Assembly: GCA_034423575.1 (NCBI GenBank)
Contig: DAOUIF010000036.1
Location: 9,563-73,562, forward strand
Length of the DNA: 64,000 nt
From: Dehalococcoidia bacterium
GTDB taxonomy: Bacteria > Chloroflexota > Dehalococcoidia > Lucifugimonadales > UBA3495
Reading direction: 5' to 3'
The position numbers and the translations under genes were made by a program. Below are positions 1-64,000 of this stretch, piece by piece. The notes under the pieces are model-generated. The model searched no databases. It was not told the origin of the DNA and saw nothing but the letters and a program-made list of their open reading frames with translations. How positions within the stretch are numbered: the stretch's first letter is position 1; each line of letters opens with the position of its first letter.

Positions 1-458
1 TGTCGCGAGAACCCGCGCGTCCGGCCGATGCCGCCCACAGGGGGCAGGCTGCCGAAATTCACGCCGATGCGAATGGGAATGTCGTGCTCCTTGGCTGCAG
101 CGACCACCTGCCGCACCTGGTCCTCGTTGCGCAGGTTACCGGGGTTGAGGCGCAAGCAGTCAATGCCGCCGGCCGCGCATTCCAAAGCCAATTGATAGTG
201 AAAATGGATGTCGGCGATCAGCGGTATCCGGATCTGTTTTTTGATCTCCGCCATGGCCTTGGCGGCTTCCATATCAGGCACCGCGGAGCGGATGATCTCG
301 CAGCCGGCCTCTTCAAGTTCGTGGATCTGCCGGACGGTGGCTTGGACATCGCGGGTATCCGTCTTGGTCATGGATTGAACGGTGATGTCGGCGTCCCCGC
401 CGACCTTGACTCCGCCGACGTAAACCGGTTTGGTTACCCTGCGCTGGTTAACAGCCAT
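1..458 (-). CDS. ispG: 4-hydroxy-3-methylbut-2-en-1-yl diphosphate synthase (IspG/GcpE), N-terminal part; gene continues off the left edge
   Basis: Reverse translation from ATG at 458-456 reads MAVNQRRVTKPVYVGGVKVGGDADITVQSMTKTDTRDVQATVRQIHELEEAGCEIIRSAVPDMEAAKAMAEIKKQIRIPLIADIHFHYQLALE, the canonical IspG N-terminus. The listed + ORF 84..476 is its antisense shadow. Confidence 0.85.
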   Translation of the reverse strand, partial: MAVNQRRVTKPVYVGGVKVGGDADITVQSMTKTDTRDVQATVRQIHELEEAGCEIIRSAVPDMEAAKAMAEIKKQIRIPLIADIHFHYQLALECAAGGIDCLRLNPGNLRNEDQVRQVVAAAKEHDIPIRIGVNFGSLPPVGGIGRTRGFSR

Positions 459-645
459 CTTCGTCACCGCCGTTAGCGAAAAGAGGTGTGGCGAACTCGA
501 AAACCCGGACTTATGTCTGCCAATCATACACGATAGCCCGACGCAGGTGCCACCGTGCGGCCGCTGCCCACAGGAGCGGAACGGTTAGCTCGCGGGTTGT
601 ATTCCACCCTAAATCCCCACACGAGCCACTCGGCAACCAGCTATA

Positions 646-679
646 TTGACATCAGCGACACAAGTGGTTGCTGTATAAT
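646..679 (+). promoter_or_regulatory. Candidate promoter for xdhC-mocA: perfect TATAAT (674-679); TTGACA (646-651) lies 22 nt upstream, too far for a standard spacer
   Basis: ctatatTTGACAtcagcgacacaagtggttgctgTATAATgtgg read directly. The -35 assignment is doubtful because of the spacing. Confidence 0.3.
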
Positions 680-769
680 GTGGCAATCAACTCCATACCG
701 GAACGATGGTGTTTTCCGGCGTGGTTCGGCGTACTAACCGGACAGATTCGGGGTCAGGCAGGGGGAAGC

Positions 770-1906
770 GTGCGCGACGTTATTCAAGAAGCGGTAAATC
801 AATTGGAATCGGGCAATCCCTGCGTGCTGGCAACGGTGGTGCGCACCAAGGGATCCACTCCCCAGAAGTCTGGCGCGATGCTCCTGGTGCGCGACGACGG
901 CACCGCCGTCGGCACTCTTGGCGGTGGCTGCGTAGAAGGTGACATCTGGTTCGCGGCACGCGAGATACTGCGCAACCAGGGAGGGCCGGAGTTCAAGGAC
1001 TACTACCTCAACGAGGACATCGCGGCCCGCGACGGCCTGGTTTGCGGCGGCACGATGTACTTTTACCTGGAACCCTTCTGGGATACCGACGATTTCACCG
1101 ACATCGGCCAAGAGGTGCTTGGTGCCTACGACGGGGCCGAACCGGCGGCGTTGGCAACGGTGGTCCGATCCGAGGGAAATACGGCGCGTCTCGGAGCGAA
1201 GTTGCTGCTGCGCTCCGACGGGTCCATCGCCGGCGGTATCGGAACGGCCGAGCTGGATGAAATCGCGCTGGAAGCCGCCGGCCGTGTTGCCGCCGTCGGC
1301 GCCAACGAATCGGTGACCATTGACGATCAGACGGAACTGTTCATCGAGGGCTTCACCACGCCGCCCACGCTGGTGATGGTGGGCGGCGGACACGTAGGCA
1401 AGGCCACGGCCGACCTGGCGCACCAGTTGGGCTACCGGGTGTACATCATCGACGACCGCGAAGATTTCTCTAACCCCCAACGTTTCCCCTACGCTGAGGA
1501 GACTATCGTTACGCCCTACACAAACTGGGCCGATCATCTGGACATTAACGTCAACAGCTTCATCGTAGTGGCGTCACGGGGCCACTGGTTCGACGACGTC
1601 GCGCTCGAATCGGCTTTGACCACCAAGGCGCGATACATCGGGCTGTTGGGCAGCCGGCGCAAGACGCTGATGATCTACCAGCGCTTGTTGCAGGAAGGAG
1701 TGCCACGTGAACGGCTGGCGGAAGTACGCGCGCCCATCGGCCTGGACATCGGCGCCCTGGAGCCGGAAGAGCTGGCCGTGAGCATCATGTCCGAGATCAT
1801 CATGGCCCGTCGCGGCGGCAAGGGCAGCCCGATGACCATGGACGACTGGTACCTGGAACGGGCCGAACGGCGAGCCAACCGGGCGATGGAGGCCACGGCG
1901 GACTGA
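770..1906 (+). CDS. xdhC: XdhC/CoxI family molybdoenzyme maturation (Moco insertion) protein
   Basis: ORF 668..1906. VRDVIQEAVNQLESGNPCVLATVVRTKGSTPQKSGAMLLV..GTLGGGCVEGD plus a second half VMVGGGHVGKATADLAHQLGYRVYIIDDRE fit the two-domain XdhC family. GTG 770 (after GGGGGAAG) is preferred because the 668 start overlaps the TATAAT box. Confidence 0.8.
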   Translation: MRDVIQEAVNQLESGNPCVLATVVRTKGSTPQKSGAMLLVRDDGTAVGTLGGGCVEGDIWFAAREILRNQGGPEFKDYYLNEDIAARDGLVCGGTMYFYLEPFWDTDDFTDIGQEVLGAYDGAEPAALATVVRSEGNTARLGAKLLLRSDGSIAGGIGTAELDEIALEAAGRVAAVGANESVTIDDQTELFIEGFTTPPTLVMVGGGHVGKATADLAHQLGYRVYIIDDREDFSNPQRFPYAEETIVTPYTNWADHLDINVNSFIVVASRGHWFDDVALESALTTKARYIGLLGSRRKTLMIYQRLLQEGVPRERLAEVRAPIGLDIGALEPEELAVSIMSEIIMARRGGKGSPMTMDDWYLERAERRANRAMEATAD

Positions 1907-2074
1907 TAATCCAACCCTGCGGCCGTTTCCCAGGCCGATATTCGCCGGTTTTACGGTATCGCGACCCGGGCAGCTTACGGCGCCGCCCGAATACGGTGAC
2001 CGGCATGAGCGGCACCGGGTACTACATACTACCCGCCAGGGCTTTTTCGATTTCGCTCTCCGGGCGAACCGAGC

Positions 2075-2719
2075 ATGACTGATACGTCGCCTTCAACTTC
2101 GGCGATTCTCCTCGCGGCCGGGGTTTCCCGACGTATGGGGACGTTGAAAGCGTTGCTGGACTGGCAGGGTCGTCTCCTGATCATCCACCAGATCGTTTCA
2201 TTGCGCGAGGCCGGGGCGGACGAGGTGATTGTCGTCCTGGGGCACCGGTCCGACGAGTTGCAGGCCAGGATCGGCGTCAACCGCGACGTGTACGAACTCG
2301 GGCGGGTGCGGTGCGTGATCAACGAGGATTACGCCCAGGGCAAAACGACATCCATCAAGACTGGCCTGTGGGCCCTCGGTCCCTCCGCCGAGCCCGACGG
2401 TGCCATCCTGATGCTGAACGTGGACCAGCCGCGCTCCGCTGGGATCATCAGGCAAACGCTGGCGGCCCATCGGAATGGTGGTAGGAACCTCATCACGATT
2501 CCCACCTACCAGGGCAAGGGCGGTCACCCCATTGTCGTGAGCCGTCAGCTATACAGCGAGCTAATCGCCATCGACGAGCAGACCCAGGGCATGAGGGCGG
2601 TCACGGAAAGACATCGCGATTCCACGCAGCGAATTGAGTTGGGCGCCGCCGAGTTGCTCTGGGACGTCAACACGCCGGAACAGTACCAAGCCGCACTGAG
2701 AGAATCCGGAGCCGGATAG
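2075..2719 (+). CDS. mocA: MobA-like nucleotidyltransferase, probable molybdenum cofactor cytidylyltransferase (MocA)
   Basis: N-terminal AILLAAGVSRRMGTLKALLDW matches the LAAGxSxRMG signature of MobA/MocA. It lies directly downstream of xdhC. Confidence 0.7.
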   Translation: MTDTSPSTSAILLAAGVSRRMGTLKALLDWQGRLLIIHQIVSLREAGADEVIVVLGHRSDELQARIGVNRDVYELGRVRCVINEDYAQGKTTSIKTGLWALGPSAEPDGAILMLNVDQPRSAGIIRQTLAAHRNGGRNLITIPTYQGKGGHPIVVSRQLYSELIAIDEQTQGMRAVTERHRDSTQRIELGAAELLWDVNTPEQYQAALRESGAG

Positions 2720-2764
2720 CAGAGATTCCAAGGGTCTGGCCAGTTTCGGATCAGTTCACAAATA

Positions 2765-2807
2765 AACCGGGACCCGATAAACAGTCCAGGCCCCGGTTAC
2801 TGGTTTT
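2765..2807 (+). terminator. Possible intrinsic terminator after mocA
   Basis: AACCGGG (2765-2771) pairs with CCCGGTT (2792-2798) and is followed by actggTTTT. The loop is long (20 nt), so the call is weak. Confidence 0.3.
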
Positions 2808-3163
2808 CCCTTCGTCCCGCCGCCAAGGATGCGCCGGGTTGACGGGTCTTGACCCTGTCAGCGGCCACCCAGCATCGTCATGCCGCCGCGGCTCCGCCAA
2901 CAGGGCTGTTACAGGGGAAATGCCAGCTATGGTTCAGCACTATTAGCGTGACCACTTCTAACCTCCTGTTTTGACGATGGTCTGGCCATCGGGTTTTCGG
3001 CGGGTGGGAGTTCCCTACACCCCCAGCACCTTGAATACATAGTATATCGGGTTCTGATGCTTGTCAACCCCAAATCGAATAATTGATATCGAAGTTTCAT
3101 CGTATCAACGCAACGGCGGCCAGATGGTTTAAACTACGCGAAAATGGCTTTGACATTGGAGAA

Positions 3164-4372
3164 ATGGCAGGAATGAGCTCAGCCGACAGCAACGGAACCG
3201 CCGCGCAACGGCCGGCACCCAGCGTTTACGGCGAGGACGGAGTGACCATCATCGGCATGATCGGCGTGGTGCGCGAGTCCGAGGCAAACCGGGGCGCAAC
3301 GTTGAGCCTGTTCGGCGGTGGGATCAACCCGGGCGCGGAAGTTCCTTCCGGCGTGGACCCGGACTACATCCTGGACTTCGCCCGTACCCACGAGGACGCC
3401 GGCTTCAACATGGTGCTGACCGGCTATTCCTCGTCCACTCCGGACGGGTTCGAGGTCGCCGGATACGCAGCGGCGCACACCGAGCGCCTGGGTTACTTGA
3501 TCGCGCACCGCCCCGGGTTCGTGGCGCCGACACTCGCGGCCAGGAAGACCGCCACCCTGGACCAACTCACTAACGGGCGCATCGCCCTGCACATAATTAC
3601 CGGGGGCAACGACGTCGAGCAGCGGCAGGACGGCGACTGGCTGGATCACGACTCGCGATATCGACGCACCGACGAGTACTTGGACATCATGCGACGCATC
3701 TGGACGGAGACGGAGCCATTCGATCACGATGGCGAATTCTACCGCCTGCAGGCGGCCTTCAGCCAAGCCCGGTGCCGGCAGCGTCCTCATGTGCCGCTGT
3801 TCTTCGGTGGGGCTTCAGGGGCGGCACTGGATGCTGCCAGCCGTCGCGCCGACCTTTTCGCGCTGTGGGGAGAGCCGAGAGCGTCTATCGCCGAACGCAT
3901 CGCTGACGTACGTCGGCGGGTTATTGCGGCCGGTCGCGATGCGGCAGAGATGCGATTCAGCCTGTCGGCGCGACCCATCCTCGCGGAAACCGAGGAAAAG
4001 GCCTGGCAGCGGGCAGAGGAAATCCTGGCCCGAGTGCGGCAGGCCACGGCGGGACGTATCACGCCAGGCATCCCCACCCGGCCGCAATCCGAGGGCGCTT
4101 GGCGGCTGCTACGTTTCGCGGCCGAAGGAAACGTCTACGACGAGCGGCTCTGGATGCCAATTGCGGCGGCCAGCGGTGCGTCGGGAAGCACCACGTGCCT
4201 GGTGGGCACGCCGCAGCAGGTGGCTGACGCCCTGCTGGCCTACTACGACCTGGGATGCAGCGCATTCATCATTCGTGGGTTCGATCCACTGGCGGACGCA
4301 GCCGATTACGGCAGGGAATTGATACCGCTAGTGCGGGAAGGCGTCGCCCAACGGCGCCAGACCGCCGTGTGA
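3164..4372 (+). CDS. LLM-class (luciferase-like) flavin-dependent oxidoreductase/monooxygenase
   Basis: ORF 3083..4372. DFARTHEDAGFNMVLTGY, YLIAHRPGFVAPTLAARKTATLDQLTNGRIALHIITGG and RYRRTDEYLDIMRRIW are typical of the SsuD-like LLM family. Start is ATG 3164 or 3173 (GGAG at 3158); the 5' end is uncertain. Confidence 0.75.
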   Translation: MAGMSSADSNGTAAQRPAPSVYGEDGVTIIGMIGVVRESEANRGATLSLFGGGINPGAEVPSGVDPDYILDFARTHEDAGFNMVLTGYSSSTPDGFEVAGYAAAHTERLGYLIAHRPGFVAPTLAARKTATLDQLTNGRIALHIITGGNDVEQRQDGDWLDHDSRYRRTDEYLDIMRRIWTETEPFDHDGEFYRLQAAFSQARCRQRPHVPLFFGGASGAALDAASRRADLFALWGEPRASIAERIADVRRRVIAAGRDAAEMRFSLSARPILAETEEKAWQRAEEILARVRQATAGRITPGIPTRPQSEGAWRLLRFAAEGNVYDERLWMPIAAASGASGSTTCLVGTPQQVADALLAYYDLGCSAFIIRGFDPLADAADYGRELIPLVREGVAQRRQTAV

Positions 4373-4466
4373 GGTCGTATTTGCTCCTTCAAGCGTCCCG
4401 AAACCGGGAACTGTCGACGTCCGTATCTGATACCATACACCCTACCGCAGTATCGGGAGGCCGTAT

Positions 4467-5678
4467 ATGGTCGATTACGCATCCCTCTTTTCCATCAATC
4501 TGCCCCGCTCAGTGGCCTCTCCGCCCGGATCGGACGCGTCGGTAAGGTACGTATTCTCGATTACCAACGCGGTGCCGGAGGTGGTCGACGCTGACCAATA
4601 CCTGGCCGCCATCCGGACTGGACTGGAAACCAACGGTGGAGCGTCGCTGGCAGGCTATCCGCCCCCGGGCGGCCACGTGGGACTGAGGGAAATGATCGCG
4701 GAGCGCCTGGCAGCCAACCGCGGTTATCAGGTCTCCCCCAACGATGTGTTCATCTCGGACGGGGCTGGCGGCGCCATCGCCATCGTCCTGGAATCCTTCA
4801 TCAACCCGGGCGACGCCGTCCTGGTGGAGGAATTCACCTATATGGGCAGCCTGCGCATGATGATGGAACGCGGCGCGGAGCCGGTCCATGTCCCTTGCGA
4901 TGGCGATGGAATGTTGCCTGACGCCCTGGAAGACGCCCTGGCATCGCTGGAAAGCGCGGGGCGACGGGCCAAATTCGTGTGGACGATACCGGTGTACCAG
5001 AACCCCCTGGGTTTCACTGTGCCCGAGGCACGGCGTCGGGAGATTCTGGAGGTTGCCCAGAAGTACGGCGTTCCGGTGATGGAAAACGAGTCCTACGCCG
5101 ACTTCCGCATCGACGGCGACCCGTTGCCGCGAGCCATGTCCGGCATCAGCGATCAGGGCGACGTGTTCTACGTTTCGTCATTCACCAAGCTTCTGGGATG
5201 CGGGCTTCGGGTCGGGTTCGGCGTGCTCCCGCCGGGGGTCAAAGACGCGCTGCCGCAGGTCAACGCGGAGAACCTGCCGCGCCGGAGTGTGAGCCACCTC
5301 GCTACCACCATGGTCTACGAATATATGCGGGCGCACGAGGCGGAGCATATCGAGGCCGTCCGGCGAGCGCTCCTGGCGAGGCGCGATGCGATGATCGGAG
5401 CGCTGGAGGACAACTTCCCGTCCTTCTGCGAATGGACCCATCCCCACGGCGGCATGATGATGTTCGTGAAGCTGCCAGAAAACGCCGATACCTGGTCGAC
5501 GCTGGCCAAGGCCACCGCGCGCGACGTCAAATACAATCCGGGTGGCATGTTCCGGTCGGATCGCGGGCGCAACAACCACCTGCGCCTCACCTACAGTCAC
5601 AACTCGCCCGACGAAATACGGGATGGAGTGGCTCGGCTGGCGGAGCTCTTCCGGGAGGAAGGATATTTCGAGGGCTGA
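4467..5678 (+). CDS. PLP-dependent aminotransferase (class I/II fold, 2-aminoadipate/aromatic type)
   Basis: GGGAGG SD at 4455-4460. GYPPPGGHVGLREMIAERL, VLVEEFTYMG and SSFTKLLGCGLRVGF (PLP-lysine context) fit the fold. Confidence 0.75.
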   Translation: MVDYASLFSINLPRSVASPPGSDASVRYVFSITNAVPEVVDADQYLAAIRTGLETNGGASLAGYPPPGGHVGLREMIAERLAANRGYQVSPNDVFISDGAGGAIAIVLESFINPGDAVLVEEFTYMGSLRMMMERGAEPVHVPCDGDGMLPDALEDALASLESAGRRAKFVWTIPVYQNPLGFTVPEARRREILEVAQKYGVPVMENESYADFRIDGDPLPRAMSGISDQGDVFYVSSFTKLLGCGLRVGFGVLPPGVKDALPQVNAENLPRRSVSHLATTMVYEYMRAHEAEHIEAVRRALLARRDAMIGALEDNFPSFCEWTHPHGGMMMFVKLPENADTWSTLAKATARDVKYNPGGMFRSDRGRNNHLRLTYSHNSPDEIRDGVARLAELFREEGYFEG

Positions 5679-5745
5679 TCTGCGTTCGAATATAGCCGTC
5701 CGCATACAACAATCTCTCCAACATAGGCAAGCCGGGGGTGCTGCG

Positions 5746-8535
5746 ATGGTCGTCGTCAGTCCAACGATCAGCGTGACGGTTGATGGGATTCCGGTGAACG
5801 TGGCAGCGGGGGCCAGCGCGCTGGATGCAGTGAATGCGGCTGGCGTGCCCCTCTCCCAATTGTGCAAAGACGCCGATATGCCCGCCATCGGCGCCTGTCG
5901 GACCTGCCTGGTGCAGATTGACGGCATCCGTGGGTTTCCCGCCTCATGCTCGACGCCGGCCACCGACGGCATGGTCATCCGCACCGACGGGCCCGATGCC
6001 CAGCGGATCCGTTCCGGCGTCATCCAACTAACTCTCGGCATGGTGGGCAAAGGCAACGGGTCGATTGACGGCTACGATCTGCTGTCGGACGCAGCCAGCA
6101 CGCACGGGATTTCCCAAACGCGATGGGACCCCCGGCCCCGCCAGCGGACGGACGAGTCCAACCCGGTGTTCGACCTCGCCATGGATGCGTGCATCCTGTG
6201 CGCCCGGTGTGTCAACGCCTGCCAGTCCAGTCACCAGTTCATCGGCGCGATTGACGTGCTGGGTGCGGGCGGTTCGGCTCGTATCGCTACCGCGGGAGAC
6301 AAGCCGCTGGGAGAAAGCATCTGCACCACCTGCGGACAATGCCTCAGCGTTTGCCCAACTGGCGCCATCAGCGTGAAAACACCGCCGGACTCTGCGTCGC
6401 CTACCCGCCAAGTCAAGACCACGTGTCCCTACTGCGGCGTTGGCTGCGGGATCAAACTGGAGGTCAGCGACACTGCAGAAGGACCGGACGCGGGTACGAT
6501 CGTTGCTTCACATGACGATCCCGACAACCTGTCCAGCGTTGGGATGCTGTGCGTGAAGGGACGCTTCGGCTACACCTTCGTGCAGCACGGTGACCGTATC
6601 AAGAAGCCGCTGATACGGGAAGGCGACCGCTTCAGCGGCGACTTTCGGGAGGCGACCTGGGACGAAGCGCTGGACTTGGTGGCCTCGCGGCTGGCCGATT
6701 ACCGCGGCGAATCCTTTGGCACGTTGTGCTCGGCCAAGGCGACCAATGAAGACGGTTACGTGCAGCAGAAATTCGCCCGGCTGATCATGGGCAGCAACAA
6801 CATCGACCACTGCACGCGCCTGTGTCATGCGCCGTCGGTGGAGGCCATGCTGACCTCGCTGGGCAGCGGGGCCACCAGCAATTCGTACACCGATTACGAA
6901 GCGGCGGGGTGCCTGTTGGTCACCGGCTGCGATCCGACAAGCAACCATCCGGTTGCCGCCGCGCGGATGCGTCGCGCCGTAGTGGAACGCGGGGCCGGGC
7001 TAATCGTCATCAACCCCCGTCGCATTGATATGTGCGACTACGCCGACCTGTGGCTGCGTCCTTATCCGGGCACCGACGTGGCCCTGCTGAACGCCATGGC
7101 TCACGTCGTAGTTTCGGAGGGCCTGTCCGATGCAGACTTCGTGACCAACCGCACAGAGGGTTACAACGACTGGCTCGCTATCATTAATCGCTACTCGCCG
7201 GAACGTGCCGCCGCCGTCACCGGAGTTCACGCCGATGACATCCGCGCCGCCGGCCGCCTGTTCGCCCGACCACAGGCGCCGAAGGGCAGCGTCTCCGCGC
7301 CGAGATACGACGGTTCCTGTCTGATCTGGGGCATGGGAATAACCCAGCACACCAATGGCACTCCCAACGTTCACAGCTTGCTCAACCTGGCGCTGGTAAC
7401 CGGGCAGTTAGGACGGCCCGGGTCCGGAGTCTCTCCCTTGCGTGGCCAGAACAACGTGCAGGGCTGCGGCGACGCCGGGTGCTTGCCCAATTCCCTGCCG
7501 GGCTATCAAGGTTTGCGCTCGGACGCTGTTGCCAAGTTCGACGCCGCTTGGGAAGCTGACGGCTCGCTCCCCGAGGTCGCCGGGATGATGGTGACCGACA
7601 TGGTGGATGCCATCGGCGAAGCGGGCGGCGTGCAAGCGATGTACATCACTGGAGAAAACCCGCTGCTCAGCGAGCCGGATCTCAACCGGGCAGACGAGTT
7701 GTTCCGCCGGTTGGACTTCCTGGTGGTGCAGGACATCTTCATGCACGAAACTGCCCTGCTGGCCGATGTAGTACTGCCCGCCACCAGCTTCGCCGAGAAA
7801 GATGGGACCTTCACCAATAGCGAACGACGCGTCCAGCGGGTGCGGCAGGCCGTGGCTCCGGTGGGCAACAGCCGGCCGGATTGGGATATCGTGTGCGACC
7901 TGGCCCGACGGATGTGCGACCGGCTGGATTTGCCTTGGGCAGGGCAGTTCGGTTTTCAGCATCCTGGAGAGATTTTTGAAGAGATGGCTGGTTTAACGCC
8001 GATTCTGGCGGGTATATCTTACGAGCGGCTCGACACCGAAGGCGGGCTCCAGTGGCCGTGCCCGACGCCCGACCATCCCGGCACCAGTTATCTCTATGGC
8101 GAGAGTTTCCCCCGGGGCGACCGGGCCCGGTTCATCGGCTACGATCAGGGGCCGATGGCTGAGGAAACACCCTCAGAGCGGTTCCCTCTGCTGCTGAACA
8201 CCGGCAGGGTCTTGTACCACTGGCACGGCGGTACCATCACCCGGCGGGTCGGCAACCTCCTGGCGCGGATGGCGGACCTCGAAGTGTCCGTCAATCCCGC
8301 CGACGGCGAGCGGTTGGGCTTGCGCGACGGCGAGCCCGTTCGGGTACGCTCTCGCCGCGGCGAACTGACCGGGGTAGCGCGTTTCACCTACCGGATGCGC
8401 GTTGGCGAGATTTTCATTCCCTTCGTGCGGTTGAACGAATCCGCTGCGAATTTCCTGACCAACGCGGTGTACGATCCGGACTCGCGGATCCCGGAGTACA
8501 AGGTATGCGCTGTGCGGGTAGAACCCACCGAGTGA
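5746..8535 (+). CDS. fdhA: Formate dehydrogenase alpha subunit / molybdopterin oxidoreductase with N-terminal 2Fe-2S and 4Fe-4S domains (Cys-type)
   Basis: ORF 5542..8535; ATG 5746 follows GGGGGTG. N-terminus ISVTVDGIPVNV..CRTCLVQIDG (2Fe-2S), CILCARCVNAC and CGQCLSVCPTGA (4Fe-4S), TTCPYCGVGCG (MopB Fe-S), then NNIDHCTRLCHAPSV active-site context with TGT Cys at 6823-6825. Confidence 0.85.
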   Translation: MVVVSPTISVTVDGIPVNVAAGASALDAVNAAGVPLSQLCKDADMPAIGACRTCLVQIDGIRGFPASCSTPATDGMVIRTDGPDAQRIRSGVIQLTLGMVGKGNGSIDGYDLLSDAASTHGISQTRWDPRPRQRTDESNPVFDLAMDACILCARCVNACQSSHQFIGAIDVLGAGGSARIATAGDKPLGESICTTCGQCLSVCPTGAISVKTPPDSASPTRQVKTTCPYCGVGCGIKLEVSDTAEGPDAGTIVASHDDPDNLSSVGMLCVKGRFGYTFVQHGDRIKKPLIREGDRFSGDFREATWDEALDLVASRLADYRGESFGTLCSAKATNEDGYVQQKFARLIMGSNNIDHCTRLCHAPSVEAMLTSLGSGATSNSYTDYEAAGCLLVTGCDPTSNHPVAAARMRRAVVERGAGLIVINPRRIDMCDYADLWLRPYPGTDVALLNAMAHVVVSEGLSDADFVTNRTEGYNDWLAIINRYSPERAAAVTGVHADDIRAAGRLFARPQAPKGSVSAPRYDGSCLIWGMGITQHTNGTPNVHSLLNLALVTGQLGRPGSGVSPLRGQNNVQGCGDAGCLPNSLPGYQGLRSDAVAKFDAAWEADGSLPEVAGMMVTDMVDAIGEAGGVQAMYITGENPLLSEPDLNRADELFRRLDFLVVQDIFMHETALLADVVLPATSFAEKDGTFTNSERRVQRVRQAVAPVGNSRPDWDIVCDLARRMCDRLDLPWAGQFGFQHPGEIFEEMAGLTPILAGISYERLDTEGGLQWPCPTPDHPGTSYLYGESFPRGDRARFIGYDQGPMAEETPSERFPLLLNTGRVLYHWHGGTITRRVGNLLARMADLEVSVNPADGERLGLRDGEPVRVRSRRGELTGVARFTYRMRVGEIFIPFVRLNESAANFLTNAVYDPDSRIPEYKVCAVRVEPTE

Positions 8536-8552
8536 CGGGTTGGCAGCCCGTC
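8534..8552. terminator. Short GC hairpin between convergent fdhA and redoxin genes (possible U-tract-less terminator)
   Basis: GACGGG (8534-8539) pairs with CCCGTC (8547-8552). It overlaps the fdhA stop and has no U-tract on either side. Confidence 0.2.
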
Positions 8553-8562
8553 ATCGCGCATC

Positions 8563-9054
8563 CTATTGGCTGCGCAATCGAGCCCGTTCCCGCCCTTCAA
8601 TGAAGTGCACCGCTTCGTCCGGGCTGACCCGACCCACCGGGCCGCTGGCGTACATGGAACCCAGTACGGTGCCCCCGCGCACAAGCAGGAGTTCGGTGGG
8701 TTGGATGTAACCACCGCGGTCGTCGGACCACCAGGAACCGAGCATGTCGGCCTGCTCCCGGGTGACGCCGTAGGCCATGGGGAAGGTGACGCCGGACTTG
8801 GTGGCCATTTCCTCCACAACTTCCCTGGGTTCCACGCTGGCGCCGATTATCGACAGTCCCATCTCGGCAAGAGCATCCTGCTCTGATTGCCACGCGGCCA
8901 ACTGCCGCGAGCAGTACGGTCACCAAACGCCGCGATAGAACAACACGGCAAGGTAACGCGACGACATATCTTTCGGCAGGGTCAGCGTGCCGCCGTCAAT
9001 GAGATTTAGGTCCAATTCGGGCAGACGGTCGCCCTGTTGCAGTTTCTCAGTCAT
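8563..9054 (-). CDS. AhpC/TSA (Prx-like redoxin) family thiol-disulfide oxidoreductase with in-frame TGA at 8922-8920; candidate selenocysteine U45 in a W-U-P-Y-C motif
   Basis: The track shows only 8563..8901 (112 aa). The same frame continues upstream through one TGA to ATG 9054 (GAGGGA SD, 2 nt after the upstream stop): MTEKLQQGDRLPELDLNLIDGGTLTLPKDMSSRYLAVLFYRGVW-TGA-PYCSRQLAAWQSEQDALAEMG. The TGA replaces the first Cys of the family's FYRGxWCPxC motif. Confidence 0.6.
8868..8919 (-). promoter_or_regulatory. Candidate SECIS-like stem-loops downstream of the redoxin TGA
   Basis: In mRNA sense after UGA there are three candidate hairpins. First, CCGUACUGC/GCAGUUGG, a stem with a bulged U (8919-8898). 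Second, UUGGCC-GCGU-GGCAA, a hairpin with a bulged G (8901-8887). Third, CAGAGC-AGGAU-GCUCUUG (8885-8868). All were folded by eye only. Confidence 0.3.
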
Positions 9055-9056
9055 CG

Positions 9057-9575
9057 TTATCCCTCGTTATCGAGCCTTGCTTCGCCGTTGGGAAGGGCGG
9101 GCCAGAACAGCTCGTACAGCCGGTCGGACAGCTCTTCGCATAAGCCTACCCCGGCGGCTACTTCGGTCGCTGTTTCTTCATCCTCGTAAAAGTTGCTGTG
9201 CAACCCCCGGGCCGTGCGAAAAGCGTTGGCAATCCACTCCTGTGTTGCCGTGTCGCCTGCATCGCCAACCAGTCCACCCAACTCTCGAATCACCGTCCAG
9301 ATGGAACCGTGGGAGTGGATGACCCCGCCGTGCCGTGCGCTAACGGCTTTAATGGTCTCGGCGACCATTCCCCATGCCTTATTGGAAGCTTGGGGCAAAT
9401 CACCATCCTCCAGTAAGTGCTTCCATGCACTCGCCCGGAAATCCCGTCCGAGCTGAGCATATTTCTCCGCTGTTCGGCCGGCGTCAGCCGGCTGAACCGG
9501 GTCCCTGGCGGCCGCCAGGCCCCGGGCCACAGCGTCGGCGACGTCACTGTCAGAGAAGGTCAGCGGCGTTGACAT
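9057..9575 (-). CDS. PaREP1-like (HEPN-superfamily related) protein of unknown function
   Basis: ORF 9057..9629; ATG 9575 lies 2 nt after the upstream TAG. HLLEDGDLPQASNKAWGMVAETIKAVSARHGGVIHSHGSIW and ARGLHSNFYEDE resemble my recollection of the PaREP1 pattern (GD.xQASEKxWGA...H.....LHxNFYE). This is family recall, not a search. Confidence 0.4.
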   Translation of the reverse strand: MSTPLTFSDSDVADAVARGLAAARDPVQPADAGRTAEKYAQLGRDFRASAWKHLLEDGDLPQASNKAWGMVAETIKAVSARHGGVIHSHGSIWTVIRELGGLVGDAGDTATQEWIANAFRTARGLHSNFYEDEETATEVAAGVGLCEELSDRLYELFWPALPNGEARLDNEG

Positions 9576-9577
9576 TG

Positions 9578-10801
9578 CTAGTCGCCGACGGCTTCGGCGG
9601 TGGTCGACTTTAGACGCTCGGGCCACCACGGGTCGTCATATTCGTTGAAGAGACCCTTCATGTGGGGCATCACTTCATTGGCGAACAGGTCAGTGTTCTT
9701 CCGTACCAGTTCAGGCGGCATGCTTCCAATCTGGAGCAACACCATGAGGTGTCCGATACGGAGCATCTCGCAGGCCTCGGTTAGCTTGCGCCGGACCGTC
9801 TCCGGGCTCCCGCCGATGACATGGCCCTGCTCGATATAGTCTTTCCAGCTGTTCTCCTGGGCGGTGCGGTGCGCCTCTTCGCCCATCTGCGGGCGCAGGG
9901 ATTTGCGGATGGACTCCAGCGATCGATAACCGGGAGATTCGGCGAAGGGCGGGTACACCCGCAGCATCTTCTCGTAGAAATATTTCACGTGTTGCTCGTA
10001 ATCTTTTTCCGCCTGCTCGTCAGTCTCCGAAACGCAAACCAACTGCAAAAATCCCAAGCGGTGGGGGTTGTCATCGACTCCACGCTCGGCAACTCGCTCC
10101 CAATAGCCCTTGACGATGTTGTGGCCGCGCAGATAGCCGTAGTAGGACAGGTAGCAATACACGTAGTCCCGATCCAGCACCCAGTCCCAAGTCTCCAGGC
10201 TGCCGGACCCGGGGATCCACACCGGCGGGTGAGGCTCCTGCATCGGACGCGGCCAGATGCTGATGTAGCGCAGCTTGTTGTACTTGCCGTTGAAAATCGT
10301 CGGCTGGTGCTGGGTCCAGGCCTGCATGATCACGTCGTGCGCTTCGGTATGGCGGTCGCGCAACGTGATGGGCACCTGGCCGTAGGAGAACGTCGTGTCC
10401 ATTGCGGTTCCCACCGGGAATCCGGCTACCAGACGGCCGTTGGAAATGACATCGAGCATCGCCATCTCCTCCGCCACGCGCACGGGCGGGTTGTACAGGG
10501 CAAGGCTGTTGCCCAATACGATCACAGCGCCGTTGTTTGTGGAGTTCGCCAGCACCGAAGCGATCAGATTGGGCGATGGCATGATGCCGTATGCATTGTT
10601 GTGGTGCTCGTTGACGCAGATGCCGTCGAACCCGACCTCGTCGGCGTAGCGCAACTGGTCGATGTACTGAGCGTAGTATTCGTTGCCCTTGGCCGGGTCA
10701 AAGTTTTCGTTGGGCAGGTCTACCCACGCCGAGTGGTGTTGCTGGGCGAAATCGTCCGGCAGGTCCTGGTATGGCATGAGGTGGAAAAATGAGACTTTCA
10801 T
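9578..10801 (-). CDS. LLM-class flavin-dependent oxidoreductase
   Basis: MKVSFFHLMPYQDLPDDF..YADEVGFDGICVNEHHNNAYGIMPSPNLIASVLA..GRLVAGFPVGT is a typical luciferase-like monooxygenase family sequence. Confidence 0.8.
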   Translation of the reverse strand: MKVSFFHLMPYQDLPDDFAQQHHSAWVDLPNENFDPAKGNEYYAQYIDQLRYADEVGFDGICVNEHHNNAYGIMPSPNLIASVLANSTNNGAVIVLGNSLALYNPPVRVAEEMAMLDVISNGRLVAGFPVGTAMDTTFSYGQVPITLRDRHTEAHDVIMQAWTQHQPTIFNGKYNKLRYISIWPRPMQEPHPPVWIPGSGSLETWDWVLDRDYVYCYLSYYGYLRGHNIVKGYWERVAERGVDDNPHRLGFLQLVCVSETDEQAEKDYEQHVKYFYEKMLRVYPPFAESPGYRSLESIRKSLRPQMGEEAHRTAQENSWKDYIEQGHVIGGSPETVRRKLTEACEMLRIGHLMVLLQIGSMPPELVRKNTDLFANEVMPHMKGLFNEYDDPWWPERLKSTTAEAVGD

Positions 10802-10848
10802 CGGAGGCTACCTCGGAGGCGGGTTGGCCTGTAGGGCCGGATAATCGG

Positions 10849-10857
10849 ATTTTAGCA
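10849..10857 (-). promoter_or_regulatory. Candidate extended -10 promoter (TGCTAAAAT) for the LLM / PaREP1-like / redoxin operon
   Basis: Reverse complement of 10849-10857 is TGCTAAAAT, about 45 nt upstream of the LLM ATG. No clear -35. Confidence 0.3.
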
Positions 10858-10862
10858 TGAAG

Positions 10863-10903
10863 CAGGCCCGATCCCGCGCGTCACCGGGACCGGGCCTGTT
10901 TTT
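10863..10903. terminator. Long GC hairpin downstream of the alpha/beta hydrolase gene
   Basis: CAGGCCCG (10863-10870) pairs with CGGGCCTG (10891-10898), with an inner TCCCG/CGGGA stem. A TTTTT run follows only in the + reading; in the minus reading an A-run precedes it. Confidence 0.4.
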
Positions 10904-10916
10904 GCGCTCCGCAGGT

Positions 10917-11759
10917 CTAGCTCGCCAGCCAGGACTTTACGGCGGCGATAAAGTCGGAAGGGTTGTCCTCAAACACCATGTGCCCGGCCCGCTCAATGTT
11001 GACCGTGCTGCCCTGGGCCAGGGTTGACACCATCTGATCCGCGGTCTCCTGGGTAAGCAGGTCGGTCTCAGTTCCCCGCACGACCAGGGTCGGGCAGGTG
11101 ATGTTTTCCAGCGCCGGCCACAGGTCGGCGGCCGGGGCCGCGGTGCCGTTGATTCGCTGCTCGCGGATCGCCGGATCAAACTTCCAACCGACCTTGCCAT
11201 CGGCCAACAGGCGGGTCTGACCGGTCAAGCGCCGGCGCATCACCGCCTCCGAGGCGAAGCGATTGCCGGTTTGCACGTGGGCCAGCGCGTCCTCGAAGTT
11301 GTCGAAGTGCGGAGGTATCGCGCGCAATTCCTCGGTGATGCGGTTTCCTCCAGCCGCCTCGATGCGAGGCCCGATGTCAACGATGCACAGGCGTTCCAGC
11401 CTGTCCGGATGCGCGCCCGCGAAGGCCATGCTGTTGCGCCCACCCATGGAGTGCCCAAATAAAGTGAACTTGCCCAGACCGACGGCTTCCAGGAACCCGA
11501 CCAGGTCGGCCACGAAAGCCTCGGTGGAGTAGTCACCGCCCGGCGCGTGGTCGGTGTCGCCGCGGCCGCGCTGATCGAGGGCGTAGACATGGTAGTCGCC
11601 GCACAGTGCTTCCGCGACGTCGGCCCAGACGTTCGCGTGACCGCGCAGGCCATGAAGCAGAACAAGGGGTGGGTTGCCTTCCGTGCCCCAGTCGAGGTAA
11701 TGCAGGTTGATGCCATTGGCGGTGACGGTCCGGCTCCTGGGTTGCACTTGCGTGGTCAT
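10917..11759 (-). CDS. Alpha/beta hydrolase fold protein
   Basis: ORF 10917..11831; ATG 11759 is preceded by AGGAGG. INLHYLDWGTEGNPPLVLLHGLRGHANVW and the nucleophile elbow GHSMGG fit the fold. Confidence 0.8.
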   Translation of the reverse strand: MTTQVQPRSRTVTANGINLHYLDWGTEGNPPLVLLHGLRGHANVWADVAEALCGDYHVYALDQRGRGDTDHAPGGDYSTEAFVADLVGFLEAVGLGKFTLFGHSMGGRNSMAFAGAHPDRLERLCIVDIGPRIEAAGGNRITEELRAIPPHFDNFEDALAHVQTGNRFASEAVMRRRLTGQTRLLADGKVGWKFDPAIREQRINGTAAPAADLWPALENITCPTLVVRGTETDLLTQETADQMVSTLAQGSTVNIERAGHMVFEDNPSDFIAAVKSWLAS

Positions 11760-11815
11760 GTCATTCCTCCTGGGTGTGGTTGAGATGTTCGACACCGAAA
11801 TTGCGCCCACGTTGG

Positions 11816-12604
11816 CTACTTGAGCTGCCAATTGGGGCGGCGCTTCTCGGCGAAGGCGCGAGGACCTTCCTTGCTGTCCTGTGTGGTCAGAATGTAGTCG
11901 TAGGCAACGTAAGTCTTGGCGCTGACTTCGGCGATAGACATGTCCAGGCTGCTGTAGGCCAGGTCCTTGATGGTTCGAACCGCCAACGGGGCGTTCTGCG
12001 CGATGCTCTCCGCCATTTTGATGGCTTCCGGCACCAGTTCATCCGCGGGTACCACCTTGTTCAGGAAACCCATTTCCTTGACGCGTTCGGCCGGCAGCAG
12101 GTCGGCGGTCATCACCAACTCCAGGACGTTGGAAATGCCGATCATCTTGGTGAGTTCCACCGCGAAGGGCGGCATGAGGCTCCACTTGGTTTCGGTGATG
12201 CCCAGGCGCGCATTGTCCGCGGCCAGGCGAACGTCGCACATCTGGGCGATGGACCATCCACCGGCAGCGGCGGCGCCGTTGACCGCGGCCACCAACGGCT
12301 TGACCGGCCGCTCCCACATGTGGGGCTTGTTGGGAGACATGCTGTTTTCGGCGCGAGCCTGCACCCCCTCGGCGTTGTCGGCGGCGCGCTCTTTCAGGTC
12401 CCGCCCGGCGCAGAAGTTGCGGCCGGCGCCGGTGATCACGGCTACCCAGGCCTCGTCGTCCTCATTGTCGAAGTGGTCGATCACCTCGCGCAGTTCACCG
12501 CGCAGTTGTCGATTGATCGCGTTGGAAGACTCGGGCCGATTGAGCATTATGATTGCCACGTGGTTGTCGGTTCCGGTCTTTTCGTAGAGCACGGTTTCAG
12601 GCAT
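11816..12604 (-). CDS. Enoyl-CoA hydratase/isomerase (crotonase) family protein
   Basis: ORF 11816..12787; ATG 12604 follows AAGGAGA. VAIIMLNRPESSNAINRQL..VITGAGRNFCAGRDLKE is the crotonase signature. Confidence 0.85.
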   Translation of the reverse strand: MPETVLYEKTGTDNHVAIIMLNRPESSNAINRQLRGELREVIDHFDNEDDEAWVAVITGAGRNFCAGRDLKERAADNAEGVQARAENSMSPNKPHMWERPVKPLVAAVNGAAAAGGWSIAQMCDVRLAADNARLGITETKWSLMPPFAVELTKMIGISNVLELVMTADLLPAERVKEMGFLNKVVPADELVPEAIKMAESIAQNAPLAVRTIKDLAYSSLDMSIAEVSAKTYVAYDYILTTQDSKEGPRAFAEKRRPNWQLK

Positions 12605-12650
12605 AGCGTTGCGGTCTCCTTGGGTCAGTGATGTTGCGGTCGGAAAAGCA

Positions 12651-12989
12651 TCAGGCATAGTGGCCGAGGAACTGACCACCGATGACGTGTACGTGGCCGT
12701 GGGATTGGCTCTGCAGGCCGTCATATCCGAAGTTGGAGAGTATGCGGAAACCGTTGGGGCAGTACATGCAACCCAGGGTCGCTGCAACGTCGCCGATTCG
12801 GGACATGATCCCGTTGCTCCACATCTCCAACTGTGACATGTGCTGGCGTGGCATCACCAGCAACATTACCGGCACCCAGGTCAGCCGGTTGACGATGGCA
12901 ATCAGGTCATTGTCGAGGTAGCGGATCCGTGCCGGTTCGCGCCCGGCGACGATTTGGCAGAATACGCAGTTAGTGGGTTCCGAGCTCAT
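12651..12989 (-). CDS. HIT (histidine triad) family protein
   Basis: CVFCQIVAGREPARIRYLDNDLIAI and the C-terminal HGHVHVIGG histidine triad. Start is ATG 12989 or TTG 12995. Confidence 0.8.
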   Translation of the reverse strand: MSSEPTNCVFCQIVAGREPARIRYLDNDLIAIVNRLTWVPVMLLVMPRQHMSQLEMWSNGIMSRIGDVAATLGCMYCPNGFRILSNFGYDGLQSQSHGHVHVIGGQFLGHYA

Positions 12990-13216
12990 GCACAAACCAC
13001 GGCACCCCAGTTAGTGTACCCAACCACAGCTAGCCGATGAAGTGGCCCACATCGCCGCCGCAACGCTGGTTTGGGATGCCTGATAACTATACGTACTGCC
13101 CATTTACAGTGTCAACGACGGAGGCCGACCGTGACTTTTTCGCGGCTCAATTTTACTGCCGTGTGGTATCATTGCGCCCGTTATACCATCCCGCACCAAC
13201 CGCTCCGATACGACGT

Positions 13217-13708
13217 ATGTACCGACTCGCAATTCTGACTATCAGCAGTTCCGGCGCGCGAGGCGAACGCGAAGACACCGGTAGCCAGGCCATCCGCGAC
13301 AAGCTGCCCCCTCCCGACTACGAGGAAGTACGCTACGAAATCGTGGCGGATGACGCCGACACCATTGCCGCCAGAATGGCTGAGTGGGCCGATTCCGGAG
13401 AGGTGGATCTGATCGTCAGTACGGGCGGCACCGGTATGGGCCGGCGCGACGTCACGCCTGAAGCGGCCAAGCGCGCAATGGACCGTGAGGTCCCGGGCAT
13501 GGCTGAGACGATGCGGTCGCAGACCCTCCAGTTTACGCCTATGGCAATGCTGAGCCGCTCGGTAGCGGGTATTCGCGGACAGACGCTAATCATCACATTG
13601 CCCGGAAGTCCTCGGGGCGTGGGCGAATGCCTCGATGTTATTCTCTCCGTCATACCCCACGCTATCGAACTCCTGCAGCGCGAATCGGTACAGGAACACC
13701 CACGCTGA
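13217..13708 (+). CDS. mogA: MogA/MoaB family molybdenum cofactor biosynthesis protein
   Basis: ORF 13037..13708; start taken as ATG 13217 (MYRLAILTISSSGARGEREDTG). VDLIVSTGGTGMGRRDVTPEA is the MoaB/MogA signature. Confidence 0.8.
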   Translation: MYRLAILTISSSGARGEREDTGSQAIRDKLPPPDYEEVRYEIVADDADTIAARMAEWADSGEVDLIVSTGGTGMGRRDVTPEAAKRAMDREVPGMAETMRSQTLQFTPMAMLSRSVAGIRGQTLIITLPGSPRGVGECLDVILSVIPHAIELLQRESVQEHPR

Positions 13709-13757
13709 TGGCCGATTCCCCATCCCAGACCAGTTATCAATCGGAGACCGCCGCGAA

Positions 13758-14111
13758 ATGAGCACCAACTCCAACACGACCGAGACCGCGCCTGTTTACT
13801 GGCCCCGTGTGAAGCAACTGCTGGATGACATCATGGACCGCTGGATCGAGCGCCACGGTCGCCAGCCGTACCCGGGCATTCACGAATATTGGTGGGAAAC
13901 CCCGGAGGAGTTGGCCGCGTCAGTCCTCAACGGGTATCCATCCATCGAACCGGGAGTGGCTGGGGCCGAAACCCACCTGGTACGTTCACTTCGTCTGGGT
14001 TGTGGGACGTTCGGCCGCATGCCTTTGCGCGGCCCGTTCCTGTCACGCGCCGAGGCGGCGGAGATCGCGGCATGGATCGATGCGGGGATGCCAAAAGGTC
14101 CCGAGAGCTGA
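13758..14111 (+). CDS. Hypothetical protein (117 aa)
   Basis: ORF 13635..14111; ATG 13758 follows GGAGAC. Trp-rich sequence MSTNSNTTETAPVYWPRVKQLLDDIMDRWIERHG. No family recognised. Confidence 0.5.
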   Translation: MSTNSNTTETAPVYWPRVKQLLDDIMDRWIERHGRQPYPGIHEYWWETPEELAASVLNGYPSIEPGVAGAETHLVRSLRLGCGTFGRMPLRGPFLSRAEAAEIAAWIDAGMPKGPES

Positions 14112-14171
14112 CTATTCTCCCATCACATCGCTGGTGTTCCACACACTCGGAACCGCAGCAGACAAAATGTA

Positions 14172-14204
14172 GGGGCGAATGGATATTCGCCCCCACTGCT
14201 TTTG
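14172..14204. terminator. Bidirectional intrinsic terminator between convergent genes
   Basis: Perfect 9-bp stem GGGGCGAAT (14172-14180) / ATTCGCCCC (14185-14193) with loop GGAT. It is flanked by caAAAAtgt upstream and cactgcTTTTgg downstream. Confidence 0.55.
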
Positions 14205-14221
14205 GTCCGGCCGCCGTTTTG

Positions 14222-15226
14222 CTACAGCAATACGGGTTCCTTTTCCTTCTGGTACACCTGTATCCGGCCACGCGTGTGGTCGATGATGGCGATCTGGCCC
14301 GAGTCGGACACGTGCACCGCGCACGGGTTGGCGAAGGCCTTCTCGAATGCGCCACCGTCGTGGATGATCGCCATGGTCCGTTGCCGAATCATGTCCGGAT
14401 TGGAGTTCAACTTGGTTTTGCCCCACTCGGATAGGGTGTAGTCTCCCTTCAACTGGGCGCGGAAGCGTCCGTCGGGAGCAAGAATCTGAACCCGGTCGTT
14501 TTCGCGGTCGCAGACGTAGATATCACCGTCGTTGTCAACGAAGACGGCGTTGGGCCGCTTGAACTGGCCAGGGCCGTCGCCGCTGGAGCCGAAACTGGCT
14601 TGCCACTCGCCGGCTTGGGTGAAACACTGGATACGGTCGTTTCGCCAGTCGGCGACGTAGATCAGACCATTCTTGTCCAAGCAGAGGCCCCAAGGCATAT
14701 TCAACTGGCCATCAGCCGTGCCGAATTCCCCAAACTGGCTCTTGAACGTGCCGTCCAGCCCGTAGCTCTGAATACGGTGGTTCTTGGCATCCACTACCCA
14801 AACGGTGTCCCCGTCAATCCTGATGCCCGAGGGGCCGTTGAACTCTCCGGGCCCATCGCCAGCGGTACCCCAGTGGGAGACGTAGTCACCGTCTTCTGTG
14901 AAAATGGTGATGCGGTTCAGGTATTCATCAGCGACGTACAGGTTGCCCTCGCTGTCCAGGGCGCAGGAACTGGGCCAGTACATGTCGCCCGGGTCTTCGC
15001 CGAACTTGCTGAACTCGCCAACCAGCTCTTCGTTCAGCGTGGCGACGGTTACATGTACGCCGTCCGGGCGGTTTTCGTAGGAGCGATTGAGGACGTAGAC
15101 CCTGCCTTCGGCATCCACAGCCATGTCCACCGGGTTGCGGAACCCGGTGCCGTTGAACTCATTGCGTCCCACGGAGTGGCTATAGGTAAAGGCGGTGTCC
15201 ACGAGGCCAAACAGATGGGTACTCAT
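14222..15226 (-). CDS. NHL-repeat six-bladed beta-propeller protein
   Basis: Six repeats of the type LYVADEYLNRITIF, VWVVDAKNHRIQSY, IYVADWRNDRIQCF, IYVCDRENDRVQIL and IAIIDHTRGRIQVY. Confidence 0.85.
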   Translation of the reverse strand: MSTHLFGLVDTAFTYSHSVGRNEFNGTGFRNPVDMAVDAEGRVYVLNRSYENRPDGVHVTVATLNEELVGEFSKFGEDPGDMYWPSSCALDSEGNLYVADEYLNRITIFTEDGDYVSHWGTAGDGPGEFNGPSGIRIDGDTVWVVDAKNHRIQSYGLDGTFKSQFGEFGTADGQLNMPWGLCLDKNGLIYVADWRNDRIQCFTQAGEWQASFGSSGDGPGQFKRPNAVFVDNDGDIYVCDRENDRVQILAPDGRFRAQLKGDYTLSEWGKTKLNSNPDMIRQRTMAIIHDGGAFEKAFANPCAVHVSDSGQIAIIDHTRGRIQVYQKEKEPVLL

Positions 15227-15321
15227 AGACTTCCCTCTCGTGTCGGTCGTCGGTGGTCAGGATGCGGCGGAGCTTTTAGGAGGAGATACCCCGCCGCGTT
15301 CGTTGCGTTGCCGATGGTCGC

Positions 15322-16461
15322 CTACAGGAAGGGAACCTTCTCGAAGACGCCACGGTTGATGGGGTTGGAATCCAGACCCATCCAGTCTTCCAGGATGGTG
15401 GCGTAAACCTGGCGGAAGTCCATGTTGGACTTGAGGTTGCCGCCCTCTTCCTGATCGGCCGGAGCCAGGGACGGATAGACGCCGTAGATCCCGCCCTTGA
15501 CCTTTTCGCCGACTGCGAAGGCCACAGAGCCTGCACCGTGATCAGTACCCGAGCCGTTGTCGCCGATGCGGCGGCCGAACTCGGAGAACATGAACGTGAT
15601 GACGTTGTCGCTGGCGTCGTGATCCCGGAGGTCGTTGATGAAGGTGTCAACGTTGGCCGAAACGTCGGTCCACAGCCGCGCGTGGTCGGTGGCCTGGTTG
15701 GCGTGGGTGTCGAAGCCGTTGTAGGGACTGGTAGTGAACAGCACGCGGGTGCCCAAGTCGGCCAGATGGGTCTGGGCGATGTTCTTCATGTACTGGCCGA
15801 CGGTGCTGCTGGAGTACTCCACGTTAGAGGTGTACTTCGGCGGCGCGGTGGCCAGAATGTCGGCGCCGATTCGGGCGTAGGTGCCCGTGGAGCGCAGGTA
15901 GTCGCTGACGAAGCCCTGTCCCACGGTGGGGGCGTAGATCTTGCTGAACAGGTCTAACGCCTCGGCACGCTGGTCATCCCCTTCGATGCCGGTCAGCAGA
16001 CCGTAGGTCTCGAGGTTGCCGACGGAGGCGACGGGCACGCCTTCCTTGGCCAGGGCGCGGGGAAGGCCGCGGCCGAAGTTCACGCCGGTGATGCCCTGGC
16101 CCTCGTTGTTCGGGTCCAGTTCCTTGATGACCTGACCCAGCCAACCCTCGGTGCCGATGGTGTCCGGTTCGCAGGTATGCCAAATGTCCATGCTGCGGAA
16201 GTGGCTGTAGGACGGGTTGGCGTAGCCGATTCCCACGAAGATGGCGAGCTTGCCCTCGTCCCAATACTTCTTCAGCGGCCCCATGGTGGGGTGCAGGCCG
16301 ATCTCGCCGTTCAGGTCCAGGATCGCTTCGGTGGGAACACCCAGAGCCGGGCGAAAATCGCGGTAATGACCGTCGCTATAGGGGATGACGGTGTTCAGGC
16401 CGTCGTTCCCGCCGGAGAGCGAGAGCACGACCAGAACGTTGTCTTTGTTGGTAGAGACCAT
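15322..16461 (-). CDS. DUF1501 family protein (sulfatase/alkaline-phosphatase-like)
   Basis: ORF 15322..16683; ATG 16461 follows GGAGGA. VLSLSGGNDGLNTVIPY, FDTHANQ and GTDHGAGS are characteristic. No twin-arginine signal at this start. Confidence 0.75.
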   Translation of the reverse strand: MVSTNKDNVLVVLSLSGGNDGLNTVIPYSDGHYRDFRPALGVPTEAILDLNGEIGLHPTMGPLKKYWDEGKLAIFVGIGYANPSYSHFRSMDIWHTCEPDTIGTEGWLGQVIKELDPNNEGQGITGVNFGRGLPRALAKEGVPVASVGNLETYGLLTGIEGDDQRAEALDLFSKIYAPTVGQGFVSDYLRSTGTYARIGADILATAPPKYTSNVEYSSSTVGQYMKNIAQTHLADLGTRVLFTTSPYNGFDTHANQATDHARLWTDVSANVDTFINDLRDHDASDNVITFMFSEFGRRIGDNGSGTDHGAGSVAFAVGEKVKGGIYGVYPSLAPADQEEGGNLKSNMDFRQVYATILEDWMGLDSNPINRGVFEKVPFL

Positions 16462-16573
16462 TTGATAGTCCTCCGTTGTGTTTGCCGGTTCGCAGTGAAT
16501 TTGCTTGGCGGGACCGTCGCTGCGCTTGTCCAGGTGATCGGAGCGCGGCCCGCCGGGTGTCAGCGGTTCCGGA

Positions 16574-17998
16574 TTACTCGAACTGGAACTCCGACGTGGA
16601 AGCGATGATCTGGAACATCTCGCCGGAGCGGCGGGTGAACTCAGCGCGCTCGCCGTCGGTGCCGTGGGTGAGGTTGCCACCACGGCCGGCGTGGGCGATC
16701 AATTGATCGCGGGTGTCCTCGGTGAGGTTCAGGCAGCCCACCAGGTCGGCGCAGGTGTCGACGAACTGCTCAGGGGACAGGGTGTCGCCCTGGGCCATTA
16801 GCTTGGAGATCATGCTCTGGACGCCGGGCAACTCAGTGCGGCCCAGGTAGTCCGCCGCGAAGTTGATCCGCTCCACCAGGGTGCCCGAGTCGATCCACTC
16901 GTGACCGGTGTGCCAGCCTTCAACCGTGGGCGGGTTCATGAGGTCCATGCCCATGTACTTGGGCTCCTGGCTCAGCTCGAACATGCCGGGCTTGATCTCG
17001 TCCCGGTGGTCGCCAACCATGCGCAGGGTGCCGGCCACCATCTCGGCCGGGTTCTTCACCTTGGCGTACCGGGCATTCTTGAAGGCGTCGGAGTTGAACA
17101 GCGTGCGCAGCATCTCGGTGATGTTGTAGCCGTTGTCGAAGTAGGTCTGCTCCAAGGCCGCCAGGAGGCTCTCGTCCTTGGGCGGGGTCTGCCGCCAACT
17201 GGGAACCGGAACCTCGTCGGCCACGAAGAAGTTGTACATGTGCCGGGAGATGAACCGGGCAGTAGCCTTCTGGTCCGCGATGATGTCGAGGATGTCGTCG
17301 CCGTTCCAGTTGCCGGTGCGGCCCAGGAACGTCTTCTCGGAGTCGTCATGGTCGGCGGGGTCGAAGCGGAACTCCCAGGGGCTGCGGCCGTAGGGGAACG
17401 GCGGGTACGGCGGGGCGATGTTCCAACCGGTGAACGCGCGGGCCGTGGCCTTCACGTCGTCCTCCGAATAGTTGAACTCTTCGTTCATTCCCACGCCCAT
17501 GGAGAACAGTTCCAGCAGTTCGCGGCCGTAGTTCTCGTTGATGTTCGTCTTGTGGCTCTCGCAGTTGTCCAGGTAGTAGACCATGCCCGGACTGGTGGAC
17601 AGATCCATTAGCAGTTCCCGGAAATTGCCCATGCCCTTGTCCCGGAACATCTGGATCATCCGGCCCATTTCTTCGCCGGAGTCGATCTTGGAGTGGCCAG
17701 CGCAGAAGATCATGTGCCAGAAGAGGGCCATCTTCTCCTTCAGCTGGTACTCGGTGTTGACCATGCGGTACACCCAGTTCTGGATGTTGATCTCGATGGC
17801 GCCCGCGTGGTTGTAGGTGGGATGGTAGCGCAGCATGATGTCGTCTTCGACGCCCGAGGTCGAACCTGGGTTCAGCAGCTCCTCCACCACGGTGTCATAG
17901 CCTCGCGCAGCGGCGGTTTCGATCTCGTCGCGGCTGGCGCCGAAGCCGGCCCGGCGGAGAAGGTGCGCCATCAGCGCGATGTCGTTGCTTCCTGCCAT
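16574..17998 (-). CDS. DUF1800 family protein
   Basis: ORF 16574..18079; ATG 17998 follows AAGGAGGAA. The N-terminus MAGSNDIALMAHLLRRAGFGASRDEIE is the typical DUF1800 opening. Confidence 0.75.
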   Translation of the reverse strand: MAGSNDIALMAHLLRRAGFGASRDEIETAAARGYDTVVEELLNPGSTSGVEDDIMLRYHPTYNHAGAIEINIQNWVYRMVNTEYQLKEKMALFWHMIFCAGHSKIDSGEEMGRMIQMFRDKGMGNFRELLMDLSTSPGMVYYLDNCESHKTNINENYGRELLELFSMGVGMNEEFNYSEDDVKATARAFTGWNIAPPYPPFPYGRSPWEFRFDPADHDDSEKTFLGRTGNWNGDDILDIIADQKATARFISRHMYNFFVADEVPVPSWRQTPPKDESLLAALEQTYFDNGYNITEMLRTLFNSDAFKNARYAKVKNPAEMVAGTLRMVGDHRDEIKPGMFELSQEPKYMGMDLMNPPTVEGWHTGHEWIDSGTLVERINFAADYLGRTELPGVQSMISKLMAQGDTLSPEQFVDTCADLVGCLNLTEDTRDQLIAHAGRGGNLTHGTDGERAEFTRRSGEMFQIIASTSEFQFE

Positions 17999-18137
17999 TG
18001 GTTCCTCCTTTTTTGCCTTGGGGACAGGGCCCCGATTGACCGATTCCTTGTGCTGAAAATATAACGCAATAACCGTCATTCTCGCAATCGCAAACAGCCA
18101 TCAACTGTTCGAGTTGCCGAACGATTATCAGATTAGA

Positions 18138-18166
18138 ATCGTATCGCCGGAAGGGTGGGTTGTCAA
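18138..18166 (-). promoter_or_regulatory. Candidate sigma70-type promoter for the DUF1800-DUF1501(-NHL) genes
   Basis: Minus strand reads TTGACA (18166-18161), a 17-nt spacer, then TACGAT (18143-18138), about 135 nt upstream of the DUF1800 ATG. Confidence 0.45.
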
Positions 18167-18259
18167 TAAGTTTACGCTCGCACGACTGGCCCTATCCTGC
18201 CCGCCATCCGATGGTTCGCGGCCTGTAGATCTACGCGAACCAGCAACTCTTCCCCCGGC

Positions 18260-18976
18260 CTAACCGAGGCGAAACCGCTTGAAAACCTCTACATACTCCG
18301 CGCCGATCCGGGGCCCATCCCGGCGTCGCCATTCGCGCAGGTACTGATCGGCCGCTTCGAGACTGACCTGGCTGCGGTGCGCGCGCAGTGCCTCCACCGC
18401 AGTCTCCATGTGGTCGGTGACGTCGACGAAGTGATCGGGGTGGGTCCGGCCCATCACCCAAACCTCCCTGACCTTGTGGGGCTCTAGGCCCTCTTCCGTG
18501 AGCAGGTCGGGGAACGTGAGCGGATCGCGAGCCGAAGGGTATACCGCTCCCATGGCAGCGTCGCCGGAGGCGAAATGGTCCGGATGATCGATGTATCCGT
18601 CCCCGTCGAGGTTGCGGACGGGATTCATGCACACCAGCACGTCGGGACGATGCCGGCGGATCTCGCGAGTTATGGCTTTGCGCAGTTCCAGGTTGGATTG
18701 CAGGTATGCGTCCGGGAAACCCAGGAACACCACCTCGGCAAGGCCCAGCACGCGGCCGGCCTCTTCCTGCTCTCCCCGTCGCGACTTGATGACCTCTTCG
18801 GGCGCAATGTTCGGGTCAGAGGTGCCCTTGCTGCCGTCGGTGCAGATCACGTACACCACATGCTTGCCTTCGGCGCACCATCGGGCCACCGTTCCGGCGC
18901 AGCCCCATTCGGCGTCGTCGGCATGGGCGACCACCACCATCGCGCGCTTGATGTCTTCGTTGTTGCTCTCTGTCAA
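18260..18976 (-). CDS. PIG-L/LmbE family N-acetylglucosaminyl deacetylase
   Basis: AMVVVAHADDAEWGCAGTVARW (the AHxDDxxxG motif), DHPDH, and a C-terminal region typical of LmbE-like proteins. TTG start at 18976. Confidence 0.75.
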   Translation of the reverse strand: MTESNNEDIKRAMVVVAHADDAEWGCAGTVARWCAEGKHVVYVICTDGSKGTSDPNIAPEEVIKSRRGEQEEAGRVLGLAEVVFLGFPDAYLQSNLELRKAITREIRRHRPDVLVCMNPVRNLDGDGYIDHPDHFASGDAAMGAVYPSARDPLTFPDLLTEEGLEPHKVREVWVMGRTHPDHFVDVTDHMETAVEALRAHRSQVSLEAADQYLREWRRRDGPRIGAEYVEVFKRFRLG

Positions 18977-19024
18977 ATTCCCACCACCTACGGACGTGCG
19001 AACGCTCTCCGGTCCTGACCAAAG

Positions 19025-20329
19025 TCAAGATTGGGCGGGCGACACCGCCGGTCCGGCTGCCCCCCGGCCACGGGGCCGGCTCATCGTGTGGAGCGTGAAA
19101 CCCAGAACGGCCCCTACGAGGGCCATCCCCGACGCCATCGCGAACGACCATCGGAGGGTGCCGGTGGCATCTGCGATCGGTCCCGATATCGCCGGAGAAA
19201 TTGTACTCCCGATTCCGGCGCCCATGCCCATCAATCCAAAAGCGGCGGGGGCCATGTAAACGGGCACGAAGTCCCCGGCCGCAGCCGCGCAAATCGTATA
19301 GGTGGATCGCAACGCGAATCCCGCCAGCACCGACGCAATGATGAAAAACACCAGTTCAGGAGCCAACCAGAAGAGGGCATGACACGCCACCTCGATCAGG
19401 AACGTGGCGCCGAAGGCCATCCCCCGCCCCAATCTGTCGGACAACGCGCCCGACGCGACTCCGCTGCCGATGCTGAGGACTCCGATGAGAGTGAACAGCG
19501 CTCCGACCACCGTCACCTCGATGCCCTGTTCAACCTCCAGATACGCCCCGTAGCTGGCCGTGAGTATGCCGTGAATGAAACCGGAGCAGAAGGCCATCCC
19601 CGTAATCAGCCAGACGTAAGGGTTGGTATAGACCTGCATCGGCCAACCAGCAGGGCCGCTCCGCCCGGCCGTGCGCCCCGTGGTCTCACCCGTCGGTGCA
19701 CCTGACGGAGACGGTGTGACTGCTGGCGGCGCCTCACGAATGAAACCGGCGCACGCCAGGCCGATGAGGACGCTCGTGGCGGCCAGCACATACCAGGTGT
19801 ATCGCCAGGTCTCGTCCCCGAACAAACCTGTAAGCGGCGGGACGATCACGCCCGTGAAGATTATCGCCAGGCTGCCGCCGGACGCGGCGATGCCGGCGGC
19901 CACCCCGCGGTCGGTGGCCCGGAACCACGGCGCGAGCATCCCCATCATGGGCGTCAGCGCCGCTCCCGACGACACACCCACTGCAATCATGGCGGCGAGG
20001 GCTACCCAATAGCCGGGCGACCAGCCCAGCAAGGCCATCGCCGCAGCTTGCACAAAGATGCTGGTTATGATCATCCATCGCCCGCCGTAACGCGAGGCCG
20101 CCGCTCCGGACAGCAATCCGGACACTACGCGTGAAATCGACATGGCCACCACCAGCACGAAGACGGTGGTGTATGACAACTCGAAGGTGCTCTTCATCCC
20201 CGGGATGGTGAGCGCAAGAACATACAGGGAAAAGCTGGTGATCAGGTTGACCGCCAGCGACACAGCCAATATGACTGCCGCATAGGTGCGCACCCATCGG
20301 GGAACGAGCGCGGCGGGAAATAATGCCAT
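19025..20329 (-). CDS. MFS transporter
   Basis: 434 aa with about 12 hydrophobic segments and an MFS-like loop SRVVSGLLSGAAASRYGGR. Confidence 0.8.
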   Translation of the reverse strand: MALFPAALVPRWVRTYAAVILAVSLAVNLITSFSLYVLALTIPGMKSTFELSYTTVFVLVVAMSISRVVSGLLSGAAASRYGGRWMIITSIFVQAAAMALLGWSPGYWVALAAMIAVGVSSGAALTPMMGMLAPWFRATDRGVAAGIAASGGSLAIIFTGVIVPPLTGLFGDETWRYTWYVLAATSVLIGLACAGFIREAPPAVTPSPSGAPTGETTGRTAGRSGPAGWPMQVYTNPYVWLITGMAFCSGFIHGILTASYGAYLEVEQGIEVTVVGALFTLIGVLSIGSGVASGALSDRLGRGMAFGATFLIEVACHALFWLAPELVFFIIASVLAGFALRSTYTICAAAAGDFVPVYMAPAAFGLMGMGAGIGSTISPAISGPIADATGTLRWSFAMASGMALVGAVLGFTLHTMSRPRGRGAAGPAVSPAQS

Positions 20330-20427
20330 TGGGGGCCGAAACGGTCAGGTAAGCAATTGTTGGAACCGGGAACGCGGGTGCGCCTATCCTAGCACAGGGC
20401 TCGCCGGCGCCCGGCTCCGGGCCTGCC

Positions 20428-20436
20428 TGATAGAAT
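20428..20436 (+). promoter_or_regulatory. Candidate extended -10 promoter (TGATAGAAT)
   Basis: cctGaTAGAATgaatg read directly, about 50 nt upstream of ATG 20485. Confidence 0.3.
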
Positions 20437-20484
20437 GAATGTCGTCGCGCCGGCGCCCAACTGCTGCGCCTCTTCGTTGCATCA

Positions 20485-21030
20485 ATGAACCGCAGAACGG
20501 AAGAATCCGAGCAGCCCGAAACGGTGAATGAGGGAGGGGGAAACCCGGCTAACACCCCTCTGCCGCCTCCACCGCCAGTACCCCCCGAGGCGTTGAAACC
20601 CTGGTACTACCAAAGTTGGTTCCTGGTTCCCGCCTTCGTCTGGTGGCCCTGCAGCGCGATACTGTTCATCCGGTCGCCGTGGCACAACGGCATCGTCAGC
20701 GGCGCGCTGTCCTGGGCGTGGATAATCGTGGGTGGCGGGTTCATCTTCCTGCGGATGCAATACCACTGGCGGAACGGCGAGCCGGCCATTGTGGATCCTA
20801 CGCTGTGGGCCCTGGCGGCGCCGGGCGTCGTCCTCACCGTGGTCACTCAGTCTTTGTGGCTAGCTAGAGACCGCCCGCGGATCCGGCGCATCCGGGACGC
20901 CGGCGGATTTTCGGCTTACGGCGACGGAGAAACCGAACCACCGGCCCAGCCTGTGGCCCCGCAGGCTCCCCAAGAGAGACGACGCCGAGCCAATCGCGGA
21001 AGCGTCCGCAGCCGCAGACGCCGGCATTAG
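20485..21030 (+). CDS. Hypothetical membrane protein with Pro-rich N-terminus and Arg-rich C-terminus
   Basis: PLPPPPPVPPEALKPWYYQSWFLVPAFVWWP, three hydrophobic segments, and a C-terminal RRRRANRGSVRSRRRRH. Confidence 0.5.
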   Translation: MNRRTEESEQPETVNEGGGNPANTPLPPPPPVPPEALKPWYYQSWFLVPAFVWWPCSAILFIRSPWHNGIVSGALSWAWIIVGGGFIFLRMQYHWRNGEPAIVDPTLWALAAPGVVLTVVTQSLWLARDRPRIRRIRDAGGFSAYGDGETEPPAQPVAPQAPQERRRRANRGSVRSRRRRH

Positions 21031-21048
21031 ACCTTCACGGGCCGGAGA

Positions 21049-21927
21049 TCAGGCTGCGGGGGCACCCACTGGCAGCCCGTCCACCAACCCCCGGACCATC
21101 TCCACGCGCTCGTCCGTCGTTGAAAACGCCATGCCCATCGGGGTGATGCCGATATAGTTGGCCTTGCTGGCGTCGATGTCGCTGCCCTCACCACCGGCAA
21201 GAACCGGACGGTTGCGGGATATCCAATAGCGCCGATGACCGAAGGACTCCTCGGAGCGCACCGATTCTCCGTAGGCTCGCCCCCCCAACCGCGTCACTTT
21301 CACCCCAGCGATTTTGTCGGCAGGCTCGTTGGGAACGTTGACGTTGAGGAAATAGGCGGGTGAGACCTCGGGGGCGTCATCCAGCCGGCGCGCGAGATGC
21401 GCCACCACCTGCGCGGCGAGCTGGTACCGGGGAGCTTGCACCGAACCCACGGATATTGCGATGGTCGGATAGCCCCTAACCCAGCCCTGGGTCGCGGCCC
21501 CGACCGTCCCGGACACAATCACATCCCAGCCCAGGTTGGACCCGCGGTTTATGCCACTCACCACCAGATCTGGTTTGGGCGTGACGAGTTGTTCAAGAGC
21601 CAGTATGCAAGCGTCGGCAGGCGTGCCCTGCACCGCCCAGGCGGTGATGGGATGGGCTGGCTCCACCCGAACATCGGATGCCGGGATGTATACGGCGTCG
21701 GCGCTGCGCGGTGGCGTGTCGTCGCCGGGAGCAAACTGGGCCAGGTACTGCTCGGCCGGAACCTGGTGCACGAACAGGGGCGAGTGAAGCGTCATGGATG
21801 CGCCGACTCCGGATTGTTCGCGGTCGGGCGCGACCACCGCAACCTCTCCGACCTCGGCCAGACTGCGGGCGGCGGCCCAGAGGCCGGTGGCGTGAATGCC
21901 GTCGTCATTGGTAAGCAGGATTTTCAA
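21049..21927 (-). CDS. surE: 5'/3'-nucleotidase SurE
   Basis: LKILLTNDDGIHATGLWAAARSL..VVAPDREQSGVG..SGINRGSNLG. The TTG at 21927 gives the canonical (M)KILLTNDDG start; the ORF is open to 21993. Confidence 0.85.
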   Translation of the reverse strand: MKILLTNDDGIHATGLWAAARSLAEVGEVAVVAPDREQSGVGASMTLHSPLFVHQVPAEQYLAQFAPGDDTPPRSADAVYIPASDVRVEPAHPITAWAVQGTPADACILALEQLVTPKPDLVVSGINRGSNLGWDVIVSGTVGAATQGWVRGYPTIAISVGSVQAPRYQLAAQVVAHLARRLDDAPEVSPAYFLNVNVPNEPADKIAGVKVTRLGGRAYGESVRSEESFGHRRYWISRNRPVLAGGEGSDIDASKANYIGITPMGMAFSTTDERVEMVRGLVDGLPVGAPAA

Positions 21928-22043
21928 TGGAAAGCCTCGATGCGGGAGGGTAGGAACGCGATGCGCGCGAATGGGCGCAAGACAGAATAACATTGGCCGC
22001 CGTGATTACGGCGGCCAATGCAGTCAAGCATGTGTTCAGAAGA

Positions 22044-22916
22044 TCAGTGGTGCGCCAGACCAATGGCGTGGAGCAGGGCGTGCTTCACCTCCACGGGAGC
22101 CACGCCGGAGCGAAATTCAGCGGAAGCGAACACGTCACCGATAATGTCCACGCCGGAGAGGTCCTCACCAAGGCGGGCCGTCGCATCGCCTATGCTGGCC
22201 ATGGTCAGCGTGGTGCCGGACAAAGCCTGTTCCACCGCTGCCGCCTTGACGGGGCGAGGGGTCAATCCCCCCACCGCAACGGAAGCGGCAGTGCAACGAT
22301 CACCGTCCATTGTGACCACCACCGCGCCGCCGACCACCGCGTAGAAACTGGCCGGGTGGGCCATCTTCGCGTACTCGGCACGTTGATTGGCAGCCAGGAC
22401 GGGCACGCTCACCGTAGTGATGAGCTCGTCTTCGGCCAATACCGTTGTGAAGGCGTCCTCCACAAGATCGGCCGCCGCTATGGTACGGCTGCCCGAAGGT
22501 CCCTGCGCCGAGACGGTTGCCCCCAACGCCGTAAGCACCGTGGCCCAGTCCGAGGCCGGGTCCGCGTGGGCCAGATTGCCGCCGATGGTTCCGCGATTGC
22601 GAACCGCCGGATCTCCGATGCCCCCGGCCGCCTCGGCGAGCAGGCCGTTGGCTCGCTGAACGTCGGCCGACGCGGCGATCTCAGCATGGGTGGTCAGCGC
22701 GCCGATGTTAATCGTGTCCCCGCTGACCGTGATACCCCGCAGGTTGGCGATGCCACCAATGTCGATGACCACCTCCGGCCGTGCCAGCCGGAACCGCATC
22801 AGCGGGATGAGGCTGTGGCCACCGGCCAGCAGTTTCGCTCCCGGGTTGTCGGAAAGCAGTTGAACCGCTTCTGCGATGGAACCGGCCTTCCGGTATTCAA
22901 AATCTGCTGCAAACAT
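22044..22916 (-). CDS. coxM: Molybdoenzyme FAD-binding medium subunit (CoxM/XdhB-like)
   Basis: MFAADFEYRKAGSIAEAVQLLSDNPGAKLLAGGHSLIPLMRFRLARPEVVIDIGGI; AGGAGG SD upstream. Confidence 0.85.
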   Translation of the reverse strand: MFAADFEYRKAGSIAEAVQLLSDNPGAKLLAGGHSLIPLMRFRLARPEVVIDIGGIANLRGITVSGDTINIGALTTHAEIAASADVQRANGLLAEAAGGIGDPAVRNRGTIGGNLAHADPASDWATVLTALGATVSAQGPSGSRTIAAADLVEDAFTTVLAEDELITTVSVPVLAANQRAEYAKMAHPASFYAVVGGAVVVTMDGDRCTAASVAVGGLTPRPVKAAAVEQALSGTTLTMASIGDATARLGEDLSGVDIIGDVFASAEFRSGVAPVEVKHALLHAIGLAHH

Positions 22917-22945
22917 TGCAATCAGTCCTCCTGTGCCGGCGCCGG

Positions 22946-25351
22946 TCAGTGATTGTGCCCATGACCATGGTCGTGACCGTGATCATGGCCGTGCCCGTTA
23001 CCCGTATAGCCGCTGGCCTGAATGGCCCGCCACACGCGCTCAGGGGTCAACGGCATGTCGAGGGACGAGATGCCCAGCGGCTTCAGCGCATCCATCACCG
23101 CGCTGTAGATGGCGGCGGTCGATGCGATGGTCCCGGTCTCGCCGATGCCCTTTACCCCCAGGGGGTTGTGGGGCGACGGGGTCACGGTGGAATGGACCTC
23201 GATGTCCGGCACCAGGTGGGCGCGCGGGATAGCGTAGTCCATCATCGTGCCGGTGAGCAGTTGTCCGTTGTCATCGTAGACCGCGCCTTCCCACAGGGCC
23301 TGACCGGCCCCCTGCACCACGCCACCATGCACCTGGCCCTCCACGATCAGAGGGTTGATCTGCGGGCCGCAGTCGTCGACGGCTACGTACCGATCGAGCG
23401 TGATGTGGCCATTGTCCGGGTCCACGCTGACGATGGCCGCATGGGCGCCGAAGGGGTAGCTGAAGTTCTGCGGGTCGTAGTAGGTGCTTGCTTCGAGGCC
23501 CGGTTCGAGGCCCTCAGGCAGGTTCCAAGCCACGTTGGCCTGCAGGGCAACATCCTGGATGCTCTGGGAACGATCGCGGGCTCCGCGCACGAAGAACTGG
23601 CCGTCCTCGTACTCGATGTCCGCCTCATCTGCCTCCAGCAGGTGTGCGGCGATGACCCGCGCCTTGTCACGCAGCTTGCGCATGGTCAAAGCGACCGCGG
23701 CGCCGCCAACCACAGTCGTGCGGCTACCATAAGTGCCCCAGCCCATGGGCGTAGTGTCGGTGTCGCCGTGAACCACTTCCACGTCGTCTACATCGACCCC
23801 GATTTCGTCCGCGACGATTTGGGCGAAGGTGGTCTCCTCACCCTGGCCGTGAGGCGAGGTGCCAATGAAGACGTTCACCTTCCCGGTGGCGTAGATGCGC
23901 ACGGTGGCGCTTTCCCACAGGCCGCCACCGAAACCAACGGCTCCGGCCACCTGGGACGGGCCCAGTCCGCAGATCTCGCAGTAGCAAGCGATGCCCACGC
24001 CGCGGAAGGTTCCATGCTCGCGCTCGTGCTCTTGGTCGTGGCGGAACTGGTCGTATCCAACGTGGCCGAGGAGTTGGTCCAGCGCGCCGGAATAGTTTCC
24101 GCTGTCGTAGGTGATGCCGATGGCCACGTCGCGGTTATTGTCGAAAGGCTCGATCAGGTTGCGGCGGCGAACTTCCACGGAATCGATCCCGACGGCGTCG
24201 CCAACCTTGTCCATCAGGCGTTCCAGCAAGAACGTGGCCTCGGGGCGACCGGCGCCGCGGTAGGCTTCGACGGGCGTGGAGTTGGTGAACACACCGTACA
24301 CGTCGGCCTTGATGTTGGCGATGTCGTAAGGCCCCGAATACATCAGGCCGTGCAGGATGGTCGGAATGCCCGGCGCTGCCGTGGAAAGGTAGGCCCCCAT
24401 GCCGGCGTACACCACGCTGCGGACTCCCGTCACCTTGCCGTTGGCGTCAGCCGCCATCTCCACGTATTCCACGTGGTCGCGACCGTGGGTGGTGGCCACG
24501 TAGTTCTCGGTGCGGGTCTCGGTCCACTTCACCGGAACGCCCAACTGCATGGAGCAGAAGGCCGTGATCATTTCCCAGGGGTAGACCGCGATCTTCGCGC
24601 CGAAACCCCCGCCGACCTCGGGAGCGATCACGCGGATCTTGTGCTCGGCGACGCCGGTGACCAGGCAAGTCACGAACCGTGCGATGTGCGGGTTCTGGGT
24701 GGTGTTCCAAAGCGTGAGCTCGCCCATGGCTGATGACCAGGACGCGATGGCGGCCCGGGTCTCCATGGGAGTGGGTATTAGCTTCTGCTGATTGATGGTC
24801 TCGCTGACCGTCACCGCTGCGCCCGCAAAAGCGGCGTCGGTGTCGCCGCCCGCCGCGACCCAGTGGAAGGCCTGGTTGTTGGGCGCGTCCTCGTGGAGTT
24901 GCGGGGCGCCGTCGGCCAGGGCAGCCTCCGGATTGATGATGGAAGGCAGCGGTTCGTATCCAACGTCGATCAGTTCCAGGGCATCCTCAGCCTGGTAGCG
25001 ATTCTCGGCCACGACCACGGCCACGGCGTCACCTACGTACCGCACGACATCCGACGCGATGGCAGGATAAGCCACCGCCTTCAGGTCGGAATCGGGAATA
25101 GCCCAGGCGCATGGAATGGGGTTCAGGACGCCCTCGATATCAACGCCGGTGTAAACGGCGAGCACGCCGGCAGACGCCTTGGCTGCGTCCGTGTTGATGC
25201 TGGTGATACGGGCGTGAGCGTGGGGACTCCGCAGGATGGCGGCGTGGACCATGCCCGCCAGCTTGATGTCGTCGGTGTAGGCGGCCTGCCCGGTGATCAG
25301 CCGAGGGTCCTCGCGCCGCCGGATGCCGGATCCGAAAATGCGGGTAGTCAT
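22946..25351 (-). CDS. coxL: Aldehyde oxidase/xanthine dehydrogenase family Mo-binding large subunit, form II CoxL-like (AYRGAGR motif), with a His-rich C-terminal tail
   Basis: IRRREDPRLITGQAAYTDD; active-site loop PVEAYRGAGRPEATF, not the VAYRCSFR motif of form I CODH; C-terminus GYTGNGHGHDHGHDHGHGHNH. Confidence 0.85.
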   Translation of the reverse strand: MTTRIFGSGIRRREDPRLITGQAAYTDDIKLAGMVHAAILRSPHAHARITSINTDAAKASAGVLAVYTGVDIEGVLNPIPCAWAIPDSDLKAVAYPAIASDVVRYVGDAVAVVVAENRYQAEDALELIDVGYEPLPSIINPEAALADGAPQLHEDAPNNQAFHWVAAGGDTDAAFAGAAVTVSETINQQKLIPTPMETRAAIASWSSAMGELTLWNTTQNPHIARFVTCLVTGVAEHKIRVIAPEVGGGFGAKIAVYPWEMITAFCSMQLGVPVKWTETRTENYVATTHGRDHVEYVEMAADANGKVTGVRSVVYAGMGAYLSTAAPGIPTILHGLMYSGPYDIANIKADVYGVFTNSTPVEAYRGAGRPEATFLLERLMDKVGDAVGIDSVEVRRRNLIEPFDNNRDVAIGITYDSGNYSGALDQLLGHVGYDQFRHDQEHEREHGTFRGVGIACYCEICGLGPSQVAGAVGFGGGLWESATVRIYATGKVNVFIGTSPHGQGEETTFAQIVADEIGVDVDDVEVVHGDTDTTPMGWGTYGSRTTVVGGAAVALTMRKLRDKARVIAAHLLEADEADIEYEDGQFFVRGARDRSQSIQDVALQANVAWNLPEGLEPGLEASTYYDPQNFSYPFGAHAAIVSVDPDNGHITLDRYVAVDDCGPQINPLIVEGQVHGGVVQGAGQALWEGAVYDDNGQLLTGTMMDYAIPRAHLVPDIEVHSTVTPSPHNPLGVKGIGETGTIASTAAIYSAVMDALKPLGISSLDMPLTPERVWRAIQASGYTGNGHGHDHGHDHGHGHNH

Positions 25352-25354
25352 GGC

Positions 25355-25834
25355 TCAGCCTCCTTGTCCGGCAGCGGCGGCAGCCAGAGCGGCCCTGACG
25401 ATGTTGTTGTAGCCGGTACAGCGGCACATGTTCCCTTCCAGGCCGGCCCTTACTTCCTCGGCCGACGGGTTGGGATTGCGCTCAATGATCTCGGTGACCG
25501 TCATGATCATGCCGGCAGTGCAGTATCCACACTGGAGGCCGTGGTTGTTCCAGAAGGCTTCCTGAACGGCAGTCAGGTTTCCGCCGTCAGCCAGGCCCTC
25601 GATGGTAGTCACATTGGCGCCATCAGCCTGCGCGGCAAAAGCGGTGCAGGATTTGACGGTGACTCCGTTCATGCGAACCACGCAGGCCCCGCACTGGCTC
25701 GTGTCGCAACCAATCTTGGTGCCGGTCAGGTTCAGGGTTTCGCGAAGGAAGTGCACGAGCAGGGTGCGTGGTTCCACTTCAGCGGAATGCGAGCGGCCAT
25801 TCACGGTGACCGTGATGGGTACTTTATTCGGCAA
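25355..25834 (-). CDS. coxS: Molybdoenzyme 2Fe-2S small subunit (CoxS-like)
   Basis: [67 protein letters not shown] start at 25834 follows GGAGG. Confidence 0.9.
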
Positions 25835-25941
25835 AATACACCTCCTCTGTCAGGAACGACCGCCATGCCAGCGGCGGCAAGGGTGAGGTAGTGAGCCAAA
25901 CTGATCGACAGCAAGCAGCGGCGCCGATTCGTTCGTGCGGC

Positions 25942-25971
25942 AGTATAGACGGCGCGCCGGCGGACGGTCAA
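25942..25971 (-). promoter_or_regulatory. Candidate sigma70-type promoter of coxSLM
   Basis: Minus strand reads TTGACC (25971-25966), an 18-nt spacer, then TATACT (25947-25942), about 100 nt upstream of the coxS start. Confidence 0.45.
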
Positions 25972-26517
25972 TCTGAATGGACTCAAACCAGGGCACGTTG
26001 GCATCCAGATGGGACGCGCAGCGCACTGATTTAATCGGCCCGACAACTCCACAGTGTACGGGCATGAGCGTGTCAGCATCGGCGAACAAACTGGAGCCTT
26101 TACGCCGAAATTTCCATCGATTTCGCCTCGGTCGCCCGCAGTTCTTTCGTCAAACCGGCCATGCGAAAATTGATGGTAGAAGCGCCAGGGACGGTTGCAA
26201 GTCAGCGGGAAGGTCAACATTGCCGTCGCAACGCGACTGATGCGACCACGGTCGACCCTCAACGTGCGCCGCCCGTTCAGATGTACAAACGCCACCGCGA
26301 AAACCGGGGACGCAGCGCCCGTCGTAATGGCATTATTGGTAAACGGCGTTGTGGCTGTCCCTCGGCCGTGACCGCCTGTGCCTGGCAGTCCAACATCAAC
26401 GAAATTGGCTCGATACTCAGCCATCCCATGGCGACGTAATACCGGGCGGTAACCGATGTTGACGAGCGGCTGGGCACGCATCGACCTTGGCAACTCTGCG
26501 TCGGAGGAGGCGAATCA

Positions 26518-27219
26518 ATGATCCGGACACCATGGCTGATTTTCGCTATCGCAGTTGTTGCGCTGACGCTGGTCGGCGCGGTGTCAGCGCAGTCGCCGCC
26601 GTCGCCGCCAACCGTGCTGGCCGGAACCGCCTGGCTGGACGGACAGTTGGTGCCACCTGGAACGCTGATCCAGGCGATGCAGGGCGACACCCGTCTCAGC
26701 CGGATCACAGCCAGAAATGATGGACGGTTCGGTCCGTTGCAGGTTCCGAAACCTGCGGGTGTCGGGCCGGTGTACTTCTTGATCGACGGCCAAAGAGCCG
26801 ACGTGGAAATGGAATGGCGTGCCGGGTTCCTGCAAGCCGACCTGGAACTGCGAGCCGGATTGGGACGCGGTCCCACCCCGCATGCAGATCCCACCGCGAC
26901 CCCAACTCCCGCACAACCCGCGGCTCCCACTGCGGTGATGGTACCCGGGCCTGCGGGGCCGCGTGGTGAAAGAGGCCCGTCCGGGCCGCCGGGGCCTCCG
27001 GGTGCGGCAGGACCGCAGGGACAACCCGGCCCCGCCGGGCCCGCTGGAGCGCAAGGGGAGACGGGACCGCAAGGCGACGCAGGCCCCCGTGGCCAGCAAG
27101 GGGATTCCGAGGGCTACGAGCTTTACACCCTCGCCGCGGCTGGCGTCGCCGTTGTGTTGGCGCTCGCAGCGCTGATCCTGTCGATTGTGACGTTTTCGCG
27201 GCGCGATCGCTTGGGGTAA
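26518..27219 (+). CDS. Secreted, C-terminally membrane-anchored protein with a collagen-like (G-X-Y) triple-helix region
   Basis: GGAGGAGG SD; signal-like N-terminus [25 protein letters not shown]; Pro/Thr linker; 18 uninterrupted GXY triplets; C-terminal hydrophobic anchor [20 protein letters not shown] followed by FSRRDR. Confidence 0.75.
26947..27108 (+). repeat. Collagen-like GXY tandem codon repeat (18 triplets)
   Basis: [54 protein letters not shown], counted by hand from the translation. Confidence 0.8.
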
Positions 27220-27266
27220 AGCAACGACTATCCGGTGTAGCCGCCCAACAGGCGTCCTCCATTTCG

Positions 27267-27299
27267 GCCCGCCGCGATAATTCGGCGGGCTCGTATTTG
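27267..27299 (+). terminator. Probable intrinsic terminator after the collagen-like gene
   Basis: GCCCGCCG (27267-27274) pairs with CGGCGGGC (27283-27290), loop cgataatt, followed by tcgtaTTTgc. Confidence 0.45.
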
Positions 27300-27330
27300 C
27301 ACATTCGGAAGGCCAATGATCCGGCTGATA

Positions 27331-27692
27331 CGCTAGATTATCCCTCGTGGTCACACCGATTCGCAGTTCTTACACCATACTGCCGCAACACGTTGACCCA
27401 CGTCTTTCGCGGCACCACCGACACCAACCCGCCTGACATCACACCATCGGCGCGTGCGACGCCGTCGAATTGGCAGGGGAACACGGCACTCCTTTGTACG
27501 CCCTGGACGAAGCAACCCTGCACTCCAAGTGCCGGCAGTTCGCGGGTGCATTCGCATCACGTTACCCCAAAGCGCGGGCCGTGTACGCTTCCAAGACCTG
27601 CATCGACCCCGCGCTGGCGCGCATCTTCGCCGAGGAGGGCTTGGGACTGGACGTGGTATCCGGCGGTGAGTTGGCCGCATCGTGTGGACGGC
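27331..27692 (+). pseudogene. Degraded, truncated copy of the lysA 5' region (upstream leader plus about the first 105 codons)
   Basis: Aligns with 29666-30027. The start codon is ATA (27377) where intact lysA has ATG. There is a +1 and then a -1 indel, an in-frame TGA at 27434-27436, and then GTPLYALDEATLHSKCRQFAGAFASRYPKARAVYASKTCIDPALARIFAEEGLGLDVVSGGELA against intact GTPLYVLDESTLRSRCRQFASAFKSRYSNAQAVYASKAYINPALARIFAEEGLGLDVVSGGELA. Similarity stops near 27692. Confidence 0.8.
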
Positions 27693-27726
27693 CCGGCCAG
27701 TTCAGCATCGGACCGACGACCCGATG

Positions 27727-27966
27727 TTACCCTGCCTCTTCCGGGGGCGGGCGGGTTTCAAAGGCGAACAACTTACCGACCCGCACGCCCAGCGCTTTCG
27801 CCAATCTTCGGATACTTCTCAATGACGGGTTGCGGGCGCCACGCTCAATGCCGGAGAGGTAGGAAACGTGGATGCCAGATAGATTGGCCAATTCTTCCTG
27901 GGTGTAACCGCGCCGGTTGCGCAATCTGCGGATTTGTCGGCCAAAAGCCTCTTGGTAACTTGCCAT
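27727..27966 (-). CDS. XRE-family helix-turn-helix transcriptional regulator (79 aa)
   Basis: ORF 27727..28143; start taken as ATG 27966. FGRQIRRLRNRRGYTQEELANLSGIHVSYLSGIERGARNPSLRSIRRLAKALGV is a classic HTH_XRE sequence. Confidence 0.8.
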   Translation of the reverse strand: MASYQEAFGRQIRRLRNRRGYTQEELANLSGIHVSYLSGIERGARNPSLRSIRRLAKALGVRVGKLFAFETRPPPEEAG

Positions 27967-27993
27967 GACAGTCCCTTTTAGTATGTCGCAGTC

Positions 27994-28011
27994 TCCCGTG
28001 CCGGCAGGGGA
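27994..28011. promoter_or_regulatory. 18-nt palindrome just upstream of the XRE gene (candidate operator)
   Basis: TCCCGTGCCGGCAGGGGA is symmetric about 28002/28003 with one mismatched pair. It lies 28-45 nt upstream of the XRE ATG. Confidence 0.35.
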
Positions 28012-28208
28012 CGTCGGATAGACTGGCCCCTTCTGGTTCGGAGGCAAGCGCAAAAAGGCACCGATTCGCCTGTCGCCGTTTTCAAGGCGACTAACCAGGC
28101 GCACACGCTCTACGGCGAACTGATTGCAGCGCCGGAGCGACAAATCCCCTGAAGGCGGCGCAGTTGGGGTGCCTTTTCCCGAGCGGGACCCTGCGGGTCC
28201 TTATTGAC

Positions 28209-28228
28209 GACTGACAAATTTGCCAGTC
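28209..28228. promoter_or_regulatory. 20-nt near-perfect palindrome (candidate operator)
   Basis: GACTGACAAATTTGCCAGTC has 18 of 20 positions self-complementary and an AT-rich centre. Confidence 0.35.
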
Positions 28229-28307
28229 AAAAGCGCTTCGATGAGCGTTCAAACTTCCATCGCTGTAGGCAACGGACTTCCATAATGTAACGAAATATAG
28301 ATTATCA

Positions 28308-28331
28308 GTCCATAGCCTATAGTCTATGGAC
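28308..28331. promoter_or_regulatory. 24-nt near-perfect palindrome in an AT-rich patch (candidate operator)
   Basis: GTCCATAGCCTATAGTCTATGGAC has 22 of 24 positions self-complementary. It is preceded by cataatgtaacgaaatatagattat. Confidence 0.35.
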
Positions 28332-28403
28332 ATCAAAGCGGCATCTGGTTACGGTTTGAGTCATCCACCGCGCCCGGCTTCTCTTTTTTGCTGGATACGC
28401 CGA

Positions 28404-28430
28404 CATAAAACGCCCAAGATCGTTGGGCGT
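28404..28430 (-). terminator. Orphan intrinsic terminator reading on the minus strand
   Basis: The minus-strand RNA would be ACGCCCAA-CGAUC-UUGGGCGU followed by UUUAUGU. The 8-bp stem is perfect. No recognised minus-strand gene ends here. Confidence 0.45.
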
Positions 28431-28566
28431 GACGGCAAAGTAGTCCCTCCTGGCAATGGACTGTCAATCTGCGGGAAGAGGCAGGCCAATTTACAGGGCC
28501 AGGCCGAGCGCAACATCTGAACGTCAGAAAGGGTCGGACCGGAACCGAACGACCGAGGGGGTTCTA

Positions 28567-29025
28567 ATGCCATTCGCTTTGTGTCCTGGAGAAACGGAAA
28601 TCTGGTCAACGGGGGTGCGAGCCGGTTTGCCCGGCGTTGGCTCTCGCTCAAATCTGATCGTCACGACCCACCGGGTGATCATCGCGTACTCCCAATGGGG
28701 TGAGAGTTACGACCTGTGGATGCCGTTGGACATGGTGGTGACGGCTGCCTACGGGCGATTTCGGGGTCAATTCTCCTTCAGGAAGTTCTTCCTCTGGTCG
28801 CTGTTGTTCCTGGTGCCGGGGCTGATCTACCTGTTGGTATGGCTCTTCGGCCGCAAAGAAAGAATGGTTGTGGACGCCGGCGGTGAAATGCGAGTGGAGT
28901 TGGAGAACGACATATTGCAAGGAGCGCTGCCCGCGGAGTTCCTGGACGCCATCGCTTGCGCTCGCCATTCCCTTCTGCATGGCGCCTCGGCCAGCGGGCC
29001 GGTGCGGGTCACGTTGAACCCCTGA
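28567..29025 (+). CDS. Hypothetical membrane protein with an N-terminal bacterial PH-like region
   Basis: ORF 28456..29025; ATG 28567 follows GAGGGGG. LCPGETEIWSTGVRAG..SNLIVTTHRVIIAY resembles bPH/GRAM-like openings. One long hydrophobic segment: FFLWSLLFLVPGLIYLLVWLF. Confidence 0.5.
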   Translation: MPFALCPGETEIWSTGVRAGLPGVGSRSNLIVTTHRVIIAYSQWGESYDLWMPLDMVVTAAYGRFRGQFSFRKFFLWSLLFLVPGLIYLLVWLFGRKERMVVDAGGEMRVELENDILQGALPAEFLDAIACARHSLLHGASASGPVRVTLNP

Positions 29026-29041
29026 TACGGTGGTGTGAGAC

Positions 29042-29545
29042 ATGAACAACGAGAAGCTGGGAAAACTGGTTGACGACTTGGTGGAACTGGCTGGCGGCTA
29101 CAACCCGAGAGGTTTGCTGATCGTCGTTTTGAGCGGATTGGCGCTTGGCTTCCTGGTGGGCGGCTTCCTGGCAATGCGGCTCGGCATTTTCTTTCTGCTG
29201 CTCCCGGTGGTGGCGGGCCTGGTGGCCGGCGGCGCGATAGCCATCATGAAGTTCCAGGAAAGCGGAGGGTTCTCAAATGTGCGCCAGCAAAGGGCCGCAG
29301 CGCAAAGCACAAGCCCTTCCAGCGCGCCCCGGCAACCGAGTCCCGCACCTCCACCACCCACCCAGACCCCGGTCCCGGCGCCGGCTCAACTCAGCGAGCT
29401 TGAGCAGCAGGTCATGGAATGGGTGGTTCAGGCCAACGGCAACGTATCGGTGAGTGCCCTCGCCGATGAACTGGGCATGCCCCCCGATACGGCACGGCAA
29501 ACCATCGAAGATTTGATCGGCCGGGGAGCTATTACGCTGGGTTGA
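29042..29545 (+). CDS. Hypothetical membrane-tethered protein with a C-terminal winged-helix-like domain
   Basis: Two hydrophobic segments (LLIVVLSGLALGFLVGGFLA and IFFLLLPVVAGLVAGGAIAI), a Pro/Ser/Ala linker, then LSELEQQVMEWVVQANGNVSVSALADELGMPPDTARQTIEDLIGRGAI, which looks wHTH-like. Confidence 0.5.
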   Translation: MNNEKLGKLVDDLVELAGGYNPRGLLIVVLSGLALGFLVGGFLAMRLGIFFLLLPVVAGLVAGGAIAIMKFQESGGFSNVRQQRAAAQSTSPSSAPRQPSPAPPPPTQTPVPAPAQLSELEQQVMEWVVQANGNVSVSALADELGMPPDTARQTIEDLIGRGAITLG

Positions 29546-29711
29546 CGCTCGGCAGAATTGTTTGTCGCTCCACCCAATGGAGTCGACCAGGTGGGGTGCC
29601 TGCGGGCCATGACGCCGGGTCAAGCGAACCCCGACCGGCGTTCGAATGACGGAAGCGGGAGGCTGTGCTAAATTACGCTCCCATCATGCCATTGGCCAAC
29701 CGGAGCGTCCC

Positions 29712-31025
29712 ATGCTGCCGCAACATCTTGCCCACGTTTTTCCAGACACCACCCACACCAACCCCGCGGGACATCTCACCATCGGCGGGTGCGACGCCGT
29801 TGAGTTGGTAGAGCAGTACGGAACCCCGCTGTACGTCCTGGACGAATCCACTCTGCGTTCAAGGTGTCGCCAGTTCGCGAGCGCGTTCAAGTCCCGGTAT
29901 TCCAATGCCCAGGCGGTGTATGCGTCCAAGGCGTATATCAACCCGGCGTTGGCGCGGATTTTCGCCGAAGAGGGCCTGGGACTGGACGTGGTGTCCGGAG
30001 GCGAGCTGGCCGTGGCCGTGGCCGGCGAAGTGCCGCTGGACAAGGTGTATTTCCACGGCAACAACAAGACGCCCGCCGAGTTGGAGGAAGCCGTAGCGGC
30101 CGGCATCGGGCGCGTCGTGGTCGACAGTTTCCACGAGTTGGACCTGCTGGAGCATATCTGCGCCGATGCCGACAAATCCCAGGACATCCTGGTGCGCGTC
30201 TCGCCCGGGATCGACCCGCACACCCATGCCTACACTACCACGGGCATCATCGATTCCAAGTTCGGCTTCTCCATCCAAACGGGCGACGCGGAAAAAGCCA
30301 TCCAGCAGGCCATCGCTGCACCACACCTCAACCTTCAAGGGCTGCACTTCCACCTGGGATCGCCGATCTTCGAGCTGGAACCCTACCAGGCTGCGACAGA
30401 CCTCGTGCTCCGTTTTGCCGCCGGACTGCGCGAACAGGGCCTTAACCTTCAGGAGTTCAGTCCAGGCGGCGGATTCGCCATCGCCTACACCCGCAACGAC
30501 CAGCCGCCAGCCCCGGACGACTACGCGGAGGCAATCGTAAGCACGTTGACCGCCACCTGCGACGAGCTGGGCATGGAGCCCCCGGCGCTGGTTATCGAGC
30601 CTGGCCGTTCGATCATCGGACCGGCCGGCGTAGCGCTGTATCGCATCGGGGCGATTAAGGAGATACCGGGAGTGCGCACCTACGTCAGCGTGGACGGGGG
30701 TATGGGAGACAACATCCGGCCGGCGCTGTATCAAGCATCGTATGAGGTGCTTTCCGCCAACCGGCCTGGAGCCGATCCGGACGCCACCGTGACCATCGCC
30801 GGCAAGTACTGCGAATCCGGGGATGTTCTCGCGTCGGACATCCTGCTGCCGGCCCCGGCCGCCGGAGACGTAATCGCCATACCCGCCGCCGGCGCCTATT
30901 GTCCTTCCATGGCAAGCAACTACAACCTCAATCCGCGCCCTCCCATCGTCCTGGTGAACCAAGGTGAGAGCCGGTTGATCCGTCGGCGCGAGTCCTACGC
31001 GGACATGATGCTGTGTGACCTATAG
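29712..31025 (+). CDS. lysA: Diaminopimelate decarboxylase
   Basis: ORF 29646..31025; start taken as ATG 29712. GTPLYVLDESTLRSRCRQF..YASKAY (PLP Lys context)..VVSGGEL..HFHLGS..EPGRSIIGPAG..YCESGD. Confidence 0.9.
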   Translation: MLPQHLAHVFPDTTHTNPAGHLTIGGCDAVELVEQYGTPLYVLDESTLRSRCRQFASAFKSRYSNAQAVYASKAYINPALARIFAEEGLGLDVVSGGELAVAVAGEVPLDKVYFHGNNKTPAELEEAVAAGIGRVVVDSFHELDLLEHICADADKSQDILVRVSPGIDPHTHAYTTTGIIDSKFGFSIQTGDAEKAIQQAIAAPHLNLQGLHFHLGSPIFELEPYQAATDLVLRFAAGLREQGLNLQEFSPGGGFAIAYTRNDQPPAPDDYAEAIVSTLTATCDELGMEPPALVIEPGRSIIGPAGVALYRIGAIKEIPGVRTYVSVDGGMGDNIRPALYQASYEVLSANRPGADPDATVTIAGKYCESGDVLASDILLPAPAAGDVIAIPAAGAYCPSMASNYNLNPRPPIVLVNQGESRLIRRRESYADMMLCDL

Positions 31026-31075
31026 CCGGCCATGCGGCTGCTTGTTCACGCACGGGCCGAAACGAGATCAGGGGC

Positions 31076-32131
31076 ATGTGGTCAACCATTGGCCAGGATC
31101 ACCTGCTGAAGCAGATCGATGCCGGTCTGCAGGCCGGCAGACTGGCGCACGCATACCTGCTGTCGGGTCCGCCGCACGTCGGCAAGATGACGCTGGCCCT
31201 GGACCTCGCGGCGGCCGTAAATTGCGCGGCGCTGGCTGGCAAACAAGCCGGATCAATGTTCGCGGCACCGGGCGATTCGCAGGGACCGTGCGGCTACTGT
31301 GATCCCTGCGTTCGGATCCGGCGTGGCGTGTTTGCGGACCTGAAGGTCGTCGCGGTGGGCGGCGACCCAAGAGTTGCCACCCGAATCAGCATCGAGCAGG
31401 TGCGCGACGCCGAAAGCTTTCTAGCCGTCACCCCGGTCGAGGGCTCATGGAAGGTGGTGATCTTCGACGGCGCTGAGACTCTGTCGGCGGGGCAGAGCGA
31501 GCCCGCCAACGCGCTGCTGAAGACGCTGGAGGAACCCCCGGCGCAATCCCTGTTGCTACTCCTGACTACCAACGAGGACGCGATCCTGCCTACCATCCGA
31601 TCTCGGTGTCGTATCTTGCCCTTGCGCCCTATGCCCGGAGATGCGTTGAGCGACTTCCTCGCAAGCGACCGAAGTGTCGAACCCGGTACGGCTCGTCGAC
31701 TGGCCCGCCTGGCGCGCGGTTGCCCGGGTTGGGCGATCAGTGCCCTCGACGACCCAGAGCGGCTAGATGCATACCGGGAGCAACTGGCGCAAGTCGCGGC
31801 GATTGCCTCATCGCCGTTGGACGTCCGATTCGACTACGCTAACACCCTCGCCGGCGGCTTTTCCGGAGACCGAGAATCGGTGCGGCAGGAATTGTACGTC
31901 TGGCAGCGTTGGTGGCGCGACGTCCTGCTCACCAAAGAGGGCCTGCCCGAACGTGTCCACAACGATGATCGCCCCGAAGAACTGAACGCCCACGCCGAGG
32001 TCACCACGACAGCCGACGTCGTCGCCTTCGTCGCCAGCATCAACGAAACCCTCGGCGCGCTGAATGCCAACGTCAACCCGCGGCTGGCGTTGGAATACAT
32101 GATGCTGGCGGTTCCCGACGGCGTGTCGTGA
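31076..32131 (+). CDS. holB: DNA polymerase III delta' subunit
   Basis: GQDHLLKQIDAGLQAGRLAHAYLLSGPPHVGKMTLALDLA, a Zn-module-like CGYCDPCVRI, and NALLKTLEEPP. Confidence 0.8.
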   Translation: MWSTIGQDHLLKQIDAGLQAGRLAHAYLLSGPPHVGKMTLALDLAAAVNCAALAGKQAGSMFAAPGDSQGPCGYCDPCVRIRRGVFADLKVVAVGGDPRVATRISIEQVRDAESFLAVTPVEGSWKVVIFDGAETLSAGQSEPANALLKTLEEPPAQSLLLLLTTNEDAILPTIRSRCRILPLRPMPGDALSDFLASDRSVEPGTARRLARLARGCPGWAISALDDPERLDAYREQLAQVAAIASSPLDVRFDYANTLAGGFSGDRESVRQELYVWQRWWRDVLLTKEGLPERVHNDDRPEELNAHAEVTTTADVVAFVASINETLGALNANVNPRLALEYMMLAVPDGVS

Positions 32132-32144
32132 TTCGACCGAGGGC

Positions 32145-32600
32145 CTAGACCGCTTCGTACGCCTTGTTGCGTCCCTTGTTGACCGTGCGGAGCCGTCCCT
32201 GCATCTCGAGGCTGCGGATGGCCTGCATCACGGTGGGATCGCCGTGGCGCCGGAATTTGCCGGTGATCTTGCTTCGAGTCCGGGCGGTCGCGCAGTATTC
32301 CAGAACTTGTTCGGCCAGGAGGTCTCTCACCTCGGGCAGGGGCTGAATGGGCAGGACGATGGTGTGTCCGGGATTGCCGTTGGCCTCTTCGCCCGGTTGG
32401 AATTCCAGGCGATCGCTGTGGGCTCTGAGGAACGAGCGGATGCGTCGTCGCAGCGATCCTCCGGTCCCCGTGGAGCCGTACCCGTGCACCACCTCAAGGA
32501 GCTCTGAGGGCGGGCCGGCAGCCAGCAACCGATTGTAAGCGGCTATCAGCTCCGCCAGAGATTCTGGCCAGGTCCTTCCGTGGAGGTCGATACTTGCCAT
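32145..32600 (-). CDS. Smr (MutS2-related small nuclease) domain protein with a C-terminal winged-helix-like tail
   Basis: MASIDLHGRTWPESLAEL...LEVVHGYGSTGTGGSLRRRIRSFL matches the Smr DLHG / HGxG pattern. Confidence 0.6.
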   Translation of the reverse strand: MASIDLHGRTWPESLAELIAAYNRLLAAGPPSELLEVVHGYGSTGTGGSLRRRIRSFLRAHSDRLEFQPGEEANGNPGHTIVLPIQPLPEVRDLLAEQVLEYCATARTRSKITGKFRRHGDPTVMQAIRSLEMQGRLRTVNKGRNKAYEAV

Positions 32601-32606
32601 CGAGCG

Positions 32607-33335
32607 TCAGTCAGCCACCGCCATCAGCGCCGGCTCGCTTTCGCTTCCGTTGCGCGACCTGCCGGCCGCCTGCCATGGGATGTACTGCTTCCACTCTTCC
32701 AGGATCGTGCGGTTTTCGAGGATGCGGTAGGGATTGGGCTGCGGGGCAGTTGGCGCCCGGCGCAGCTTCATATTGGCCTCTTCCGGAGTGCGACCTGCTT
32801 TGGCGAGGTTGCAACGACCGCAAGCGGCCACAACGTTATCCCAGGTGTGGGGGCCATGCTGCCGGCGGGGCACCACGTGGTCGAGCGTAAGCTGTTGGGA
32901 GCGCTTGCCGCAGTATTGGCAGGTGTAATGGTCCCGCAAGAACACTTCTTTCTTGGACAGGCGGCGCGGCGCGAACGGTCGCTTGACCAGGTACACCAGC
33001 CGTATGATCGACGGAGCGTCCAGCGATGCGCTGTAAGTGCGAATCCGGGACGCCTCGGCCCTCTGTTCCAGGAGCTCGGCCTTGCCCTTGGCGACAAGCA
33101 CGATTGCCCGACGAACCGTGCAGACGTTGACCGGAACGTAGTTCAGGTTCAACACCAACACCGGGGCGGTGAGGCGACCCGGAATCGGAGCCCCTTTGCG
33201 TTGATCTTCCTCCGAAACTGGAGCGACGTCTGCCTTGCCGGGATTGCGACCCGAACCGTTGGCGCTGGGTTGTCGACCATTGTTCCGGTTTCTGGCCGCA
33301 CCCTTTTTTCGACCCGGTCGTCCCCGGCTTGCCAT
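32607..33335 (-). CDS. HNH endonuclease with a basic, Gly/Arg-rich N-terminal region
   Basis: ORF 32607..33434; start taken as ATG 33335. FLRDHYTCQYCGKRSQQLTLDHVVPRRQHGPHTWDNVVAACGRCNLAKAG is the HNH motif. Confidence 0.85.
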   Translation of the reverse strand: MASRGRPGRKKGAARNRNNGRQPSANGSGRNPGKADVAPVSEEDQRKGAPIPGRLTAPVLVLNLNYVPVNVCTVRRAIVLVAKGKAELLEQRAEASRIRTYSASLDAPSIIRLVYLVKRPFAPRRLSKKEVFLRDHYTCQYCGKRSQQLTLDHVVPRRQHGPHTWDNVVAACGRCNLAKAGRTPEEANMKLRRAPTAPQPNPYRILENRTILEEWKQYIPWQAAGRSRNGSESEPALMAVAD

Positions 33336-33664
33336 CTGCCAACCTCTTTGCAGGTAGCGCTTTCGCTGCCGCGTCGTGCCGAAACGATTATTCGCTAATG
33401 ATATTACTGCACTCATTATAACGCCGATTTCCACAATCCGACACCGGGGTCGTCACCCTAGTCGTCGCGCTACCCACCCCGCGCGTTACCGGATCGCAAT
33501 CAGCCCGTGGCATCCGAAAAGACGTGTGAGGCGACCCGGTGCTCCGACTGGAGGTCCGGGATTCCCTCGCATCCTCGGGAAAATCTCCCCCTGTGGTAAA
33601 CTGGCCGCCGATTTTAGGCTCGAGCGTTACCGGCCGCAGTGTAGCGCTCCAGGACAAGACTGGA

Positions 33665-35722
33665 ATGGTTCCCCCCGATTCGCTTTTTGGCGGCATCCCC
33701 GTATGGGTTGGCGTCTACGTTCTAACAGCCCTCACGCTTGGCGTTGCCGGATATGTCGTGTACCACCGCGTATTCCGGCTGGTACTGCAGGGCCTTCCGG
33801 TCGCCCGGTTCGACAGGCCGATGACCCGGCTGTTGGGAGCAGCAGGGATCGTCCTGGGGCAGCGCAAGGTGCTGCAACGGGTGGGCCGATTGGACCCGCG
33901 CTCGAGGAGCATAGATCTGGCCGGATTGGGGCACGCCGCCATCTTCTGGGGCTTCTTGTCATTCAGCTTGTCGTACCTGGTCTTCATTTTCGGCGGGTCC
34001 ATCTGGCATCCGCTGGGAGAGACCATACTCACCAGGACCGGGGTGCTGGTCTACAGCATCTACTTGGATATCTTCGCGGCGGTCATCCTGGTTGCGCTCA
34101 GTTGGGCACTGTTCCGCCGTTGGATCGCCCAGCCCCACCGGCTGAGTTTTGACTTAACGCGCAAAGGCGAGTCGGTGGTCATCGTCGGACTGACCGCTGG
34201 CCTGATGGTCGCGACCTTGCTGGTGCACTCCTTCTACGTGGCGTCCGGCGGGGCAGGTCCAGAGGCTCGCGTATTCATCGGCGCGGCTATCGGCAATTGG
34301 TTCAGTGGTATGGGAATGTCGCCAGCCACCGCCGGCGCGCTCCAGGCGATCTTCTGGTGGGTGCACCTGCTAATCGTACTTGGCTTTGGGCTCTACGTCC
34401 CCTTCTCCAAGCACATCCACATGGTAGCCGCTCCGCTGAACGCCTTCTTCCGGAACTTGGAGCCCCGGGGCACTTTGGCAACCATGGACCTGGAAACCGT
34501 CGAGCGGTTCGGGGCGTCGCGGGTGCAGGACTTCACCTGGAAAGAGCTGCTGGACGGATACGCGTGCGCGGTATGCGGCAGGTGCACCGACGCCTGTCCC
34601 GCGCACACCACGGGCAAGGTGCTCTCGCCCATGCACATCGTGGAGAACCTCAAGGAGCACATGATCGCCATCGGGCACCAAGGCGCGCGCAACGCTGAGC
34701 ATGTGGAGCCCATGCCACTGATCGACGGCGCGATCCCCGAGCAAGCGGTGTGGGACTGCGTATCTTGCGGGGCGTGCATGGAGGAATGCCCCGTCGTGGT
34801 CGAGCATGTCCCCACCATCATCGACATGCGCCGCAGCCTGGTGCTGGAGGAATCGCGCATACCCGAGACGGGCATGAACGCCCTGTTGAGCTTGGAGCAG
34901 CGTGGACACCCGTGGCGTGGCACGACCTTTGCCCGCACCGACTGGGCGGAAGGCCTGGGCGTCCCAACCATGGCGGAAAAACCCGACGCCGAGGTGCTTT
35001 TCTGGGTTGGCTGCACGGGCGCTCTGGAACAACGCAGTCAGGGCGTCGCGCGTTCGATGGTCAAGGTGCTGAAGTCGGCGGGCGTGGATTTCGCCATCCT
35101 GGGAGACGAAGAGAGCTGCACCGGCGACCCGGCCCGGCGCATGGGCAACGAGTACCTGTTCCAGATCATGGCGCAGCAAAACGTAGAAGTGATGAACAGT
35201 TACGATGTGAAGACCGTTGTCACCATCTGCCCGCACTGTTTCAACACCATGAAGAACGAGTATCCACAGTTCGGCGGCGACTACGAGGTGCTGCACTACA
35301 GCCAATTCGTGGACGGGCTTATTCGAGACGGCAGGATCAAGCCGGTCAAGATGATGGACGTGTCGGTGGCCTACCACGACTCGTGCTACCTGGGCCGTCA
35401 CAACGGGGTTTACGACGAGCCGCGCAACGTGGCCAAAGCCATCCCCGGACTGAAACTGTTGGAGATGGCGCCCCGATGCCGGGAGCGCGGCTTCTGCTGT
35501 GGCGCCGGTGGCGGCCACATGTGGATCGAGGAGAGCCAGGGCGAACGCATCAACCACGCGCGCACCGACCACTTCCTTGAGACCCAGGCCGACACGGTGG
35601 GCGTGTCCTGCCCGTTCTGTCTGCAGATGATGACCGAGGGCATCCAATCCAAAGGACACGCCGAGAGCAAGGACGCGCGCGACGTGCTGGAAATACTGGC
35701 CGACAGCCTGGGCGACGATTAG
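33665..35722 (+). CDS. Membrane-bound Fe-S oxidoreductase: N-terminal NarI/DsrM-like polytopic domain fused to an HdrD/GlpC-like 2x[4Fe-4S] plus two CCG domains
   Basis: ORF 33539..35722; start taken as ATG 33665. About 6 N-terminal TM segments, CAVCGRCTDACP and CVSCGACMEECP ferredoxin motifs, and CCG-type motifs CPHCFNTMKNEY and CCGAGGGHMW. Confidence 0.75.
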   Translation: MVPPDSLFGGIPVWVGVYVLTALTLGVAGYVVYHRVFRLVLQGLPVARFDRPMTRLLGAAGIVLGQRKVLQRVGRLDPRSRSIDLAGLGHAAIFWGFLSFSLSYLVFIFGGSIWHPLGETILTRTGVLVYSIYLDIFAAVILVALSWALFRRWIAQPHRLSFDLTRKGESVVIVGLTAGLMVATLLVHSFYVASGGAGPEARVFIGAAIGNWFSGMGMSPATAGALQAIFWWVHLLIVLGFGLYVPFSKHIHMVAAPLNAFFRNLEPRGTLATMDLETVERFGASRVQDFTWKELLDGYACAVCGRCTDACPAHTTGKVLSPMHIVENLKEHMIAIGHQGARNAEHVEPMPLIDGAIPEQAVWDCVSCGACMEECPVVVEHVPTIIDMRRSLVLEESRIPETGMNALLSLEQRGHPWRGTTFARTDWAEGLGVPTMAEKPDAEVLFWVGCTGALEQRSQGVARSMVKVLKSAGVDFAILGDEESCTGDPARRMGNEYLFQIMAQQNVEVMNSYDVKTVVTICPHCFNTMKNEYPQFGGDYEVLHYSQFVDGLIRDGRIKPVKMMDVSVAYHDSCYLGRHNGVYDEPRNVAKAIPGLKLLEMAPRCRERGFCCGAGGGHMWIEESQGERINHARTDHFLETQADTVGVSCPFCLQMMTEGIQSKGHAESKDARDVLEILADSLGDD

Positions 35723-35901
35723 TTGGTCGGCTGACAATATCAACGGTCTCCGGTCACGTCGGGCCGGTCTTTCCGCTTCAAAGTCCACCGTCAGTCCCCG
35801 CGTCGTATGGATCGTTGCACGACCCGAGGTCATCTGTGGTGATCGACCGTTTCGATATGGCACGGGACCAGTTCAAGTTTCGTTTGCAGGGATGTTGAAC
35901 C

Positions 35902-36702
35902 ATGTTCATGGACATTATGGAACGTCGGTTGCTTTTTCAACCCCAACCGGTATCCGACGCCCTGCCGACGGACCTGGGATTGGAATTCGAAGAGACGTGG
36001 TGTCAGTCGGAACGCGGCCATCAGTTGCAGTGCTGGTTTGTGCCCGGGGACCGTCGCACCGACCTGACCTGGATGTGGTTTGGCGGGGCAGGCGGCAATT
36101 TGAGCCTCCGGGTTGGCGAGTTTGCTGCGGTGCGGAAACACACCGGCGCAAATATTTTCGGGTTCGATTACCGAGGTTTCGGCAACAGCCGGGGAAAAGC
36201 AACCGTGCGTAACACCGCCGCCGATGCGCGGGCTGCTCTGGCTCATCTTCAGCGAACCTATGGATCTGATCGAGCTAACACCCTGTTCATGGGGATATCG
36301 ATGGGCGCCGCCGTGTCGATACGGTTGGCCGCCGAAACCTGGTCCCCGCTGGCCATAGCCCTGGTCGCGCCCTTCGCCTCCCTGAGTGACATGGGTCGGC
36401 TGCTCTATCCTACCCTGACCTGGCGGGGACGGCTGATCGGCAATCGCTACAATTCGGCGGCTCTCGTGGATCGCATCGACTGTCCATTACTCATACTTCA
36501 CGGAACGGACGACGAACTGGTGCCGCTGTCGCAGGGGCGCAAATTGTACGACGCAGCTCGGGGGCCAAAACGGCTGCTCACCATCAATGCTGCCGGCCAC
36601 ATGAACGTGGGCGACTACCCTGAATTTTGGGAAGGGTTGTGTGCCTGGATGGACGAGTCGGTCTTGATCGATCGGGACCCTGGCTCGACCCGCCGGGCTT
36701 AA
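35902..36702 (+). CDS. Alpha/beta hydrolase fold protein
   Basis: FGFDYRGFGNSRG, nucleophile elbow GISMGAA, and LLILHGTDDELVP. Confidence 0.75.
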   Translation: MFMDIMERRLLFQPQPVSDALPTDLGLEFEETWCQSERGHQLQCWFVPGDRRTDLTWMWFGGAGGNLSLRVGEFAAVRKHTGANIFGFDYRGFGNSRGKATVRNTAADARAALAHLQRTYGSDRANTLFMGISMGAAVSIRLAAETWSPLAIALVAPFASLSDMGRLLYPTLTWRGRLIGNRYNSAALVDRIDCPLLILHGTDDELVPLSQGRKLYDAARGPKRLLTINAAGHMNVGDYPEFWEGLCAWMDESVLIDRDPGSTRRA

Positions 36703-36729
36703 TCTCCCGCTTTGTTCCCCGGTCCGACA

Positions 36730-36758
36730 TTGCGTTGCCCGGAGGATTGGCCTATCAT
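36730..36758 (+). promoter_or_regulatory. Candidate promoter of the SelW-like gene
   Basis: TTGCGT (36730-36735), a 17-nt spacer, then TATCAT (36753-36758), about 45 nt upstream of ATG 36806. Confidence 0.4.
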
Positions 36759-36805
36759 CCGCCGCAACGGGCGTACCGCACACGGCGACGCAAGGGAGGG
36801 AAACC

Positions 36806-37075
36806 ATGGCTCAACGGCCCGACGTCAAGCGCATGGAAATCGAAATCGTTTACTGTTGGGATTGAGGACACGCCGGACGCGCGGCCTGGATGGCCAGCGA
36901 AGCATTGACCCGCACCGGCGACAACATATCGACGTTCAAACTGACCCCCGGAGATCACGGCAAGTTTGACATCCTGATCGACGGTGAATTGGTGGGCGAA
37001 CACAAGCACACCCCTGATGCCCACCTGTTCCCGGACCTGCAGGACCTCATGGCGGCAATCAACGATCGGATGTAA
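36806..37075 (+). CDS. SelW/Rdx-family thioredoxin-fold protein with in-frame TGA at 36863-36865; candidate selenocysteine U20 in a C-x-x-U motif
   Basis: The track shows only 36890..37075 (61 aa). The same frame extends upstream through one TGA to ATG 36806 (AAGGGAGGG SD 5 nt upstream): MAQRPDVKRMEIEIVYCWD-TGA-GHAGRAAWMASEALTRTGDNISTFKLTPGDHGKFDILIDGELVGEHKH. This fits the Rdx pattern I.YCxxU....RA...A..L......L.PG..G.F.v..DGeL. Confidence 0.65.
36880..36899 (+). promoter_or_regulatory. Candidate bacterial SECIS stem-loop downstream of the SelW-like TGA
   Basis: CGC-GGCC / UGGAU loop / GGCC-A-GCG is a 7-bp stem with a bulged A. The loop G residues are 26-27 nt from the U of UGA. Folded by eye. 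Confidence 0.35.
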
Positions 37076-37093
37076 CCCGGATTTGCAATCGCC

Positions 37094-37136
37094 GCCCGGA
37101 TTTCCGCATCACGCGGACGATCCGGGCGCTTTTTTG
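37094..37136 (+). terminator. Intrinsic terminator after the SelW-like gene
   Basis: GCCCGGAT (37094-37101) pairs with ATCCGGGC (37120-37127), with an inner CCGC/GCGG stem, followed by gcTTTTTTg. Confidence 0.7.
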
Positions 37137-37139
37137 TCC

Positions 37140-37439
37140 TTAGAACCCGCTCATCACTTCGATCTGGTAATCCAGGATCTCCAGGTCAGGGCGAACCTCG
37201 CTCACGAATTGCACCACATCGTCGATCAGCGACCTGGTCTGATCGGCGCTGACGCCAACGCAGGACACGGCAAGGGTCACGCTCTGCCACGCATTCCCGT
37301 CGGCTCCAGCATCCTGGGCGACCGAAACGTTGAAACGGGCCCGAATCCGCGATATCAGGCTCCGAGCAGCTTGCCTTCGGGTCTTCAGGCTGCGACTTTC
37401 GGGCACGCGGAGACTTATGTGGGCCACGGCGACGTGCAT
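37140..37439 (-). CDS. DUF503 (YlxP-like) family protein
   Basis: MHVAVAHISLRVPESRSLKTRRQAARSLISRIRARFNVSVAQ is the typical DUF503 opening. Confidence 0.65.
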   Translation of the reverse strand: MHVAVAHISLRVPESRSLKTRRQAARSLISRIRARFNVSVAQDAGADGNAWQSVTLAVSCVGVSADQTRSLIDDVVQFVSEVRPDLEILDYQIEVMSGF

Positions 37440-37584
37440 GGATCGATTACCAGGGCGGGGCGTCGTGAAAATGACGGCAGGGTGTAATTGGGCCGTCGCT
37501 GACGTTTGAGATTTGCCAGAAGCGTGCGGCCAACGGCGACAAACACGGGCGTCTAACGATCATTCGCACCCGCAGGCGCCGGTA

Positions 37585-37613
37585 TTGACGATGAATAAGT
37601 GTAGGGATAGATT
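37585..37613 (+). promoter_or_regulatory. Candidate promoter of rex
   Basis: TTGACG (37585-37590), a 17-nt spacer, then TAGATT (37608-37613), in an AT-richer stretch. Confidence 0.35.
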
Positions 37614-37718
37614 ATGATTGAACGCCTGATGGCATAGAAACAATTTACCGTATGCTCCCGGCTTACGTAAATCCGCTGAGAATATTTCAGCCACTGGAAA
37701 TAAAACACAACACGAGCG

Positions 37719-38423
37719 ATGTCATCCCTTTCAGGCGGACCAGGGACCAGTCCTATGACGGCCATACCCCCCGGTGAAGTCCCCGAGGTGGTCATTTCCA
37801 GGTTGCCTCAATACGTTCGTATCCTCTCGCAACTGCTGGACTCGGGCGGCGAGGTGACCAATTCTCAACAGTTGGGCGAGCAGTTGCAGGTTACTCCGGC
37901 CCAGATTCGCAAGGATCTATCCTACTTCGGCAGGTTCGGGAAGCAGGGCCGAGGCTACGTCGTGCGCGACCTGTTGCGGGAACTCAAACAGATCCTGGGC
38001 CTGAACTCGGAATGGAACGTGGCTGTCGTCGGCGTGGGCCGGCTGGGGAACGCCATCCTGAACTACCCCGGCTTCAATCCCGACGGGTTCCACCTGGTGG
38101 CGGCGTTCGACAACAACTTGGCCAACGTGGGCCGTGAGGTCGGCGGCGTATCCGTTCAACCGATGGTCGAGATGGCGCAGACGGTCGCCGAACGAGACAT
38201 CAGCATCGCCATTGTCGCCGTTCCCAGCGCACACACGCAGACCGTCATCGACCAACTGGTGGGATGCGGGGTGCGGGCGATCCTGAATTACGCGCCCATC
38301 AACGCCCAAGTCCCAGACGGTATCCGGGTGCGCAACATCGACCCGGTGTTGGCCCTCCAGTCGATGACCTACTACCTTACCGAAGGTGGTCCCTGGGCCA
38401 ACGGCTCCGCGCCGGCGGGCTGA
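37719..38423 (+). CDS. rex: Redox-sensing transcriptional repressor Rex
   Basis: VISRLPQYVRILSQL..NSQQLGEQLQVTPAQIRKDLSYFGRFGKQGRGY..VAVVGVGRLGNAILNY. Confidence 0.9.
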   Translation: MSSLSGGPGTSPMTAIPPGEVPEVVISRLPQYVRILSQLLDSGGEVTNSQQLGEQLQVTPAQIRKDLSYFGRFGKQGRGYVVRDLLRELKQILGLNSEWNVAVVGVGRLGNAILNYPGFNPDGFHLVAAFDNNLANVGREVGGVSVQPMVEMAQTVAERDISIAIVAVPSAHTQTVIDQLVGCGVRAILNYAPINAQVPDGIRVRNIDPVLALQSMTYYLTEGGPWANGSAPAG

Positions 38424-38425
38424 AG

Positions 38426-38866
38426 CTACTGCTGGGACTGCCGCGCCAGCGAGCGGTGCGGGGCAGAGCGGCGCCGCCGCGCCACGGTTACGCGGACCTG
38501 GGCCCGCCGCAAGGACGCCACGGCCTGCTCCAGTTCGATATCAGACTCCCGGCTCGCGATGCGTTCCTGCGCTCGCGCCAACGCTTCTTGCGCCCGGGCC
38601 TCGTCGATTTCGTCCACGTCCTCGGCGGCGTCGGCGAGGACGATCACCTGATTGCCCAGCACCTCCAGGTACCCGCCGGAGAGAGCGAGGTAGCTTTCAT
38701 CGCCGCCGGCTCGGACGAGTAGCTCGCCCGGCTGCAGCACCGTCATCAGCGGGGCATGGTTGGGCAGAATGCCCAGTTGCCCGGCCACACCCGGCGCGAC
38801 CAGTGCGTCCACCTCTCCGGAGAACACCTCGCGTTCAGCGGTGATGATTTGCAACTGCATCGGCAT
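38426..38866 (-). CDS. atpC: F1 ATP synthase epsilon subunit
   Basis: LQIITAEREVFSGEVDALVAPGVAGQLGILPNHAPLMTVL; last gene of the atp operon. Confidence 0.9.
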   Translation of the reverse strand: MPMQLQIITAEREVFSGEVDALVAPGVAGQLGILPNHAPLMTVLQPGELLVRAGGDESYLALSGGYLEVLGNQVIVLADAAEDVDEIDEARAQEALARAQERIASRESDIELEQAVASLRRAQVRVTVARRRRSAPHRSLARQSQQ

Positions 38867-38903
38867 CGGGACGAGCTCCTATCGATTCACGACTTCCGGA
38901 AGA

Positions 38904-40385
<1,482 letters not shown>

Positions 40386-41246
40386 CTATCCCTCCAGCGC
40401 GACCTGGCCGCCGACCAGGTCCAGCAACTCGTTGGTAATGCTGTCCTGGCGGAGCTTGTTCATAACCAGCGTCAGGTCGGAAGCCAGCTGGTTGGCGTTG
40501 TCGGTGGCGTTCCTCATTGCGACCATGCGCGCAGACTGTTCGCTGGCGATGCTTTCCAGGATCGCATGGTACACCTGCATTTCAACGAACTGCGGTAGCA
40601 GCGCGCTGAGCACCGTGGCCGGATCCGGCTCGTAGATGTAGCCGACCCGCTGGGCGGATTCCAGCGCCGCCGGTTCCACAGGCAGGATCCGTTCGATGAC
40701 CGGCTCCTGCTGGACGGTGGACACGAAGCGCATATAGGCCAGGTGCACTTCGTCAAATTGGCCCTCGGTGTACCCGTCTATGACCAGGCGCGAAATCGCC
40801 GTGGTGTCGGCCAGGGCAACCCGATCGCTCAGGTCGGTGAAAACGGCCTGTACCGTGTCGGTATATCGCACCAGGAAGTCGCGCCCCTTCCGGCCTACCA
40901 CGATGCTGCGGACGGTGGCGTCGCTGCCCAGGATAAACCGGGCTACCTGGCGGTTTATGTTGGCGTGCATGCCGCCGGCCAACCCACGATCCGGAGTGAT
41001 CACCACCATTCCCACAGTGTTGACCGGACGGGTTTCCAACAGCGGGTGGACCGTTTCTTCGTCGGTGGGCTGCGCGGCCAGCGTGGCGATCACTTCGTGG
41101 ATCTTCTCCGCGTACGGGCGACCGTCCGTCACGGCCAACTGGGCCCGGCGCATCTTGGACGCCGCGATGAGAGACATCGCGTTGGTGACCTTTCCGGTGT
41201 TTTCGACGCTCCGAATGCGTCGGCGGATGTCTCTAACGCTAGGCAT
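40386..41246 (-). CDS. atpG: F1 ATP synthase gamma subunit
   Basis: MPSVRDIRRRIRSVENTGKVTNAMSLIAASKMRRAQ and a C-terminal ITNELLDLVGG. Confidence 0.95.
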   Translation of the reverse strand: MPSVRDIRRRIRSVENTGKVTNAMSLIAASKMRRAQLAVTDGRPYAEKIHEVIATLAAQPTDEETVHPLLETRPVNTVGMVVITPDRGLAGGMHANINRQVARFILGSDATVRSIVVGRKGRDFLVRYTDTVQAVFTDLSDRVALADTTAISRLVIDGYTEGQFDEVHLAYMRFVSTVQQEPVIERILPVEPAALESAQRVGYIYEPDPATVLSALLPQFVEMQVYHAILESIASEQSARMVAMRNATDNANQLASDLTLVMNKLRQDSITNELLDLVGGQVALEG

Positions 41247-41294
41247 GTGCTGACCCTGGGTGCTCCCGGAAATGGGGACTTGCGTCCCGCGCTC

Positions 41295-42803
41295 CTATTG
41301 GAATGTGGGCTTGAAATCGTTGATGGCCGCAGCGAGTTCACCGCTGAGCTCGTCAGGCAGGTTGCCGGTGTCGCGGATAGCCTGACTGAATTCCGGATGC
41401 GTGGCGTTGATATGGCGGAGCATCTGCTCCTCGAAGGCGCCGACGCGCTCCAACGGTATATCTTCCATCAGCCCGGAGTTCACGGCAAAGAGCACGATCA
41501 CCTCGTCGCCCAGATTCAGGGGCTGATACTGGCCTTGCTTGAGCGCTTCGGTAGCCAACTGCCCTCGAGCCAACTGGGCGCGGGTCGCCGCGTCCAGGTC
41601 TGCCGTGCCGAATTGGGCGAACGTCGCCAGCTCACGATATTGGGCCAGGTCCAGGCGGAGGCGTCCGGCCACCTGCCGCACCGCCCGCGTCTGTGCGGCG
41701 CCGCCCACGCGGGACACGGACAGGCCGACGTTGACCGCGGGGCGGATACCAACGTTGAACAACTCGGGCTCGAGATAGATCTGCCCGTCGGTGATGGAAA
41801 TCACGTTGGTCGGGATGTAGGCCGAAACGTCGCCGGCCTGGGTCTCGATGATGGGGAGAGCGGTCAGCGAACCGCCGCCAAATTCGTCGTCAAGACGGGC
41901 CGCGCGCTCCAAAAGCCGGCTGTGCAGATAGAACACGTCTCCGGGATAGGCTTCGCGGCCGGCGGGACGGCGCAGCAACAGCGACATCTGGCGGTATGCC
42001 CAGGCGTGCTTGGTCAGGTCGTCATAGACGATCAGCACGTCCTTGCCCTCCTCCATGAAGGCCTCACCCATGGCGCAGCCGGCGTAGGGGGCGATGAATT
42101 GCAGCGGCGCCGAGTCGGCGGAGCCGGCGTTCACCACGATGGTGTGATCCATCGCGCCGTACTCTTCCAGGATGCCCACAACCTGCGAGACCTTGCCCTG
42201 CTTCTGTCCGATGGCGACGTAGATGCAGATCAGGTCCGTTTCCCGCTGGTTGATGATGGTGTCGATGGCGATGGCCGACTTCCCCGTGGAACGGTCGCCG
42301 ATGATCAGCTCCCGCTGCCCCCGGCCAATGGGGATCATGGCGTCGATCGCCTTGATGCCGGTCTGCACCGGCGTGTCCACGGATTTTCGGACCACGACGT
42401 TCGGCGCTGTGCGCTCCACGGGCATGGTGCGATCCGTAGCCACCGGACCCTTGCCGTCCAACGGCCGACCCAGCGGGTCCACCACGCGGCCGATCAACGC
42501 GTCGCCCACGGGAACCTCGATGATCTGTCCGGTGGCGCGGACCCGATCACCCTCTTTCACCGCGTTGGGATCGCCCAGGATGGCGGCGCCTACGATGTCC
42601 GATTCGAGGTTGAGCGCGAGTCCAAGCACGTCGTTGCCAAAATCCAGCAATTCGTTCGAGCGGACACTCTGCAATCCCTGGATACTGGCGATACCGTCAC
42701 CCACTTGCAGGACGGTGCCAACGTCGACCAGCGAAAGGTCCCCGCCAAATTCCTCGATCTGACGCCTGATTAGAGAAACTATCTCTTGTCCCCTGACTGC
42801 CAT
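41295..42803 (-). CDS. atpA: F1 ATP synthase alpha subunit
   Basis: Walker [12 protein letters not shown]; the alpha-specific N-terminus [25 protein letters not shown]. Confidence 0.95.
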
Positions 42804-42830
42804 CGGCGAGTCTCCTAATGATTGCGTTGG

Positions 42831-43424
42831 TTACGCCGCTTGCGCGCGAACTGCCTGGCGGAGCCGTTCCAGGGCGGAGCTTGCGCTGCCGTCCAGCAGT
42901 TGATCGCCAATTTGGATGATCAGCCCACCGAGAATCGACTCGTCCACACTGGCGGTGACCACCACTTCTTTGCCAACCATGCGACCGACCAGGTCGGTGA
43001 TACGGTCCAGTTCGGCTTGCTCCAGCTCCACGGCTGCGGTGACTTCAACTCGTTGACGCCCCAACCGTTCGTCCAACAGGTGGGTGTAGGCTTCCTGTAC
43101 GTCCCTCATGGCATCGACCCCACCCCGGTTGACCAGGAGCGCCACCAGATTCCGGACCATGGCGTGGGTTTCGGACAGCACTTCGTTGATTGCCGCGATT
43201 TTGCGCTCCAGCGGCACTTCGGCGTGACGCAGGAACAACCCGAACTCCTCGTCGCCGAGTACGTCGGCGGCCAAACGGAGTTCCTGGTCCCACGGTTCCA
43301 GCTGCTCGTGTTGCTCAGCCAATTCAAAGATGGCCTGGGCGTAGCGCTGACCGGACAGGCGGTTTGCCACGGGTTCTTGTCTCCCTGGTTCCTGAGCTGG
43401 CATGGCCGGCTCGAAAGCAACCAC
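42831..43424 (-). CDS. atpH: F1 ATP synthase delta subunit (OSCP)
   Basis: Position between atpF and atpA. RYAQAIFELA is the typical delta opening. The exact start is uncertain. Confidence 0.8.
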   Translation of the reverse strand: MVAFEPAMPAQEPGRQEPVANRLSGQRYAQAIFELAEQHEQLEPWDQELRLAADVLGDEEFGLFLRHAEVPLERKIAAINEVLSETHAMVRNLVALLVNRGGVDAMRDVQEAYTHLLDERLGRQRVEVTAAVELEQAELDRITDLVGRMVGKEVVVTASVDESILGGLIIQIGDQLLDGSASSALERLRQAVRAQAA

Positions 43425-43462
43425 GCGCGTTTGATGTGTGGGATGCCCGAATGTTTCCCAGA

Positions 43463-43966
43463 TCAGTTGCGGCGCAGGGTCTGTTCACCCTCGGCCAGGA
43501 CCTGATCGATCAACTCCTGGTGCGCCTGGCGGTCCACACTGCGCCGAATTATCCGTTCGGCAGCAGTAATCGCCAAGTCTCCGAACGCGGCTCTGACCTC
43601 GCTGATCGCAGCGTCACGCTCCCGGGCAATGTCGGCTTGGGCGCGCTCGGAAAATTCCTCGGCCGACTGGCGCGCGCGCGCCATCTCCTCTTCCCGGAAT
43701 CGTTCGGCTGCCTCTCGCGCTTGATCCAACAGCCGCTGGCCTTCGCGCCGTGCCTCGTTAAGCTCCTCCTCAATGGCGGAGCGGGACGTGGCCGCTTCCT
43801 CGCGGGCCCGGTCAGCGGCCGCCAGGCTCTCCCGGATGCTCTCGACACGGCTGTCCAGAGCGTTGAGCAGCGGCCGATAGGCCAGCACTGCCAGCAGAAC
43901 CAGCAGGACGACGTAGTTGATCAGGTAACTGATCAGCGATGGAACGTTCAGTCCCAGTTCAACCAT
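43463..43966 (-). CDS. atpF: Fo ATP synthase subunit b
   Basis: A single N-terminal TM segment followed by a long charged helix (REEAATSRSAIEEELNEARREGQRLLDQAREAAERFREEEMARARQ), in the operon position. Confidence 0.85.
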   Translation of the reverse strand: MVELGLNVPSLISYLINYVVLLVLLAVLAYRPLLNALDSRVESIRESLAAADRAREEAATSRSAIEEELNEARREGQRLLDQAREAAERFREEEMARARQSAEEFSERAQADIARERDAAISEVRAAFGDLAITAAERIIRRSVDRQAHQELIDQVLAEGEQTLRRN

Positions 43967-43970
43967 GTTG

Positions 43971-45359
<1,389 letters not shown>

Positions 45360-45363
<4 letters not shown>

Positions 45364-45638
45364 GACGGTTTGTTGCCTCCGCGGTCAGAACACGGTTTTT
45401 GGGAACGAGCGGCGGTGCGGTTGGGATTGTTGCTTCCGTAGACCGCGGGAATGATCATTCGGTAGACCCCATAGAAGGCCGCCACGCTGCCGAGAACCGT
45501 CCCGATCAATACGAGGAGCGCGACCTGGCCGGTAACATTTCCCAACCAGAGCCCTCCAAGGATGCCCAGGACGATGCAGATTGCAACGAACCAACCCAAG
45601 CCGGTCAGCCGCAACGCGGTTGTCACCCACGGCGGCAT
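45360..45638 (-). CDS. atpZ: AtpZ/AtpI-like small membrane protein preceding the atp operon
   Basis: LRLTGLGWFVAICIVLGILGGLWLGNVTG..LLVLIGTVLGSVAAFYGVYRMI. It overlaps the atpB start by 4 nt. Start is ATG 45638, with a possible TTG at 45650. Confidence 0.65.
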
Positions 45639-45659
45639 TTCCGTTTCCAAACGGCAGGC

Positions 45660-45688
45660 ATCGTAGCATCCGCACTCGGGACTGTCAA
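45660..45688 (-). promoter_or_regulatory. Candidate sigma70-type promoter of the atp operon
   Basis: Minus strand reads TTGACA (45688-45683), a 17-nt spacer, then TACGAT (45665-45660), immediately upstream of atpZ. Confidence 0.5.
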
Positions 45689-45724
45689 TCTGAGATCACG
45701 GCGGCAATCGGCACCCCACTGACC

Positions 45725-45753
45725 AAAATGCCCCACCGTAACCGGCAGGGCAT
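45725..45753 (-). terminator. Intrinsic terminator after the bifunctional-nuclease gene
   Basis: The minus RNA AUGCCCUGCCG-GUUA-CGGUGGGGCAU has an 11-bp stem including two G-U pairs that form only in the minus reading, followed by UUUGG. Confidence 0.5.
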
Positions 45754-45788
45754 CATGCGTTGTTGCGTCCCGGCTGCGCATATGAAAC

Positions 45789-46331
45789 CTACTTGCGCTC
45801 GAAGTCTTCCATGTCCAATTCGTTGATCAGGTCCGTGAAGGCTGACAATCCCTGGAGCTCCTCTTCGGTGACCTCAGCGGCGGCGGATTCGCCGCCGTGC
45901 TCCGCAGACACCGCGGGTTGGCCCGTTTCCTGATCCATGGAAATCGCCGCTTTATCCATGACTTGATCCGCCACGTAAATCGGGACTTCCGCGCGCACGG
46001 CTACCGCCATGGCATCGCTTGGCCTGGAGTCGATCTCGTGGGTCCGGTCGGCGATCCTGACCACGATCTTCGCGTAAAAGGTTTCGTTCTGGAGATCATT
46101 GACCAGAACGTGCTCAAACGTTCCGCCGACCGACTTCACCAAGTCCACGAAAAGGTCATGGGTGAGCGGGCGCGGAACCGACATGCCCTGCATCTTCACG
46201 GCGATTGCTTCGGCCTCCGTGGGGCCGATCCAAATCAACAGGAACAACTCAGTGGCCAACTCCTTGAGGACCACCACCCGTTGATAGTTCATTTGACTGA
46301 TCCGGATGCTGTCGATTACCAGTTCACGCAT
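45789..46331 (-). CDS. Bifunctional nuclease (BFN/DUF151) family protein
   Basis: VVVLKELATELFLLIWIGPTEAEAIAVKMQGMSVPRPLTHDLFVDLV...ETFYAKIVV..IDSRPSDAMAVAVRAEVPIYV. Confidence 0.75.
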   Translation of the reverse strand: MRELVIDSIRISQMNYQRVVVLKELATELFLLIWIGPTEAEAIAVKMQGMSVPRPLTHDLFVDLVKSVGGTFEHVLVNDLQNETFYAKIVVRIADRTHEIDSRPSDAMAVAVRAEVPIYVADQVMDKAAISMDQETGQPAVSAEHGGESAAAEVTEEELQGLSAFTDLINELDMEDFERK

Positions 46332-46415
46332 CTCGCTTCGTCACTCCAATCAACGCTTCCGGCGAGGTCTGGTCGGATTCGCGCCATGCGGCGTTCCAAC
46401 CAGCGGGCACGCCGG

Positions 46416-46446
46416 ATTGTACACCCGCCGGAGTCGCCGATGTCAA
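46416..46446 (-). promoter_or_regulatory. Candidate promoter of the bifunctional-nuclease gene
   Basis: Minus strand reads TTGACA (46446-46441), a 19-nt spacer, then TACAAT (46421-46416). Confidence 0.4.
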
Positions 46447-46498
46447 GCGTGCAACGCCGCCACCGGCCCTCCGCTTAGAGAGAGTTCGCCGCCTGCGG

Positions 46499-46528
46499 AA
46501 GACGAAAGGGCGGGTGTCTTGCCCGCCC
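46499..46528 (-). terminator. Intrinsic terminator after the coiled-coil protein gene
   Basis: The minus RNA GGGCGGG-CAAGACA-CCCGCCC is followed by UUUCGUCUU. Confidence 0.55.
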
Positions 46529-46556
46529 CGGTGACCACCGTATTTGGGCGCTCTAC

Positions 46557-47153
46557 CTAGCGGAGACTCCCGTAATCGGCAGTTTCTCTTTCGTCGCTGC
46601 CGGTGGGTGCGAAATCGTGCGGGGAGGGAATGCTGGGACTCGCGCTGGCGGCCAGCGTCGAACCTGCCAGCATGTCGATGCCCTTCCGCACCGAACCCGT
46701 GGCCGTGGTCAGTTCACGCTCCAAGTCCCTGAGCGTACGCAGGGCGTAGGCGTCGGCCTGGTTGCGCCGGCTTTCCGCCTCGCGCTCCGCCTGGTCAATC
46801 ATGCGCCTGGACGCGGCCTCGGCCTCCCGCATCATTTCCTCAGCCTTGCGGCCCAATTCATGCTCGCTGAGGCGGGTCCGGAAATCCTGCTCCAGTTGCT
46901 GGCGTGCCTGGTGCGCCTCGGAAACGGCGGAGGACATTATGTCGTCCTTGCGTGAAAGCATTTCCTCAGCACGCCGGATCTCCTGAGGTACCGCCATGCG
47001 CAGCTGGGCGACCAGCTCGCCAATCTTGCTTTTGTCGACCATCACGTTGTTGCTGAGCGGCACGGATTTGCTCGAGTCCACCAACAATTCGATGCGGTCG
47101 ATAATACTGTTGATATCTATGATGACCCCCTCGGCCGGCGGTTCAGATTGCAC
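46557..47153 (-). CDS. Coiled-coil protein of unknown function
   Basis: IIDRIELLVDSSKSVPLSNNVMVDKSKIGELVAQLRMAVPQEIRRAEEML followed by a long charged heptad-like region. No confident family assignment. Confidence 0.5.
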   Translation of the reverse strand: MQSEPPAEGVIIDINSIIDRIELLVDSSKSVPLSNNVMVDKSKIGELVAQLRMAVPQEIRRAEEMLSRKDDIMSSAVSEAHQARQQLEQDFRTRLSEHELGRKAEEMMREAEAASRRMIDQAEREAESRRNQADAYALRTLRDLERELTTATGSVRKGIDMLAGSTLAASASPSIPSPHDFAPTGSDERETADYGSLR

Positions 47154-47160
47154 CTAAAGG

Positions 47161-47649
47161 CTACCGCTGCGGCAATTGGTATTTTTCCGCCAGGGCCCGA
47201 GCCACGTGGTCAGGGACCATACCGGAGATATCACCGCCCAATTGGGCGACCTCTTTGAGCAGGCTGGAGCTGATGAACATGTGCTCCTGGTCGCTCATCA
47301 ACGACACCATGTCTACATCGGGTTCCAGGCGCCGGTTCATGAAAAACATCTGGGACTCGTACTCGAAGTCCGGACCGCTGCGGAGACCCCGAATGATGGC
47401 CGCCGCCCCGGCGTCCCTGGCGGTGTTGACCACCAACCCGTTAAATGGACGCACGGACACGTTAGCCATGTCGGCCACGGCTTCGCGCATCAACCCGACC
47501 CGTTCTTCGGTGTTGAACAGCAGGCTCTTGGATGGGGTGTCGTACACCGCCACGATCAAGCTGTCAAACAGCCGGGCAGCGCGACGCGCCACGTTCAGGT
47601 GTCCCATGGTCACGGGGTCAAAGGTGCCGGGATACAGGGCAGTTACCAT
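47161..47649 (-). CDS. coaD: Phosphopantetheine adenylyltransferase
   Basis: ALYPGTFDPVTMGHLNVARRAARLFD...ISSSLLKEV. Confidence 0.95.
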   Translation of the reverse strand: MVTALYPGTFDPVTMGHLNVARRAARLFDSLIVAVYDTPSKSLLFNTEERVGLMREAVADMANVSVRPFNGLVVNTARDAGAAAIIRGLRSGPDFEYESQMFFMNRRLEPDVDMVSLMSDQEHMFISSSLLKEVAQLGGDISGMVPDHVARALAEKYQLPQR

Positions 47650-47681
47650 TCAGGGTTACTCCAATTCATTGTCAACGTCAG

Positions 47682-48257
47682 TCAATTCGCGTCGGCGCGA
47701 ACGGCGTAGAATCCTACCGCATTGTCTCCGTAGCTGCGTCGGTCAATCTCGTGCAGAAAATCGATTTCCGCCGGCAAAGTTACGCGATTGCTGTAACCCA
47801 CGACTACAGTAGAGTACGCGTTCAGCAGTCCGGATTGGGCCAGTCGTTTCAGGGTCGGAGTAGGTTCTCCCATTCGGTACGGCGGATCCAAAACCACCAA
47901 GTCATACCACTCTTTGCGATCCCGGTCGGCGGGGAACCTGTTCAACCAATCCAATACATCTGCACAACTGACCCGACCGGCATCTCCGTAACCTGTGAAT
48001 TCCAAATTCTCTTGTATCACCCGACATTGACGTCGGTTGCGTTCCACAAAGTCAGCGTACGTTGCGCCGCGGCTGAGGGCCTCGATGCCCAGGCTACCGG
48101 TACCAGCATACAGATCGAGTACACGGCGGCCTTCCACTTTGTCAGGTTGCAGAATGTTGAAAATCGCAGATCTAACTCTCTCGGTTGTAGGTCGCACTCC
48201 AGCCACAGCCGCCCCCAACAGGGGGAGACCCCTGGAAGAGCCGCCGGAAATTCTCAT
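47682..48257 (-). CDS. rsmD: 16S rRNA (guanine966-N2)-methyltransferase RsmD
   Basis: ORF 47682..48407; start taken as ATG 48257 (MRISGGSSRG). RPTTERVRSAIFNIL, VLDLYAGTGSLGIEALSRGA and LDPPY. Confidence 0.85.
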   Translation of the reverse strand: MRISGGSSRGLPLLGAAVAGVRPTTERVRSAIFNILQPDKVEGRRVLDLYAGTGSLGIEALSRGATYADFVERNRRQCRVIQENLEFTGYGDAGRVSCADVLDWLNRFPADRDRKEWYDLVVLDPPYRMGEPTPTLKRLAQSGLLNAYSTVVVGYSNRVTLPAEIDFLHEIDRRSYGDNAVGFYAVRADAN

Positions 48258-48536
48258 TGAGGATGATTTTCTTGGTGGCATTGTAAAACCCGTGGGACCG
48301 CGGCTGGCGAATACAGCGATAGCAAGTTTCGGGCCTTTTGGACGCGACTGCGCCAACGGCAACCAGTATATTCCCGTTCGCGCACACCCGTCGTCTTGCC
48401 CGGCCATGGGCCCTGTGCTACCATCGTGTGCGCCAATTCACGCCGCAACGAGTATGAAGCTGGAACCCGAATCGGGTGCTCGAACGCGTGCGGCGCATTC
48501 TCGCACCTTCTAACTCCACCGGCCCTCCTGGACGCC

Positions 48537-49523
48537 ATGCTCTCCTCGGACAACCCAACTTCCGGAACTCCGGGCCGGGGGGCCTTCCGCCAAGCATTGG
48601 CCGATGCGGCGCCGCAACCGGGCCGGGGCACGGTGGCCACGATCGGGGTGTTCGACGGGGTTCATCTGGGGCACCTCCACCTTCTTAACCGGATGCTGGA
48701 ACTGGCGGAACCACCCCTGATTCCGACCGTCATCACTTTCAGCAACCATCCCGCGGAAGTGGTGAACCCGGAACGCACCGTAACCAAGATCATCACGCCC
48801 GAGGAAAAGATCCGGCTGCTGTACGACGCCGGCATCGAAAGCGTGATCTGCGTCGAGTTCACCAACGACATTGCCAACCTCGACGCCAACGAGTTCACGC
48901 ACATGCTGGTGGATTGCCTCCACATGCGCGGCATCGTTACCGGCCCCGATTTCGCCCTGGGACGCAACCGCAGCGGGAACCTGGAATACCTGAGGCGCCG
49001 GGGTGCGGCTCTGGGTTTCTGGGTGGAGACCGTGGCCCCACTGGAGCTGGAAGGCAGCACGGTGCGGAGCCGCAGGGTCCGTAATGCCCTGGCCGATGGC
49101 AACGTGGACGGCGCGGAATTCCTTCTGGGTCGACCCTACGCCACCGACGGCATCGTCGTGCATGGCGCGAAGATGGGCCGCCAATTGGGCTTCCCCACCG
49201 CCAACATCGTTCCGACCGAGAACTTCGTCATCCCGGCAGACGGGGTGTACGCCACCTACGCCACGGTGAAAGGGGTGCGACACATGGCGGCTACCAGCAT
49301 CGGTGTGCGGCCGACTTTCGGCCTGAGCCAGCGGTTGATCGAGGCGCACCTCCTCGATTTCTCTGACGATATCTACGACGAAAACCTGAAGCTCGAGTTC
49401 GTTTCCCGCCTGCGCGGGCAGGAAACCTTCGACGGCATTGATGCTCTCATTTCCCAGATGAACCGGGACGTGGCCAACGCCCGCCTGGTGCTCGCGCAGT
49501 ACGACCGGCAGGAAAACGCCTGA
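48537..49523 (+). CDS. ribF: Bifunctional riboflavin kinase / FAD synthetase
   Basis: ORF 48396..49523; start taken as ATG 48537. VATIGVFDGVHLGHLHLL, GRQLGFPTANI and PTFG...EAHLLDF. Confidence 0.9.
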   Translation: MLSSDNPTSGTPGRGAFRQALADAAPQPGRGTVATIGVFDGVHLGHLHLLNRMLELAEPPLIPTVITFSNHPAEVVNPERTVTKIITPEEKIRLLYDAGIESVICVEFTNDIANLDANEFTHMLVDCLHMRGIVTGPDFALGRNRSGNLEYLRRRGAALGFWVETVAPLELEGSTVRSRRVRNALADGNVDGAEFLLGRPYATDGIVVHGAKMGRQLGFPTANIVPTENFVIPADGVYATYATVKGVRHMAATSIGVRPTFGLSQRLIEAHLLDFSDDIYDENLKLEFVSRLRGQETFDGIDALISQMNRDVANARLVLAQYDRQENA

Positions 49524-49562
49524 TCCGCCGGTCATCATTGAGCAACCGAGGCCAGGTGAGCG

Positions 49563-50783
49563 TTGACCAGCCAAGTCCGAATTCCCGAAAACCTTTCCAC
49601 CATCACGCGCCGAGGCGTGAGCCGGATCATCTCCGAGGAGGAGTTCACGGCGATGCTGCAGCGGGGCACCCCCCTGCGGTTGAAAATGGGTTTCGACCCC
49701 AGCAGGCCGGATATCCACCTCGGCCATGTCGTCGGCCTGCGCAAGCTCCGCCAACTTCAGGATCTGGGACACCAGGTCATCTTGATTGTGGGCGATTGGA
49801 CGGCGCAGATCGGTGACCCGTCGGGGCGTTCGGCTACGCGCACCATGCTGACCCACGCCGAAGTGCTGGAAAACGCCGAGTCGTATATGCGCCAGTTCTT
49901 CAAGGTGGTCGACCGCGATCGTACCCAGGTGGAATGGCAGAGCCAGTGGTTCGGCGAATTCACCCTGGCCAACGTCATCGAGCTCACCAGTCGGTTCACG
50001 ATCAACCAGTTCCTCCACCGGGAGGACTTCGCCAACCGCTACGCGCAAAACCAACCTATCGCAATCACCGAGATGCTCTATCCCTTGATGCAGGCTTACG
50101 ACTCGGTGGTAATCGAATCCGACGTGGAATTCGGCGGCACGGACCAGATGTTCAACCTGCTGGTCGGGCGAGAACTTCAGGGAATGATGGGGCAGACTCC
50201 GCAGCAGTGCTTCATGATGCACATCCTGGTCGGAACCGACGGCGTGCAGAAGATGAGCAAGAGCCTCGGCAACTACGTGGCGCTGGAAGAGCCCGCGCAG
50301 GAAATGTACGGCAAGATCATGTCGCTGCCGGACCAACTGATCACGTCATACTACGAATATCTGACCGACGTGCCGGACGACGATATCACCGAGATGACAC
50401 GGACCATGGAGTCCGAGACTGCCAACCCGATGGATTTCAAGAAAAGCCTTGCCCATCGCATCACCACAACCTTCCACGACCGCGACGCCGCCGACTCCGC
50501 CCAATCCCAGTTCGAGCAGGTGGTGCAACGACGGGATCTGCCCGATGACATTCCCGAGGTGGCGCTGTCCGAAGTGTCCGGGTTGCCGATAAATCGCCTG
50601 CTGGTCCAGATCGGCCTCGTCAGCAGCAACGGTGAAGCGCGGCGGCTGCTGGGCCAGGGCGCGGTCGAACTAATCCGCTCCGACGGGCAGCGCGTCAGCG
50701 CCGCTATGGGTGAAGAGTTAGAGGTGAATGCGGGAGACGTAGTGCGCGCGGGACGACGGCGGTTCGTGCGGCTCATTCCCTGA
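49563..50783 (+). CDS. tyrS: Tyrosine--tRNA ligase
   Basis: FDPSRPDIHLGHVVGL (HIGH motif), KMSKSLGNYV (KMSKS motif), and a C-terminal S4-like region SNGEARRLLGQGAV. TTG start at 49563. Confidence 0.9.
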   Translation: MTSQVRIPENLSTITRRGVSRIISEEEFTAMLQRGTPLRLKMGFDPSRPDIHLGHVVGLRKLRQLQDLGHQVILIVGDWTAQIGDPSGRSATRTMLTHAEVLENAESYMRQFFKVVDRDRTQVEWQSQWFGEFTLANVIELTSRFTINQFLHREDFANRYAQNQPIAITEMLYPLMQAYDSVVIESDVEFGGTDQMFNLLVGRELQGMMGQTPQQCFMMHILVGTDGVQKMSKSLGNYVALEEPAQEMYGKIMSLPDQLITSYYEYLTDVPDDDITEMTRTMESETANPMDFKKSLAHRITTTFHDRDAADSAQSQFEQVVQRRDLPDDIPEVALSEVSGLPINRLLVQIGLVSSNGEARRLLGQGAVELIRSDGQRVSAAMGEELEVNAGDVVRAGRRRFVRLIP

Positions 50784-50876
50784 ATAAGCGGGCCGCCTCG
50801 TTACACTGTTTGGTGATCTGCTGATTACCTTGCTGCGCGCACTGGAGACATCGGCCATGACTACTGCCAAAAACTG

Positions 50877-51410
50877 ATGACCGCTTCAGGACTGCTCACG
50901 TTGCCCGATGACGGTCAATGCTACGAGCTGATACGAGGTGTGTTGATTACGATGGCGCCTGCCAGCGCACCTCACGGTGCAGTCACGGACCGCATTCGCC
51001 GGCGCATCGGAAACTTCGTTAAGGCAAATAATTCGGGCAAAGCCTACACCGCCGAAACCGGGGTCTTCATCGAACATGACCCCGATACGGTGCGTGCCCC
51101 CGATTACGCGTTCATTTCTCACGAGCGTATCGCCGGCGCGTCGCCGTCCAGCCGTTACTCTGAGATAACCCCGGATCTGGTGGTGGAAGTGATTGCGGGC
51201 GATTACCGGTCATCGGTGGTGGAGGCCAAAACGCGCATGTGGCTGGACGCCGGTGTAAGGCTGGTCGCGGTCGCATACGTCGGCAGTACGGAATTAATTG
51301 CACACCATGCTGACGGCACGGTGCGGCGATTTGGCCCCGGGGATACGCTATCCTGCGAGCCTGTTCTGCCCGGTTTCGCCTGCGCCGTAGACGATATTTT
51401 CGCCTACTGA
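50877..51410 (+). CDS. Uma2 (DUF820) family putative endonuclease
   Basis: YELIRGVLITMAPASAPHGAV..APDYAFISHERI..PDLVVEVIAGDY. Confidence 0.75.
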   Translation: MTASGLLTLPDDGQCYELIRGVLITMAPASAPHGAVTDRIRRRIGNFVKANNSGKAYTAETGVFIEHDPDTVRAPDYAFISHERIAGASPSSRYSEITPDLVVEVIAGDYRSSVVEAKTRMWLDAGVRLVAVAYVGSTELIAHHADGTVRRFGPGDTLSCEPVLPGFACAVDDIFAY

Positions 51411-51417
51411 AGGGCGC

Positions 51418-52653
51418 TCACACCGGCAGGATCGGCGGCGCTTCTTCCGGCAGCGTTACCTCACGCAATGAGAGGTGGCTGCCGTCGGTGAACCAGGGGT
51501 TGCGCGGGTCGCGGGATGGCAGCAGCACGGTGGCCGTTCCCGGAGCGGTGACCTCGCCGCGCTGGTTCTCGGCCCAGATGTCCACATCCACCAGCGCGTT
51601 GCCCTGGTGAATGTACTTCCGCGCCACACGGCCCTTGCAGAACTGGGTGTCGCCATAGACGTTGAACCGCCGCGTCTCCACTCGGAGCCGCTTGAGGAAG
51701 GCGTCGTCGCCCATCCAGTTGGTCATCAGGGTTCCCAGCCAGGACACCCGCTGCGGGCCGTAATCGTACGCGCCGGGCACACCCACGGCCTCGGCCACCG
51801 AGTCGCGCAGGTGTCCGATCCCGGTGTATTCCAGGCCGCCGCCCGACTCCGGGTTCCTGAAGAAGTGGTTGGGATGGCGCATGGCCTCTCGGAGCAGCAC
51901 ACCGTGGGCGCTGGAACGGCCCGTGCCGACCAGGAAAGCGCTCACGTCCTGGAGAGAAAGCGGCCCGCGGACCACCGTGGGCAGTTCTTCCCCGATTTCA
52001 GTGTCCTCCCAGTAGCGGGGCTGCCCTCCACGCGCGTTCTCGTTGAGAACCTGCTCGTCGATCCGCGCCAGCTCGTCTTCAGTGTACTCGTGGCGCTTGG
52101 GCACGTCCGCGTACTTCCCGCGTTCGCGGGAGGCTCGACGTTGGTGGCGGGTACACCATCCAACGACGCGGGCAACCACCTCGTCGCGCTGGTTGGAATA
52201 GGTAGTCTCCACGTACTGGATGACCAGGCGCCCGGAATAGGCGCTCTGCTTTTCCTGGACGTCCAGGACCCGCTCGACGCAGTTCACCGCGTCGCCGGGC
52301 CGGAGCATGCGGAAAAACTCCCAATCGTTGCCGGCGAAGAACCCATGCACTCCCGGCAGTCCCCATCGGGTCCGGCCTGACCAGTGGCGCATGTAGGGAG
52401 CGCACGGGTGACCCACGACGCTGCCGTACTTGGAGTAAGCGGCGTATTCCTGGTCCCGGAACAGCGGGTTGGCGTCGCCGATCCCATTGACGAAATTCAG
52501 CATGGTGTCCAGCGTGGCCTGGCGCACGTACTGTTCGGTGCGCATCCGCACGCCGATCATGGCGCGGGCGGCGGCCAGAGCTTCGTCGGAGATGCCGCCC
52601 TCAACCTCGGGAAGGGTTTCAACTACCTGTTGCTGCGATTGCTGCTGGGTCAC
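51418..52653 (-). CDS. Double hot-dog (MaoC-like) acyl dehydratase / enoyl-CoA hydratase
   Basis: 411 aa. The N-terminal half resembles a MaoC_dehydrat_N/FAS1-like dehydratase (VNGIGDANPLFRDQEYA) and the C-terminal half is a second hot-dog-like half. It sits next to two CoA-transferases. Confidence 0.6.
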   Translation of the reverse strand: MTQQQSQQQVVETLPEVEGGISDEALAAARAMIGVRMRTEQYVRQATLDTMLNFVNGIGDANPLFRDQEYAAYSKYGSVVGHPCAPYMRHWSGRTRWGLPGVHGFFAGNDWEFFRMLRPGDAVNCVERVLDVQEKQSAYSGRLVIQYVETTYSNQRDEVVARVVGWCTRHQRRASRERGKYADVPKRHEYTEDELARIDEQVLNENARGGQPRYWEDTEIGEELPTVVRGPLSLQDVSAFLVGTGRSSAHGVLLREAMRHPNHFFRNPESGGGLEYTGIGHLRDSVAEAVGVPGAYDYGPQRVSWLGTLMTNWMGDDAFLKRLRVETRRFNVYGDTQFCKGRVARKYIHQGNALVDVDIWAENQRGEVTAPGTATVLLPSRDPRNPWFTDGSHLSLREVTLPEEAPPILPV

Positions 52654-52680
52654 TACGGTTCCACCTTTCTGACAAATGGG

Positions 52681-53025
52681 CTACAAACTGATTAACAAGC
52701 TCGACAAATGCAAACCGGTCAAGCACGCCATCTCGACGAACAGCCACGTCATCGGACCATTCACCAGCTCGCTACCGGAGATTTTATCTTTCGAAAGTAG
52801 CCGGCTCACTTTCTCGAGCAGCAAGAAATACGACATGACCGTCAGGGATATGAGAACAAATCTCGACACAGCGATCAGGCCAGCGATCAACCGGGCCGTC
52901 TGCAACTGTGGTTCCGCGACGGGCTGTTCATGAAATTGACCGAAAAGTCCGAAACCGATTGCCGCTGTAGCTATGGCCAAAATGCCGAGTGCTAACTGAT
53001 GACGGTCTGGAGCCCTTCCACTCAC
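52681..53025 (-). CDS. Small hypothetical membrane protein
   Basis: About three hydrophobic segments; GC is lower than the surroundings; a 4-nt ATGA overlap with the upstream small ORF. Confidence 0.4.
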   Translation of the reverse strand: MSGRAPDRHQLALGILAIATAAIGFGLFGQFHEQPVAEPQLQTARLIAGLIAVSRFVLISLTVMSYFLLLEKVSRLLSKDKISGSELVNGPMTWLFVEMACLTGLHLSSLLISL

Positions 53026-53300
53026 CGACCCGGTTCCCCGTCTTCATGCCTCCGCGACCGCCAATCAAGCCAGAAGCCATACAGAACGGCGCTCAATCCG
53101 CAAAGCGCCATGGTCAAACTCAAAGTAAACACAACCCACGCATCGGTGCTTCGCGAAACGATGCGCAAAACAAGGACGGACAAGATCAAAACCCAAATTC
53201 CGATCAGTAATGGAGCAATCCCGATGCGCCCGTAAAACTTTAGATTGCTGTGGTCTCTTGATCCGGTCAACTTGTCATCTCCAGCGCGCCGAGCCGACAC
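53022..53300 (-). CDS. Small hypothetical membrane protein
   Basis: Hydrophobic segments IGIAPLLIGIWVLILSVLVLRIV and VVFTLSLTMALCGLSAVLYGFWL. Confidence 0.4.
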   Translation of the reverse strand: MSARRAGDDKLTGSRDHSNLKFYGRIGIAPLLIGIWVLILSVLVLRIVSRSTDAWVVFTLSLTMALCGLSAVLYGFWLDWRSRRHEDGEPGR

Positions 53301-53318
53301 AACATCATGACGCTATCA

Positions 53319-54572
53319 CTAATATACCACCCGTTGCTCTTCCAACTGCGCCAGGTCGTCCTCGCTCAGCCCCAGATATCCGCAGAGCACTTCCCGATTG
53401 TGTTCGCCCAACAACGGGGCGTGACGCCGCACCCGGGACGGGGACTTGCTCAGGTTCCACATCAGGTTGAACACCGGCTCAGCGCCCAGCGCTGGGTGTT
53501 CCGTGTCGCGGTACAGGCCCCTGGCCATAAAGTGCGGGTGGAATAGCCGTTCTTCGGCGCCCAGCACCGGAGCCGCGGCCACCCCGTGCGATTGCAGAAG
53601 CTCGGTTATGGCGTCAGCCTCGTGTTCAGCCGTCCATCGGGATATGAGCGCATCCAGTTCGCGGCGGTGACGCTGGCGGCGGAATTGGCTAGCGAACCGG
53701 CCATCAGCCGCCCAGGACGGGGATCCCATGACCTGCACCAGCGCCCGCCATTCCCCTTCCGACCGGACCGCGATGGACACCCACTTGTCCTCGCCGGCGC
53801 ACGGGTAGTTGCCGTACGGCGCCATGGTCGGATCGTGGTTTCCACGGGTTTGAAGCGAGCGCCCGGTCATGGCTTGCTCCATGAGGCCAACGCCCTGGGT
53901 AACCACCGTCGCCCGCAACATGGACACGTCGATGTGTTGACCCTTGCCGGTCCGGTTGCGGTGGTACAACGCAGACGAAATCGCGAAAACGGCGTGCAGC
54001 GCCCCGCAAATATCACCAAACGCGTGCTTCAGGCCCAGGGGTCCCCCGCCCTCGTATCCCATCGTGCTGTCCAGGCCGGAAAGCGACCCGATGGACGGAG
54101 CATATGCGCGCAGGTCCCGAAGCGGCCCTTCCTGCCCCGTGGAGGAAATCGAGGCCATGATTATGTCAGGCTTGATCCCTCGCAGGGCCTCGTAACCCAG
54201 TCCCAGCCGCTCCATCACCCCCGGCGAGAAGTTCTCGATCACCACGTCGCAGCGGGAGGCAAGGTTCTTGGCCAACTCCACGGCTTCCGGCTCTGCAATG
54301 TTCAGCGTCACACTGAGCTTGCCCCGGTTCACGTTGTGGAACATCGGGTTCTGCTCCGGGTCGGGTTCGTCCCCAACGATAGGGCGCCCCATCCGCATGT
54401 AGTCCAAGCGTTGCCGGGTCTCAACCTTGATTACTTCAGCGCCCATATCCGCCAGGACCATGCCAGGCAGCGCGCCAGCCAGGACCCAGCCAAAGTCCAG
54501 CACGCGGTACCCGCTCAGTACGCCGGGCATCCCGTCGGCATAGGTGTCAGCGCCATTTAGCGGTTCAACCAT
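53319..54572 (-). CDS. Family III (CaiB/BaiF) CoA-transferase
   Basis: LSGYRVLDFGWVLAGALPGMVLADMGAEVIKVE and ENFSPGVMERLGLGYEAL. Start is ATG 54572 (the ORF is open to TTG 54581). Confidence 0.85.
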   Translation of the reverse strand: MVEPLNGADTYADGMPGVLSGYRVLDFGWVLAGALPGMVLADMGAEVIKVETRQRLDYMRMGRPIVGDEPDPEQNPMFHNVNRGKLSVTLNIAEPEAVELAKNLASRCDVVIENFSPGVMERLGLGYEALRGIKPDIIMASISSTGQEGPLRDLRAYAPSIGSLSGLDSTMGYEGGGPLGLKHAFGDICGALHAVFAISSALYHRNRTGKGQHIDVSMLRATVVTQGVGLMEQAMTGRSLQTRGNHDPTMAPYGNYPCAGEDKWVSIAVRSEGEWRALVQVMGSPSWAADGRFASQFRRQRHRRELDALISRWTAEHEADAITELLQSHGVAAAPVLGAEERLFHPHFMARGLYRDTEHPALGAEPVFNLMWNLSKSPSRVRRHAPLLGEHNREVLCGYLGLSEDDLAQLEEQRVVY

Positions 54573-54581
54573 GTTGCTCAA

Positions 54582-54842
54582 TCACCGTTGTTCACGAGGC
54601 GGGACGATCCATGCTGCCAGTGCCGGCATCACCGACAGCAGCGCTGCCGCCGCGATTTTTGTGTATCCCCCGCCGTAAACCAGGCTCAGCGTCCACAACA
54701 GTCCGAAGCAGATCGCGCCCACGATGATACCGGCGATGATTATGATCTCGGGCCGGTGGTTCTTCTTCATTGCGATCTGCCGGGCGATAAGGCAGCTGCC
54801 CAGAAAAACCACCACGCAGGCAATCGTGATACGGATCAGCAT
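54582..54842 (-). CDS. Small hypothetical membrane protein (86 aa, 3 predicted TM segments)
   Basis: MLIRITIACVVVFLGSCLIARQI..IIIIAGIIVGAICFGLLWTLSLVY..AAAALLSVMPALAAWIV. It is wedged between the two CoA-transferase genes. Confidence 0.45.
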   Translation of the reverse strand: MLIRITIACVVVFLGSCLIARQIAMKKNHRPEIIIIAGIIVGAICFGLLWTLSLVYGGGYTKIAAAALLSVMPALAAWIVPPREQR

Positions 54843-54906
54843 GGGTGACGGACGACAGCAATTGCGGGACTGTCGAAATGGCGAATCGTCATGCGAACGC
54901 GAACGT

Positions 54907-56112
54907 TCAAATGATCCCGGTCTGGTAAAGCTTTACCAGGTCCGCGGCGCTGTAGCCCAGCTCGTCACACAGAATGGCCCGGTTGTGCCGGCCCAGTGTT
55001 GGGGCCGGTGTGGACGCCGACACATCGGCATCGGACAGTCGATACGGCACGCCGGGGTAAGCTATCGGCCCAGTATCATCGCGCTCTATGACCACGAACA
55101 GGTCCTCCAGGGACGGATCCGTCCGCACTTCCTCATAGGTGCGCACGGGCGCCAGCGGGATCCGGTGTTCCAAGGCAATTTCCAGCAGTTCCGACTTGGT
55201 GTAATCAGCCAACCAGGCCTCCAGGTACCCATCCACTTCGTCCGCATAGAGGTTGTTCATGGCGGTGCGGTTGCGCAATCTCTGCTCCTGCGACCACTCC
55301 GGCATACCCATGATCTCGAGCAACCGCCGCCACTGGCGGCCCTCCGGCGAACCTACGAAGATGTGCCCGTCCTTGCAGCGCAGGATGCAGTTGGGGTACG
55401 GAAAATCCAGCGCGTGGTGCCCGGTGCGTCGAGTGACGCGCCATTCGTAGACCGCCATCAGGGCCTCCGGCCCGTTGTACAGGCCGGCCATCGTTTCCGC
55501 TTCGGCGATGTCGATGTGCTGGCCGCCGTGAGTGTCCCGGCCCAACAGCGCCATGACGATCGACGACGCGGCGGCCATCCCGGCGAAGTACCCGACCTCC
55601 GGTGTCCCGAATGTCAGCGGCTCACGTTCCGCTTCACCAAGCCCCTCACAGATCCCACCGGCCGCGGCGAGATTGATGTCGTAGGCCTTGTAGTCGCGCC
55701 ATGGGCCGGACTGGCCCCATGGGCTGATGCTTGCCATCACCAATCCAGGGTGATCGGCGGCGAGCAGGTCGTAATCCAATCCGAGCCGTTCCATGTCGGC
55801 CGGCGGCACATTGTGCACCACCACGTCGGACGTCGCCGCCAGTTGATGCAGGATTCCCCTGCCCGTGGGAGTCTCCAGGTTGGCGGTGATGCCTGCCTTG
55901 TTGGCGTTGAGGTAAAGATACAGACCGCTGCGCTCAGGGTGTGGAACATCGTCGGGCCACGGCCCGTAACGCCGAGCATCTTCACCTATTCCCGGACGCT
56001 CTATCTTGACGACGTCGGCGCCAGCATCGGCCAGCAACTTCCCGCAATAGGGCGCGGAAATCATCGAGCCGATTTCCAGGACGCGCAGGCCGGACAGCAA
56101 GGTATAGGTCAT
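54907..56112 (-). CDS. Family III (CaiB/BaiF) CoA-transferase
   Basis: ORF 54907..56205; start taken as ATG 56112 (MTYTLLSGLRVLEIGSMISAPYCGKLLADAGADVVKIE). Confidence 0.85.
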   Translation of the reverse strand: MTYTLLSGLRVLEIGSMISAPYCGKLLADAGADVVKIERPGIGEDARRYGPWPDDVPHPERSGLYLYLNANKAGITANLETPTGRGILHQLAATSDVVVHNVPPADMERLGLDYDLLAADHPGLVMASISPWGQSGPWRDYKAYDINLAAAGGICEGLGEAEREPLTFGTPEVGYFAGMAAASSIVMALLGRDTHGGQHIDIAEAETMAGLYNGPEALMAVYEWRVTRRTGHHALDFPYPNCILRCKDGHIFVGSPEGRQWRRLLEIMGMPEWSQEQRLRNRTAMNNLYADEVDGYLEAWLADYTKSELLEIALEHRIPLAPVRTYEEVRTDPSLEDLFVVIERDDTGPIAYPGVPYRLSDADVSASTPAPTLGRHNRAILCDELGYSAADLVKLYQTGII

Positions 56113-56345
56113 GGTATCAGGAGGAACCGGGAAGGCTGGGCGCAATGTTATCACAGGGTTAGCCAGGGTCAGGTGAGGAGCGGATCGTTCCAGGCACCAC
56201 GCCACCAGCGACCGCGGATGGTACGTGCTGCATCGCGCGTCAAGAACGCGATCCCGAAGTCGCGGCGCACAGAACGCGGACCGCCGCTATGTTAGACTTG
56301 CGCTCGAACGACGTACGCTCGAACCCAACTTGAAGGAGACGCATT

Positions 56346-57005
56346 ATGCCCAAGAAGCGCGGCACTGGCCTCATGATGGTCTGGTGCGAAGTTCCCGCCG
56401 AAGTCGAGGAAGAATTCAACCAGTGGTACAACACCGAGCACCTGCAGGAGCTGTTGTCCGTGCCGGGCGTGCTCAACGCGGCCAGGTACGAGGCCACCAG
56501 CAGCGGGCCCAAGCACCTCGCGATGTATGAACTGGAGTCGGCCGACGTAATCAACACCGACGCCTTCAAGAACCGGCCTCCCACCCCCTGGGGCCAACGA
56601 GTCGGACCGCGCGCGGTGGCGACCACGGTCATCAACAATGTGTACCAAATGATCCACCCGACCGATTTAAGTGACGCGTTGGCAAATGCCGACATGTCGC
56701 CGGCGCTGCAAATCGGCCGAATGGACGTTCCGGAAGCCAGCGACGCCGAATGGAATAACTGGTATTCCACCGTCTATGTTCCTAATTACGAAAAGGTTCC
56801 CGGCTGTATCCGCGGGCGCCGCTGGAAGTCCGTACGTGGCGAGCCGGCGTACGCCACCGTCTACGAATTCGAGAACCCGGAAGTATCGTCAACCGCGGGC
56901 TGGTTGGAGCAGCGCGAGGCCCATCCCGACAACGGTCGCATGCGCGAAGTCATGACCCACGCGGCCGGTTCGCCCGGCATTTGGCGCAAGACCTTCCAAC
57001 CGTAA
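56346..57005 (+). CDS. Hypothetical protein with two tandem ferredoxin-like (DUF4286/EthD-like) halves
   Basis: Internal repeat: EVEEEFNQWYNTEHLQELLSVPGVLNAARYE against ASDAEWNNWYSTVYVPNYEKVPGCIRGRRWK. The family call is tentative. Confidence 0.45.
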   Translation: MPKKRGTGLMMVWCEVPAEVEEEFNQWYNTEHLQELLSVPGVLNAARYEATSSGPKHLAMYELESADVINTDAFKNRPPTPWGQRVGPRAVATTVINNVYQMIHPTDLSDALANADMSPALQIGRMDVPEASDAEWNNWYSTVYVPNYEKVPGCIRGRRWKSVRGEPAYATVYEFENPEVSSTAGWLEQREAHPDNGRMREVMTHAAGSPGIWRKTFQP

Positions 57006-57077
57006 CGAACCCACACGATCCGTAGCGTAAAATGGAGGAGCGGACTGTGGTCCGCTCCTTCAAAATTTTGGTGACTT

Positions 57078-57650
57078 ATGACGCCCGCCCGCCGTTTCAC
57101 GTCCATTGCCCTCACCCTAGCCGCTGCTATCGTGCTGTGGTTGGGGCTTTTTGCGGCCGCGTCGGGACAGGACATCGTGGGGCAGGACACCCGCCGCAGC
57201 GAATCAGTCGCGGGACCCTACACCGTCGTGGTCGACGCCCAAACCCTTCCGTCGTTGCAATCAGTGCAGTTCCTCATCCGCGTGACCGAGACTGCCACGG
57301 CGGCTCCATCCGAGGACCTCACGGTCACCATCCTGACCACGTGGAGCGGAAGCGATGAAACGGGAGAGAACATCGCTTTGAGTCCGAACGTGCCGGGGCT
57401 CTACACTGCCACCCTGAAGTTCGACCCCGGCAGGTGGGAAACCACCATCCTGATCGAGCCACCCGACGGCGGGTCGTACGGCGCCGACGGCTTCGTATTC
57501 GACGTTCCAGAGCCGACCAGCGACACGGCCGCCGGTTTCGTCTTCATCGGTGTGGCGGTGGTCCTGATTGCCGGCGCCGGTTACCTGACCTGGCGCGTCC
57601 GTCGGAACCAGAAGGCCCGAGCCATCGCCCGTGGGGAAACGCCGCAATGA
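57078..57650 (+). CDS. Secreted, C-terminally anchored protein, possibly FixH/YtkA-like
   Basis: Signal-like N-terminus, beta-rich middle (YTVVVDAQT..FLIRVTE..LYTATLKFDPGRWETTILIE), and a C-terminal TM. Its stop overlaps the ctaG start (ATGA at 57647-57650). Confidence 0.4.
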   Translation: MTPARRFTSIALTLAAAIVLWLGLFAAASGQDIVGQDTRRSESVAGPYTVVVDAQTLPSLQSVQFLIRVTETATAAPSEDLTVTILTTWSGSDETGENIALSPNVPGLYTATLKFDPGRWETTILIEPPDGGSYGADGFVFDVPEPTSDTAAGFVFIGVAVVLIAGAGYLTWRVRRNQKARAIARGETPQ

Positions 57651-58660
57651 CCGGAATATTCAACCGCCGGTGGGGTCTCTGGGCCGCGGGCGCGTTTGTC
57701 GCTGCGATGGCCGGCGCAGCCTTGAATTTCGGTATCGCGTCGGCGCACCAGGGGATCCCGCCCGGGCAAACACCGGCTACGGCCTGGGGCTTCATAACCA
57801 ACCCAGTCCCCAGTCTGTTTCTGCTGGGAGCAGTTTACCTATACGTCAACGGGCTGAACAATTGGCCCAACCCGACCCACCGCGTCAACGGATGGCAGAA
57901 GGCATGTTTCTTCGGGGGAATATTGGTGCTGTTCGCCGCGCTCCAATCGCCCATCGAACCCCTGGCGGAACACTATTTCTCGGTCCACCAGGTGCAGCAC
58001 CTGATGGTGCGCATGGTGGGTCCGCTGCTAATTTTGCTCGGCGCACCGTTGACGCCCATGCTGCGGGGCATGCCGACCTGGGCTCGCCAGAACATCGTGC
58101 GACGGCTGGTCCGCTCGCCCCAGGCGCGATGGCTTTATGGTAAAGCCACCAACCCGGTGTTCACCACCGTTACGTTTCTCGCCCTCCTTTTTTTCTGGCA
58201 GGCGCCGGGCCCGCACGACCTGGCGGTGCATAACGATTGGGTCCATGAGCTGATGCACGGCACGATGCTAACCAGTGGGTTCCTGTTCTGGTGGATCGTG
58301 ATCGACCCCAAACCGCACCGCTCGCGCCTCCACTATGGTCTTCGCGTCCTCTACCTGGGCCTCATCGTGCTGCCCAATACCCTCCTGGGAGCCGGAATCA
58401 CTTTCCAGGAGGAGTTGATCTACTCGGCTTACCAAGAACTGCCCCGGCCCTGGGAGGGTTTCTCCCACCTGTCCGATCAGCGATTTGGCGGCCTCATCCT
58501 GTGGGTGCCGGGCGACATGATGAGCATTTTGGCGGCTGGCATCGTGATGTTCATGTGGTATCAGCGGGAGATGGAAGCGAATCCCAACCCGCCAATGCCG
58601 CAACCGGCGGTCGAAAGCGACGCAGACGAAACCGCAGAACCCGACCTGCCGGAGCGTTAG
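57647..58660 (+). CDS. ctaG: Cytochrome c oxidase assembly factor CtaG (caa3-type)
   Basis: ORF 57434..58660; start taken as ATG 57647. Polytopic protein; HYFSVHQVQHLMVRMVGPLLILLGAP and LILWVPGDMM are typical of the Caa3_CtaG family. Confidence 0.7.
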   Translation: MTGIFNRRWGLWAAGAFVAAMAGAALNFGIASAHQGIPPGQTPATAWGFITNPVPSLFLLGAVYLYVNGLNNWPNPTHRVNGWQKACFFGGILVLFAALQSPIEPLAEHYFSVHQVQHLMVRMVGPLLILLGAPLTPMLRGMPTWARQNIVRRLVRSPQARWLYGKATNPVFTTVTFLALLFFWQAPGPHDLAVHNDWVHELMHGTMLTSGFLFWWIVIDPKPHRSRLHYGLRVLYLGLIVLPNTLLGAGITFQEELIYSAYQELPRPWEGFSHLSDQRFGGLILWVPGDMMSILAAGIVMFMWYQREMEANPNPPMPQPAVESDADETAEPDLPER

Positions 58661-58753
58661 CCCACCCGGAGGCCGCTTCAAATTGACCATCCCCGAACGT
58701 ACTTGTACGATGTGCGCGGTAGTCTGACCCAATCACAAAATTACCGGTGAAGT

Positions 58754-59869
58754 ATGGCCACCAGCAACGGACGTCGCCCGGAACCGCGTTTCGACTGGTT
58801 TATACCCATCGATGGAGATGGCGATCGCGCCGGCACGGTCCGGGCGGACCGCCCACCAACCTTCGAGTACCTGCGGCAGGTGGCGGAAACTGCGGAGCAA
58901 CGCGGCTTCTACTCGATGCTCATTCCCACCCGCTTCGCCAACGGGCTTTTTTCAGAGGACGCTCCGCTGGCCGAGACCTGGACCACGGCCACCGCGCTGG
59001 CGGCAGTGACCACCAAAATCCGCTTCCTCGTGGCGGTCAGACCCGGGTTCATCGCGCTGGGATTGTTCGCCCAGATGGCCGCCGCGCTGCACCAGATATC
59101 AGGTGGACGCCTGGACATCAACATTGTGCCGGGCGGTATCCAGAATGACTTCGAGCGAGTGGGCGAGGTCAGTGACCACGCGACGCGCTACGAACGAGCG
59201 GAAGAGTTCATCCAGGCCTGCCGCGCCCTCTGGCAGGATCCACAACCGGTGACCTACTCCGGCGATTTCTACAAGCTGGCTGACGCTTACTGCGCGCCCG
59301 CGCCCGGCCAGGATGGACCCAAGTTCTACCTCGGTGGCGCCTCACCCCGCGCGCTGGGTCTGTCCGCCCGCCAGGCGGACGTGCACCTGGGCTGGATCGA
59401 ACCGCTGGAGGACACCGCCCAGCGCGTTTCTGATCTCAAGCAGCAGTTCGCCGGCACCGGCCGTCCCCTCACCCTCGGATTGCGCACTCACCTCGTCATT
59501 CGCGACCATGAACACGATGCCTGGCAAGCCGCCGGTCGTCTCATCGCCGACGCTGCGCCGGAGGTAAAGGCCCAACGGCAGTCCGCGATCGCGGGCACCC
59601 CTATGGTGGGTCAGCAGGCTCAGGCTCGTGAAGCAGAGGACCATCGCCTCGGGCCACACCTGTGGAACGGACTGTCGGAGGTCCGGGTGAACTGCGGCAG
59701 TGCGTTGGTCGGCACGCCGGAGCAGGTGGCCGACGAGTTGCTGGGCTATTGGCGATTGGGCATCGACGAGTTCATCCTCAGCGGGTTCCCCCACGTAGAA
59801 GAGTGCCACCGTGCGGCTGACGAACTCCTGCCGCTGGTCCGCGAGCGGATAGCTTCCGAAAACCGGTGA
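58754..59869 (+). CDS. LLM-class flavin-dependent monooxygenase (SsuD/SfnG-like)
   Basis: RFDWFIPIDGDGDR..YLRQVAETAEQRGFYSMLIPT..FLVAVRPGF..GGRLDINIVPGG. Confidence 0.8.
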   Translation: MATSNGRRPEPRFDWFIPIDGDGDRAGTVRADRPPTFEYLRQVAETAEQRGFYSMLIPTRFANGLFSEDAPLAETWTTATALAAVTTKIRFLVAVRPGFIALGLFAQMAAALHQISGGRLDINIVPGGIQNDFERVGEVSDHATRYERAEEFIQACRALWQDPQPVTYSGDFYKLADAYCAPAPGQDGPKFYLGGASPRALGLSARQADVHLGWIEPLEDTAQRVSDLKQQFAGTGRPLTLGLRTHLVIRDHEHDAWQAAGRLIADAAPEVKAQRQSAIAGTPMVGQQAQAREAEDHRLGPHLWNGLSEVRVNCGSALVGTPEQVADELLGYWRLGIDEFILSGFPHVEECHRAADELLPLVRERIASENR

Positions 59870-59888
59870 CCGCTGATTAATCTCGGCC

Positions 59889-62800
59889 TTGGCGCCCGCG
59901 CCTGAAGATCCAGACTTGGACCGTAACTTCGCCCTGCTGCTCTGGCTCTTGCCCCGGCGGATCCGTTCCGCATGGGGCCTTTTGGCCGTAACCGCATTCG
60001 GCGTGCTGGCAGCGGTGACCATCATGGCGCTGGGGGCGATGTACTCCCAAGGGTTGGCCGAAGCCGGCTTGCGACACTCCCTGGCAATCACCTCCCCTAC
60101 GGTCATCAACACCCAGATTGTCGTGCGCAACCGCCCGTTGGGTCCGGAAGACTACACGTCGCTGCGCGCCGACATCGAGGGAATAATCGACCACAACGTG
60201 GACTATCTGAAGCGAGGTCAGGAACGCTACGCCAAGATGCTGCCCACGCTGCCCTTCGTACAGGTGGGCGCTCCTTACGGGATATCCGATGTTCCATTGG
60301 GCCGCCCGTTTTTCGTGACGGAGTTCCCTGAGCATTCGCGCCTGATTGAAGGCGCCTGGCCATCCCCCACGGTGGGAGCCGACGCGACGGCCTGCGTCAA
60401 TTTGGCCAATGGGTGCCCACAAATCGAGGGCGTGCTGGGCATCGACACCTCGCGCCTCATGGGCTGGGGAGTCGGCAAAGAAGCCTGGCTCATGGTCTTT
60501 CCGGGAAATGACGAAGAGCCCTCCGAATACATCGGGGTAAAAATCGTGGGCATTGCGGAACCCAACGATCCTCGCGAAGAGTACTGGATGGGTTCCGCGG
60601 ACTACTTCCGCATGGGTGACTGGGAAGGTCGACCGGTGGCGCCGATTTACGTCAACGAACAGGCTTTCTTCGACGGCATTGGCCAACCGTTCCCCACCCT
60701 GGTGGGCGACTACGGCTGGTTTCTGTACATCAACCCGGACGTCATTACCTCGTCAACAGTCCAGCAAACCCGCGACGACCTGACTGCCCTTGAAACGGAC
60801 ATCAACAGCCGCTTCCCCCGGTCGTACGTCCTCACCGGATTGGAAAACAGCCGCGGCACGGGCTTGTTGGCGACCTACCAACGGGAGCTCACGCTGGCGC
60901 GAGCGCCGTTGATCCTGTTCATTTCCCTGGTGGTGGTGGTCATCCTCTACTTCCTCGCTCTGGCCGTGGGGCTTTTGGCCGGCGCCCGCTCCGCCGAGTC
61001 CTCCATGTTGCGCAGCCGTGGCGCAAGCATAGGCCAGGTGGGCGGGCTGCTCGCGGTCGGCGAAGGGCTCATCGTCGTGGCCGCTACCCTCATCGGCCCG
61101 CTGCTGGCCTGGGGCATCGGCAGCCTGTTGCTGGTGGAAACCATAAACCCGGCGGCGCGCGCCGGAGCCGGAGAGGCTCCCCTGGAGGTATCCCTGTCCT
61201 GGCAGATGTACGCCATGGGCGCCGTCGGAGGTCTGTTGAGCCTGGCGGTTCTGACCGTTGCCGGTGGCAGCCTGGCCCGCCTGGGCATTCTGGATTTCCT
61301 GCGCGCCAGGGCCCGCCCGCCGTCCGCTCCGTGGTTGCAGCGCTACTACATCGACATCATCGCGGTGGTCGCCTTGGCTGTCCTGGTTTGGCAGATCCGC
61401 CAGCGGGGCGGCTTCGTGGAGAGCGAACTGACCGGCCGTGCCCCCGCATTGGACCCGACCCTGTTGCTGGCGCCTTCGGCTGCTCTGTTGACTCTGGCCT
61501 TCCTGTTACTCCGCGTGTTGCCGTGGCTGATGACGGGAACAGCCTGGATTTCACAGCAAATTGCGCCCGCGTGGGTAGGTCTTTCGTTGCGGAGAATGGC
61601 TCGGCATCCGCTGCCTTACGCGTCGCTTACGGTGGTCGTCACACTGGCGGCGGCCCTCGGCGTATTCGCGGGAACCTTTCAGACCACGCTGGCCCGCAGC
61701 GAGGCAGACCAGGCAAACCACAGTGTCGGCGGCGACATCACCCTGGGCGGCACCAGCTTTATCGGTCGCACCGAGCAGGAACGCGTCGACCAGCTTAAGT
61801 CCATAGACGGCGTTGAAGCCGTGTCCCCCATCATTCGGGAGCCAGTGGGATTCATCGACGGGCCGTTCCAGCGCGGGACGGTCCTCGGCGTGGATCCACT
61901 GACCATCGGGCAGGTCTCGTGGTGGCGCGAAGACTTTGTCGAAGGCGAGCCCACTCCCCTGGACACCCTCGTCGCGCCGCTGAGAAGGACGCTGTCTCCG
62001 GAAACCGCCGGCGTCGAGATACCCCAGGGAACCGAGCGGATCGGCGTCTGGGTCCGGCGCGACGACACGCCGACGGTCGGCGTGTCCGTGCCCCTGCCCA
62101 GTTACCGTCTGTGGCTGCGGATCGGCAGTGATCGCGGATATTATCGCAATCTCGAGTTGGGCATGCTGAGCCAACATCAAACCGGGTGGCACCACCTGAC
62201 CGCGCCCATGCCGGAAGAAAGCGTTACCGCACGAGCCGACGACCAATGGCGCGTGGTGTCCATCTTTATTTCTGGAGATTCGTTCGCCAGGACGCCTCCC
62301 GGAGGCCTCTCCTTCGATGGCGTCACGGCATATGGTCAGGACATACCACTGGGGGGTGAAGTGATCGAGGGCTTCGAGGAAATCGGTCCCTGGGTGCCGT
62401 TGCCTCAGACCGGAAACGTGCCCGATCGCACCGACCGGACGCCAGATGCCGCGCACACCGGCGACACCGGGCTTTCCATTACGTGGGAAGAGCCTTTGGG
62501 GCGCTCTCCTCGCGGCATCGTGATCCCGCCGGCTCCCCTGCCGTTGCCGGCAATCACCGGGCCCGGGTTCATCCCTGACCAGACCGTCAGGATCGCCGTG
62601 GATGGATACCTACTCCCCGCGCGGGTCACCAGCACCGTCAACCATTTCCCCACGCTGAGCACAAGGCGCTCCTTCGTGGTGGTGTCGGTTCACGAGTTGC
62701 GGGCCTGGCTGAACCAGGCGCCAGGCGCCCAACCGATCACTCCCGACGAATGGTGGTTCGACGTGGCCGAGGGCGCCGACCGGGAGCGAGTGGCCGATGA

Positions 62801-63311
62801 GATCCTGGACGTCGGTTACCGCCTGTCATTCCTGCGTGATCGCGACAGCGCGGTTGACCTGGCAACACGCAATCCGTTGGCGGGCGGAGCCTGGGACGCG
62901 TTAACTGGGATCGGTCTCGCTGCGCTGGCGTTGGCCGTGGCCCTGGCTTTGTGCGCCCACGCTGCGGTGGCCGTGCGCGAGCAGCGGGTCGACATGTCCG
63001 TCGGCGCGGCGCTCGGCATTCCCCAGTGGCAACGAATCGCGGGCCTGGCTTTGGAGCGGGCCGTCGTTGGCGTTCTGGGCATAGTGGTCGGGGGCCTGGC
63101 CGGCTGGGGGCTGGCGCGTTGGACCCTGGGCGAACTGGCCGGGAACGCGGCCGGAGGCTCCGTCACACCGCCGATCATTTTCGTGGCGGAAGGACCCTGG
63201 CTGGTGGCGACGTTCATCTGTCTCGTCGTCGCCGCGACCGCCGCAATTGGGCTCGCCGGTGCGGTGGCCCGACGATTGCGACCGCCGGAAGTGTTGAGAG
63301 AGGCGGAGTAA
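59889..63311 (+). CDS. Very large FtsX/MacB-type ABC transporter permease (about 1140 aa, two FtsX-like TM modules with large extracytoplasmic domains)
   Basis: N-terminal RRIRSAWGLLAVTAFGVLAAVTIMALGAMY, central and C-terminal clusters of TM helices (LILFISLVVVVILYFLALAVGLL and LAALALAVALALCAHAAVAV). The TTG start at 59889 is uncertain. Confidence 0.65.
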   Translation: MAPAPEDPDLDRNFALLLWLLPRRIRSAWGLLAVTAFGVLAAVTIMALGAMYSQGLAEAGLRHSLAITSPTVINTQIVVRNRPLGPEDYTSLRADIEGIIDHNVDYLKRGQERYAKMLPTLPFVQVGAPYGISDVPLGRPFFVTEFPEHSRLIEGAWPSPTVGADATACVNLANGCPQIEGVLGIDTSRLMGWGVGKEAWLMVFPGNDEEPSEYIGVKIVGIAEPNDPREEYWMGSADYFRMGDWEGRPVAPIYVNEQAFFDGIGQPFPTLVGDYGWFLYINPDVITSSTVQQTRDDLTALETDINSRFPRSYVLTGLENSRGTGLLATYQRELTLARAPLILFISLVVVVILYFLALAVGLLAGARSAESSMLRSRGASIGQVGGLLAVGEGLIVVAATLIGPLLAWGIGSLLLVETINPAARAGAGEAPLEVSLSWQMYAMGAVGGLLSLAVLTVAGGSLARLGILDFLRARARPPSAPWLQRYYIDIIAVVALAVLVWQIRQRGGFVESELTGRAPALDPTLLLAPSAALLTLAFLLLRVLPWLMTGTAWISQQIAPAWVGLSLRRMARHPLPYASLTVVVTLAAALGVFAGTFQTTLARSEADQANHSVGGDITLGGTSFIGRTEQERVDQLKSIDGVEAVSPIIREPVGFIDGPFQRGTVLGVDPLTIGQVSWWREDFVEGEPTPLDTLVAPLRRTLSPETAGVEIPQGTERIGVWVRRDDTPTVGVSVPLPSYRLWLRIGSDRGYYRNLELGMLSQHQTGWHHLTAPMPEESVTARADDQWRVVSIFISGDSFARTPPGGLSFDGVTAYGQDIPLGGEVIEGFEEIGPWVPLPQTGNVPDRTDRTPDAAHTGDTGLSITWEEPLGRSPRGIVIPPAPLPLPAITGPGFIPDQTVRIAVDGYLLPARVTSTVNHFPTLSTRRSFVVVSVHELRAWLNQAPGAQPITPDEWWFDVAEGADRERVADEILDVGYRLSFLRDRDSAVDLATRNPLAGGAWDALTGIGLAALALAVALALCAHAAVAVREQRVDMSVGAALGIPQWQRIAGLALERAVVGVLGIVVGGLAGWGLARWTLGELAGNAAGGSVTPPIIFVAEGPWLVATFICLVVAATAAIGLAGAVARRLRPPEVLREAE

Positions 63312-63317
63312 CCGCAG

Positions 63318-64000
63318 ATGACCGCCATCCTCAACCTGGGTTACGTTCTCGCGCGGCGCCGGCTCATGTCGTCTTTCCGCATCGAACTGACCGTGCTGCT
63401 TGGGGTCACCCTGGCCGTCGTTCTGTTGTCCAGCGCGGTTGTCTTCAACGATCTCCTTGCGGAAACCGCGCTGCGCCGCGCACTCGCCGATGCCGAATCC
63501 AGCGACGTTAATTTCTGGGTGCGTGTATTCAACGATCTCGACGATCCGCGCACCGCCACGCCGGCCAGCGACCGCTACCTCACCAGCCGGCAGTTCGTCG
63601 GCCAGCGCGTTCTGCCGCCCCTGGGCGATGCCGTGGGAGCGGTCTCCTTCCAGGTTGAAACGGCGACCTTTTATTTCACCGGCCGACCCAATCTCGACCT
63701 GCCTAATGACGTGCGTCCGCGGGGCCGGATGCAATACCTTTCGGGATTGCAAGACGGGAAGGCCGAACTCGTCCAGGGCCGGTGGCCCGAGGTTGCGGGA
63801 GACGGAGGGTACGACGATACCACCGGCGACACCGACGGGATTGTGATCGAAATCATGGTCGACTCCAACGGTTTGCAATTCCTGGACCTGGAATTGGGCG
63901 AGGGATTCGAAGTCGTGCCGGCCACGGGTGGAGACGGCCAACCGTCAACTCGCGTCGTGGTGGTGGGCGTGATCGAACCAGTCGATCTGGAGGACGAGTA
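63318..64000 (+). CDS. Second FtsX-type permease, N-terminal part; continues off the right edge
   Basis: ATG 63318 lies 6 nt after the previous stop. MTAILNLGYVLARRRLMSSFRIELTVLLGVTLAVVLLSSAVVF has the same N-terminal layout as the preceding gene. The frame is open to the window end. Confidence 0.6.
   Translation, partial: MTAILNLGYVLARRRLMSSFRIELTVLLGVTLAVVLLSSAVVFNDLLAETALRRALADAESSDVNFWVRVFNDLDDPRTATPASDRYLTSRQFVGQRVLPPLGDAVGAVSFQVETATFYFTGRPNLDLPNDVRPRGRMQYLSGLQDGKAELVQGRWPEVAGDGGYDDTTGDTDGIVIEIMVDSNGLQFLDLELGEGFEVVPATGGDGQPSTRVVVVGVIEPVDLEDE

Follow-up and report, generated by a model that had tools for sequence, protein, structure and literature searches.

The minus-strand gene at positions 9054..8563 of the window (the whole 64-kb stretch of DNA that was analysed, from a marine Dehalococcoidia genome of the SAR202 type) very probably encodes a selenocysteine (Sec)-containing redoxin, judging from sequence comparison. 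As predicted, the complete selenoprotein gene (8563..9054, minus strand) comprises 163 codons with Sec at codon 45, where an in-frame TGA (8920..8922, minus strand) would be read as Sec, and closes with a TAG stop. Translation confirmed the claim of a first-pass annotation that a single frame broken by one TGA runs from 9054 to 8563: it reads MTEKLQQGDRLPELDLNLIDGGTLTLPKDMSSRYLAVLFYRGVW-[TGA 8922-8920]-PYCSRQLAAWQ...RSQ-TAG with the TGA as its sole internal stop, and the context of the recoded codon is ...LAVLFYRGVW-TGA-PYCSRQLAAW.... The ATG start codon (9052..9054, minus strand) lies 2 nt past the TAA stop (9059-9057) of the upstream PaREP1-like gene (9629..9057, minus strand), and a Shine-Dalgarno-like GAGGGA (9060..9065, minus strand) overlaps the last codons of that neighbour, so that the start, ribosome-binding site and intergenic gap proposed earlier all proved to be correctly placed. 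Similarly, the orthologues sampled carry ATG or GTG at the equivalent start with a purine-rich, Shine-Dalgarno-like sequence before it.

Currently, this gene is largely hidden from annotation. The list of open reading frames (ORFs) gives two pieces of it, one of 44 aa (9054..8920) and one of 112 aa with a TTG start (8901..8563). With Cys put at codon 45, the Pfam family AhpC-TSA (PF00578) matches residues 8-130 of the 163 at 65.1 bits (cut-off 26), and as the match covers both sides of the TGA, the domain runs through it. In a protein search, nearly all close public homologues were C-terminal pieces of 99-116 aa with 55-70% query coverage, and in the few full-length homologues the site reads WCPYC or WWPYC (the WW-type entries being P0022, P0024, P0028 and P0090). 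The expectation that gene callers truncate the gene was borne out, as all the public records seen divide the locus between an ORF of 44 aa and a C-terminal fragment of 99-116 aa, called 'redoxin domain' or 'hypothetical', which is without the active site. Furthermore, the NCBIfam models all scored under their cut-offs (BCP 31.4 against 140, ResA 25.2 against 170, SelL_rel_redox 17.3 against 120, PrxU 12.8 against 270, and PrxQ also far under), and with no NCBIfam model at cut-off, automated pipelines keep missing this redoxin gene. The main worth of the analysis is therefore the mending of a systematic annotation error, together with showing the probable use of Sec in this genome.

The conservation of the TGA was examined in a species scan with one genome per GTDB species, which returned 240 relatives, the best 80 of which were analysed. 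All of these 80 are Dehalococcoidia/SAR202/Chloroflexota metagenome-assembled genomes (MAGs), in which the gene is 56-97% identical and matches residues 1-163. Together with a 4.38-Mb contig (L001) and the window itself they form a set of 82 loci, and the addition of one more locus (L084) brought the set to 83. Codon 45 is TGA in 83/83 TGA-type orthologues, with neither of the other stops (TAA, TAG) nor any sense codon in its place; the true terminator of the gene across the 82 loci is TAG in 43, TAA in 21 and TGA in 18. The first-pass annotation had counted the 44 codons before the TGA as part of the protein, and these are indeed conserved, being kept in 82/82 loci with a pN/pS of 0.28 (for 42 codons before the TGA, vs 0.44 for 30 codons after it). 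The same 42 codons contain zero stops and have entropies of 0.66/0.33/1.41 by codon position, the third position being the most variable, a pattern that indicates purifying selection upstream of the TGA. Downstream, the amino acids of codons +1 to +3 (Pro, Tyr, Cys) are kept in the presence of synonymous variation, which argues that in-frame translation continues past the TGA. Moreover, alignment with Cys-containing homologues placed a Cys codon at the site, as had been anticipated: three metagenomic homologues (L082, L083 and L085) have TGC, TGT and TGT, respectively, at the TGA position and are continuous single genes. On this alignment, the TGA-type orthologues and their TGC/TGT homologues represent a classic Sec/Cys pair.

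A bacterial SECIS-like hairpin is predicted just downstream of the recoded codon, at 8888..8913 on the minus strand, with about 10 bp, one bulge and the apical loop AGUUG (8899..8903, minus strand). It begins 10 nt downstream of the UGA, and the loop lies at +20 to +24 from the U of UGA, giving a UGA-to-loop spacing of 16 nt and a G-U at loop positions 2-3. Its near-invariant core on the minus strand is made up of CGGC (8907-8904), AGUUG (8903-8899) and GCCG (8898-8895). The bSECIS model describes a loop of 3-9 nt, an upper stem of 4-16 bp, a UGA-to-loop distance of 16-37 nt and a minimum free energy (MFE) of <= -7.5 kcal/mol, and also requires that the first two positions of the loop contain a G followed by G/U (PMC13188914). 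The hairpin agrees with this model throughout (5-nt loop, 6 contiguous bp or 10 bp with the bulge, 16 nt, and a local MFE of -16.4 kcal/mol in the window), and the local MFE is <= -7.5 kcal/mol in 81/83 orthologues.

Comparative data give the hairpin further support, since the nucleotides 3' of the TGA are nearly invariant despite free synonymous choice (CGGCAGTT[G/A]GCCG). Arg at +5 is encoded by CGG in 79/82 loci (same-gene background 29%), Gln at +6 by CAG in 82/82 (background 68%), Leu at +7 by TTG or TTA in 82/82 (background 18%) and Ala at +8 by GCC in 78/80 (background 52%), whereas Arg at -4 uses six codons. The loop is AGUUG in 65/83 sequences and AGUUA in 18/83, and the core CGGC-AGUU[G/A]-GCCG is lengthened by 2-6 further pairs. 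In an alignment of 78 distinct sequences, 86.9% of the cells form pairs; moving the 3' arm by 1-3 columns lowers this figure to 31-46%, and 0/500 shuffles came up to the real alignment in pairing or in covariation score. At pair 18-32, 55 sequences have G-C and 17 have U-A, and these double changes fall on synonymous third positions (GTG/GTT and GCG/GCT) and track an Ala/Glu change at codon +9; covariation rests mainly on this one pair because much of the stem is invariant, and the sequences compared are phylogenetically related. In three loci (L060, L065 and L070), the Arg codon is CGC and compensating changes in the 3' arm produce a shifted GCC-AGUU-GGC hairpin. The Cys forms L082, L083 and L085 served as a control and have no hairpin at this site (MFE only -3.1 to -4.1 kcal/mol), where their codons (AGG CAG CTC GCG, CGC CAC CTT GCC and CGG CAC CTG ACC) encode similar residues, in L085 the same R-Q-L-A. 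The 83-sequence alignment, with the Cys forms as matched negative controls, gives SECIS models a clean set of examples.

The SECIS signal emerged only from comparative data and local folding, as the plain MFE fold of 8860-8925 (66 nt) was no better than that of shuffled sequence (z = -1.06), and neither was that of 8875-8922. RNAalifold on the 57-nt alignment favours an overlapping hairpin (columns 11-15/21-25 plus 2-4/28-30), a possible competing fold that was set aside because it has no two-sided changes and explains neither the switch at 18/32 nor the loss in Cys forms. Three stem-loops had been noted downstream of the TGA at first pass; one of them (8913..8888) has comparative support, fitting the bSECIS model with covariation, and the others have no such support. 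Rfam, which is not known to include a family for the bacterial SECIS, gave no match in the window at its gathering threshold.

Sec decoding in the genome from which the window comes is probable, given the machinery of its relatives and a second selenoprotein gene. ARAGORN found no tRNA in the 64-kb window, and tblastn with approximate E. coli SelA, SelB and SelD baits gave no match in the window or in 81 loci (1.7 Mb). In L060, L065 and L070, a tRNA-SeC with the anticodon TCA was placed by ARAGORN some 4.4 kb downstream of the redoxin orthologue, and the copy in L060 is confirmed by the Rfam tRNA-Sec family RF01852 (70.3 bits vs a gathering score of 47). ORFs of SelA, SelB or SelD size near the L060 tRNA were rejected, as they proved to be AsnRS, GlnRS and HflC/HflK. 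In the SAR202 cluster bacterium bin87 (Table S4, 16th column), SelA (COG1921) is counted three times and SelB (COG3276) and SelD (COG0709) once each (Slaby et al., 2017; PMC5649159). One of the loci studied (L015) comes from bin87, and its redoxin orthologue is 91% identical.

The second gene, a predicted member of the SelW/SelT/SelH (Rdx) family, lies at 36806..37075 on the plus strand and would encode 89 aa (MAQRPDVKRMEIEIVYCWD-U-GHAGRAAW...) with the motif C17-W-D-U20 and its TGA at 36863-36865. It scores 52 bits with Pfam Rdx (cut-off 22.6) and 37.8 with NCBIfam TIGR02174 CXXU_selWTH (cut-off 34.2), the TGA stands at the U of CxxU, which places the gene in the Rdx family, and a hairpin GGCC-UGGAU-GGCC is found at +21 to +33. 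A relaxed scan of the window listed 19 TGA sites, and only those at 8922 (minus strand) and 36863 (plus strand) have a coding look. Four further same-frame ORF pairs split by one TGA, namely CoxS/CoxL at 25355, a membrane protein and a CaiB-type gene at 54582, HNH/Smr at 32607 and a pair at 14109, were discarded as ordinary adjacent genes with starts just past the stop. Two selenoprotein genes in 64 kb suggest that the genome decodes UGA as Sec, which fits recent reports of large selenoproteomes in marine and sponge-associated Dehalococcoidia. For example, the ten richest bacteria in BSepDB (2026; PMC13326102) include Dehalococcoidia MAGs that have 49 and 46 selenoprotein genes. By implication, an abundant lineage of deep-ocean bacteria and sponge symbionts would require selenium.

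Alternative explanations of the interrupted frame have to account for the same observations. The TGA could be a nonsense mutation in a pseudogene, or a TGC/TGT miscalled in sequencing or assembly, with no full-length protein being made; this would suit the public calls that split the locus into ORFs of 44 aa and 99/112 aa, and one window alone would leave room for error. However, the same codon is TGA in 83/83 orthologues and 80 GTDB species with no other stops, the pN/pS values are 0.28 before and 0.44 after it, and the window sequence, TGA included, recurs without a difference over 2300 nt in Logan SRR10406098 and JGI 3300009928, two public assemblies that are independent of each other, which rules out an assembly error and leaves this explanation a practically negligible chance. 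A variant genetic code (4 or 25) in which TGA is reassigned to Trp or Gly throughout the genome, which would make the residue something other than Sec, could be read from the database entries with WWPYC, but L084, the WW entry examined at the DNA level (on a 1.1-kb contig), has TGA there, so that Trp stems from the gene caller's choice of code. Moreover, the GC content of the window is 62% and, as the first-pass annotation had stated, TGA is an ordinary terminator elsewhere in the window, ending the genes for the FdhA-type molybdopterin oxidoreductase (5542-8535) and Rex (37704-38423) as well as a CoxS-type gene (25849-25355) and an aminotransferase gene (4431-5678). As TGA terminates these ordinary genes and 18/82 redoxin orthologues, the genetic code is the standard one, and reassignment is next to inconceivable.

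A very slight probability attaches to the view that the locus makes two products, a 44-aa peptide and a truncated redoxin started at the TTG (8901) or at an ATG (8862), for instance by termination-reinitiation, the conserved nucleotides then serving initiation. The TTG picked as a start by ORF tools is present at codon +7 in 65/83 sequences, but the other 18/83 species have TTA, which is unable to initiate, and P-Y-C-x-R-Q between the TGA and the TTG is kept as protein with synonymous changes, so that these codons are translated in frame. The 112-aa piece would also be without strands beta1-beta3 and the whole redox motif, and the Cys-form homologues are continuous single genes. Some small likelihood is left to SECIS-independent readthrough, in which a near-cognate tRNA would decode the UGA as Trp, Cys or Arg and the hairpin would do no more than delay termination, because the inserted amino acid is not readable from sequence alone and the sel genes were not found in the window. 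Against it stand the position of the site at a redox-active Cys, the Cys carried there by non-TGA homologues, the SelB-type bSECIS geometry of the hairpin with its loop G-U and 16-nt spacing, the tRNA-Sec and SelA/B/D of relatives, and the second CxxU gene in the window. The site-specific recoding as Sec that was proposed at first pass is supported jointly by TGA conservation, Cys homologues, the SECIS hairpin and the standard code.

For the Sec-containing redoxin, a mechanism can be proposed in which the ribosome reaches UGA-45 and the hairpin with its AGUUG loop recruits SelB-GTP-Sec-tRNA(Sec), so that Sec would be inserted in place of termination by the standard bacterial SECIS mechanism. 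Sec45, presumably exposed at the N-terminus of helix alpha1, could then attack a disulfide, sulfenate or hydroperoxide substrate, Cys48 would resolve the intermediate to an intramolecular selenenylsulfide, and this could be recycled by a thioredoxin-type reductant. The SECIS/SelB mechanism, the protein family and the selenoprotein-rich lineage are already known, and no new mechanism is revealed here.

The AlphaFold (AF2) model (pLDDT 80.9, pTM 0.78) has a strand at 34-40, a loop with U45 and a helix at 47-57 with C48 in its first turn, and Foldseek returned Prx/BCP structures with a probability of 1.0 to many Prx, the best being Bcp4 (3hjp; TM 0.80, E 7e-12). By sequence, the nearest solved proteins are the ResA/StoA thiol-disulfide oxidoreductases (E about 3e-4); WUPYC aligns with WCPxC of ResA, and U45 corresponds to the first Cys of the ResA CxxC. 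In our reading, Sec45 would take the place of Thr in the TxxC motif of Prx, which makes Cys48 the equivalent of the peroxidatic Cys of Prx. The earlier statement that the TGA sits exactly at the catalytic Cys is thus right with respect to the first Cys of CxxC in ResA and the Cys of homologues, but not with respect to the peroxidatic Cys, whose equivalent is Cys48. Our reading of the alignment and model also puts Q118-P119, an invariant pair similar to the cis-Pro of Trx-like oxidoreductases, where Prx has its catalytic Arg. Inspection of the sequence revealed no signal peptide, membrane anchor or hydrophobic N-terminus, so the protein is presumably cytoplasmic. A cytoplasmic selenol/thiol-disulfide oxidoreductase is the function that these features suggest; peroxidase activity is possible and is not implied by them.

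Prx-like proteins with Sec in a thioredoxin-like UxxC motif entered the literature in 2004-2005, and a study of the Sargasso Sea reported 22 Prx-like Sec sequences with UXXC instead of the TXXU of Sec-Prx (PMC1088965). In the GOS study, Prx-like 1 (pfam00578, UxxC) accounted for 225 selenoproteins with 2,740 Cys homologs (PMC2398784), and a 2026 review counts the Prx-like thiol:disulfide oxidoreductase (PF00578, UxxC/UxxU) among the high-confidence predictions (PMC13188914). The redoxin shares with Prx-like 1, of which WP_010940744.1 is a published representative, the PF00578 domain, a UxxC with Sec first, a downstream bacterial SECIS, Cys homologues and a marine microbial origin, and is best filed there, since it has the domain and the motif by which that family is defined, possibly as a lineage-specific subfamily. 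Unlike Prx-like 1, its clade is confined, in the sample studied, to Dehalococcoidia/SAR202, has an invariant C-terminal motif (M/L)YASGPVGR and a near-invariant 13-nt SECIS core, and includes almost no close Cys forms.

The redoxin shares its fold with BCP/PrxQ, Prx6 and the Sec-containing PrxU (TxxU), and its Cys48 is at the peroxidatic position; however, canonical Prx have PxxxTxxC and an Arg, whereas the redoxin reads G-V-W-U-P-Y-C and has no Thr at the corresponding position. WCPxC of ResA/StoA/TlpA matches its WUPYC and implies that CxxC-type chemistry is likely, but similarity to ResA/TlpA is weak, the model score is under the cut-off and there is no anchor, so that it falls outside this group. 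SelL and SelL-related proteins likewise combine a Prx-like Trx fold with Sec in a CxxC-equivalent motif, but SelL is UxxU and the redoxin scores under the SelL_rel_redox cut-off. Similarly, the hairpin resembles the SECIS of E. coli fdhF in that it lies within the coding sequence, directly 3' of the UGA, and has a G-U in its small apical loop, here at +21/+22 and in fdhF at G23/U24. It differs from the fdhF element in sequence and in its 16-nt spacing, which is the lower limit of the model, and its binding of SelB is predicted.

A wider reading would be that the redoxin represents a distinct SAR202/Dehalococcoidia-wide subfamily that is almost wholly Sec-dependent, goes beyond plain Prx-like 1 and has a role in (hydro)peroxide detoxification or thiol repair. 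We regard this as rather unlikely and put it forward only tentatively; if true, the operon-like pairing with a luciferase-like flavin monooxygenase gene in closer relatives could point to a dedicated role of this kind in the oxidative breakdown of recalcitrant organic matter, a hallmark of SAR202. The SECIS core is nearly identical in nucleotides even where protein identity has dropped to about 57%. Observations cited for the wider reading are the TGA in the best 80 of 240 species-level relatives, the YASGPVGR motif and the Gln-Pro that replaces the Arg of Prx.

The neighbourhood of the redoxin gene consists of a luciferase-like monooxygenase gene, the PaREP1-like gene and the convergent FdhA-type gene. 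A universal syntenic partner was considered and rejected, because the luciferase-like and PaREP1-like genes are absent upstream at many loci. The luciferase-like monooxygenase gene is found upstream in 52/81 loci and the PaREP1-like gene in 42/81, mostly in closer relatives, and as the neighbourhood is kept only in these, it does not define a partner. In closer relatives, the redoxin gene is in an operon-like arrangement with the luciferase-like flavin monooxygenase gene.

One consequence of the in-frame TGA in the redoxin gene is seen in how its reading frame is called. ORF finders start a 112-aa redoxin fragment at TTG 8901-8899 (-), which is a Leu codon within the apical loop of the SECIS hairpin. 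As TTA takes its place in 18 of the 83 species with TGA-type orthologues, the TTG was rejected as a start codon. A different error affects the database homologues P0022, P0024, P0028 and P0090, whose active site is given as 'WWPYC': their contigs are very short, and the gene caller translated TGA as Trp there. For a WW-type homologue checked at the DNA level (L084, 559-1056), both the TGA and the SECIS core are present, and judging from sequence these entries are predicted to be hidden selenoproteins with a wrongly assigned residue.

Besides the redoxin, the window has a second predicted selenoprotein gene at 36806-37075 (+), encoding an 89-aa SelW/SelT/SelH (Rdx) family member above the Pfam and TIGR02174 cut-offs. 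Its TGA at 36863-36865 (+) lies in the motif C-W-D-U, with a GGCC-UGGAU-GGCC hairpin at +21 to +33; standard ORF calling would truncate or overlook this gene. In contrast to Sec-dependent formate dehydrogenases, which have U at the equivalent site, the FdhA-type molybdopterin oxidoreductase encoded convergently to the redoxin (5542-8535, +) carries Cys (…TRLCHAPSV…). The stop codon of its gene is an ordinary TGA, 28 nt away from that of the redoxin.

Three related species have a tRNA-Sec gene with anticodon TCA (L060, 14852-14946, -, Rfam 70.3 bits; L065, 14734-14828, -; L070, 14558-14652, -), located downstream of the redoxin orthologue at a distance of about 4.4 kb and adjoined by AsnRS, GlnRS and HflK/C genes. 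It is also in these three that the hairpin takes its shifted form with an AGUU tetraloop and the variant codon CGC occurs.

Directly upstream of the redoxin gene, and apparently in an operon with it, is a PaREP1/PaREP8-family gene (9057-9629, -), preceded by a luciferase-like monooxygenase gene (9578-10801, -). This arrangement recurs at about half of the orthologous loci, chiefly in closer relatives. The PaREP1/PaREP8 family is nominally archaeal.

Follow-up and report, generated by a model that had tools for sequence, protein, structure and literature searches.

A flavin-dependent oxidoreductase, a PaREP1/HEPN-family protein and a predicted selenocysteine redoxin in a conserved gene cluster of SAR202-like Dehalococcoidia

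Expansions of FMNO (LLM) paralogues in SAR202 bacteria have been hypothesised to comprise type II Baeyer-Villiger monooxygenases that act together with an esterase (Landry et al. 2017, PMC5395668). Anantharaman et al. 2013 placed PaREP1 and PaREP8 in their HEPN-T clade, in which the HEPN His is kept and the Arg of the Rx4-6H motif is missing; in archaea, tandem repeats and lineage-specific expansions of these proteins have been described (PMC3710099). Among selenoproteins, the GOS selenoproteome lists the family 'Prx-like 1, pfam00578, UxxC' (Zhang & Gladyshev, PMC2398784). Here we describe a locus in which members of all three groups are encoded side by side. It lies in a 64-kb window (the whole stretch of DNA that was analysed, 64,000 nucleotides), and its features are as follows.

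8563..9054, minus strand: predicted selenoprotein redoxin of the AhpC/TSA fold with a W-U-P-Y-C active site, 163 aa, PF00578 and PF08534
8888..8913, minus strand: bacterial SECIS-like hairpin, starting 10-11 nt past the UGA, core stem C-GCGGC/GCCGC-G, loop AGUUG
8920..8922, minus strand: UGA read as selenocysteine, redoxin codon 45, in frame
9057..9575, minus strand: PaREP1/HEPN-family protein, 172 aa, PF05942
9578..10801, minus strand: LLM-class (luciferase-like, class C) flavin-dependent oxidoreductase, 407 aa, PF00296
10810..10814, minus strand: Shine-Dalgarno sequence GAGGT, 8 nt before the LLM start codon
10849..10857, minus strand: extended -10 element TGCTAAAAT, putative promoter of the three-gene operon, read from the sequence
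10860..10900, minus strand: large GC-rich hairpin just past the stop of the upstream alpha/beta-hydrolase gene

Operon layout and expression signals

The open reading frames of the window include three minus-strand genes, each 2 nt from the next, which encode the LLM protein, the PaREP1-like protein and the AhpC/TSA redoxin. The junctions read TAG-CA-ATG (LLM to PaREP1-like) and TAA-CG-ATG (PaREP1-like to redoxin), exactly the tight packing that had been described from the sequence alone. The gap between LLM and PaREP1 is ~2-20 nt in most related loci and longer in a few, and, with the exception of a single locus, PaREP1 and the redoxin are separated by -8 to +40 nt; across ~43 loci the operon junctions are short or overlapping.

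A TGnTA(C/A)AAT element is found ~47-55 nt 5' of the LLM start in ~45 related loci, and it is retained even where the DNA further 5' is unrelated. This recurrence beside differing upstream flanks supports the shared extended -10 promoter proposed in the sequence-only reading. No -35 match is present at the operon promoter, and a two-hexamer sigma-70 scan was empty near the operon; the one terminator-like site that the sigma-70/terminator scan returned falls within PaREP1 on the other strand and is at chance level. The (C)GAGGT Shine-Dalgarno sequence is kept in nearly all related loci. The large hairpin that had been noted between the upstream gene and the promoter was recovered as a computed stable fold at -39.2 kcal/mol (z = -3.86; 2 of 200 shuffles equally stable). 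It is terminator-like without a U-tract, and a sequence resembling it also occurs in the closest relative, L005, without being generally conserved.

The LLM-PaREP1-redoxin unit stays intact while its downstream flank varies, with FDH, unknown genes or transposases in that position. Judged by the 2-nt spacers, the conserved tight junctions, the conserved -10 and Shine-Dalgarno elements and the constancy of the unit beside a changing flank, the three genes form a genuine, presumably co-transcribed operon on the chromosome of a marine, SAR202-like Dehalococcoidia bacterium, with a conserved putative promoter of its own.

Identity of the three proteins

The LLM protein contains a Bac_luciferase TIM-barrel domain (PF00296, E 4.6e-33, 115 bits against a cut-off of 27.9), falls below every NCBIfam subfamily cut-off, and has FMN-dependent luciferase-like monooxygenases as its best solved relatives. 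It belongs among the FMNO paralogues of SAR202 type. The neighbouring block encodes HIT, an enoyl-CoA hydratase (ECH) and an alpha/beta hydrolase (ABH; lactonase/esterase-like), the last with enol-lactonases and esterases as its top NCBIfam matches, all under cut-off. The locus shares with the SAR202 FMNO scheme (PMC5395668) both the protein superfamily and the bacterial lineage, and its esterase/lactonase-like hydrolase and enoyl-CoA hydratase neighbours fit an oxygenase-then-hydrolase-then-CoA route. It differs from that scheme in the unusual conservation of this LLM orthologue group (91-99% identity across ~40 genomes) and in the two extra genes that one clade carries outside the published scheme. 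A literature search for SAR202 LLM proteins in a sponge setting found no papers.

The middle protein matches PF05942 (E 4.8e-11, 43 bits against a Pfam cut-off of 24.4), and 29/29 homologues tested match this family above its cut-off and no other; NCBIfam gave no PaREP1 model match. An AF2 model (pLDDT 89) has six predicted helices. Its top Foldseek matches in the PDB are HEPN proteins (2hsb, 1ufb, 2q00, 4nqf and the sacsin HEPN). These matches have a probability of 1.0 and target TM-scores of 0.65-0.70, albeit E values of 0.016-0.4, and a PaREP1 profile run against PDB sequences found no match even at E = 10. The score above the PF05942 cut-off and the HEPN structures at the top of the fold matches uphold the PaREP1/HEPN assignment made earlier by eye. 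In the alignment ~45 residues are invariant, one of them a Cys (Cys146), and the invariant motifs are DLPQAS-KAWG, HGGxIHxH and ARxLHxNFYED. H126 is invariant within LHxNFYED, and the sole nearby Arg, R123, is located at -3, not at -5 to -7. Within the block PaREP1 evolves most rapidly (59-77% identity, compared with 91-99% in LLM), and its disordered C-terminal tail encodes the ribosome-binding site of the redoxin.

Like the archaeal PaREP1/PaREP8 proteins (PF05942; structure 2q00), the Dehalococcoidia protein has the Pfam score, the PQAS-KAWG and LHxNFYE motifs with their conserved His, a HEPN-like helical fold, no Arg at the canonical Rx4-6H spacing, and tandem repeats with lineage-specific expansion. 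Unlike them, it has a bacterial rather than a crenarchaeal host, is found within metabolic operons instead of beside MNT or restriction-endonuclease genes, and carries an RxxH, with the Arg three positions ahead of the His; it is also longer, at ~160-172 aa with an extra N-terminal helix, than the majority of distant relatives (~120 aa). All 78 retrieved PaREP1 loci come from Dehalococcoidia, Chloroflexota or SAR202 records, in contrast to the crenarchaeal distribution of the family. This bacterial occurrence does not exclude membership of the family, and it widens the known PaREP1 range. With HEPN-MNT toxin-antitoxin systems the protein has in common a HEPN-like fold (7ae9 is among the weaker matches); it differs from them in lacking a canonical Rx4-6H motif and in having no MNT among its annotated neighbours. 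These neighbours are LLM, the redoxin, ThrC or more PaREP1 copies, which does not place it in a HEPN-MNT pair, and PADLOC defence models gave no credible match for PaREP1 or the array neighbours. We also discarded PaREP1 as a RiPP-type precursor substrate of LLM, since the whole 160 aa form a conserved folded domain in which variation is confined to loops and tails, and a hemerythrin- or DinB-like metal site built on its invariant His, Asp and Glu, since no such fold was among the matches.

With U replaced by C, the redoxin matches PF00578 (E 7.4e-18, 65 bits against a cut-off of 26). Most of its database homologues are fragments of 95-113 aa, as expected if gene callers stop at the Sec codon. 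The SECIS-like hairpin is the minimum-free-energy structure in three variants, and the window copy has an added lower stem with a bulged U. A covariation test of the stem found none because the stem is invariant. Full-text literature searching found no paper on selenoproteins in SAR202.

Were the TGA instead an ordinary stop, only two functional genes would remain in the operon, and what is called the redoxin would be either a pseudogene or a pair of unrelated short ORFs. Gene callers do split the redoxin into ORFs of 44 aa and ~100 aa. Nor was Sec machinery seen within the 64-kb window: selA, selB and selD were not found in a Pfam scan that included ~30 further ORFs, ARAGORN detected no tRNA and hence no tRNA-Sec, and an Rfam gathering scan gave no match to a curated SECIS or any other RNA. 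These points are opposed by the TGA itself, which is kept in 43/43 orthologues in a single frame, with 74-97% protein identity on either side, and which aligns exactly with the first Cys of CxxC in the Cys homologues P0143, P0145, P0165 and P0171, all of which carry WCPYC. They are opposed also by the constraint at the RNA level just 3' of the TGA, where synonymous-codon entropy falls to 0-0.37 bits at codons 48-53 against a redoxin gene mean of 1.07, and by the membership of the redoxin in a known Sec family. We consider an ordinary stop codon scarcely credible. The invariant TGA, the WCPYC counterparts, the frozen synonymous sites over the hairpin and the known Sec family together indicate that the redoxin is a genuine UxxC selenoprotein, as the sequence-only reading had proposed. 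Pfam, fold and orthologue evidence thus agree on the identities originally given to all three genes.

The known marine family into which the redoxin fits is Prx-like 1, for which the name Prx-like thiol:disulfide oxidoreductase is also in use (PMC2398784). The redoxin has in common with it the AhpC/TSA fold, a UxxC motif that opens with Sec, many Cys homologues and an occurrence in marine bacteria. The present protein differs as a specific subfamily with a glutaredoxin-like, CPYC-type WUPYC and a conserved C-terminal GSMYASGPVGR, and it lies under the NCBIfam selenoprotein cut-offs (SelL_rel_redox, 17 bits against 120). Its nearest solved sequences are CxxC oxidoreductases of the ResA type. 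The WCPxC of ResA, TlpA and StoA aligns with WUPYC, which points to thiol-disulfide exchange chemistry. The similarity is weak (E ~3e-4), and those proteins are extracytoplasmic, membrane-anchored and devoted to cytochrome c or spore maturation, whereas the redoxin has neither signal peptide nor anchor. The peroxiredoxin motif PxxxTxxC is absent, with Sec (UPYC) in the Thr position giving a CxxC-type motif, and scores against Prx equivalog models are far under their cut-offs. By its motifs, the redoxin therefore resembles CxxC thiol-disulfide oxidoreductases (ResA-like) more closely than a TxxC peroxidase. It had been suggested that the redoxin handles either peroxide or a disulfide; the disulfide half of that proposal is favoured by the ResA-like matches, and peroxide scavenging is possible as the less direct reading.

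Conservation and proposed stepwise assembly of the triad

Every sampled genome whose LLM reaches 91% identity or more has the triad, so its conservation in other genomes, on which the initial proposal depended, is borne out. At 91-100% LLM identity the order is LLM-PaREP1(x1-4)-Sec-redoxin. Within this clade PaREP1 has never been lost from the LLM locus (~50 loci, including 8/8 sampled via LLM alone), and in a neighbour-joining tree the LLM-linked copies form one coherent group; both observations fit a retained, useful role for PaREP1 at the LLM locus. Outside the clade the genes come apart. A relative with 78% LLM identity has HIT-ECH-ABH-LLM-Sec-redoxin-glyoxalase and no PaREP1, one with 74% has HIT-(methyltransferase)-ECH-ABH-LLM-glyoxalase, and the sampled relatives at 69-74% have neither PaREP1 nor the redoxin. 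Cys-form redoxins occur in unrelated neighbourhoods and are not linked to LLM. PaREP1 also has other addresses. Genomes with the triad contain a second conserved locus in which PaREP1, next to an ECH paralogue, lies upstream of threonine synthase, and OZ241860.1 has PaREP1 at more than 20 loci, with arrays, lacking LLM and redoxin, that reach 9 copies in 12 kb; three array-neighbour ORFs tested there had no Pfam match. The comparison points, at the level of gene order, to a triad assembled stepwise from separable parts and not to one dedicated machine.

The sequence-only reading had pictured a self-contained oxidation module in which the redoxin handles peroxide by-products or a disulfide intermediate, with PaREP1 as adaptor or regulator. 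Spelled out further, LLM would oxidise a substrate, the Sec-redoxin would remove the peroxide or reduce a disulfide or sulfenate intermediate, and PaREP1 would be indispensable as adaptor or regulator, for instance through Cys146. The fixed triad at high LLM identity, the tight or overlapping junctions, the clustering of LLM-linked PaREP1 copies and the ~45 invariant residues with their one Cys would all suit such a module. It does not explain why LLM occurs with the Sec-redoxin but without PaREP1, why LLM orthologues lack both partners, why the copy number of a supposed adaptor ranges from 1 to 4, or why close PaREP1 paralogues by threonine synthase or in arrays, and Cys-redoxin homologues, do without the rest. 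On this balance the dedicated module appears unlikely. PaREP1-like proteins might alternatively be general accessory or stabilising partners of whichever enzyme is encoded next to them, LLM in the present operon, threonine synthase at the other locus. In favour of this, PaREP1 lies close to the enzyme gene and in the same orientation at two independent loci of stable synteny, and the extra N-terminal helix and variable surface regions could confer partner specificity. HEPN/PaREP1 proteins are without precedent as enzyme subunits (PMC3710099), the OZ241860.1 arrays stand among ORFs that, where tested, lack a Pfam match, and the orthologous enzymes of relatives work without PaREP1, all of which makes a general partner role decidedly improbable. 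We give similarly little credence to the idea that the Dehalococcoidia PaREP1 is no passenger but a HEPN-derived factor functionally tied to the selenoprotein operon, acting on the operon mRNA to control the stability or the UGA recoding of the redoxin message, whose start lies within the 3' end of PaREP1, or serving as a partner redox-switched at Cys146 and cycled by the Sec-redoxin; were this so, the genome-wide arrays would be a diversifying reservoir of the same activity.

We favour, at somewhat better than even chances, a stepwise accretion in which a catabolic block first acquired a selenoredoxin and was subsequently joined by a PaREP1/HEPN passenger that has expanded in this lineage. 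The old core would be the block of HIT, enoyl-CoA hydratase, alpha/beta hydrolase and LLM, with an extended -10 promoter belonging to LLM itself. If the SAR202 FMNO hypothesis is applied by analogy, LLM would oxygenate a recalcitrant aliphatic or alicyclic substrate, and the hydrolase and hydratase would then process the product. A cytoplasmic UxxC selenoredoxin would have been added later behind LLM, its UGA recoded via the hairpin ~11 nt downstream. Most likely it would serve as a thiol-disulfide (or hydroperoxide/sulfenate) reductase that works through its selenolate, and its expression together with the oxygenase would allow oxidative damage to be repaired or averted. The PaREP1/HEPN gene would have been inserted last, between LLM and the redoxin, and then tandem-duplicated to 1-4 copies, as part of a family undergoing lineage-specific expansion in these genomes. 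It would be required by neither neighbour, would merely use the operon's expression, and most likely acts alone as a HEPN-type RNA-directed or binding protein, its 3' end now supplying the redoxin ribosome-binding site. The threonine synthase locus, the 9-copy arrays, the fastest evolution in the block and the family's known habit of expansion (PMC3710099) argue for this independence. We infer the order of gain from LLM identity rather than from a rooted species tree, and in the opposite direction PaREP1 and the redoxin may have been lost in the outgroups.

Significance for SAR202-like bacteria and the PaREP1 family

No system of a new kind emerges from the locus, and each of its parts belongs to a known kind. 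The comparison restores to full length a predicted selenoprotein that is routinely split by gene-calling programs, and for a SAR202-like lineage it yields 43 clean orthologues that share a conserved SECIS-like element. PaREP1, "archaeal" according to its Pfam label, has a sizeable bacterial branch with archaeal-like tandem arrays and lineage-specific expansion. The locus also offers a dated-looking series of operon growth, from LLM to LLM plus redoxin to LLM plus PaREP1 plus redoxin, which could be used to test what the selenoredoxin contributes to SAR202-type oxygenase metabolism.

Gene layout and setting of the operon

The operon and its upstream elements comprise, in window coordinates:
10801..9578, minus strand: LLM flavin oxidoreductase gene, 407 aa (Pfam Bac_luciferase/LLM, E 4.6e-33)
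9575..9057, minus strand: PaREP1 gene, 172 aa (PF05942, 43 bits vs gathering score 24.4)
9054..8563, minus strand: redoxin gene, 163 codons (Pfam AhpC/TSA and Redoxin, E 7e-18 with TGA read as Cys)
10857-10849, minus strand: extended -10 element, TGCTAAAAT
10900-10860, minus strand: hairpin just upstream of the -10 element (-39.2 kcal/mol, z = -3.9)

The three identities proposed in the sequence-only reading are borne out by Pfam, and direct reading of the window confirmed the junctions TAG-CA-ATG and TAA-CG-ATG. The candidate extended -10 promoter that it proposed is also supported: comparison with ~45 related loci finds TGnTA(C/A)AAT, as well as a GAGGT ribosome-binding site, upstream of the LLM start codon at constant spacing. 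A simple sigma-70 scan gave no promoter match for the operon. The hydrolase-LLM distance varies from ~100 to 1,370 bp, with unrelated intervening sequence, yet both the -10 element and the ribosome-binding site are kept. In several relatives, one or two Uma2-family genes (putative restriction-endonuclease-like) have been inserted behind the hydrolase gene and ahead of the LLM promoter, which accounts for this variation (L001:2630-3693; L089-L096:2821-3414; L-numbers are loci in related genomes). The promoter element survives downstream of the insert.

The LLM-PaREP1 spacer is ~2-20 nt in most loci. One locus aside, the PaREP1-redoxin spacer ranges from -8 to +40 nt, with frequent ATGA-type overlaps. 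The redoxin Shine-Dalgarno sits inside the final PaREP1 codons; the C-terminal tail of PaREP1 is variable in the alignment and predicted to be disordered. From this layout we infer that the three genes form an operon with its own promoter and would be co-transcribed.

The window is ordinary chromosome, encoding ATP synthase subunits, a tRNA synthetase, DNA polymerase III delta', a family III CoA-transferase, a xanthine-dehydrogenase-type Mo enzyme and a second LLM. Metagenome-assembled genomes of Dehalococcoidia, Chloroflexota or the "SAR202 cluster" are the source of the homologues of all three operon proteins. Same-strand genes upstream encode a HIT protein, an enoyl-CoA hydratase (ECH) and an alpha/beta hydrolase (ABH) matched best by enol-lactonases and esterases, and a Cys-type formate dehydrogenase (FDH) alpha subunit gene converges on the operon 3' end.

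This FDH subunit (5749-8535, plus strand; TIGR01591 707 bits, above cut-off) holds Cys in the place usually taken by Sec (..CTRLCHAPSV..); the organism evidently decodes Sec 30 bp from there. The surroundings include Moco genes, at 668-2719 and 13037-13708 (XdhC, MobA-like and a MoCF_biosynth protein). Only 27 nt separate the redoxin stop from the FDH stop on the opposite strand, and a short hairpin in this gap, GACGGG-CUGCCAA-CCCGUC (8534-8552), overlaps the FDH stop; it may serve both convergent units as a bidirectional terminator. The second LLM-class oxidoreductase (3083-4372, plus strand, 429 aa, PF00296 E 1e-73) stands 5 kb off beside an aminotransferase; it is a distant relative, 22% identical to the operon LLM, and is consistent with SAR202-type LLM paralogue expansion. 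An adjacent DUF1501/DUF1800 gene pair (15322-18079, minus strand) adjoins an NHL-repeat beta-propeller gene (14222-15226), and DUF1800 (L086, L087) and NHL (L081, L082) genes also occur near the LLM block in relatives.

A selenoprotein of the UxxC family

The redoxin gene has a single in-frame TGA (8922-8920), which is kept in 43/43 orthologous loci; identity of 74-97% continues across it in a single frame, and full-length homologues of 49-54% identity have Cys at this position (WCPYC). In databases the family is represented mostly by C-terminal fragments of 95-113 aa, as expected if gene callers stop at a Sec codon. In each of three sequence variants, the structure of minimum free energy is a GC hairpin (C-GCGGC / AGUUG loop / GCCGC-G) starting 10-11 nt past the UGA. 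Codons 48-53 show a synonymous-codon entropy of 0-0.37 bits where the whole gene averages 1.07 and its upstream part 1.26, a clear RNA-level constraint. With the frozen synonymous sites, the TGA conservation and the WCPYC homologues, the Sec reading stands, and the redoxin counts as a genuine selenoprotein whose family is known. The hairpin is likely, rather than proven, to be a SECIS, because its stem is invariant and offers no covariation and Rfam gave no match. No Sec-decoding genes were found within the 64-kb window. Two JGI 'peroxiredoxin' homologues (P0142 and P0148, 57-61% identical) read W-W-PYC; their Trp in place of Sec may reflect a genuine TGG codon, or a TGA that the source pipeline translated as Trp.

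The Sec occupies the Thr position of true peroxiredoxins (TxxC), scores against Prx equivalog models fall far under their cut-offs, and the solved proteins closest in sequence are oxidoreductases of the ResA type with WCPxC. Judged by its sequence, the protein thus resembles a thiol-disulfide oxidoreductase based on a selenolate. It corresponds to the "Prx-like 1, pfam00578, UxxC" selenoprotein family, which is abundant in marine data (PMC2398784; PMC13188914).

The PaREP1-like protein and its paralogues

The product of the middle gene is a genuine bacterial member of the PaREP1/HEPN proteins. The assignment made from sequence was upheld by the profile score above gathering and by HEPN best folds, and PF05942 is the sole Pfam match in 29/29 aligned homologues. 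The alignment has ~45 invariant residues, including DLPQAS-KAWG, HGGxIHxH, ARxLHxNFYED and Cys146. The AlphaFold model (pLDDT 89) has six helices, and its best PDB matches are HEPN proteins (Foldseek probabilities 1.0, with weak E-values of 0.016-0.4), including 2q00, which Anantharaman et al. assigned to the PaREP1/8 family (PMC3710099). The family is described there as archaeal, without the Arg of Rx4-6H but with its His, and as forming tandem repeats and lineage-specific expansions (PMC3710099); the Dehalococcoidia proteins are alike in all described properties except host domain. Among 1.84 billion 50%-identity representatives, the profile matched only 492 proteins at E <= 0.001, of which 13 reach E <= 1e-30, so the bacterial clade is compact. 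Distant relatives are mostly ~120 aa and without the N-terminal helix, and PADLOC defence-system models gave no PaREP1 match. The same library holds fused proteins, the two-domain P0361 (356 aa) and P0417 (1023 aa; about 10 PaREP1-like repeats, 10 matched stretches); apparently tandem arrays are sometimes fused into one polypeptide, or stops between members were missed.

PaREP1 is the fastest-evolving gene of the block, at 59-77% identity (LLM 91-99%, redoxin 74-97%, ECH 80-97%), and its paralogues lead lives independent of LLM and redoxin. A second locus of stable synteny, in genomes that also carry LLM-linked copies, places PaREP1, as one to three copies, between threonine synthase and a divergent ECH paralogue that shares ~33% identity with the window ECH. 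At L040, the only one of this set examined, 71 nt separate PaREP1 from the threonine synthase gene downstream of it (NCBIfam 540 bits vs cut-off 303). Over 20 further loci in OZ241860.1 (Dehalococcoidia, 3.78 Mb), with up to nine co-oriented copies per 12 kb, have no LLM or redoxin; in the alignment, the N-terminal ~25-30 residues are missing from many of these copies, and three tested interspersed ORFs gave no Pfam or PADLOC match. A neighbour-joining tree places LLM-linked, ThrC-linked and array copies in separate groups. These loci are:
L040:5986-7754, with equivalents in L038, L043, L047, L051, L052, L054, L057-L059, L061 and L075: second PaREP1 locus
L039, L045, L049, L050, L053, L055, L056, L062, L065-L068 and L070-L074: OZ241860.1 PaREP1 loci

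Conservation, proposed origin and possible roles of the triad

Gene neighbourhoods show the triad, whose conservation the sequence-only reading had left to be checked, throughout one clade. LLM-PaREP1(x1-4)-redoxin occurs at every locus whose LLM is at least 91% identical, as surveyed via PaREP1 (~40 species-level genomes) and independently via LLM (8/8 places); at the places reached via LLM, what follows the redoxin varies between FDH, unknown genes and transposases, with the triad intact. As an arrangement, the triad is a unit within this clade.

Such strict retention of PaREP1 at the site leaves some room for the earlier, speculative proposal of the PaREP1-like protein as adaptor or regulator in a self-contained oxidation module. 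Outside the clade, however, the parts come apart in a series ordered by LLM identity. A 78%-identical LLM lies in HIT-ECH-ABH-LLM-Sec-redoxin-glyoxalase (48-nt spacer) without PaREP1, a 74% relative in HIT-methyltransferase-ECH-ABH-LLM-glyoxalase with neither partner, and 69-73% relatives beside a BVMO, a hydrolase or another LLM, all of which counts against a single module; Cys-form redoxins have unrelated gene neighbourhoods. The identities and arrangement proposed earlier stand, a self-contained module is not supported, and an adaptor or regulator role for PaREP1 is unlikely. With moderate confidence, we favour an autonomous HEPN-type role, RNA-directed or binding, independent of LLM chemistry.

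Accretion would be the simplest account of the operon. A conserved catabolic core, HIT-ECH-hydrolase-LLM, would have come first, acquired the selenoredoxin within the LLM transcription unit, and later taken up a gene from an expanding HEPN-family lineage, with duplication of that gene in place. This order of gain rather than loss is suggested by LLM identity, used as a proxy for relatedness. The core fits a published proposal for SAR202, in which recalcitrant aliphatic or alicyclic compounds are opened by LLM/FMNO oxygenases and then pass through esterase and CoA-level steps (PMC5395668). Because the redoxin would be co-expressed with an O2-activating flavoenzyme, a protective or repair role, reducing disulfides, sulfenates or hydroperoxides, is plausible.

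All operon components belong to known families, and a new kind of system is not shown here. The analysis properly recovers a selenoprotein and its operon, and the range of PaREP1 now reaches bacteria, with equal tandem-array behaviour.

Follow-up and report, generated by a model that had tools for sequence, protein, structure and literature searches.

The locus described here raises the question of how a second, dead 5′ end of lysA came to lie upstream of a working lysA gene. The window, by which we mean the whole stretch of 64,000 nucleotides that was analysed, is a Dehalococcoidia metagenome contig, and it was compared with a set of 17 close relatives (loci and genomes are denoted by L and a number). 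An earlier note on this DNA had described the dead fragment and read it mainly as the trace of an element that had integrated into lysA. The features of the region are listed below, with positions counted from the first nucleotide of the window and with the basis of each assignment in brackets.

26518-27219, plus strand: col, a collagen-repeat membrane protein of 233 aa, left cassette (Pfam Collagen, E=4e-9; JGI gene call)
27267-27290, plus strand: terminator-like hairpin of col, GCCCGCCG...CGGCGGGC, then a T-rich tail (read from the sequence)
27330-27341, plus strand: decayed lysA promoter-like motif, ACGCTAGATTAT versus TGTGCTAnATTA 5′ of intact lysA genes (alignment with relatives)
27377-27692, plus strand: dead fragment of the lysA 5′ end, spanning codons 1 to ~105 of 437 (alignments, lesions)
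27683-27693, no strand: illegitimate junction, joining lysA at nt ~316 to the XRE operon's 3′ flank (comparison with relatives)
27693-27726, minus strand: relic of the XRE-F2a intergenic region, about 33 nt, F2a itself being absent (alignment with L016 and L007)
27727-27966, minus strand: XRE-family HTH regulator of 79 aa, with which the right-hand cassette begins on its left side (Pfam HTH_3, E=2.6e-18)
27967-28566, no strand: XRE-M1 spacer, divergent promoter/operator, GC 0.51-0.55, several short palindromes (sequence composition)
28567-29025, plus strand: M1, a small membrane protein of 152 aa, limited to this genus (protein cluster search)
29042-29545, plus strand: M2, a membrane-anchored protein of 167 aa with a Pro-rich linker (alignment of M2)
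29664-29675, plus strand: promoter-like motif TGTGCTAAATTA of the working lysA (alignment with relatives)
29712-31025, plus strand: intact lysA, encoding a diaminopimelate decarboxylase of 437 aa and bounding the cassette site on the right as its conserved anchor (Pfam)

A dead lysA fragment upstream of the working gene

The diverged duplicate of the lysA 5′ end that had been reported upstream of the intact gene is real, and the earlier numbers were reproduced exactly. Local alignment of 27375-27678 with 29710-30013 gave 238 identities in 304 columns (78%) with two single-base indels, and the score of 274 compares with 21.2±2.4 in shuffled sequences (n=200, maximum 35). Between 27485-27676 and 29820-30011, 147 of 192 bases and 52 of 64 residues are identical, as had been counted by hand, and the differences show the described excess at third positions (10:6:29 at codon positions 1:2:3). 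The lesions of the left copy were also seen, namely ATA in place of ATG at 27377-27379, a +1 and a -1 indel and a TGA at 27434-27436. When measured against the lysA of L162 (318 nt), similarity ends at 27692, the position given before. The homology claimed for the leader (27331-27374) held only in part: as a whole it is marginal, with an equal score in 11 of 500 shuffles, and what stands is one short promoter-like motif. Most of the leader similarity comes from this motif (ACGCTAGATTAT at 27330-27341 versus TGTGCTAAATTA at 29664-29675), which is also present 5′ of lysA in relatives. Strong homology between stub and gene begins at the ATG, and upstream of it just the motif is common and the cassettes differ, as would follow from lysA being the flank that both share. 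With its significant homology, disabling lesions and truncation, the stub (316 bases, 27377-27692), which precedes the working gene by 2 kb, is a gene-fragment pseudogene that derives from the start of an orthologous lysA allele and is non-functional.

The downstream gene encodes a full-length decarboxylase with both domains (Orn_Arg_deC_N, PF02784, E=1.4e-55; Orn_DAP_Arg_deC, PF00278, E=6.4e-18), and its product is 87-95% identical in amino acid sequence to the orthologues in most of L001-L016 (82% in L012). An XRE gene, an AT-richer spacer with palindromes and two small membrane proteins lie between the copies, as described previously. The XRE allele shares 88% amino acid identity with that of L007/L016 and just 62-64% with those of the closest genomes (tblastn identities, with a blastn match). 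No Rfam family matched the 600 bp of the XRE-M1 spacer, and M1 had no match in Pfam or PADLOC; its AlphaFold model is of low confidence (pLDDT 56). In M2 the C-terminal winged-helix signal is weak, all wHTH matches in Pfam being below the curated cut-offs. F2a, the gene that is missing next to XRE in the window, is PaREP1/HEPN-like; the Pfam matches of F2a and F2b are weak and the curated cut-off was passed by the PaREP1 match of F2b only. The promoter-like TGCTATACT of F2a has decayed to TGCTGAACT in the window. On the other side of the stub, relatives have kept the col hairpin between col and lysA (aligned for L015, L002 and L001).

The substitutions on the stub's own lineage follow a neutral pattern. 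The 27 stub-private changes are spread 6:11:10 over codon positions (uniform, p=0.46), which differs from the 15:5:51 of six functional lysA lineages pooled (p=1.6e-4), and 14 of the 27 are at sites that are invariant across 16 intact lysA genes. It had been argued from the third-position excess that both copies diverged while coding; given the even spread of the stub-private changes and their occurrence at invariant sites, this assumption is not needed. In trees, the window stub clusters with the intact lysA of L002/L015 in 300 of 300 bootstraps and apart from the neighbouring working gene, which groups with L003/L006 (the 148-nt stub of L015 was too short to be placed). The third-position bias is thus observed because stub and working gene stem from different orthologous allele lineages and not from two coding paralogues. 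The coxLS genes likewise group with L003 (L006 lacks a full coxLS), and smr-hnh groups with L002/L015, the same as the stub. The backbone around the site is a mosaic on the kb scale, which prevents polarising; donor and recipient are therefore not assignable, and the idea that the left copy is the displaced native 5′ end was not borne out.

The coxS-lysA gap in related genomes

The stretch from coxS to lysA is a cassette site that is hypervariable among the 17 close relatives. Several distant relatives (L022, L023, L027-L029) have 230-640 bp between the two genes; in close relatives the distance is 2-9 kb, with cargo that differs from genome to genome. The cargo sets are unrelated and include col, F10/F12/F42, M1-M2, a bPH_2 protein and others; with differing cargo at one site between core genes, the gap is a replacement-type flexible genomic islet. 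In L001, L004, L005 and L007, col lies directly 5′ of an intact lysA with a conserved intergenic region, and 26416-27677 of the window is colinear with 9003-10301 of L001. The arrangement XRE-M1-M2-lysA, with neither col nor a stub, is found in L003, L012 and L162. Both cassettes are stacked, in the order col, lysA stub, XRE-cargo-lysA, in the window, in L015/L002 and in L006. Occupied and empty sites therefore coexist among the relatives (col-stub-XRE-M1-M2-lysA in the window and L015 versus col-intact lysA), and the layout of an insertion with a duplicated target that the earlier note had pointed out is borne out by the four "empty" col-lysA genomes. A search for strains of the window's own species found none, so the parental haplotypes are documented in sister species only.

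At the other end of the gene, L007 carries a mirror-image scar, in which 90 nt of the lysA 3′ end are duplicated around a 560-bp insert.

Junctions and the origin of the stub

In every stacked genome the stub is fused head-to-head to the 3′ flank of the XRE operon, at differing points. The breakpoint in lysA is at nt ~316 in the window, ~163 in L002/L015 and 265 in L006, and the partner side varies too: it lies in the XRE-F2a spacer, at a codon early in F2a or at codon ~67 of that gene. The window junction, located by comparison with lysA from three relatives (L002, L015, L162) and with the XRE flank of two others (L016, L007), falls within a short GC-rich patch; the sequence there is GG-C-GG in both parents. 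Microhomology at the junctions is at most 5 nt (TCCAA in L002, ≤3 nt in L006, the GC-rich patch in the window), and the adjoining lysA homology is 150-316 nt, so that a microhomology-only join lies beside true homology, as in a recombination scar. The stubs of the relatives measure 148 nt in L015 and 258 nt in L006, and L002 retains a 31-nt remnant of the junction of L015; at this common junction L015 has lost 13 nt more than L002. The junction of L006 is clean (8295/8296), and each duplicated arm matches its parent copy within that genome at 94-95% identity (lysA 10001-10265; F2a 1754-1954). This equal divergence of the arms together with the clean junction indicates that one event made a copy that was already truncated when it arose.

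We think it probable that the stub is the seam of two alternative cassettes of one hypervariable coxS...lysA site, stacked in tandem. One parent haplotype would have read ...col-lysA and the other (F2b-F2a-)XRE-M1-M2-lysA. Recombination between them would have been anchored by homology in the conserved lysA region (or in coxS on the other side), and the other end would have been closed by an illegitimate join at the level of microhomology, linking lysA nt ~316 to the DNA immediately beyond the 3′ end of the XRE operon. The expected product is col and the lysA stub, followed by XRE, M1, M2 and a complete lysA; the downstream lysA alone would be needed, and the stub would then have decayed neutrally. 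The type of event, and which cassette came in, we infer from sequence comparison; candidate events are homology-facilitated illegitimate recombination (HFIR) of a linear fragment and single-crossover integration of a circularised fragment. The differing nested junctions could also have arisen if secondary deletions cut back a second lysA that was once longer or even complete, and the window junction itself may be secondary, because the XRE module is of the L007/L016 type; the window and L015/L002 therefore need not share one primary event.

The reading proposed in the earlier note, taken here as one of site-specific integration, was that an element entered the 5′ end of lysA with a replacement segment, that the displaced native fragment became the pseudogene, and that the element is a remnant or was mobilised in trans. 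The occurrence of both occupied and empty sites, the 2-kb insert flanked by a duplicated target end and the scar at the lysA 3′ end of L007 would all fit such an element. We nevertheless regard it as very unlikely. The absence of an integrase or recombinase, already noticed before, was confirmed in the Pfam annotation of all called genes within ±10 kb, and no tRNA was found. Both sides of the join vary between lineages, with no more than 5 nt of microhomology, so there is no fixed att core. The supposed element is the locus's own XRE cassette, resident at the same site in L003, L012 and L162 and not found at other loci, in other hosts or extrachromosomally: the M1 family is limited to 7 clusters among 5.8 billion proteins, all from this genus, and none of the cassette proteins (M2 included) was found in plasmid, phage or viral (IMG/VR) collections. 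In addition, the working lysA has no breakpoint at nt ~316, as both of its parts cluster with L003/L006. An intragenomic tandem duplication from F2a/XRE to the lysA 5′ end, with a later homologous swap of the left cargo for the col cassette, would produce the type of junction that is seen (the lysA 5′ end fused to the first part of F2a). Cassette swapping at the site is evidently frequent, and the arm differences in L006 are mostly stub-derived (10 versus 4), so that the arms could have been identical at birth. This origin requires two events where one suffices otherwise, and the different allele lineages of stub and working gene in the window call for a further replacement of the working lysA, which makes it quite unlikely.

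Decay of a complete second lysA paralogue, in which independent deletions trimmed the upstream lysA and the F2 genes of tandem modules to various extents, is unlikely for other reasons. Stub end-points and retained F2a lengths do vary by lineage as nested deletions would, L015 is the shorter of two genomes at a common junction, and the window copies differ mainly at third positions. However, the last point is accounted for by allele lineage, and the stub lineage shows no phase of purifying selection, being neutral from divergence onward. Relatives with two full-length lysA genes, which the earlier note had named as the sign of simple paralogue decay, were looked for in 161 loci and not one was found. 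The arms of L006, the youngest case, with their equal divergence and clean junction, fit truncated birth better than trimming. That the assembly joined two strain haplotypes is conceivable for a metagenome contig at a site that is polymorphic among relatives. We consider this extremely improbable, since a mis-join would give an intact allele and not a stub with a lost start, two frameshifts, a stop and neutral changes. The same architecture is present in independent assemblies, including chromosome-level long-read MAGs (L002, L006), and the contig was found in two samples. Under cassette stacking, the stub would be ordinary genome wear, the scar of homology-anchored illegitimate recombination, and neither a mobile element nor a new system.

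Comparison with known systems

Integrative elements of the phage or ICE type can enter a protein-coding gene and make it whole again by supplying a copy of the gene end that they bring with them. The locus resembles them in the duplicated gene end around the insert, the intact target gene and the empty sites in relatives. In contrast to them, it shows no integrase, constant att core or sign of mobility, and the inserted DNA is an alternative cassette of the locus itself. The site also resembles replacement flexible genomic islands, which are exchanged via homologous recombination in conserved flanks (PMC4033161): here too one site with core-gene flanks holds gene content that differs per species, and the flanking phylogenies are mosaic. 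Unlike those islands the islet is very small (0.2-9 kb), and its stub-bearing stacked state would be an additive accident on top of replacement behaviour.

Displaced gene fragments are also known from T6SS effector-immunity and Rhs arrays, for which HFIR has been proposed (PMC5361080). As in T6SS effector-immunity and Rhs/CDI orphan arrays (PMC5361080), a conserved anchor gene would permit a homologous and an illegitimate crossover to add modules, an older module is displaced and takes a stub of the anchor with it, and the process recurs in related lineages. The anchor here is, however, the housekeeping gene lysA and not a toxin gene, what is displaced is a 5′ stub plus the cassette that precedes it, where those arrays displace a 3′ toxin tip and an immunity gene, and no selective logic like the retention of immunity is evident.

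HFIR and circularisation with single crossover have both been shown experimentally (PMC3240628), and in that paper and in references given in PMC5361080 such integration is described for Acinetobacter, S. pneumoniae, P. stutzeri and E. coli. Unlike in those experiments, the event is deduced here from comparative genomics of uncultivated Dehalococcoidia, in which the sub-mechanisms and the direction of transfer are indistinguishable. As in HFIR or the integration of a circular fragment, the gain of DNA is additive, no recombinase gene is present, a truncated duplicate of the anchor gene lies at the seam, and one homologous anchor (lysA or coxS) is paired with one illegitimate join of 0-5 nt microhomology.

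The truncated lysA copy

A local alignment pairs 27375-27678 with 29710-30013, at the start of the working lysA, with 238 of 304 columns identical (78%) and two single-base indels. The alignment score of 274 compares with 21.2±2.4 (maximum 35) in 200 shuffles, and the similarity extends to 27692 when the truncated copy (the stub) is aligned to the lysA of a relative. A repressor gene, a 600-bp AT-richer spacer and the genes M1 and M2, each encoding a small membrane protein, lie between the two copies:

27377-27692: stub, dead 5' fragment of lysA
27693-28375, minus strand: XRE/HTH_3 repressor gene (XRE), with the proximal part of the spacer upstream of it
28376-28548: further stretch of the spacer between XRE and M1
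28567-29025: M1, small membrane protein
29042-29545: M2, small membrane protein
29712-31025, plus strand: working lysA, encoding a complete diaminopimelate decarboxylase of 437 aa

A hand count in an earlier note, comparing 27485-27676 with 29820-30011, was reproduced exactly (147 of 192 bases and 52 of 64 residues identical), and the differences split 10:6:29 over the codon positions. The disabling lesions listed there are also present, namely ATA for ATG at 27377, a TGA at 27434-27436, and a +1 and a -1 indel. The proposed duplication of the lysA leader proved weak: its score is reached by 11 of 500 shuffles, and the bulk of the similarity is one promoter-like motif, TGTGCTAnATTA, which stands 5' of lysA in all relatives. 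As an Rfam search of the duplicated leader and the spacer at E≤1 gave nothing relevant, a lysine riboswitch or other structured RNA was rejected.

The earlier note had concluded that both copies diverged while still coding. We polarised the substitutions against the other lysA sequences. The 27 private changes of the stub fall 6:11:10 over the codon positions, which a uniform distribution fits (p=0.46), and 14 of them are at sites invariant across 16 intact genes. Six functional lineages pooled gave 15:5:51, significantly unlike the stub (p=1.6e-4). Thus two coding paralogues in one genome are not needed, and the third-position bias between the copies is ordinary divergence of orthologous alleles plus neutral decay of the stub.

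The cassette site between coxS and lysA

The window lies in the 90.7-kb JGI metagenome contig 3300009935 / Ga0131736_1000005. A LysA scan with one genome per species returned 80 loci, all from Dehalococcoidia/Chloroflexota MAGs, 16 of which showed 82-95% LysA identity. Besides the source contig, an exact-protein look-up yielded one more sister species only (L162). An M2-profile scan of metagenomes for nearer relatives or strain variants found none, with LysA scan matches at ≤74% identity.

The backbone order coxL-coxS (minus strand), lysA-holB (plus strand), smr and hnh (minus strand) is conserved. The coxS-lysA distance is 230-640 bp in several distant relatives (L022, L023, L027-L029) and 2-9 kb in close relatives, where the cargo varies by species, which makes the site a hypervariable locus for cassettes. 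In type A loci (L001, L004, L005, L007), a collagen-repeat membrane protein gene (col) stands immediately 5' of an intact lysA, and the intergenic region, a terminator hairpin followed by the promoter motif, is conserved. Type B loci (L003, L012, L162) read coxS-(F2b-F2a)-XRE-M1-M2-lysA, without col and without a stub; F2a and F2b, on the minus strand downstream of XRE, have weak PaREP1/HEPN Pfam matches. Type C is stacked, running from col through a lysA stub to XRE, cargo and lysA, and comprises the window, L015, L002 and L006. Here, col and stub of the window (26416-27677) are colinear with col and intact lysA of L001 (9003-10301). The stub measures 148 nt in L015 and 258 nt in L006, whose cargo is a bPH_2 protein in place of M1-M2, and L002 has a 31-nt remnant with the same junction as L015. 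Two complete lysA genes were found at none of the 161 loci.

In the ~650 bp between coxS and col (25850-26500), JGI calls a 226-aa minus-strand gene without a domain. Part of this region (26090-26517) is shared with L002 and L015 alone, in which the ORF is fragmented, and the stretch is probably non-coding or a dead gene. Using tblastn, no relics of other cassette genes (F2a/b, F10, F12, F41, F42 or a second XRE) were found at 25.8-26.5 kb. Elsewhere in the window, a 190-aa ORF (9057-9629, minus strand) is distantly similar to F2b of relatives (26-29% identity, E=1e-5) and appears to be a second, diverged copy of this gene type. The small Smr-domain and HNH-endonuclease genes (32145-33434, minus strand) come right after holB. 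The HNH gene, at least, keeps this position even in distant relatives, and smr falls into two sharply distinct allele classes among close species (~80% versus 65% nt).

The XRE and spacer allele of the window is of the L007/L016 type (88% amino acid identity versus 62-64% for the closest genomes; 73% nt over 27693-28375). Because this type is at odds with the closest genomes, the regulator module would recombine independently of the adjoining cargo. The neighbours of XRE are M1-M2 in the window, the bPH_2 protein in L016 and F10-col in L007. The spacer at 28376-28548 has no detectable counterpart in any relative, and a terminator-like hairpin (28410-28430, minus strand, then TTTAT) is found where no annotated gene ends. 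On the Tara scaffold of L162, XRE is called as only 41 aa (9073-9198), and the regulator may be decaying there. M1 occurs in just 7 clusters of a 5.8-billion-protein database, all of this genus. It has no Pfam or PADLOC match and no similarity to the bPH_2 protein found at the same position in other genomes, and its AlphaFold model is poor (pLDDT 56); in it the N-terminal part is beta-rich, residues 71-94 form a helical segment, and a helix closes the C terminus. M2 is anchored in the membrane; it has a linker rich in proline and, at its C terminus, a weak winged-helix signal. Searches of plasmids, phages and IMG/VR gave no M2 match, and neither Pfam nor PADLOC was informative about the function of M1 or M2.

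Junctions and allele affinities

In all stacked genomes the partner of the stub at the join is 3'-flanking DNA of the XRE operon, in head-to-head orientation, but the join points differ. The L006 join is clean (8295|8296) and sets lysA nt 265 against F2a codon ~67; its duplicated arms are 94-95% identical to their parents in the same genome (lysA 10001-10265, F2a 1754-1954). In L002 and L015, the join runs from lysA nt ~163 into an early codon of F2a over a 5-nt microhomology (parents: lysA GCGCTCCAAGTG, F2a GTTCCAACTCAA), and L015 has lost a further 13 nt at this junction. The window join sets lysA nt ~316 against what remains of the XRE-F2a intergenic region, its last ~33 nt, with F2a absent, and sits in a short GC-rich patch imperfectly common to both parents.

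A mirror-image scar is seen at the 3' end of lysA in L007 (11218-11965). The last 90 nt are duplicated (11218-11307 versus 11876-11965, 93%) around a 560-bp insert that carries an ORF (11372-11806) for a small membrane/coiled-coil protein. Downstream, the displaced copy retains the ancestral ...MMLCDL ending (read ...MMLCDLT), and the working gene ends ...MLCDVA. With this one included, separate scars at lysA ends number three or four across 17 species. A seeming 44-codon insertion within lysA of L012 (10772-10886) was rejected as another scar, since the Ns and the repeated GGGF motif within it mark a scaffold-gap artefact.

Neighbour-joining on the first ~300 nt of lysA places the window stub with intact lysA of L002 and L015 (300/300 bootstraps) and the working lysA with L003/L006 (68% bootstrap); these groupings were unchanged when the tree was restricted to the first 265 nt. 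A working lysA that is chimeric at nt ~316 was rejected: sliding-window comparison and split trees gave no breakpoint there, as the remainder of the gene also clusters with L003/L006. The 148-nt L015 stub obtained no firm place in this tree. The L006 stub clusters with the lysA of its own genome (100%), which makes this event a separate and younger one. Of the 15 differences between these two L006 copies, 10 are stub-derived (1:4:5), plus a 7-nt deletion, in keeping with near-identity of the arms at the origin of the truncated copy.

The window backbone is a kb-scale mosaic, its affinities changing from block to block. The coxLS block goes with L003 at 100%, in a comparison that could not take in L006, and smr-hnh goes with L002/L015 at 97%; of the two blocks beyond, the first groups with L003/L006 (97%) and the second with L001/4/5 (91%). 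Polarising donor and recipient from the flanks fails, because affinity changes every few kb. With this mosaic and the L007/L016-type XRE module, neither lysA 5' end can be called native or imported, and the earlier description of the stub as a displaced native fragment was not upheld.

Origin of the stacked arrangement

The stub has no function and is the scar of a recombination event at a hypervariable cassette site; events of this kind are known, and this is a further instance. A site-specific element that integrated at lysA with a replacement 5' end, as proposed in the earlier note, fits the layout, but the integrase, att core and mobility that it calls for were looked for and not found. 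As that note had remarked, there is no integrase or recombinase (here searched within ±10 kb), and there is no tRNA. Together with join positions that vary on both sides, microhomology only, the few M1 clusters and the lack of M2 matches in plasmids, phages or IMG/VR, this argues for illegitimate joins rather than site-specific integration. Decay of a full tandem lysA paralogue, the other origin suggested previously, is possible and not favoured. Nested deletions would likewise yield differing end-points, but no relative carries two lysA copies, the stub shows no sign of a coding phase, and L006, the youngest case, seems to have arisen already truncated. A tandem duplication with a later cassette swap would need more steps. 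An assembly artefact is unlikely, given the disabling mutations of the stub and the recurrence of the architecture in chromosome-level MAGs that were assembled independently.

The most economical account of the scar is one recombination event between two cassette-site haplotypes. Homology in a conserved flank, either lysA (right) or coxS/F2 (left), would anchor one end, and an illegitimate join would close the opposite end. This could occur by homology-facilitated illegitimate recombination (HFIR) of a linear fragment or, equally possibly, by a ~2-2.4-kb fragment, spanning from the XRE flank to the lysA 5' end, that circularised and entered through a single crossover in lysA. Both routes have been shown experimentally (PMC3240628), and HFIR has been put forward as the source of displaced gene fragments in the T6SS effector-immunity arrays of Vibrio and in Rhs orphan arrays (PMC5361080). 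As a whole, the site acts as a replacement-type flexible genomic island in miniature (PMC4033161), and the stacked state would be an additive accident of such cassette exchange. The window and L015/L002 may go back to a single primary event with later re-cutting, or to separate ones; either way, at least three illegitimate joins are needed.

No new system or mechanism is revealed, and the interest is modest. The locus is of value chiefly as a clean natural case, in uncultivated Dehalococcoidia, of a hypervariable site that gains cassettes instead of exchanging them, with no integrase involved; the anchoring housekeeping gene leaves a dated stub behind. Its other main value is that the stub is a molecular fossil, keeping an L002/L015-type allele where the working lysA is of the L003/L006 type, and so brings to light mosaicism between sister species on the scale of kb. 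In annotation, such stubs should not be taken for paralogues, regulatory leaders or att sites.

A wider reading, to which we give little credence, is that lysA of this genus is a recurrent integrase-free docking site. XRE-controlled membrane-protein cassettes and the collagen-like surface protein would be repeatedly captured and stacked on both sides by homology-anchored illegitimate recombination, forming a cassette array on a housekeeping gene. Retained cassettes would then be under selection, e.g. for host interaction or defence. Such a docking site would be analogous to the T6SS/Rhs orphan arrays, with the array resting on a housekeeping gene.

Follow-up and report, generated by a model that had tools for sequence, protein, structure and literature searches.

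Positions 36806-37075 of the window (the whole stretch of DNA that was analysed, 64,000 nucleotides in length) very probably constitute a gene for a SelW-like selenoprotein, decoded through an in-frame UGA in the manner proposed below, and the selenoprotein reading is supported by the comparative evidence set out here. SelW-like selenoproteins of bacteria have been on record since 2005, and 36806-37075 adds a misannotated member to them: gene finders truncate the gene to 61 amino acids because its active-site selenocysteine (Sec) is encoded by a UGA 'stop'. In public protein collections the orthologues are present almost solely as fragments of 52-76 amino acids without the active site; none of the entries examined was annotated as reading the TGA as Sec, and the only apparently full-length database entry came from reading the TGA as Trp. 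The practical value of the finding is one of annotation correction, with known selenoprotein biology unchanged.

Gene structure and expression signals

The frame opens at ATG 36806, crosses a single in-frame TGA into the frame of the annotated 61-amino-acid ORF (36890-37075) and closes with TAA at 37073-37075, giving on the + strand an 89-amino-acid Rdx/SelW-like product. Conceptually this product is MAQRPDVKRMEIEIVYCWD-U-GHAGRAAWMASEAL..., with the redox motif C17-W-D-U20 (Cys17-Trp-Asp-Sec20) positioned directly after β1. The initial annotation had extended the ORF upstream across the TGA at 36863-36865 to this ATG, and the coordinates agree; the Shine-Dalgarno (SD) sequence that it placed 5 nt before the ATG, AAGGGAGGG, is found exactly there. 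It had also remarked that the 61-amino-acid version would be devoid of the redox motif, which is borne out by the coverage of the Rdx profile, positions 1-18 being missing from the shorter product.

The promoter regarded as plausible in that annotation, TTGCGT-N17-TATCAT, has a more mixed record. It is present and conserved: of 83 distinct orthologous upstream regions, 70 contain TTGnnn-N17-TATNAT, by comparison with 4.7 % of shuffles, and many divergent orthologues have an exact TTGACA as their -35 element. However, the window copy agrees with the consensus at no more than 8 of 12 positions, and a consensus promoter/terminator scanner run over 36400-37500 found nothing. The long stem and the inner loop of the terminator caused the same scanner to miss it. 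Direct folding of this element gave a ΔG of -31 kcal/mol (z = -3.99), a stability equalled by 0 of 200 shuffles, and the hairpin is followed by U6, in keeping with the strong intrinsic terminator that had been described after the gene. Since the DUF503 gene converges on it from the - strand, this terminator may work in both directions. 36806-37075 is a monocistronic gene with its own promoter, SD and terminator (Table 1).

Table 1. Features at the SelW-like locus, in window coordinates
Feature	Position	Strand	Details
Sigma-70-type promoter	36730..36758	+	-35 TTGCGT 36730-36735; 17-nt spacer; -10 TATCAT 36753-36758
Shine-Dalgarno AAGGGAGGG	36792..36800	+	5-nt spacer to ATG 36806
Full gene of the predicted SelW/Rdx-like selenoprotein	36806..37075	+	Cys17 at 36854-36856; Sec20 at 36863-36865
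Predicted Sec-encoding TGA, U20 of C-x-x-U	36863..36865	+	TGA in 85/85 orthologous loci
Bacterial SECIS-like hairpin	36880..36899	+	stem 36880-36886 / 36892-36899; bulged A36896; loop UGGAU 36887-36891
Intrinsic terminator, long GC-rich hairpin then U6	37091..37135	+	direct folding

Family membership and predicted fold

When read through the TGA, the product aligns to the Pfam Rdx profile (PF10262) from position 1 to 74 of 74 with 52 bits against a cut-off of 22.6; the 61-amino-acid ORF covers positions 19-74 and scores 24.2 bits, just above that cut-off. The read-through product also passes TIGR02174 (CXXU_selWTH) with 37.8 bits over positions 1-73 of 74, the cut-off being 34.2. The Rdx (SelW/SelT/SelH) layout recognized in the initial annotation therefore extends over the whole family profile. 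With NF041051 (SelTWH_Campy) a match of 33.6 bits was obtained over positions 1-69 of 70 (E = 3e-8), which is below the equivalog cut-off of 88.

The fold was modelled on an orthologue, P0003, that is 61 % identical to the window protein and has its TGA at the same codon. The AF2 model (pLDDT 89.5) has the topology β1-[CxxU]-α1-β2-β3-β4-α2, with strands and helices at E6-12, H19-36, E37-44, E49-54, E57-63 and H74-91. When this model was compared with the PDB using Foldseek, the best 21 matches were all bacterial SelW-related proteins (TM 0.73-0.88). In alignments to the solved bacterial Rdx proteins 2OKA and 2FA8 (YC-x-x-C) the U column is occupied by Cys, as it is in nearly all distant full-length homologues. 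Judged by profile matches and the modelled structure, the product belongs to the Rdx family and would have a thioredoxin-like fold.

Conservation of the TGA and of the upstream codons

The comparison was based on 85 loci, drawn from 80 Dehalococcoidia/SAR202 species genomes, 4 metagenome contigs and the window itself; these hold 73 distinct sequences, with proteins 62-98 % identical to that of the window. All 85 have TGA at the Sec codon, and TAA or TAG is never found there. Entropy over the 11 upstream codons was 0.65/0.28/1.08 by codon position, resembling the downstream region, and the upstream Glu, Ile, Tyr and Cys are invariant in the protein yet are specified by synonymous codons, so that substitutions upstream of the TGA are of the coding type. 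A conserved SD and start codon sit 15-19 codons upstream of the TGA in the orthologues: in 79 of the 85 loci the upstream start has an SD core of 5 nt or longer before it, whereas an SD stands before the annotated internal ATG 36890 in 1 of 85. The upstream SDs and the coding-type entropy exclude the case in which orthologues start at the codon corresponding to ATG 36890 and lack any coding signal ahead of it.

Sense codons at the Sec site were apparent in a few homologues. The W of P0003 is a translation-table artefact, as the DNA of this orthologue has TGA, and the G of P0007 belongs to a pseudogene. The single lineage with GGA in place of TGA (L088) has a decayed gene, with an extra stop and with invariant residues replaced; P0085 and P0093 have R or G at the site by translation, and at the protein level P0085, P0088 and P0093 look similarly degenerate. 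A Cys form of the Dehalococcoidia/SAR202 subfamily was not found above about 40 % identity.

The subfamily gene is always a self-contained transcription unit lying between an alpha/beta-hydrolase gene and a DUF503-Rex-ATP-synthase cluster. In the close clade, the gene neighbourhood with an HdrD-like Fe-S/CCG protein is conserved. A functional link to this upstream protein was considered and rejected, HdrD-like proteins being detected within the 3-kb flanks of only 20 of 43 divergent loci.

A SECIS-like hairpin under selection

The initial annotation had described a 7-bp stem with a bulged A and a UGGAU loop, its loop Gs lying about 26 nt after the UGA, and all of these elements are present. 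The hairpin has one bulge and an MFE of -10.8 kcal/mol; its loop Gs are 25-26 nt from the U of the UGA, and the annotated start codon (ATG 36890-36892) falls within the loop and its closing pair. Published criteria for bacterial SECIS elements (bSECIS; PMC13188914) specify an apical loop of 3-9 nt, an upper stem of 4-16 bp, a G at loop position 1 or 2, a distance of 16-37 nt from the UGA to the loop and an MFE at or below -7.5 kcal/mol. The hairpin falls within every one of these limits, having a 5-nt loop with G at position 2 followed by another G and a spacing of 21 nt; further, it covaries across orthologues, and an MFE of -7.5 kcal/mol or lower is reached by 81 of the 85 orthologue hairpins. 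When the region downstream of the TGA was folded as a single sequence, its energy was no better than that of shuffles (z = 0.15), and support for the hairpin is for this reason comparative rather than thermodynamic. An Rfam gathering scan of the whole window gave no match to a curated SECIS, to tRNA-Sec or to any further RNA family, although bacterial SECIS elements are poorly covered by Rfam.

The comparative signal lies in the synonymous positions. Pair 36883-36895 (col27-col39) occurs as GC (27), UA (27) and CG (9), with 10 apparent breaks rescued by a bulge shift; this covariation takes place at the synonymous wobbles of Ala+6 and Ala+10, its score was reached by 0 of 500 shuffles, and pairing collapsed in register-slide controls. 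One-sided stem changes are absorbed by a 1-nt shift of the bulge, such that the stem is kept in all sequence classes. The wobble position C36886 (Ala+7, a four-fold site) is C in 81 of 81 sequences (0 bits of entropy), whereas 15 further conserved four-fold sites have 0.90-1.95 bits. True two-sided covariation is confined to one stem pair and the pair types partly track clades, so the independent covariation events are few; and part of the invariance of loop and stem is protein constraint, since the codons for the conserved A-A-W-M-A take in UGGAU and a large part of the stem. On the evidence of the aligned orthologues, the hairpin is under RNA-level selection beyond this protein constraint. 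The 85-species alignment is a clean natural case of a predicted bacterial SECIS within a highly conserved peptide-coding stretch, in which the RNA constraint is visible at synonymous sites only, and it could be used to benchmark selenoprotein and SECIS predictors.

Selenocysteine machinery and a second predicted selenoprotein

A search of ~84 kb of the contig, made up of the 64-kb window and ~10 kb on either side of it, yielded no selA, selB, selD or tRNA-Sec. ARAGORN detected no tRNA of any kind in the window and 34 loci, hence no nearby tRNA-Sec, and a look-up of the 523-aa ORF at 54724 gave no record. In a published COG table, SAR202 bin87 (MPNC01; L010 in our set) is listed with SelA 3, SelB 1 and SelD 1, and four other SAR202 bins in the same table each have SelA, SelB and SelD. 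The orthologue in bin87 is 96 % identical and also carries the TGA, and nucleotide identity to this relative is ~85 % in the neighbourhood of the gene. By analogy with bin87, we infer that the present genome would also encode the Sec machinery.

The window holds a second predicted selenoprotein, a UxxC redoxin at 8563-9054 on the - strand, the hairpin of which has the loop AGUUG, a spacing of 16 nt and a folding energy of -10.6 kcal/mol. As predicted genes, the SelW-like gene and the UxxC redoxin show that this sponge-type SAR202 lineage uses selenocysteine, which fits the enrichment of SelA and SelB reported in sponge symbionts (PMC5649159).

Alternative explanations

Virtually no weight can be given to the possibility that the annotated ORF 36890-37075 is the real gene and that the 84 nt upstream of it are a leader or a separate 19-codon uORF ending at the TGA. 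Gene callers do give this model in almost all database entries, its ATG is conserved and its product just passes the Rdx cut-off (24.2 versus 22.6 bits). However, ATG 36890 is conserved because it encodes the Met of the A-A-W-M-A helix motif, and it sits in the hairpin loop; an SD precedes it in a single locus, as against 79 for the upstream start; and the upstream codons, whose substitutions follow a coding pattern in this frame, provide Rdx profile positions 1-18, leaving the shorter product without β1 and active site. Equally hard to credit is a pseudogene, in which a CxxC Rdx gene was killed by a TGC/TGT to TGA nonsense mutation. All 85 loci, from ~80 species, share the TGA, and the codons before and after it are under purifying selection; promoter, SD and hairpin are conserved; and the 73 distinct sequences demonstrate that the loci are not assembly copies of one sequence. 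A lone in-frame stop has the look of a recent nonsense mutation when only one sequence is seen, and one lineage (L088) does carry a decayed copy, but that genuine example differs at the Sec codon itself, in its extra stop and in its loss of invariant residues.

Recoding of the UGA to something other than Sec, whether by near-cognate read-through (Trp, Cys or Arg) or by an alternative code throughout the lineage (TGA = Trp/Gly), is highly improbable. It would accommodate the translation of the P0003 TGA as W by at least one gene caller, and the failure to find Sec machinery on this contig. Against this, 10 of the window's 24 well-supported genes end normally in TGA, which marks the code as standard, and the recoded position lines up with the catalytic Cys that CxxC homologues have, a classical Sec signature. 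It is also followed by a SECIS-type hairpin with signs of RNA-level selection, and SAR202 bins, including one with the orthologue, encode SelA, SelB and SelD. The remaining alternative, in which Sec is real but the hairpin at 36880-36899 is a by-product of coding for A-A-W-M-A and the functional SECIS lies elsewhere or takes a different form, we consider quite unlikely. The amino acids specified by TGG and ATG have one codon each, which means that the protein dictates the loop; the MFE is not significant by comparison with shuffles; RNAalifold retains 4 pairs only; and some orthologues also fold one register over, with the loop GAUGG. Protein coding does not fix the synonymous sites, and it is there that the signal is found, in the Ala+7 wobble that is always C while 15 other four-fold sites vary, in the GC/UA/CG covariation of the Ala+6 and Ala+10 wobbles and in the compensation of one-sided changes by a 1-nt bulge shift; spacing and loop, moreover, fit the bSECIS model.

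Proposed mechanism

On the selenoprotein reading, the UGA at 36863-36865 would not be read as a stop during translation and selenocysteine would be inserted, the mRNA hairpin bringing SelB-GTP-Sec-tRNA(Sec) to the ribosome in the way known from the classical Sec pathway of bacteria. The mature protein may then cycle between a selenol/thiol form and an intramolecular selenenylsulfide (Cys17-Sec20), reducing a putative substrate. The annotated 61-aa ORF would be a gene-caller artefact that starts at the conserved Met29 codon inside the predicted SECIS loop.

Comparison with known systems

Bacterial SelW-like selenoproteins with a CxxU motif were described from marine metagenomes by Zhang and Gladyshev, in the Sargasso Sea (2005; PMC1088965) and GOS (2008; PMC2398784) data. 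Like these, the protein predicted here is a small (~80-90 aa) Rdx protein with CxxU after β1 and Sec specified by UGA; its candidate SECIS hairpin, whose small apical loop contains a G, lies within the coding sequence shortly after the UGA; and it is marine, uncultured and routinely misannotated as a truncated ORF. Unlike them, the Dehalococcoidia/SAR202 subfamily is modest in its scores against the models (52 bits for Pfam; 37.8 versus 34.2 for TIGR02174), has invariant histidines of its own at H22, which closely follows the Sec, H51, H66, H68 and H73, carries a 2-3-residue insertion before the FPD motif and is Sec-containing in all of the sampled loci. It is doubtful that these proteins form a functionally distinct, obligately Sec-dependent Rdx subfamily defined by CxxU, the invariant histidines and the insertion. 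If they did, and were the histidines to surround the selenol, a new Rdx active-site chemistry would be possible (e.g. metal- or proton-relay-assisted), perhaps with a link to redox sensing, and this would offer a first functional handle on the bacterial role of the family.

The Cys-containing Rdx or 'selenoprotein W-related' proteins of bacteria with solved structures (2FA8 (Atu0228), 2OKA, 2OBK, 2OJL, 2P0G and 3DEX) share the predicted fold at the TM values given above and align end to end (E = 1e-8 to 8e-6), with the redox motif in the same place followed by an RAxW(M/L)AxEL helix. Unlike the window protein, they have CxxC with Cys and are without the His-rich loop, and identity in the Foldseek alignments is 26-36 %. 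The SelT/SelW/SelH equivalog of Campylobacterota (NF041051, SelTWH_Campy) is related over its whole model, but the window protein is not a member of it. Mammalian SelW (2NPB) together with SelT, SelH and Rdx12/MIEN1 of eukaryotes have in common with the predicted product a thioredoxin-like β1-α1-β2-β3-β4-α2 core and a CxxU between β1 and α1, although mammalian SelW itself is distant (TM 0.62, 15 % identity). Whereas eukaryotic Rdx proteins depend on a 3'-UTR SECIS with a kink-turn and on SBP2/eEFSec, the element proposed here is a hairpin within the reading frame, of the SelB type found in bacteria.

Gene structure and family assignment

The SelW-like gene is annotated only as a 61-aa ORF; the initial annotation had proposed that its frame extends upstream through one TGA, read as selenocysteine (Sec), to an ATG with a Shine-Dalgarno (SD) sequence 5 nt ahead of it, and start, SD and frame were all present in the window (see table). 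The conceptual product of 89 amino acids is MAQRPDVKRMEIEIVYCWD-U-GHAGRAAWMASEAL...FPDLQDLMAAINDRM. With U replaced by C for profile matching, it matched Pfam Rdx (PF10262) at 52 bits over the whole profile (1-74 of 74) and passed NCBIfam TIGR02174 'CXXU_selWTH' (37.8 bits, cut-off 34.2), in keeping with the Rdx (SelW/SelT/SelH) layout claimed for the read-through product; it fell below the pass mark of the Campylobacterota equivalog NF041051 (NCBIfam). The 61-aa ORF scored 24 bits and covered profile positions 19-74 only, and is without the redox motif, as had been anticipated.

Six solved bacterial 'selenoprotein W-related' proteins matched by sequence with E = 1e-8 to 8e-6 (2OKA, 2FA8, 2OBK, 3DEX, 2P0G and 2OJL). 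An AlphaFold2 model of an orthologous database protein, P0003 (pLDDT 89.5, pTM 0.79), has the predicted Rdx topology b1-[CxxU loop]-a1-b2-b3-b4-a2; the solved bacterial SelW-related structures make up the top 21 Foldseek matches of this model (TM 0.73-0.88), with mouse SelW (2NPB) and thioredoxins scoring lower.

Features of the SelW-like gene and other regions of the window
Feature	Position	Strand	Evidence or remark
Sigma-70-type promoter, TTGnnn-N17-TAT(C/T/G)AT type	36730-36758	+	kept among orthologous upstream regions
SD AAGGGAGGG	36792-36800	+	5-nt spacer to ATG 36806
Start ATG	36806	+	sequence read
Single in-frame TGA (Sec codon)	36863-36865	+	sequence read
SECIS-type hairpin, 7-bp stem, bulged A36896, loop UGGAU	36880-36899	+	-10.8 kcal/mol
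Annotated 61-aa ORF, stop TAA	36890-37075	+	same frame as upstream ATG 36806
Intrinsic terminator, then U6	37091-37135	+	-31 kcal/mol, z = -4.0
AhpC/TSA-Redoxin protein, 163 aa	8563-9054	-	65 bits with U replaced by C
TGA of redoxin gene	8922-8920	-	motif FYRGVW-U-PYC
Formate-dehydrogenase-like molybdopterin gene	5542-8535		929-997 aa, without in-frame TGA
Collagen triple-helix repeat protein, 233 aa	26518-27219	+	Pfam Collagen, 36.6 bits
HdrD/GlpC-like membrane Fe-S protein	33539-35722	+	two CCG domains and 4Fe-4S dicluster
Regions of SAR202-type gene content	9578-10801 (-), 58754-59869 (+), 3083-4372 (+), 51418-56295, 59889-63311 and beyond		

Conservation of the in-frame TGA and of the upstream start

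Among 5.8 billion proteins we found 56 SelW-like relatives, almost all annotated at 52-76 aa and cut at or just past the same point; several carry the JGI label 'predicted Rdx family selenoprotein'. A scan restricted to one genome per species yielded 80 loci, all from Dehalococcoidia / SAR202 / Chloroflexota MAGs, and in each the tblastn match crosses the stop position. With four further loci from metagenome contigs and the window itself this made 85 sequences (73 distinct over the 63-nt segment beginning at the TGA). The codon at the Sec position, for which conservation as TGA or TGC had been suggested as a check, is TGA in 85/85, with no TAA, TAG or sense codon in any of them, within a conserved motif (I/V/L)-Y-C-x-x-*-(G/R/K)-H-A.

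Had the protein begun at ATG 36890, orthologues would be expected to carry no coding signal upstream of it. The 11 codons 5' of the TGA have entropies per codon position of 0.65/0.28/1.08, compared with 0.39/0.24/1.12 downstream, and Glu-7, Ile-6, Tyr-4 and Cys-3 are invariant, each through two or three synonymous codons; this stretch evolves as coding sequence. In 79/85 loci a start 15-19 codons 5' of the TGA has an SD core of 5 nt or more ahead of it, and the internal, annotated ATG has one in 1/85 only.

The terminator proposed for the gene is strong, as claimed, and the promoter (TTGCGT-N17-TATCAT) held up in part. In the window it is weak, with 8/12 consensus positions, and a promoter scanner rejected it, but TTGnnn-N17-TATNAT occurs in 70/83 distinct orthologous upstream regions, against 4.7 % of shuffles, at a conserved position ~45-55 nt before the start codon; in many divergent orthologues the -35 is a perfect TTGACA. 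Its conservation shows that promoters of the canonical type can be recognised in this Dehalococcoidia lineage. Given the upstream start and SD and the promoter conserved among orthologues, the gene is a self-contained transcription unit.

Sec/Cys pairing and apparent exceptions

With P0003 as query, HMMER run exhaustively against 1.84 billion cluster representatives returned 100 relatives. Full-length relatives aligned at ~23-38 % identity almost all read YC-x-x-C-G, with Cys in the Sec column, and in the two alignments printed, those of 2OKA and 2FA8, the YC-x-x-C likewise puts Cys opposite the window TGA; the expected Sec or Cys at this position was therefore Cys in both structures and in almost all distant full-length relatives.

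A few close 'full-length' database entries have W, R or G in this column. The W of P0003 is an artefact: the DNA of its contig (L087, 138-416) reads TGA, the database protein is not obtained from its gene under code 11, and the entry was evidently made with a translation table in which TGA is Trp. As this case illustrates, 'full-length' database homologues of selenoproteins can conceal a Sec codon. P0007, another database orthologue, is a true GGA (Gly) variant present in two assemblies (L088, 1501-1830; L089), in a gene that stops early, at codon 65, and has W/R in place of the invariant F75/P76; the locus is a pseudogene that occupies the syntenic position of the SelW-like gene. Loss of Sec here went with decay of the gene. 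On both contigs a HigB-like toxin gene pair is inserted between the hydrolase gene and the Rdx pseudogene.

Constraint on the SECIS-type hairpin

The hairpin was found as first described. The bacterial SECIS consensus has an apical loop of 3-9 nt, an upper stem of 4-16 bp, a G within the first two bases of the loop, a UGA-to-loop distance of 16-37 nt and an MFE <= -7.5 kcal/mol (PMC13188914); the window hairpin lies within these ranges for loop (UGGAU, G second), stem (7 bp plus one bulge), spacing (21 nt) and MFE, and 81/85 orthologue hairpins reach -7.5 kcal/mol or lower. The single-sequence folding z-score of the region after the UGA was nil against shuffles.

Because stem and loop double as the codons of the conserved peptide A-A-W-M-A, invariance of the hairpin alone proves little; it is the synonymous sites that are informative. 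Between the wobble positions of Ala+6 and Ala+10 (36883 and 36895; codons counted from the Sec codon) there is a G-C pair in 27 sequences, a U-A pair in 27 and a C-G pair in 9; the observed covariation score was matched by 0/500 shuffles, and with the 3' arm displaced by 1-3 nt either way, pairing fell from ~90 % to 13-73 %. Ten apparent mismatches are absorbed by a shift of the 1-nt bulge, so that a stem round the UGGAU loop is kept in every sequence class. Third-position entropy is 0.90-1.95 bits at the conserved four-fold-degenerate codons of the gene (16 including Ala+7), Ala+7 (GCC) excepted, whose loop-closing wobble base C36886 is C in 81/81 sequences. The annotated start ATG (36890-36892) falls within the hairpin loop and closing pair. 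In orthologues with GCUGCC...GGCAGGC (e.g. loci L050 and L057) RNAfold favours pairing displaced by one position (stem UGCCUG/CAGGCG, loop GAUGG), so that some members of the family could form either of two SECIS-compatible hairpins.

Probable Sec decoding in the window and its lineage

TGA is the stop of 10/24 well-supported window genes, which excludes a reassigned code. A second hidden selenoprotein gene, encoding the redoxin, is divided by gene callers into 44-aa and 112-aa ORFs and has a hairpin, CGCGGC-AGUUG-GCCGCG, 16 nt past its TGA (-10.6 kcal/mol); like that of the SelW-like gene, its loop has 5 nt, the second of them G. Active Sec decoding is the best explanation for the presence, within 64 kb, of two unrelated redox genes that both have UGA in place of the catalytic Cys codon and carry similar hairpins. 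The redoxin gene adjoins the formate-dehydrogenase-like gene.

JGI contig Ga0131736_1000005 (90.7 kb, sample 3300009935) matches the window at 99.96-100 % identity. SelA, SelB and SelD were not found among Pfam annotations of called genes in the window, uncovered gaps and ~10 kb past each end, nor was a tRNA gene in the window or examined flanks. Since sel genes as a rule lie apart from the genes of selenoproteins, their absence near the SelW-like gene is uninformative, not negative. SelA (COG1921) and SelB (COG3276) are enriched in sponge symbionts (Slaby et al., 2017; PMC5649159); with columns assigned via the header line, Table S4 of that paper gives SAR202 bin87 SelA = 3, SelB = 1 and SelD = 1, and all three also in SAR202 bins 90, 16, 22 and 127. 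Bin87 (accession MPNC01) is our locus L010, whose SelW-like orthologue is 96 % identical and has the TGA. Since the window neighbourhood is ~85 % nucleotide-identical to these SAR202 relatives, their Sec genes are evidence at the level of the lineage, not of this particular genome. Among the top-ranked orthologue matches were MAGs from sponges (Aplysina aerophoba bin87 and a 'RHO3' bin).

Proposed mechanism and gene neighbourhood

For the SelW-like gene the analysis establishes its structure, its family and fold, the conservation of the UGA, Sec/Cys pairing and constraint on the SECIS-type hairpin at the RNA level. In the bacterial Sec pathway SelD makes selenophosphate, SelA turns Ser-tRNA(Sec) into Sec-tRNA(Sec), and SelB-GTP binds the SECIS and brings Sec-tRNA(Sec) to the UGA; by analogy, Sec would be inserted at codon 20, and Cys17 and Sec20 may, as expected of the Rdx family, form a reversible selenenylsulfide in thiol-disulfide-type redox chemistry.

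The gene order alpha/beta-hydrolase, SelW-like, DUF503 (-), Rex and ATP-synthase operon is kept in 36-37/37 close-clade loci; at divergent loci the hydrolase (34/43) and DUF503 (29/43) flank the gene. This neighbourhood suggests no specific partner. The HdrD/GlpC-like gene lies two genes 5' of the SelW-like gene and is kept in 36/37 close-clade loci and detected in 20/43 divergent loci (3-kb flanks); a disulfide-reductase partnership between the two proteins is conceivable but unsupported. Gene content of the window is typical of SAR202, with several paralogues each of luciferase-like flavin monooxygenases and family-III CoA-transferases and two tandem FtsX-like permease genes (~1140 aa each). 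The collagen-repeat protein occupies the same position in related contigs.

Comparison with known SelW-like proteins

Window 36806-37075 is very probably a genuine Sec-containing Rdx/SelW-like gene, the reading first put forward and now supported by the conserved UGA, Sec/Cys pairing and SECIS-type hairpin; it is a well-supported re-annotation and no surprise to specialists. In Sargasso Sea data SelW-like CxxU proteins (48 genes) outnumbered every other bacterial selenoprotein family, and the in-frame SECIS elements of their genes were described there (PMC1088965); the window gene is therefore a new representative of a kind already known, and one that is systematically misannotated. As far as sampled, its subfamily is limited to Dehalococcoidia/SAR202 and is Sec-containing throughout. 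By comparison with canonical Rdx proteins it adds invariant H22, H51, H66, H68 and H73 (codons within 36869-37024) and a 2-3-residue insertion ahead of the FPD motif.
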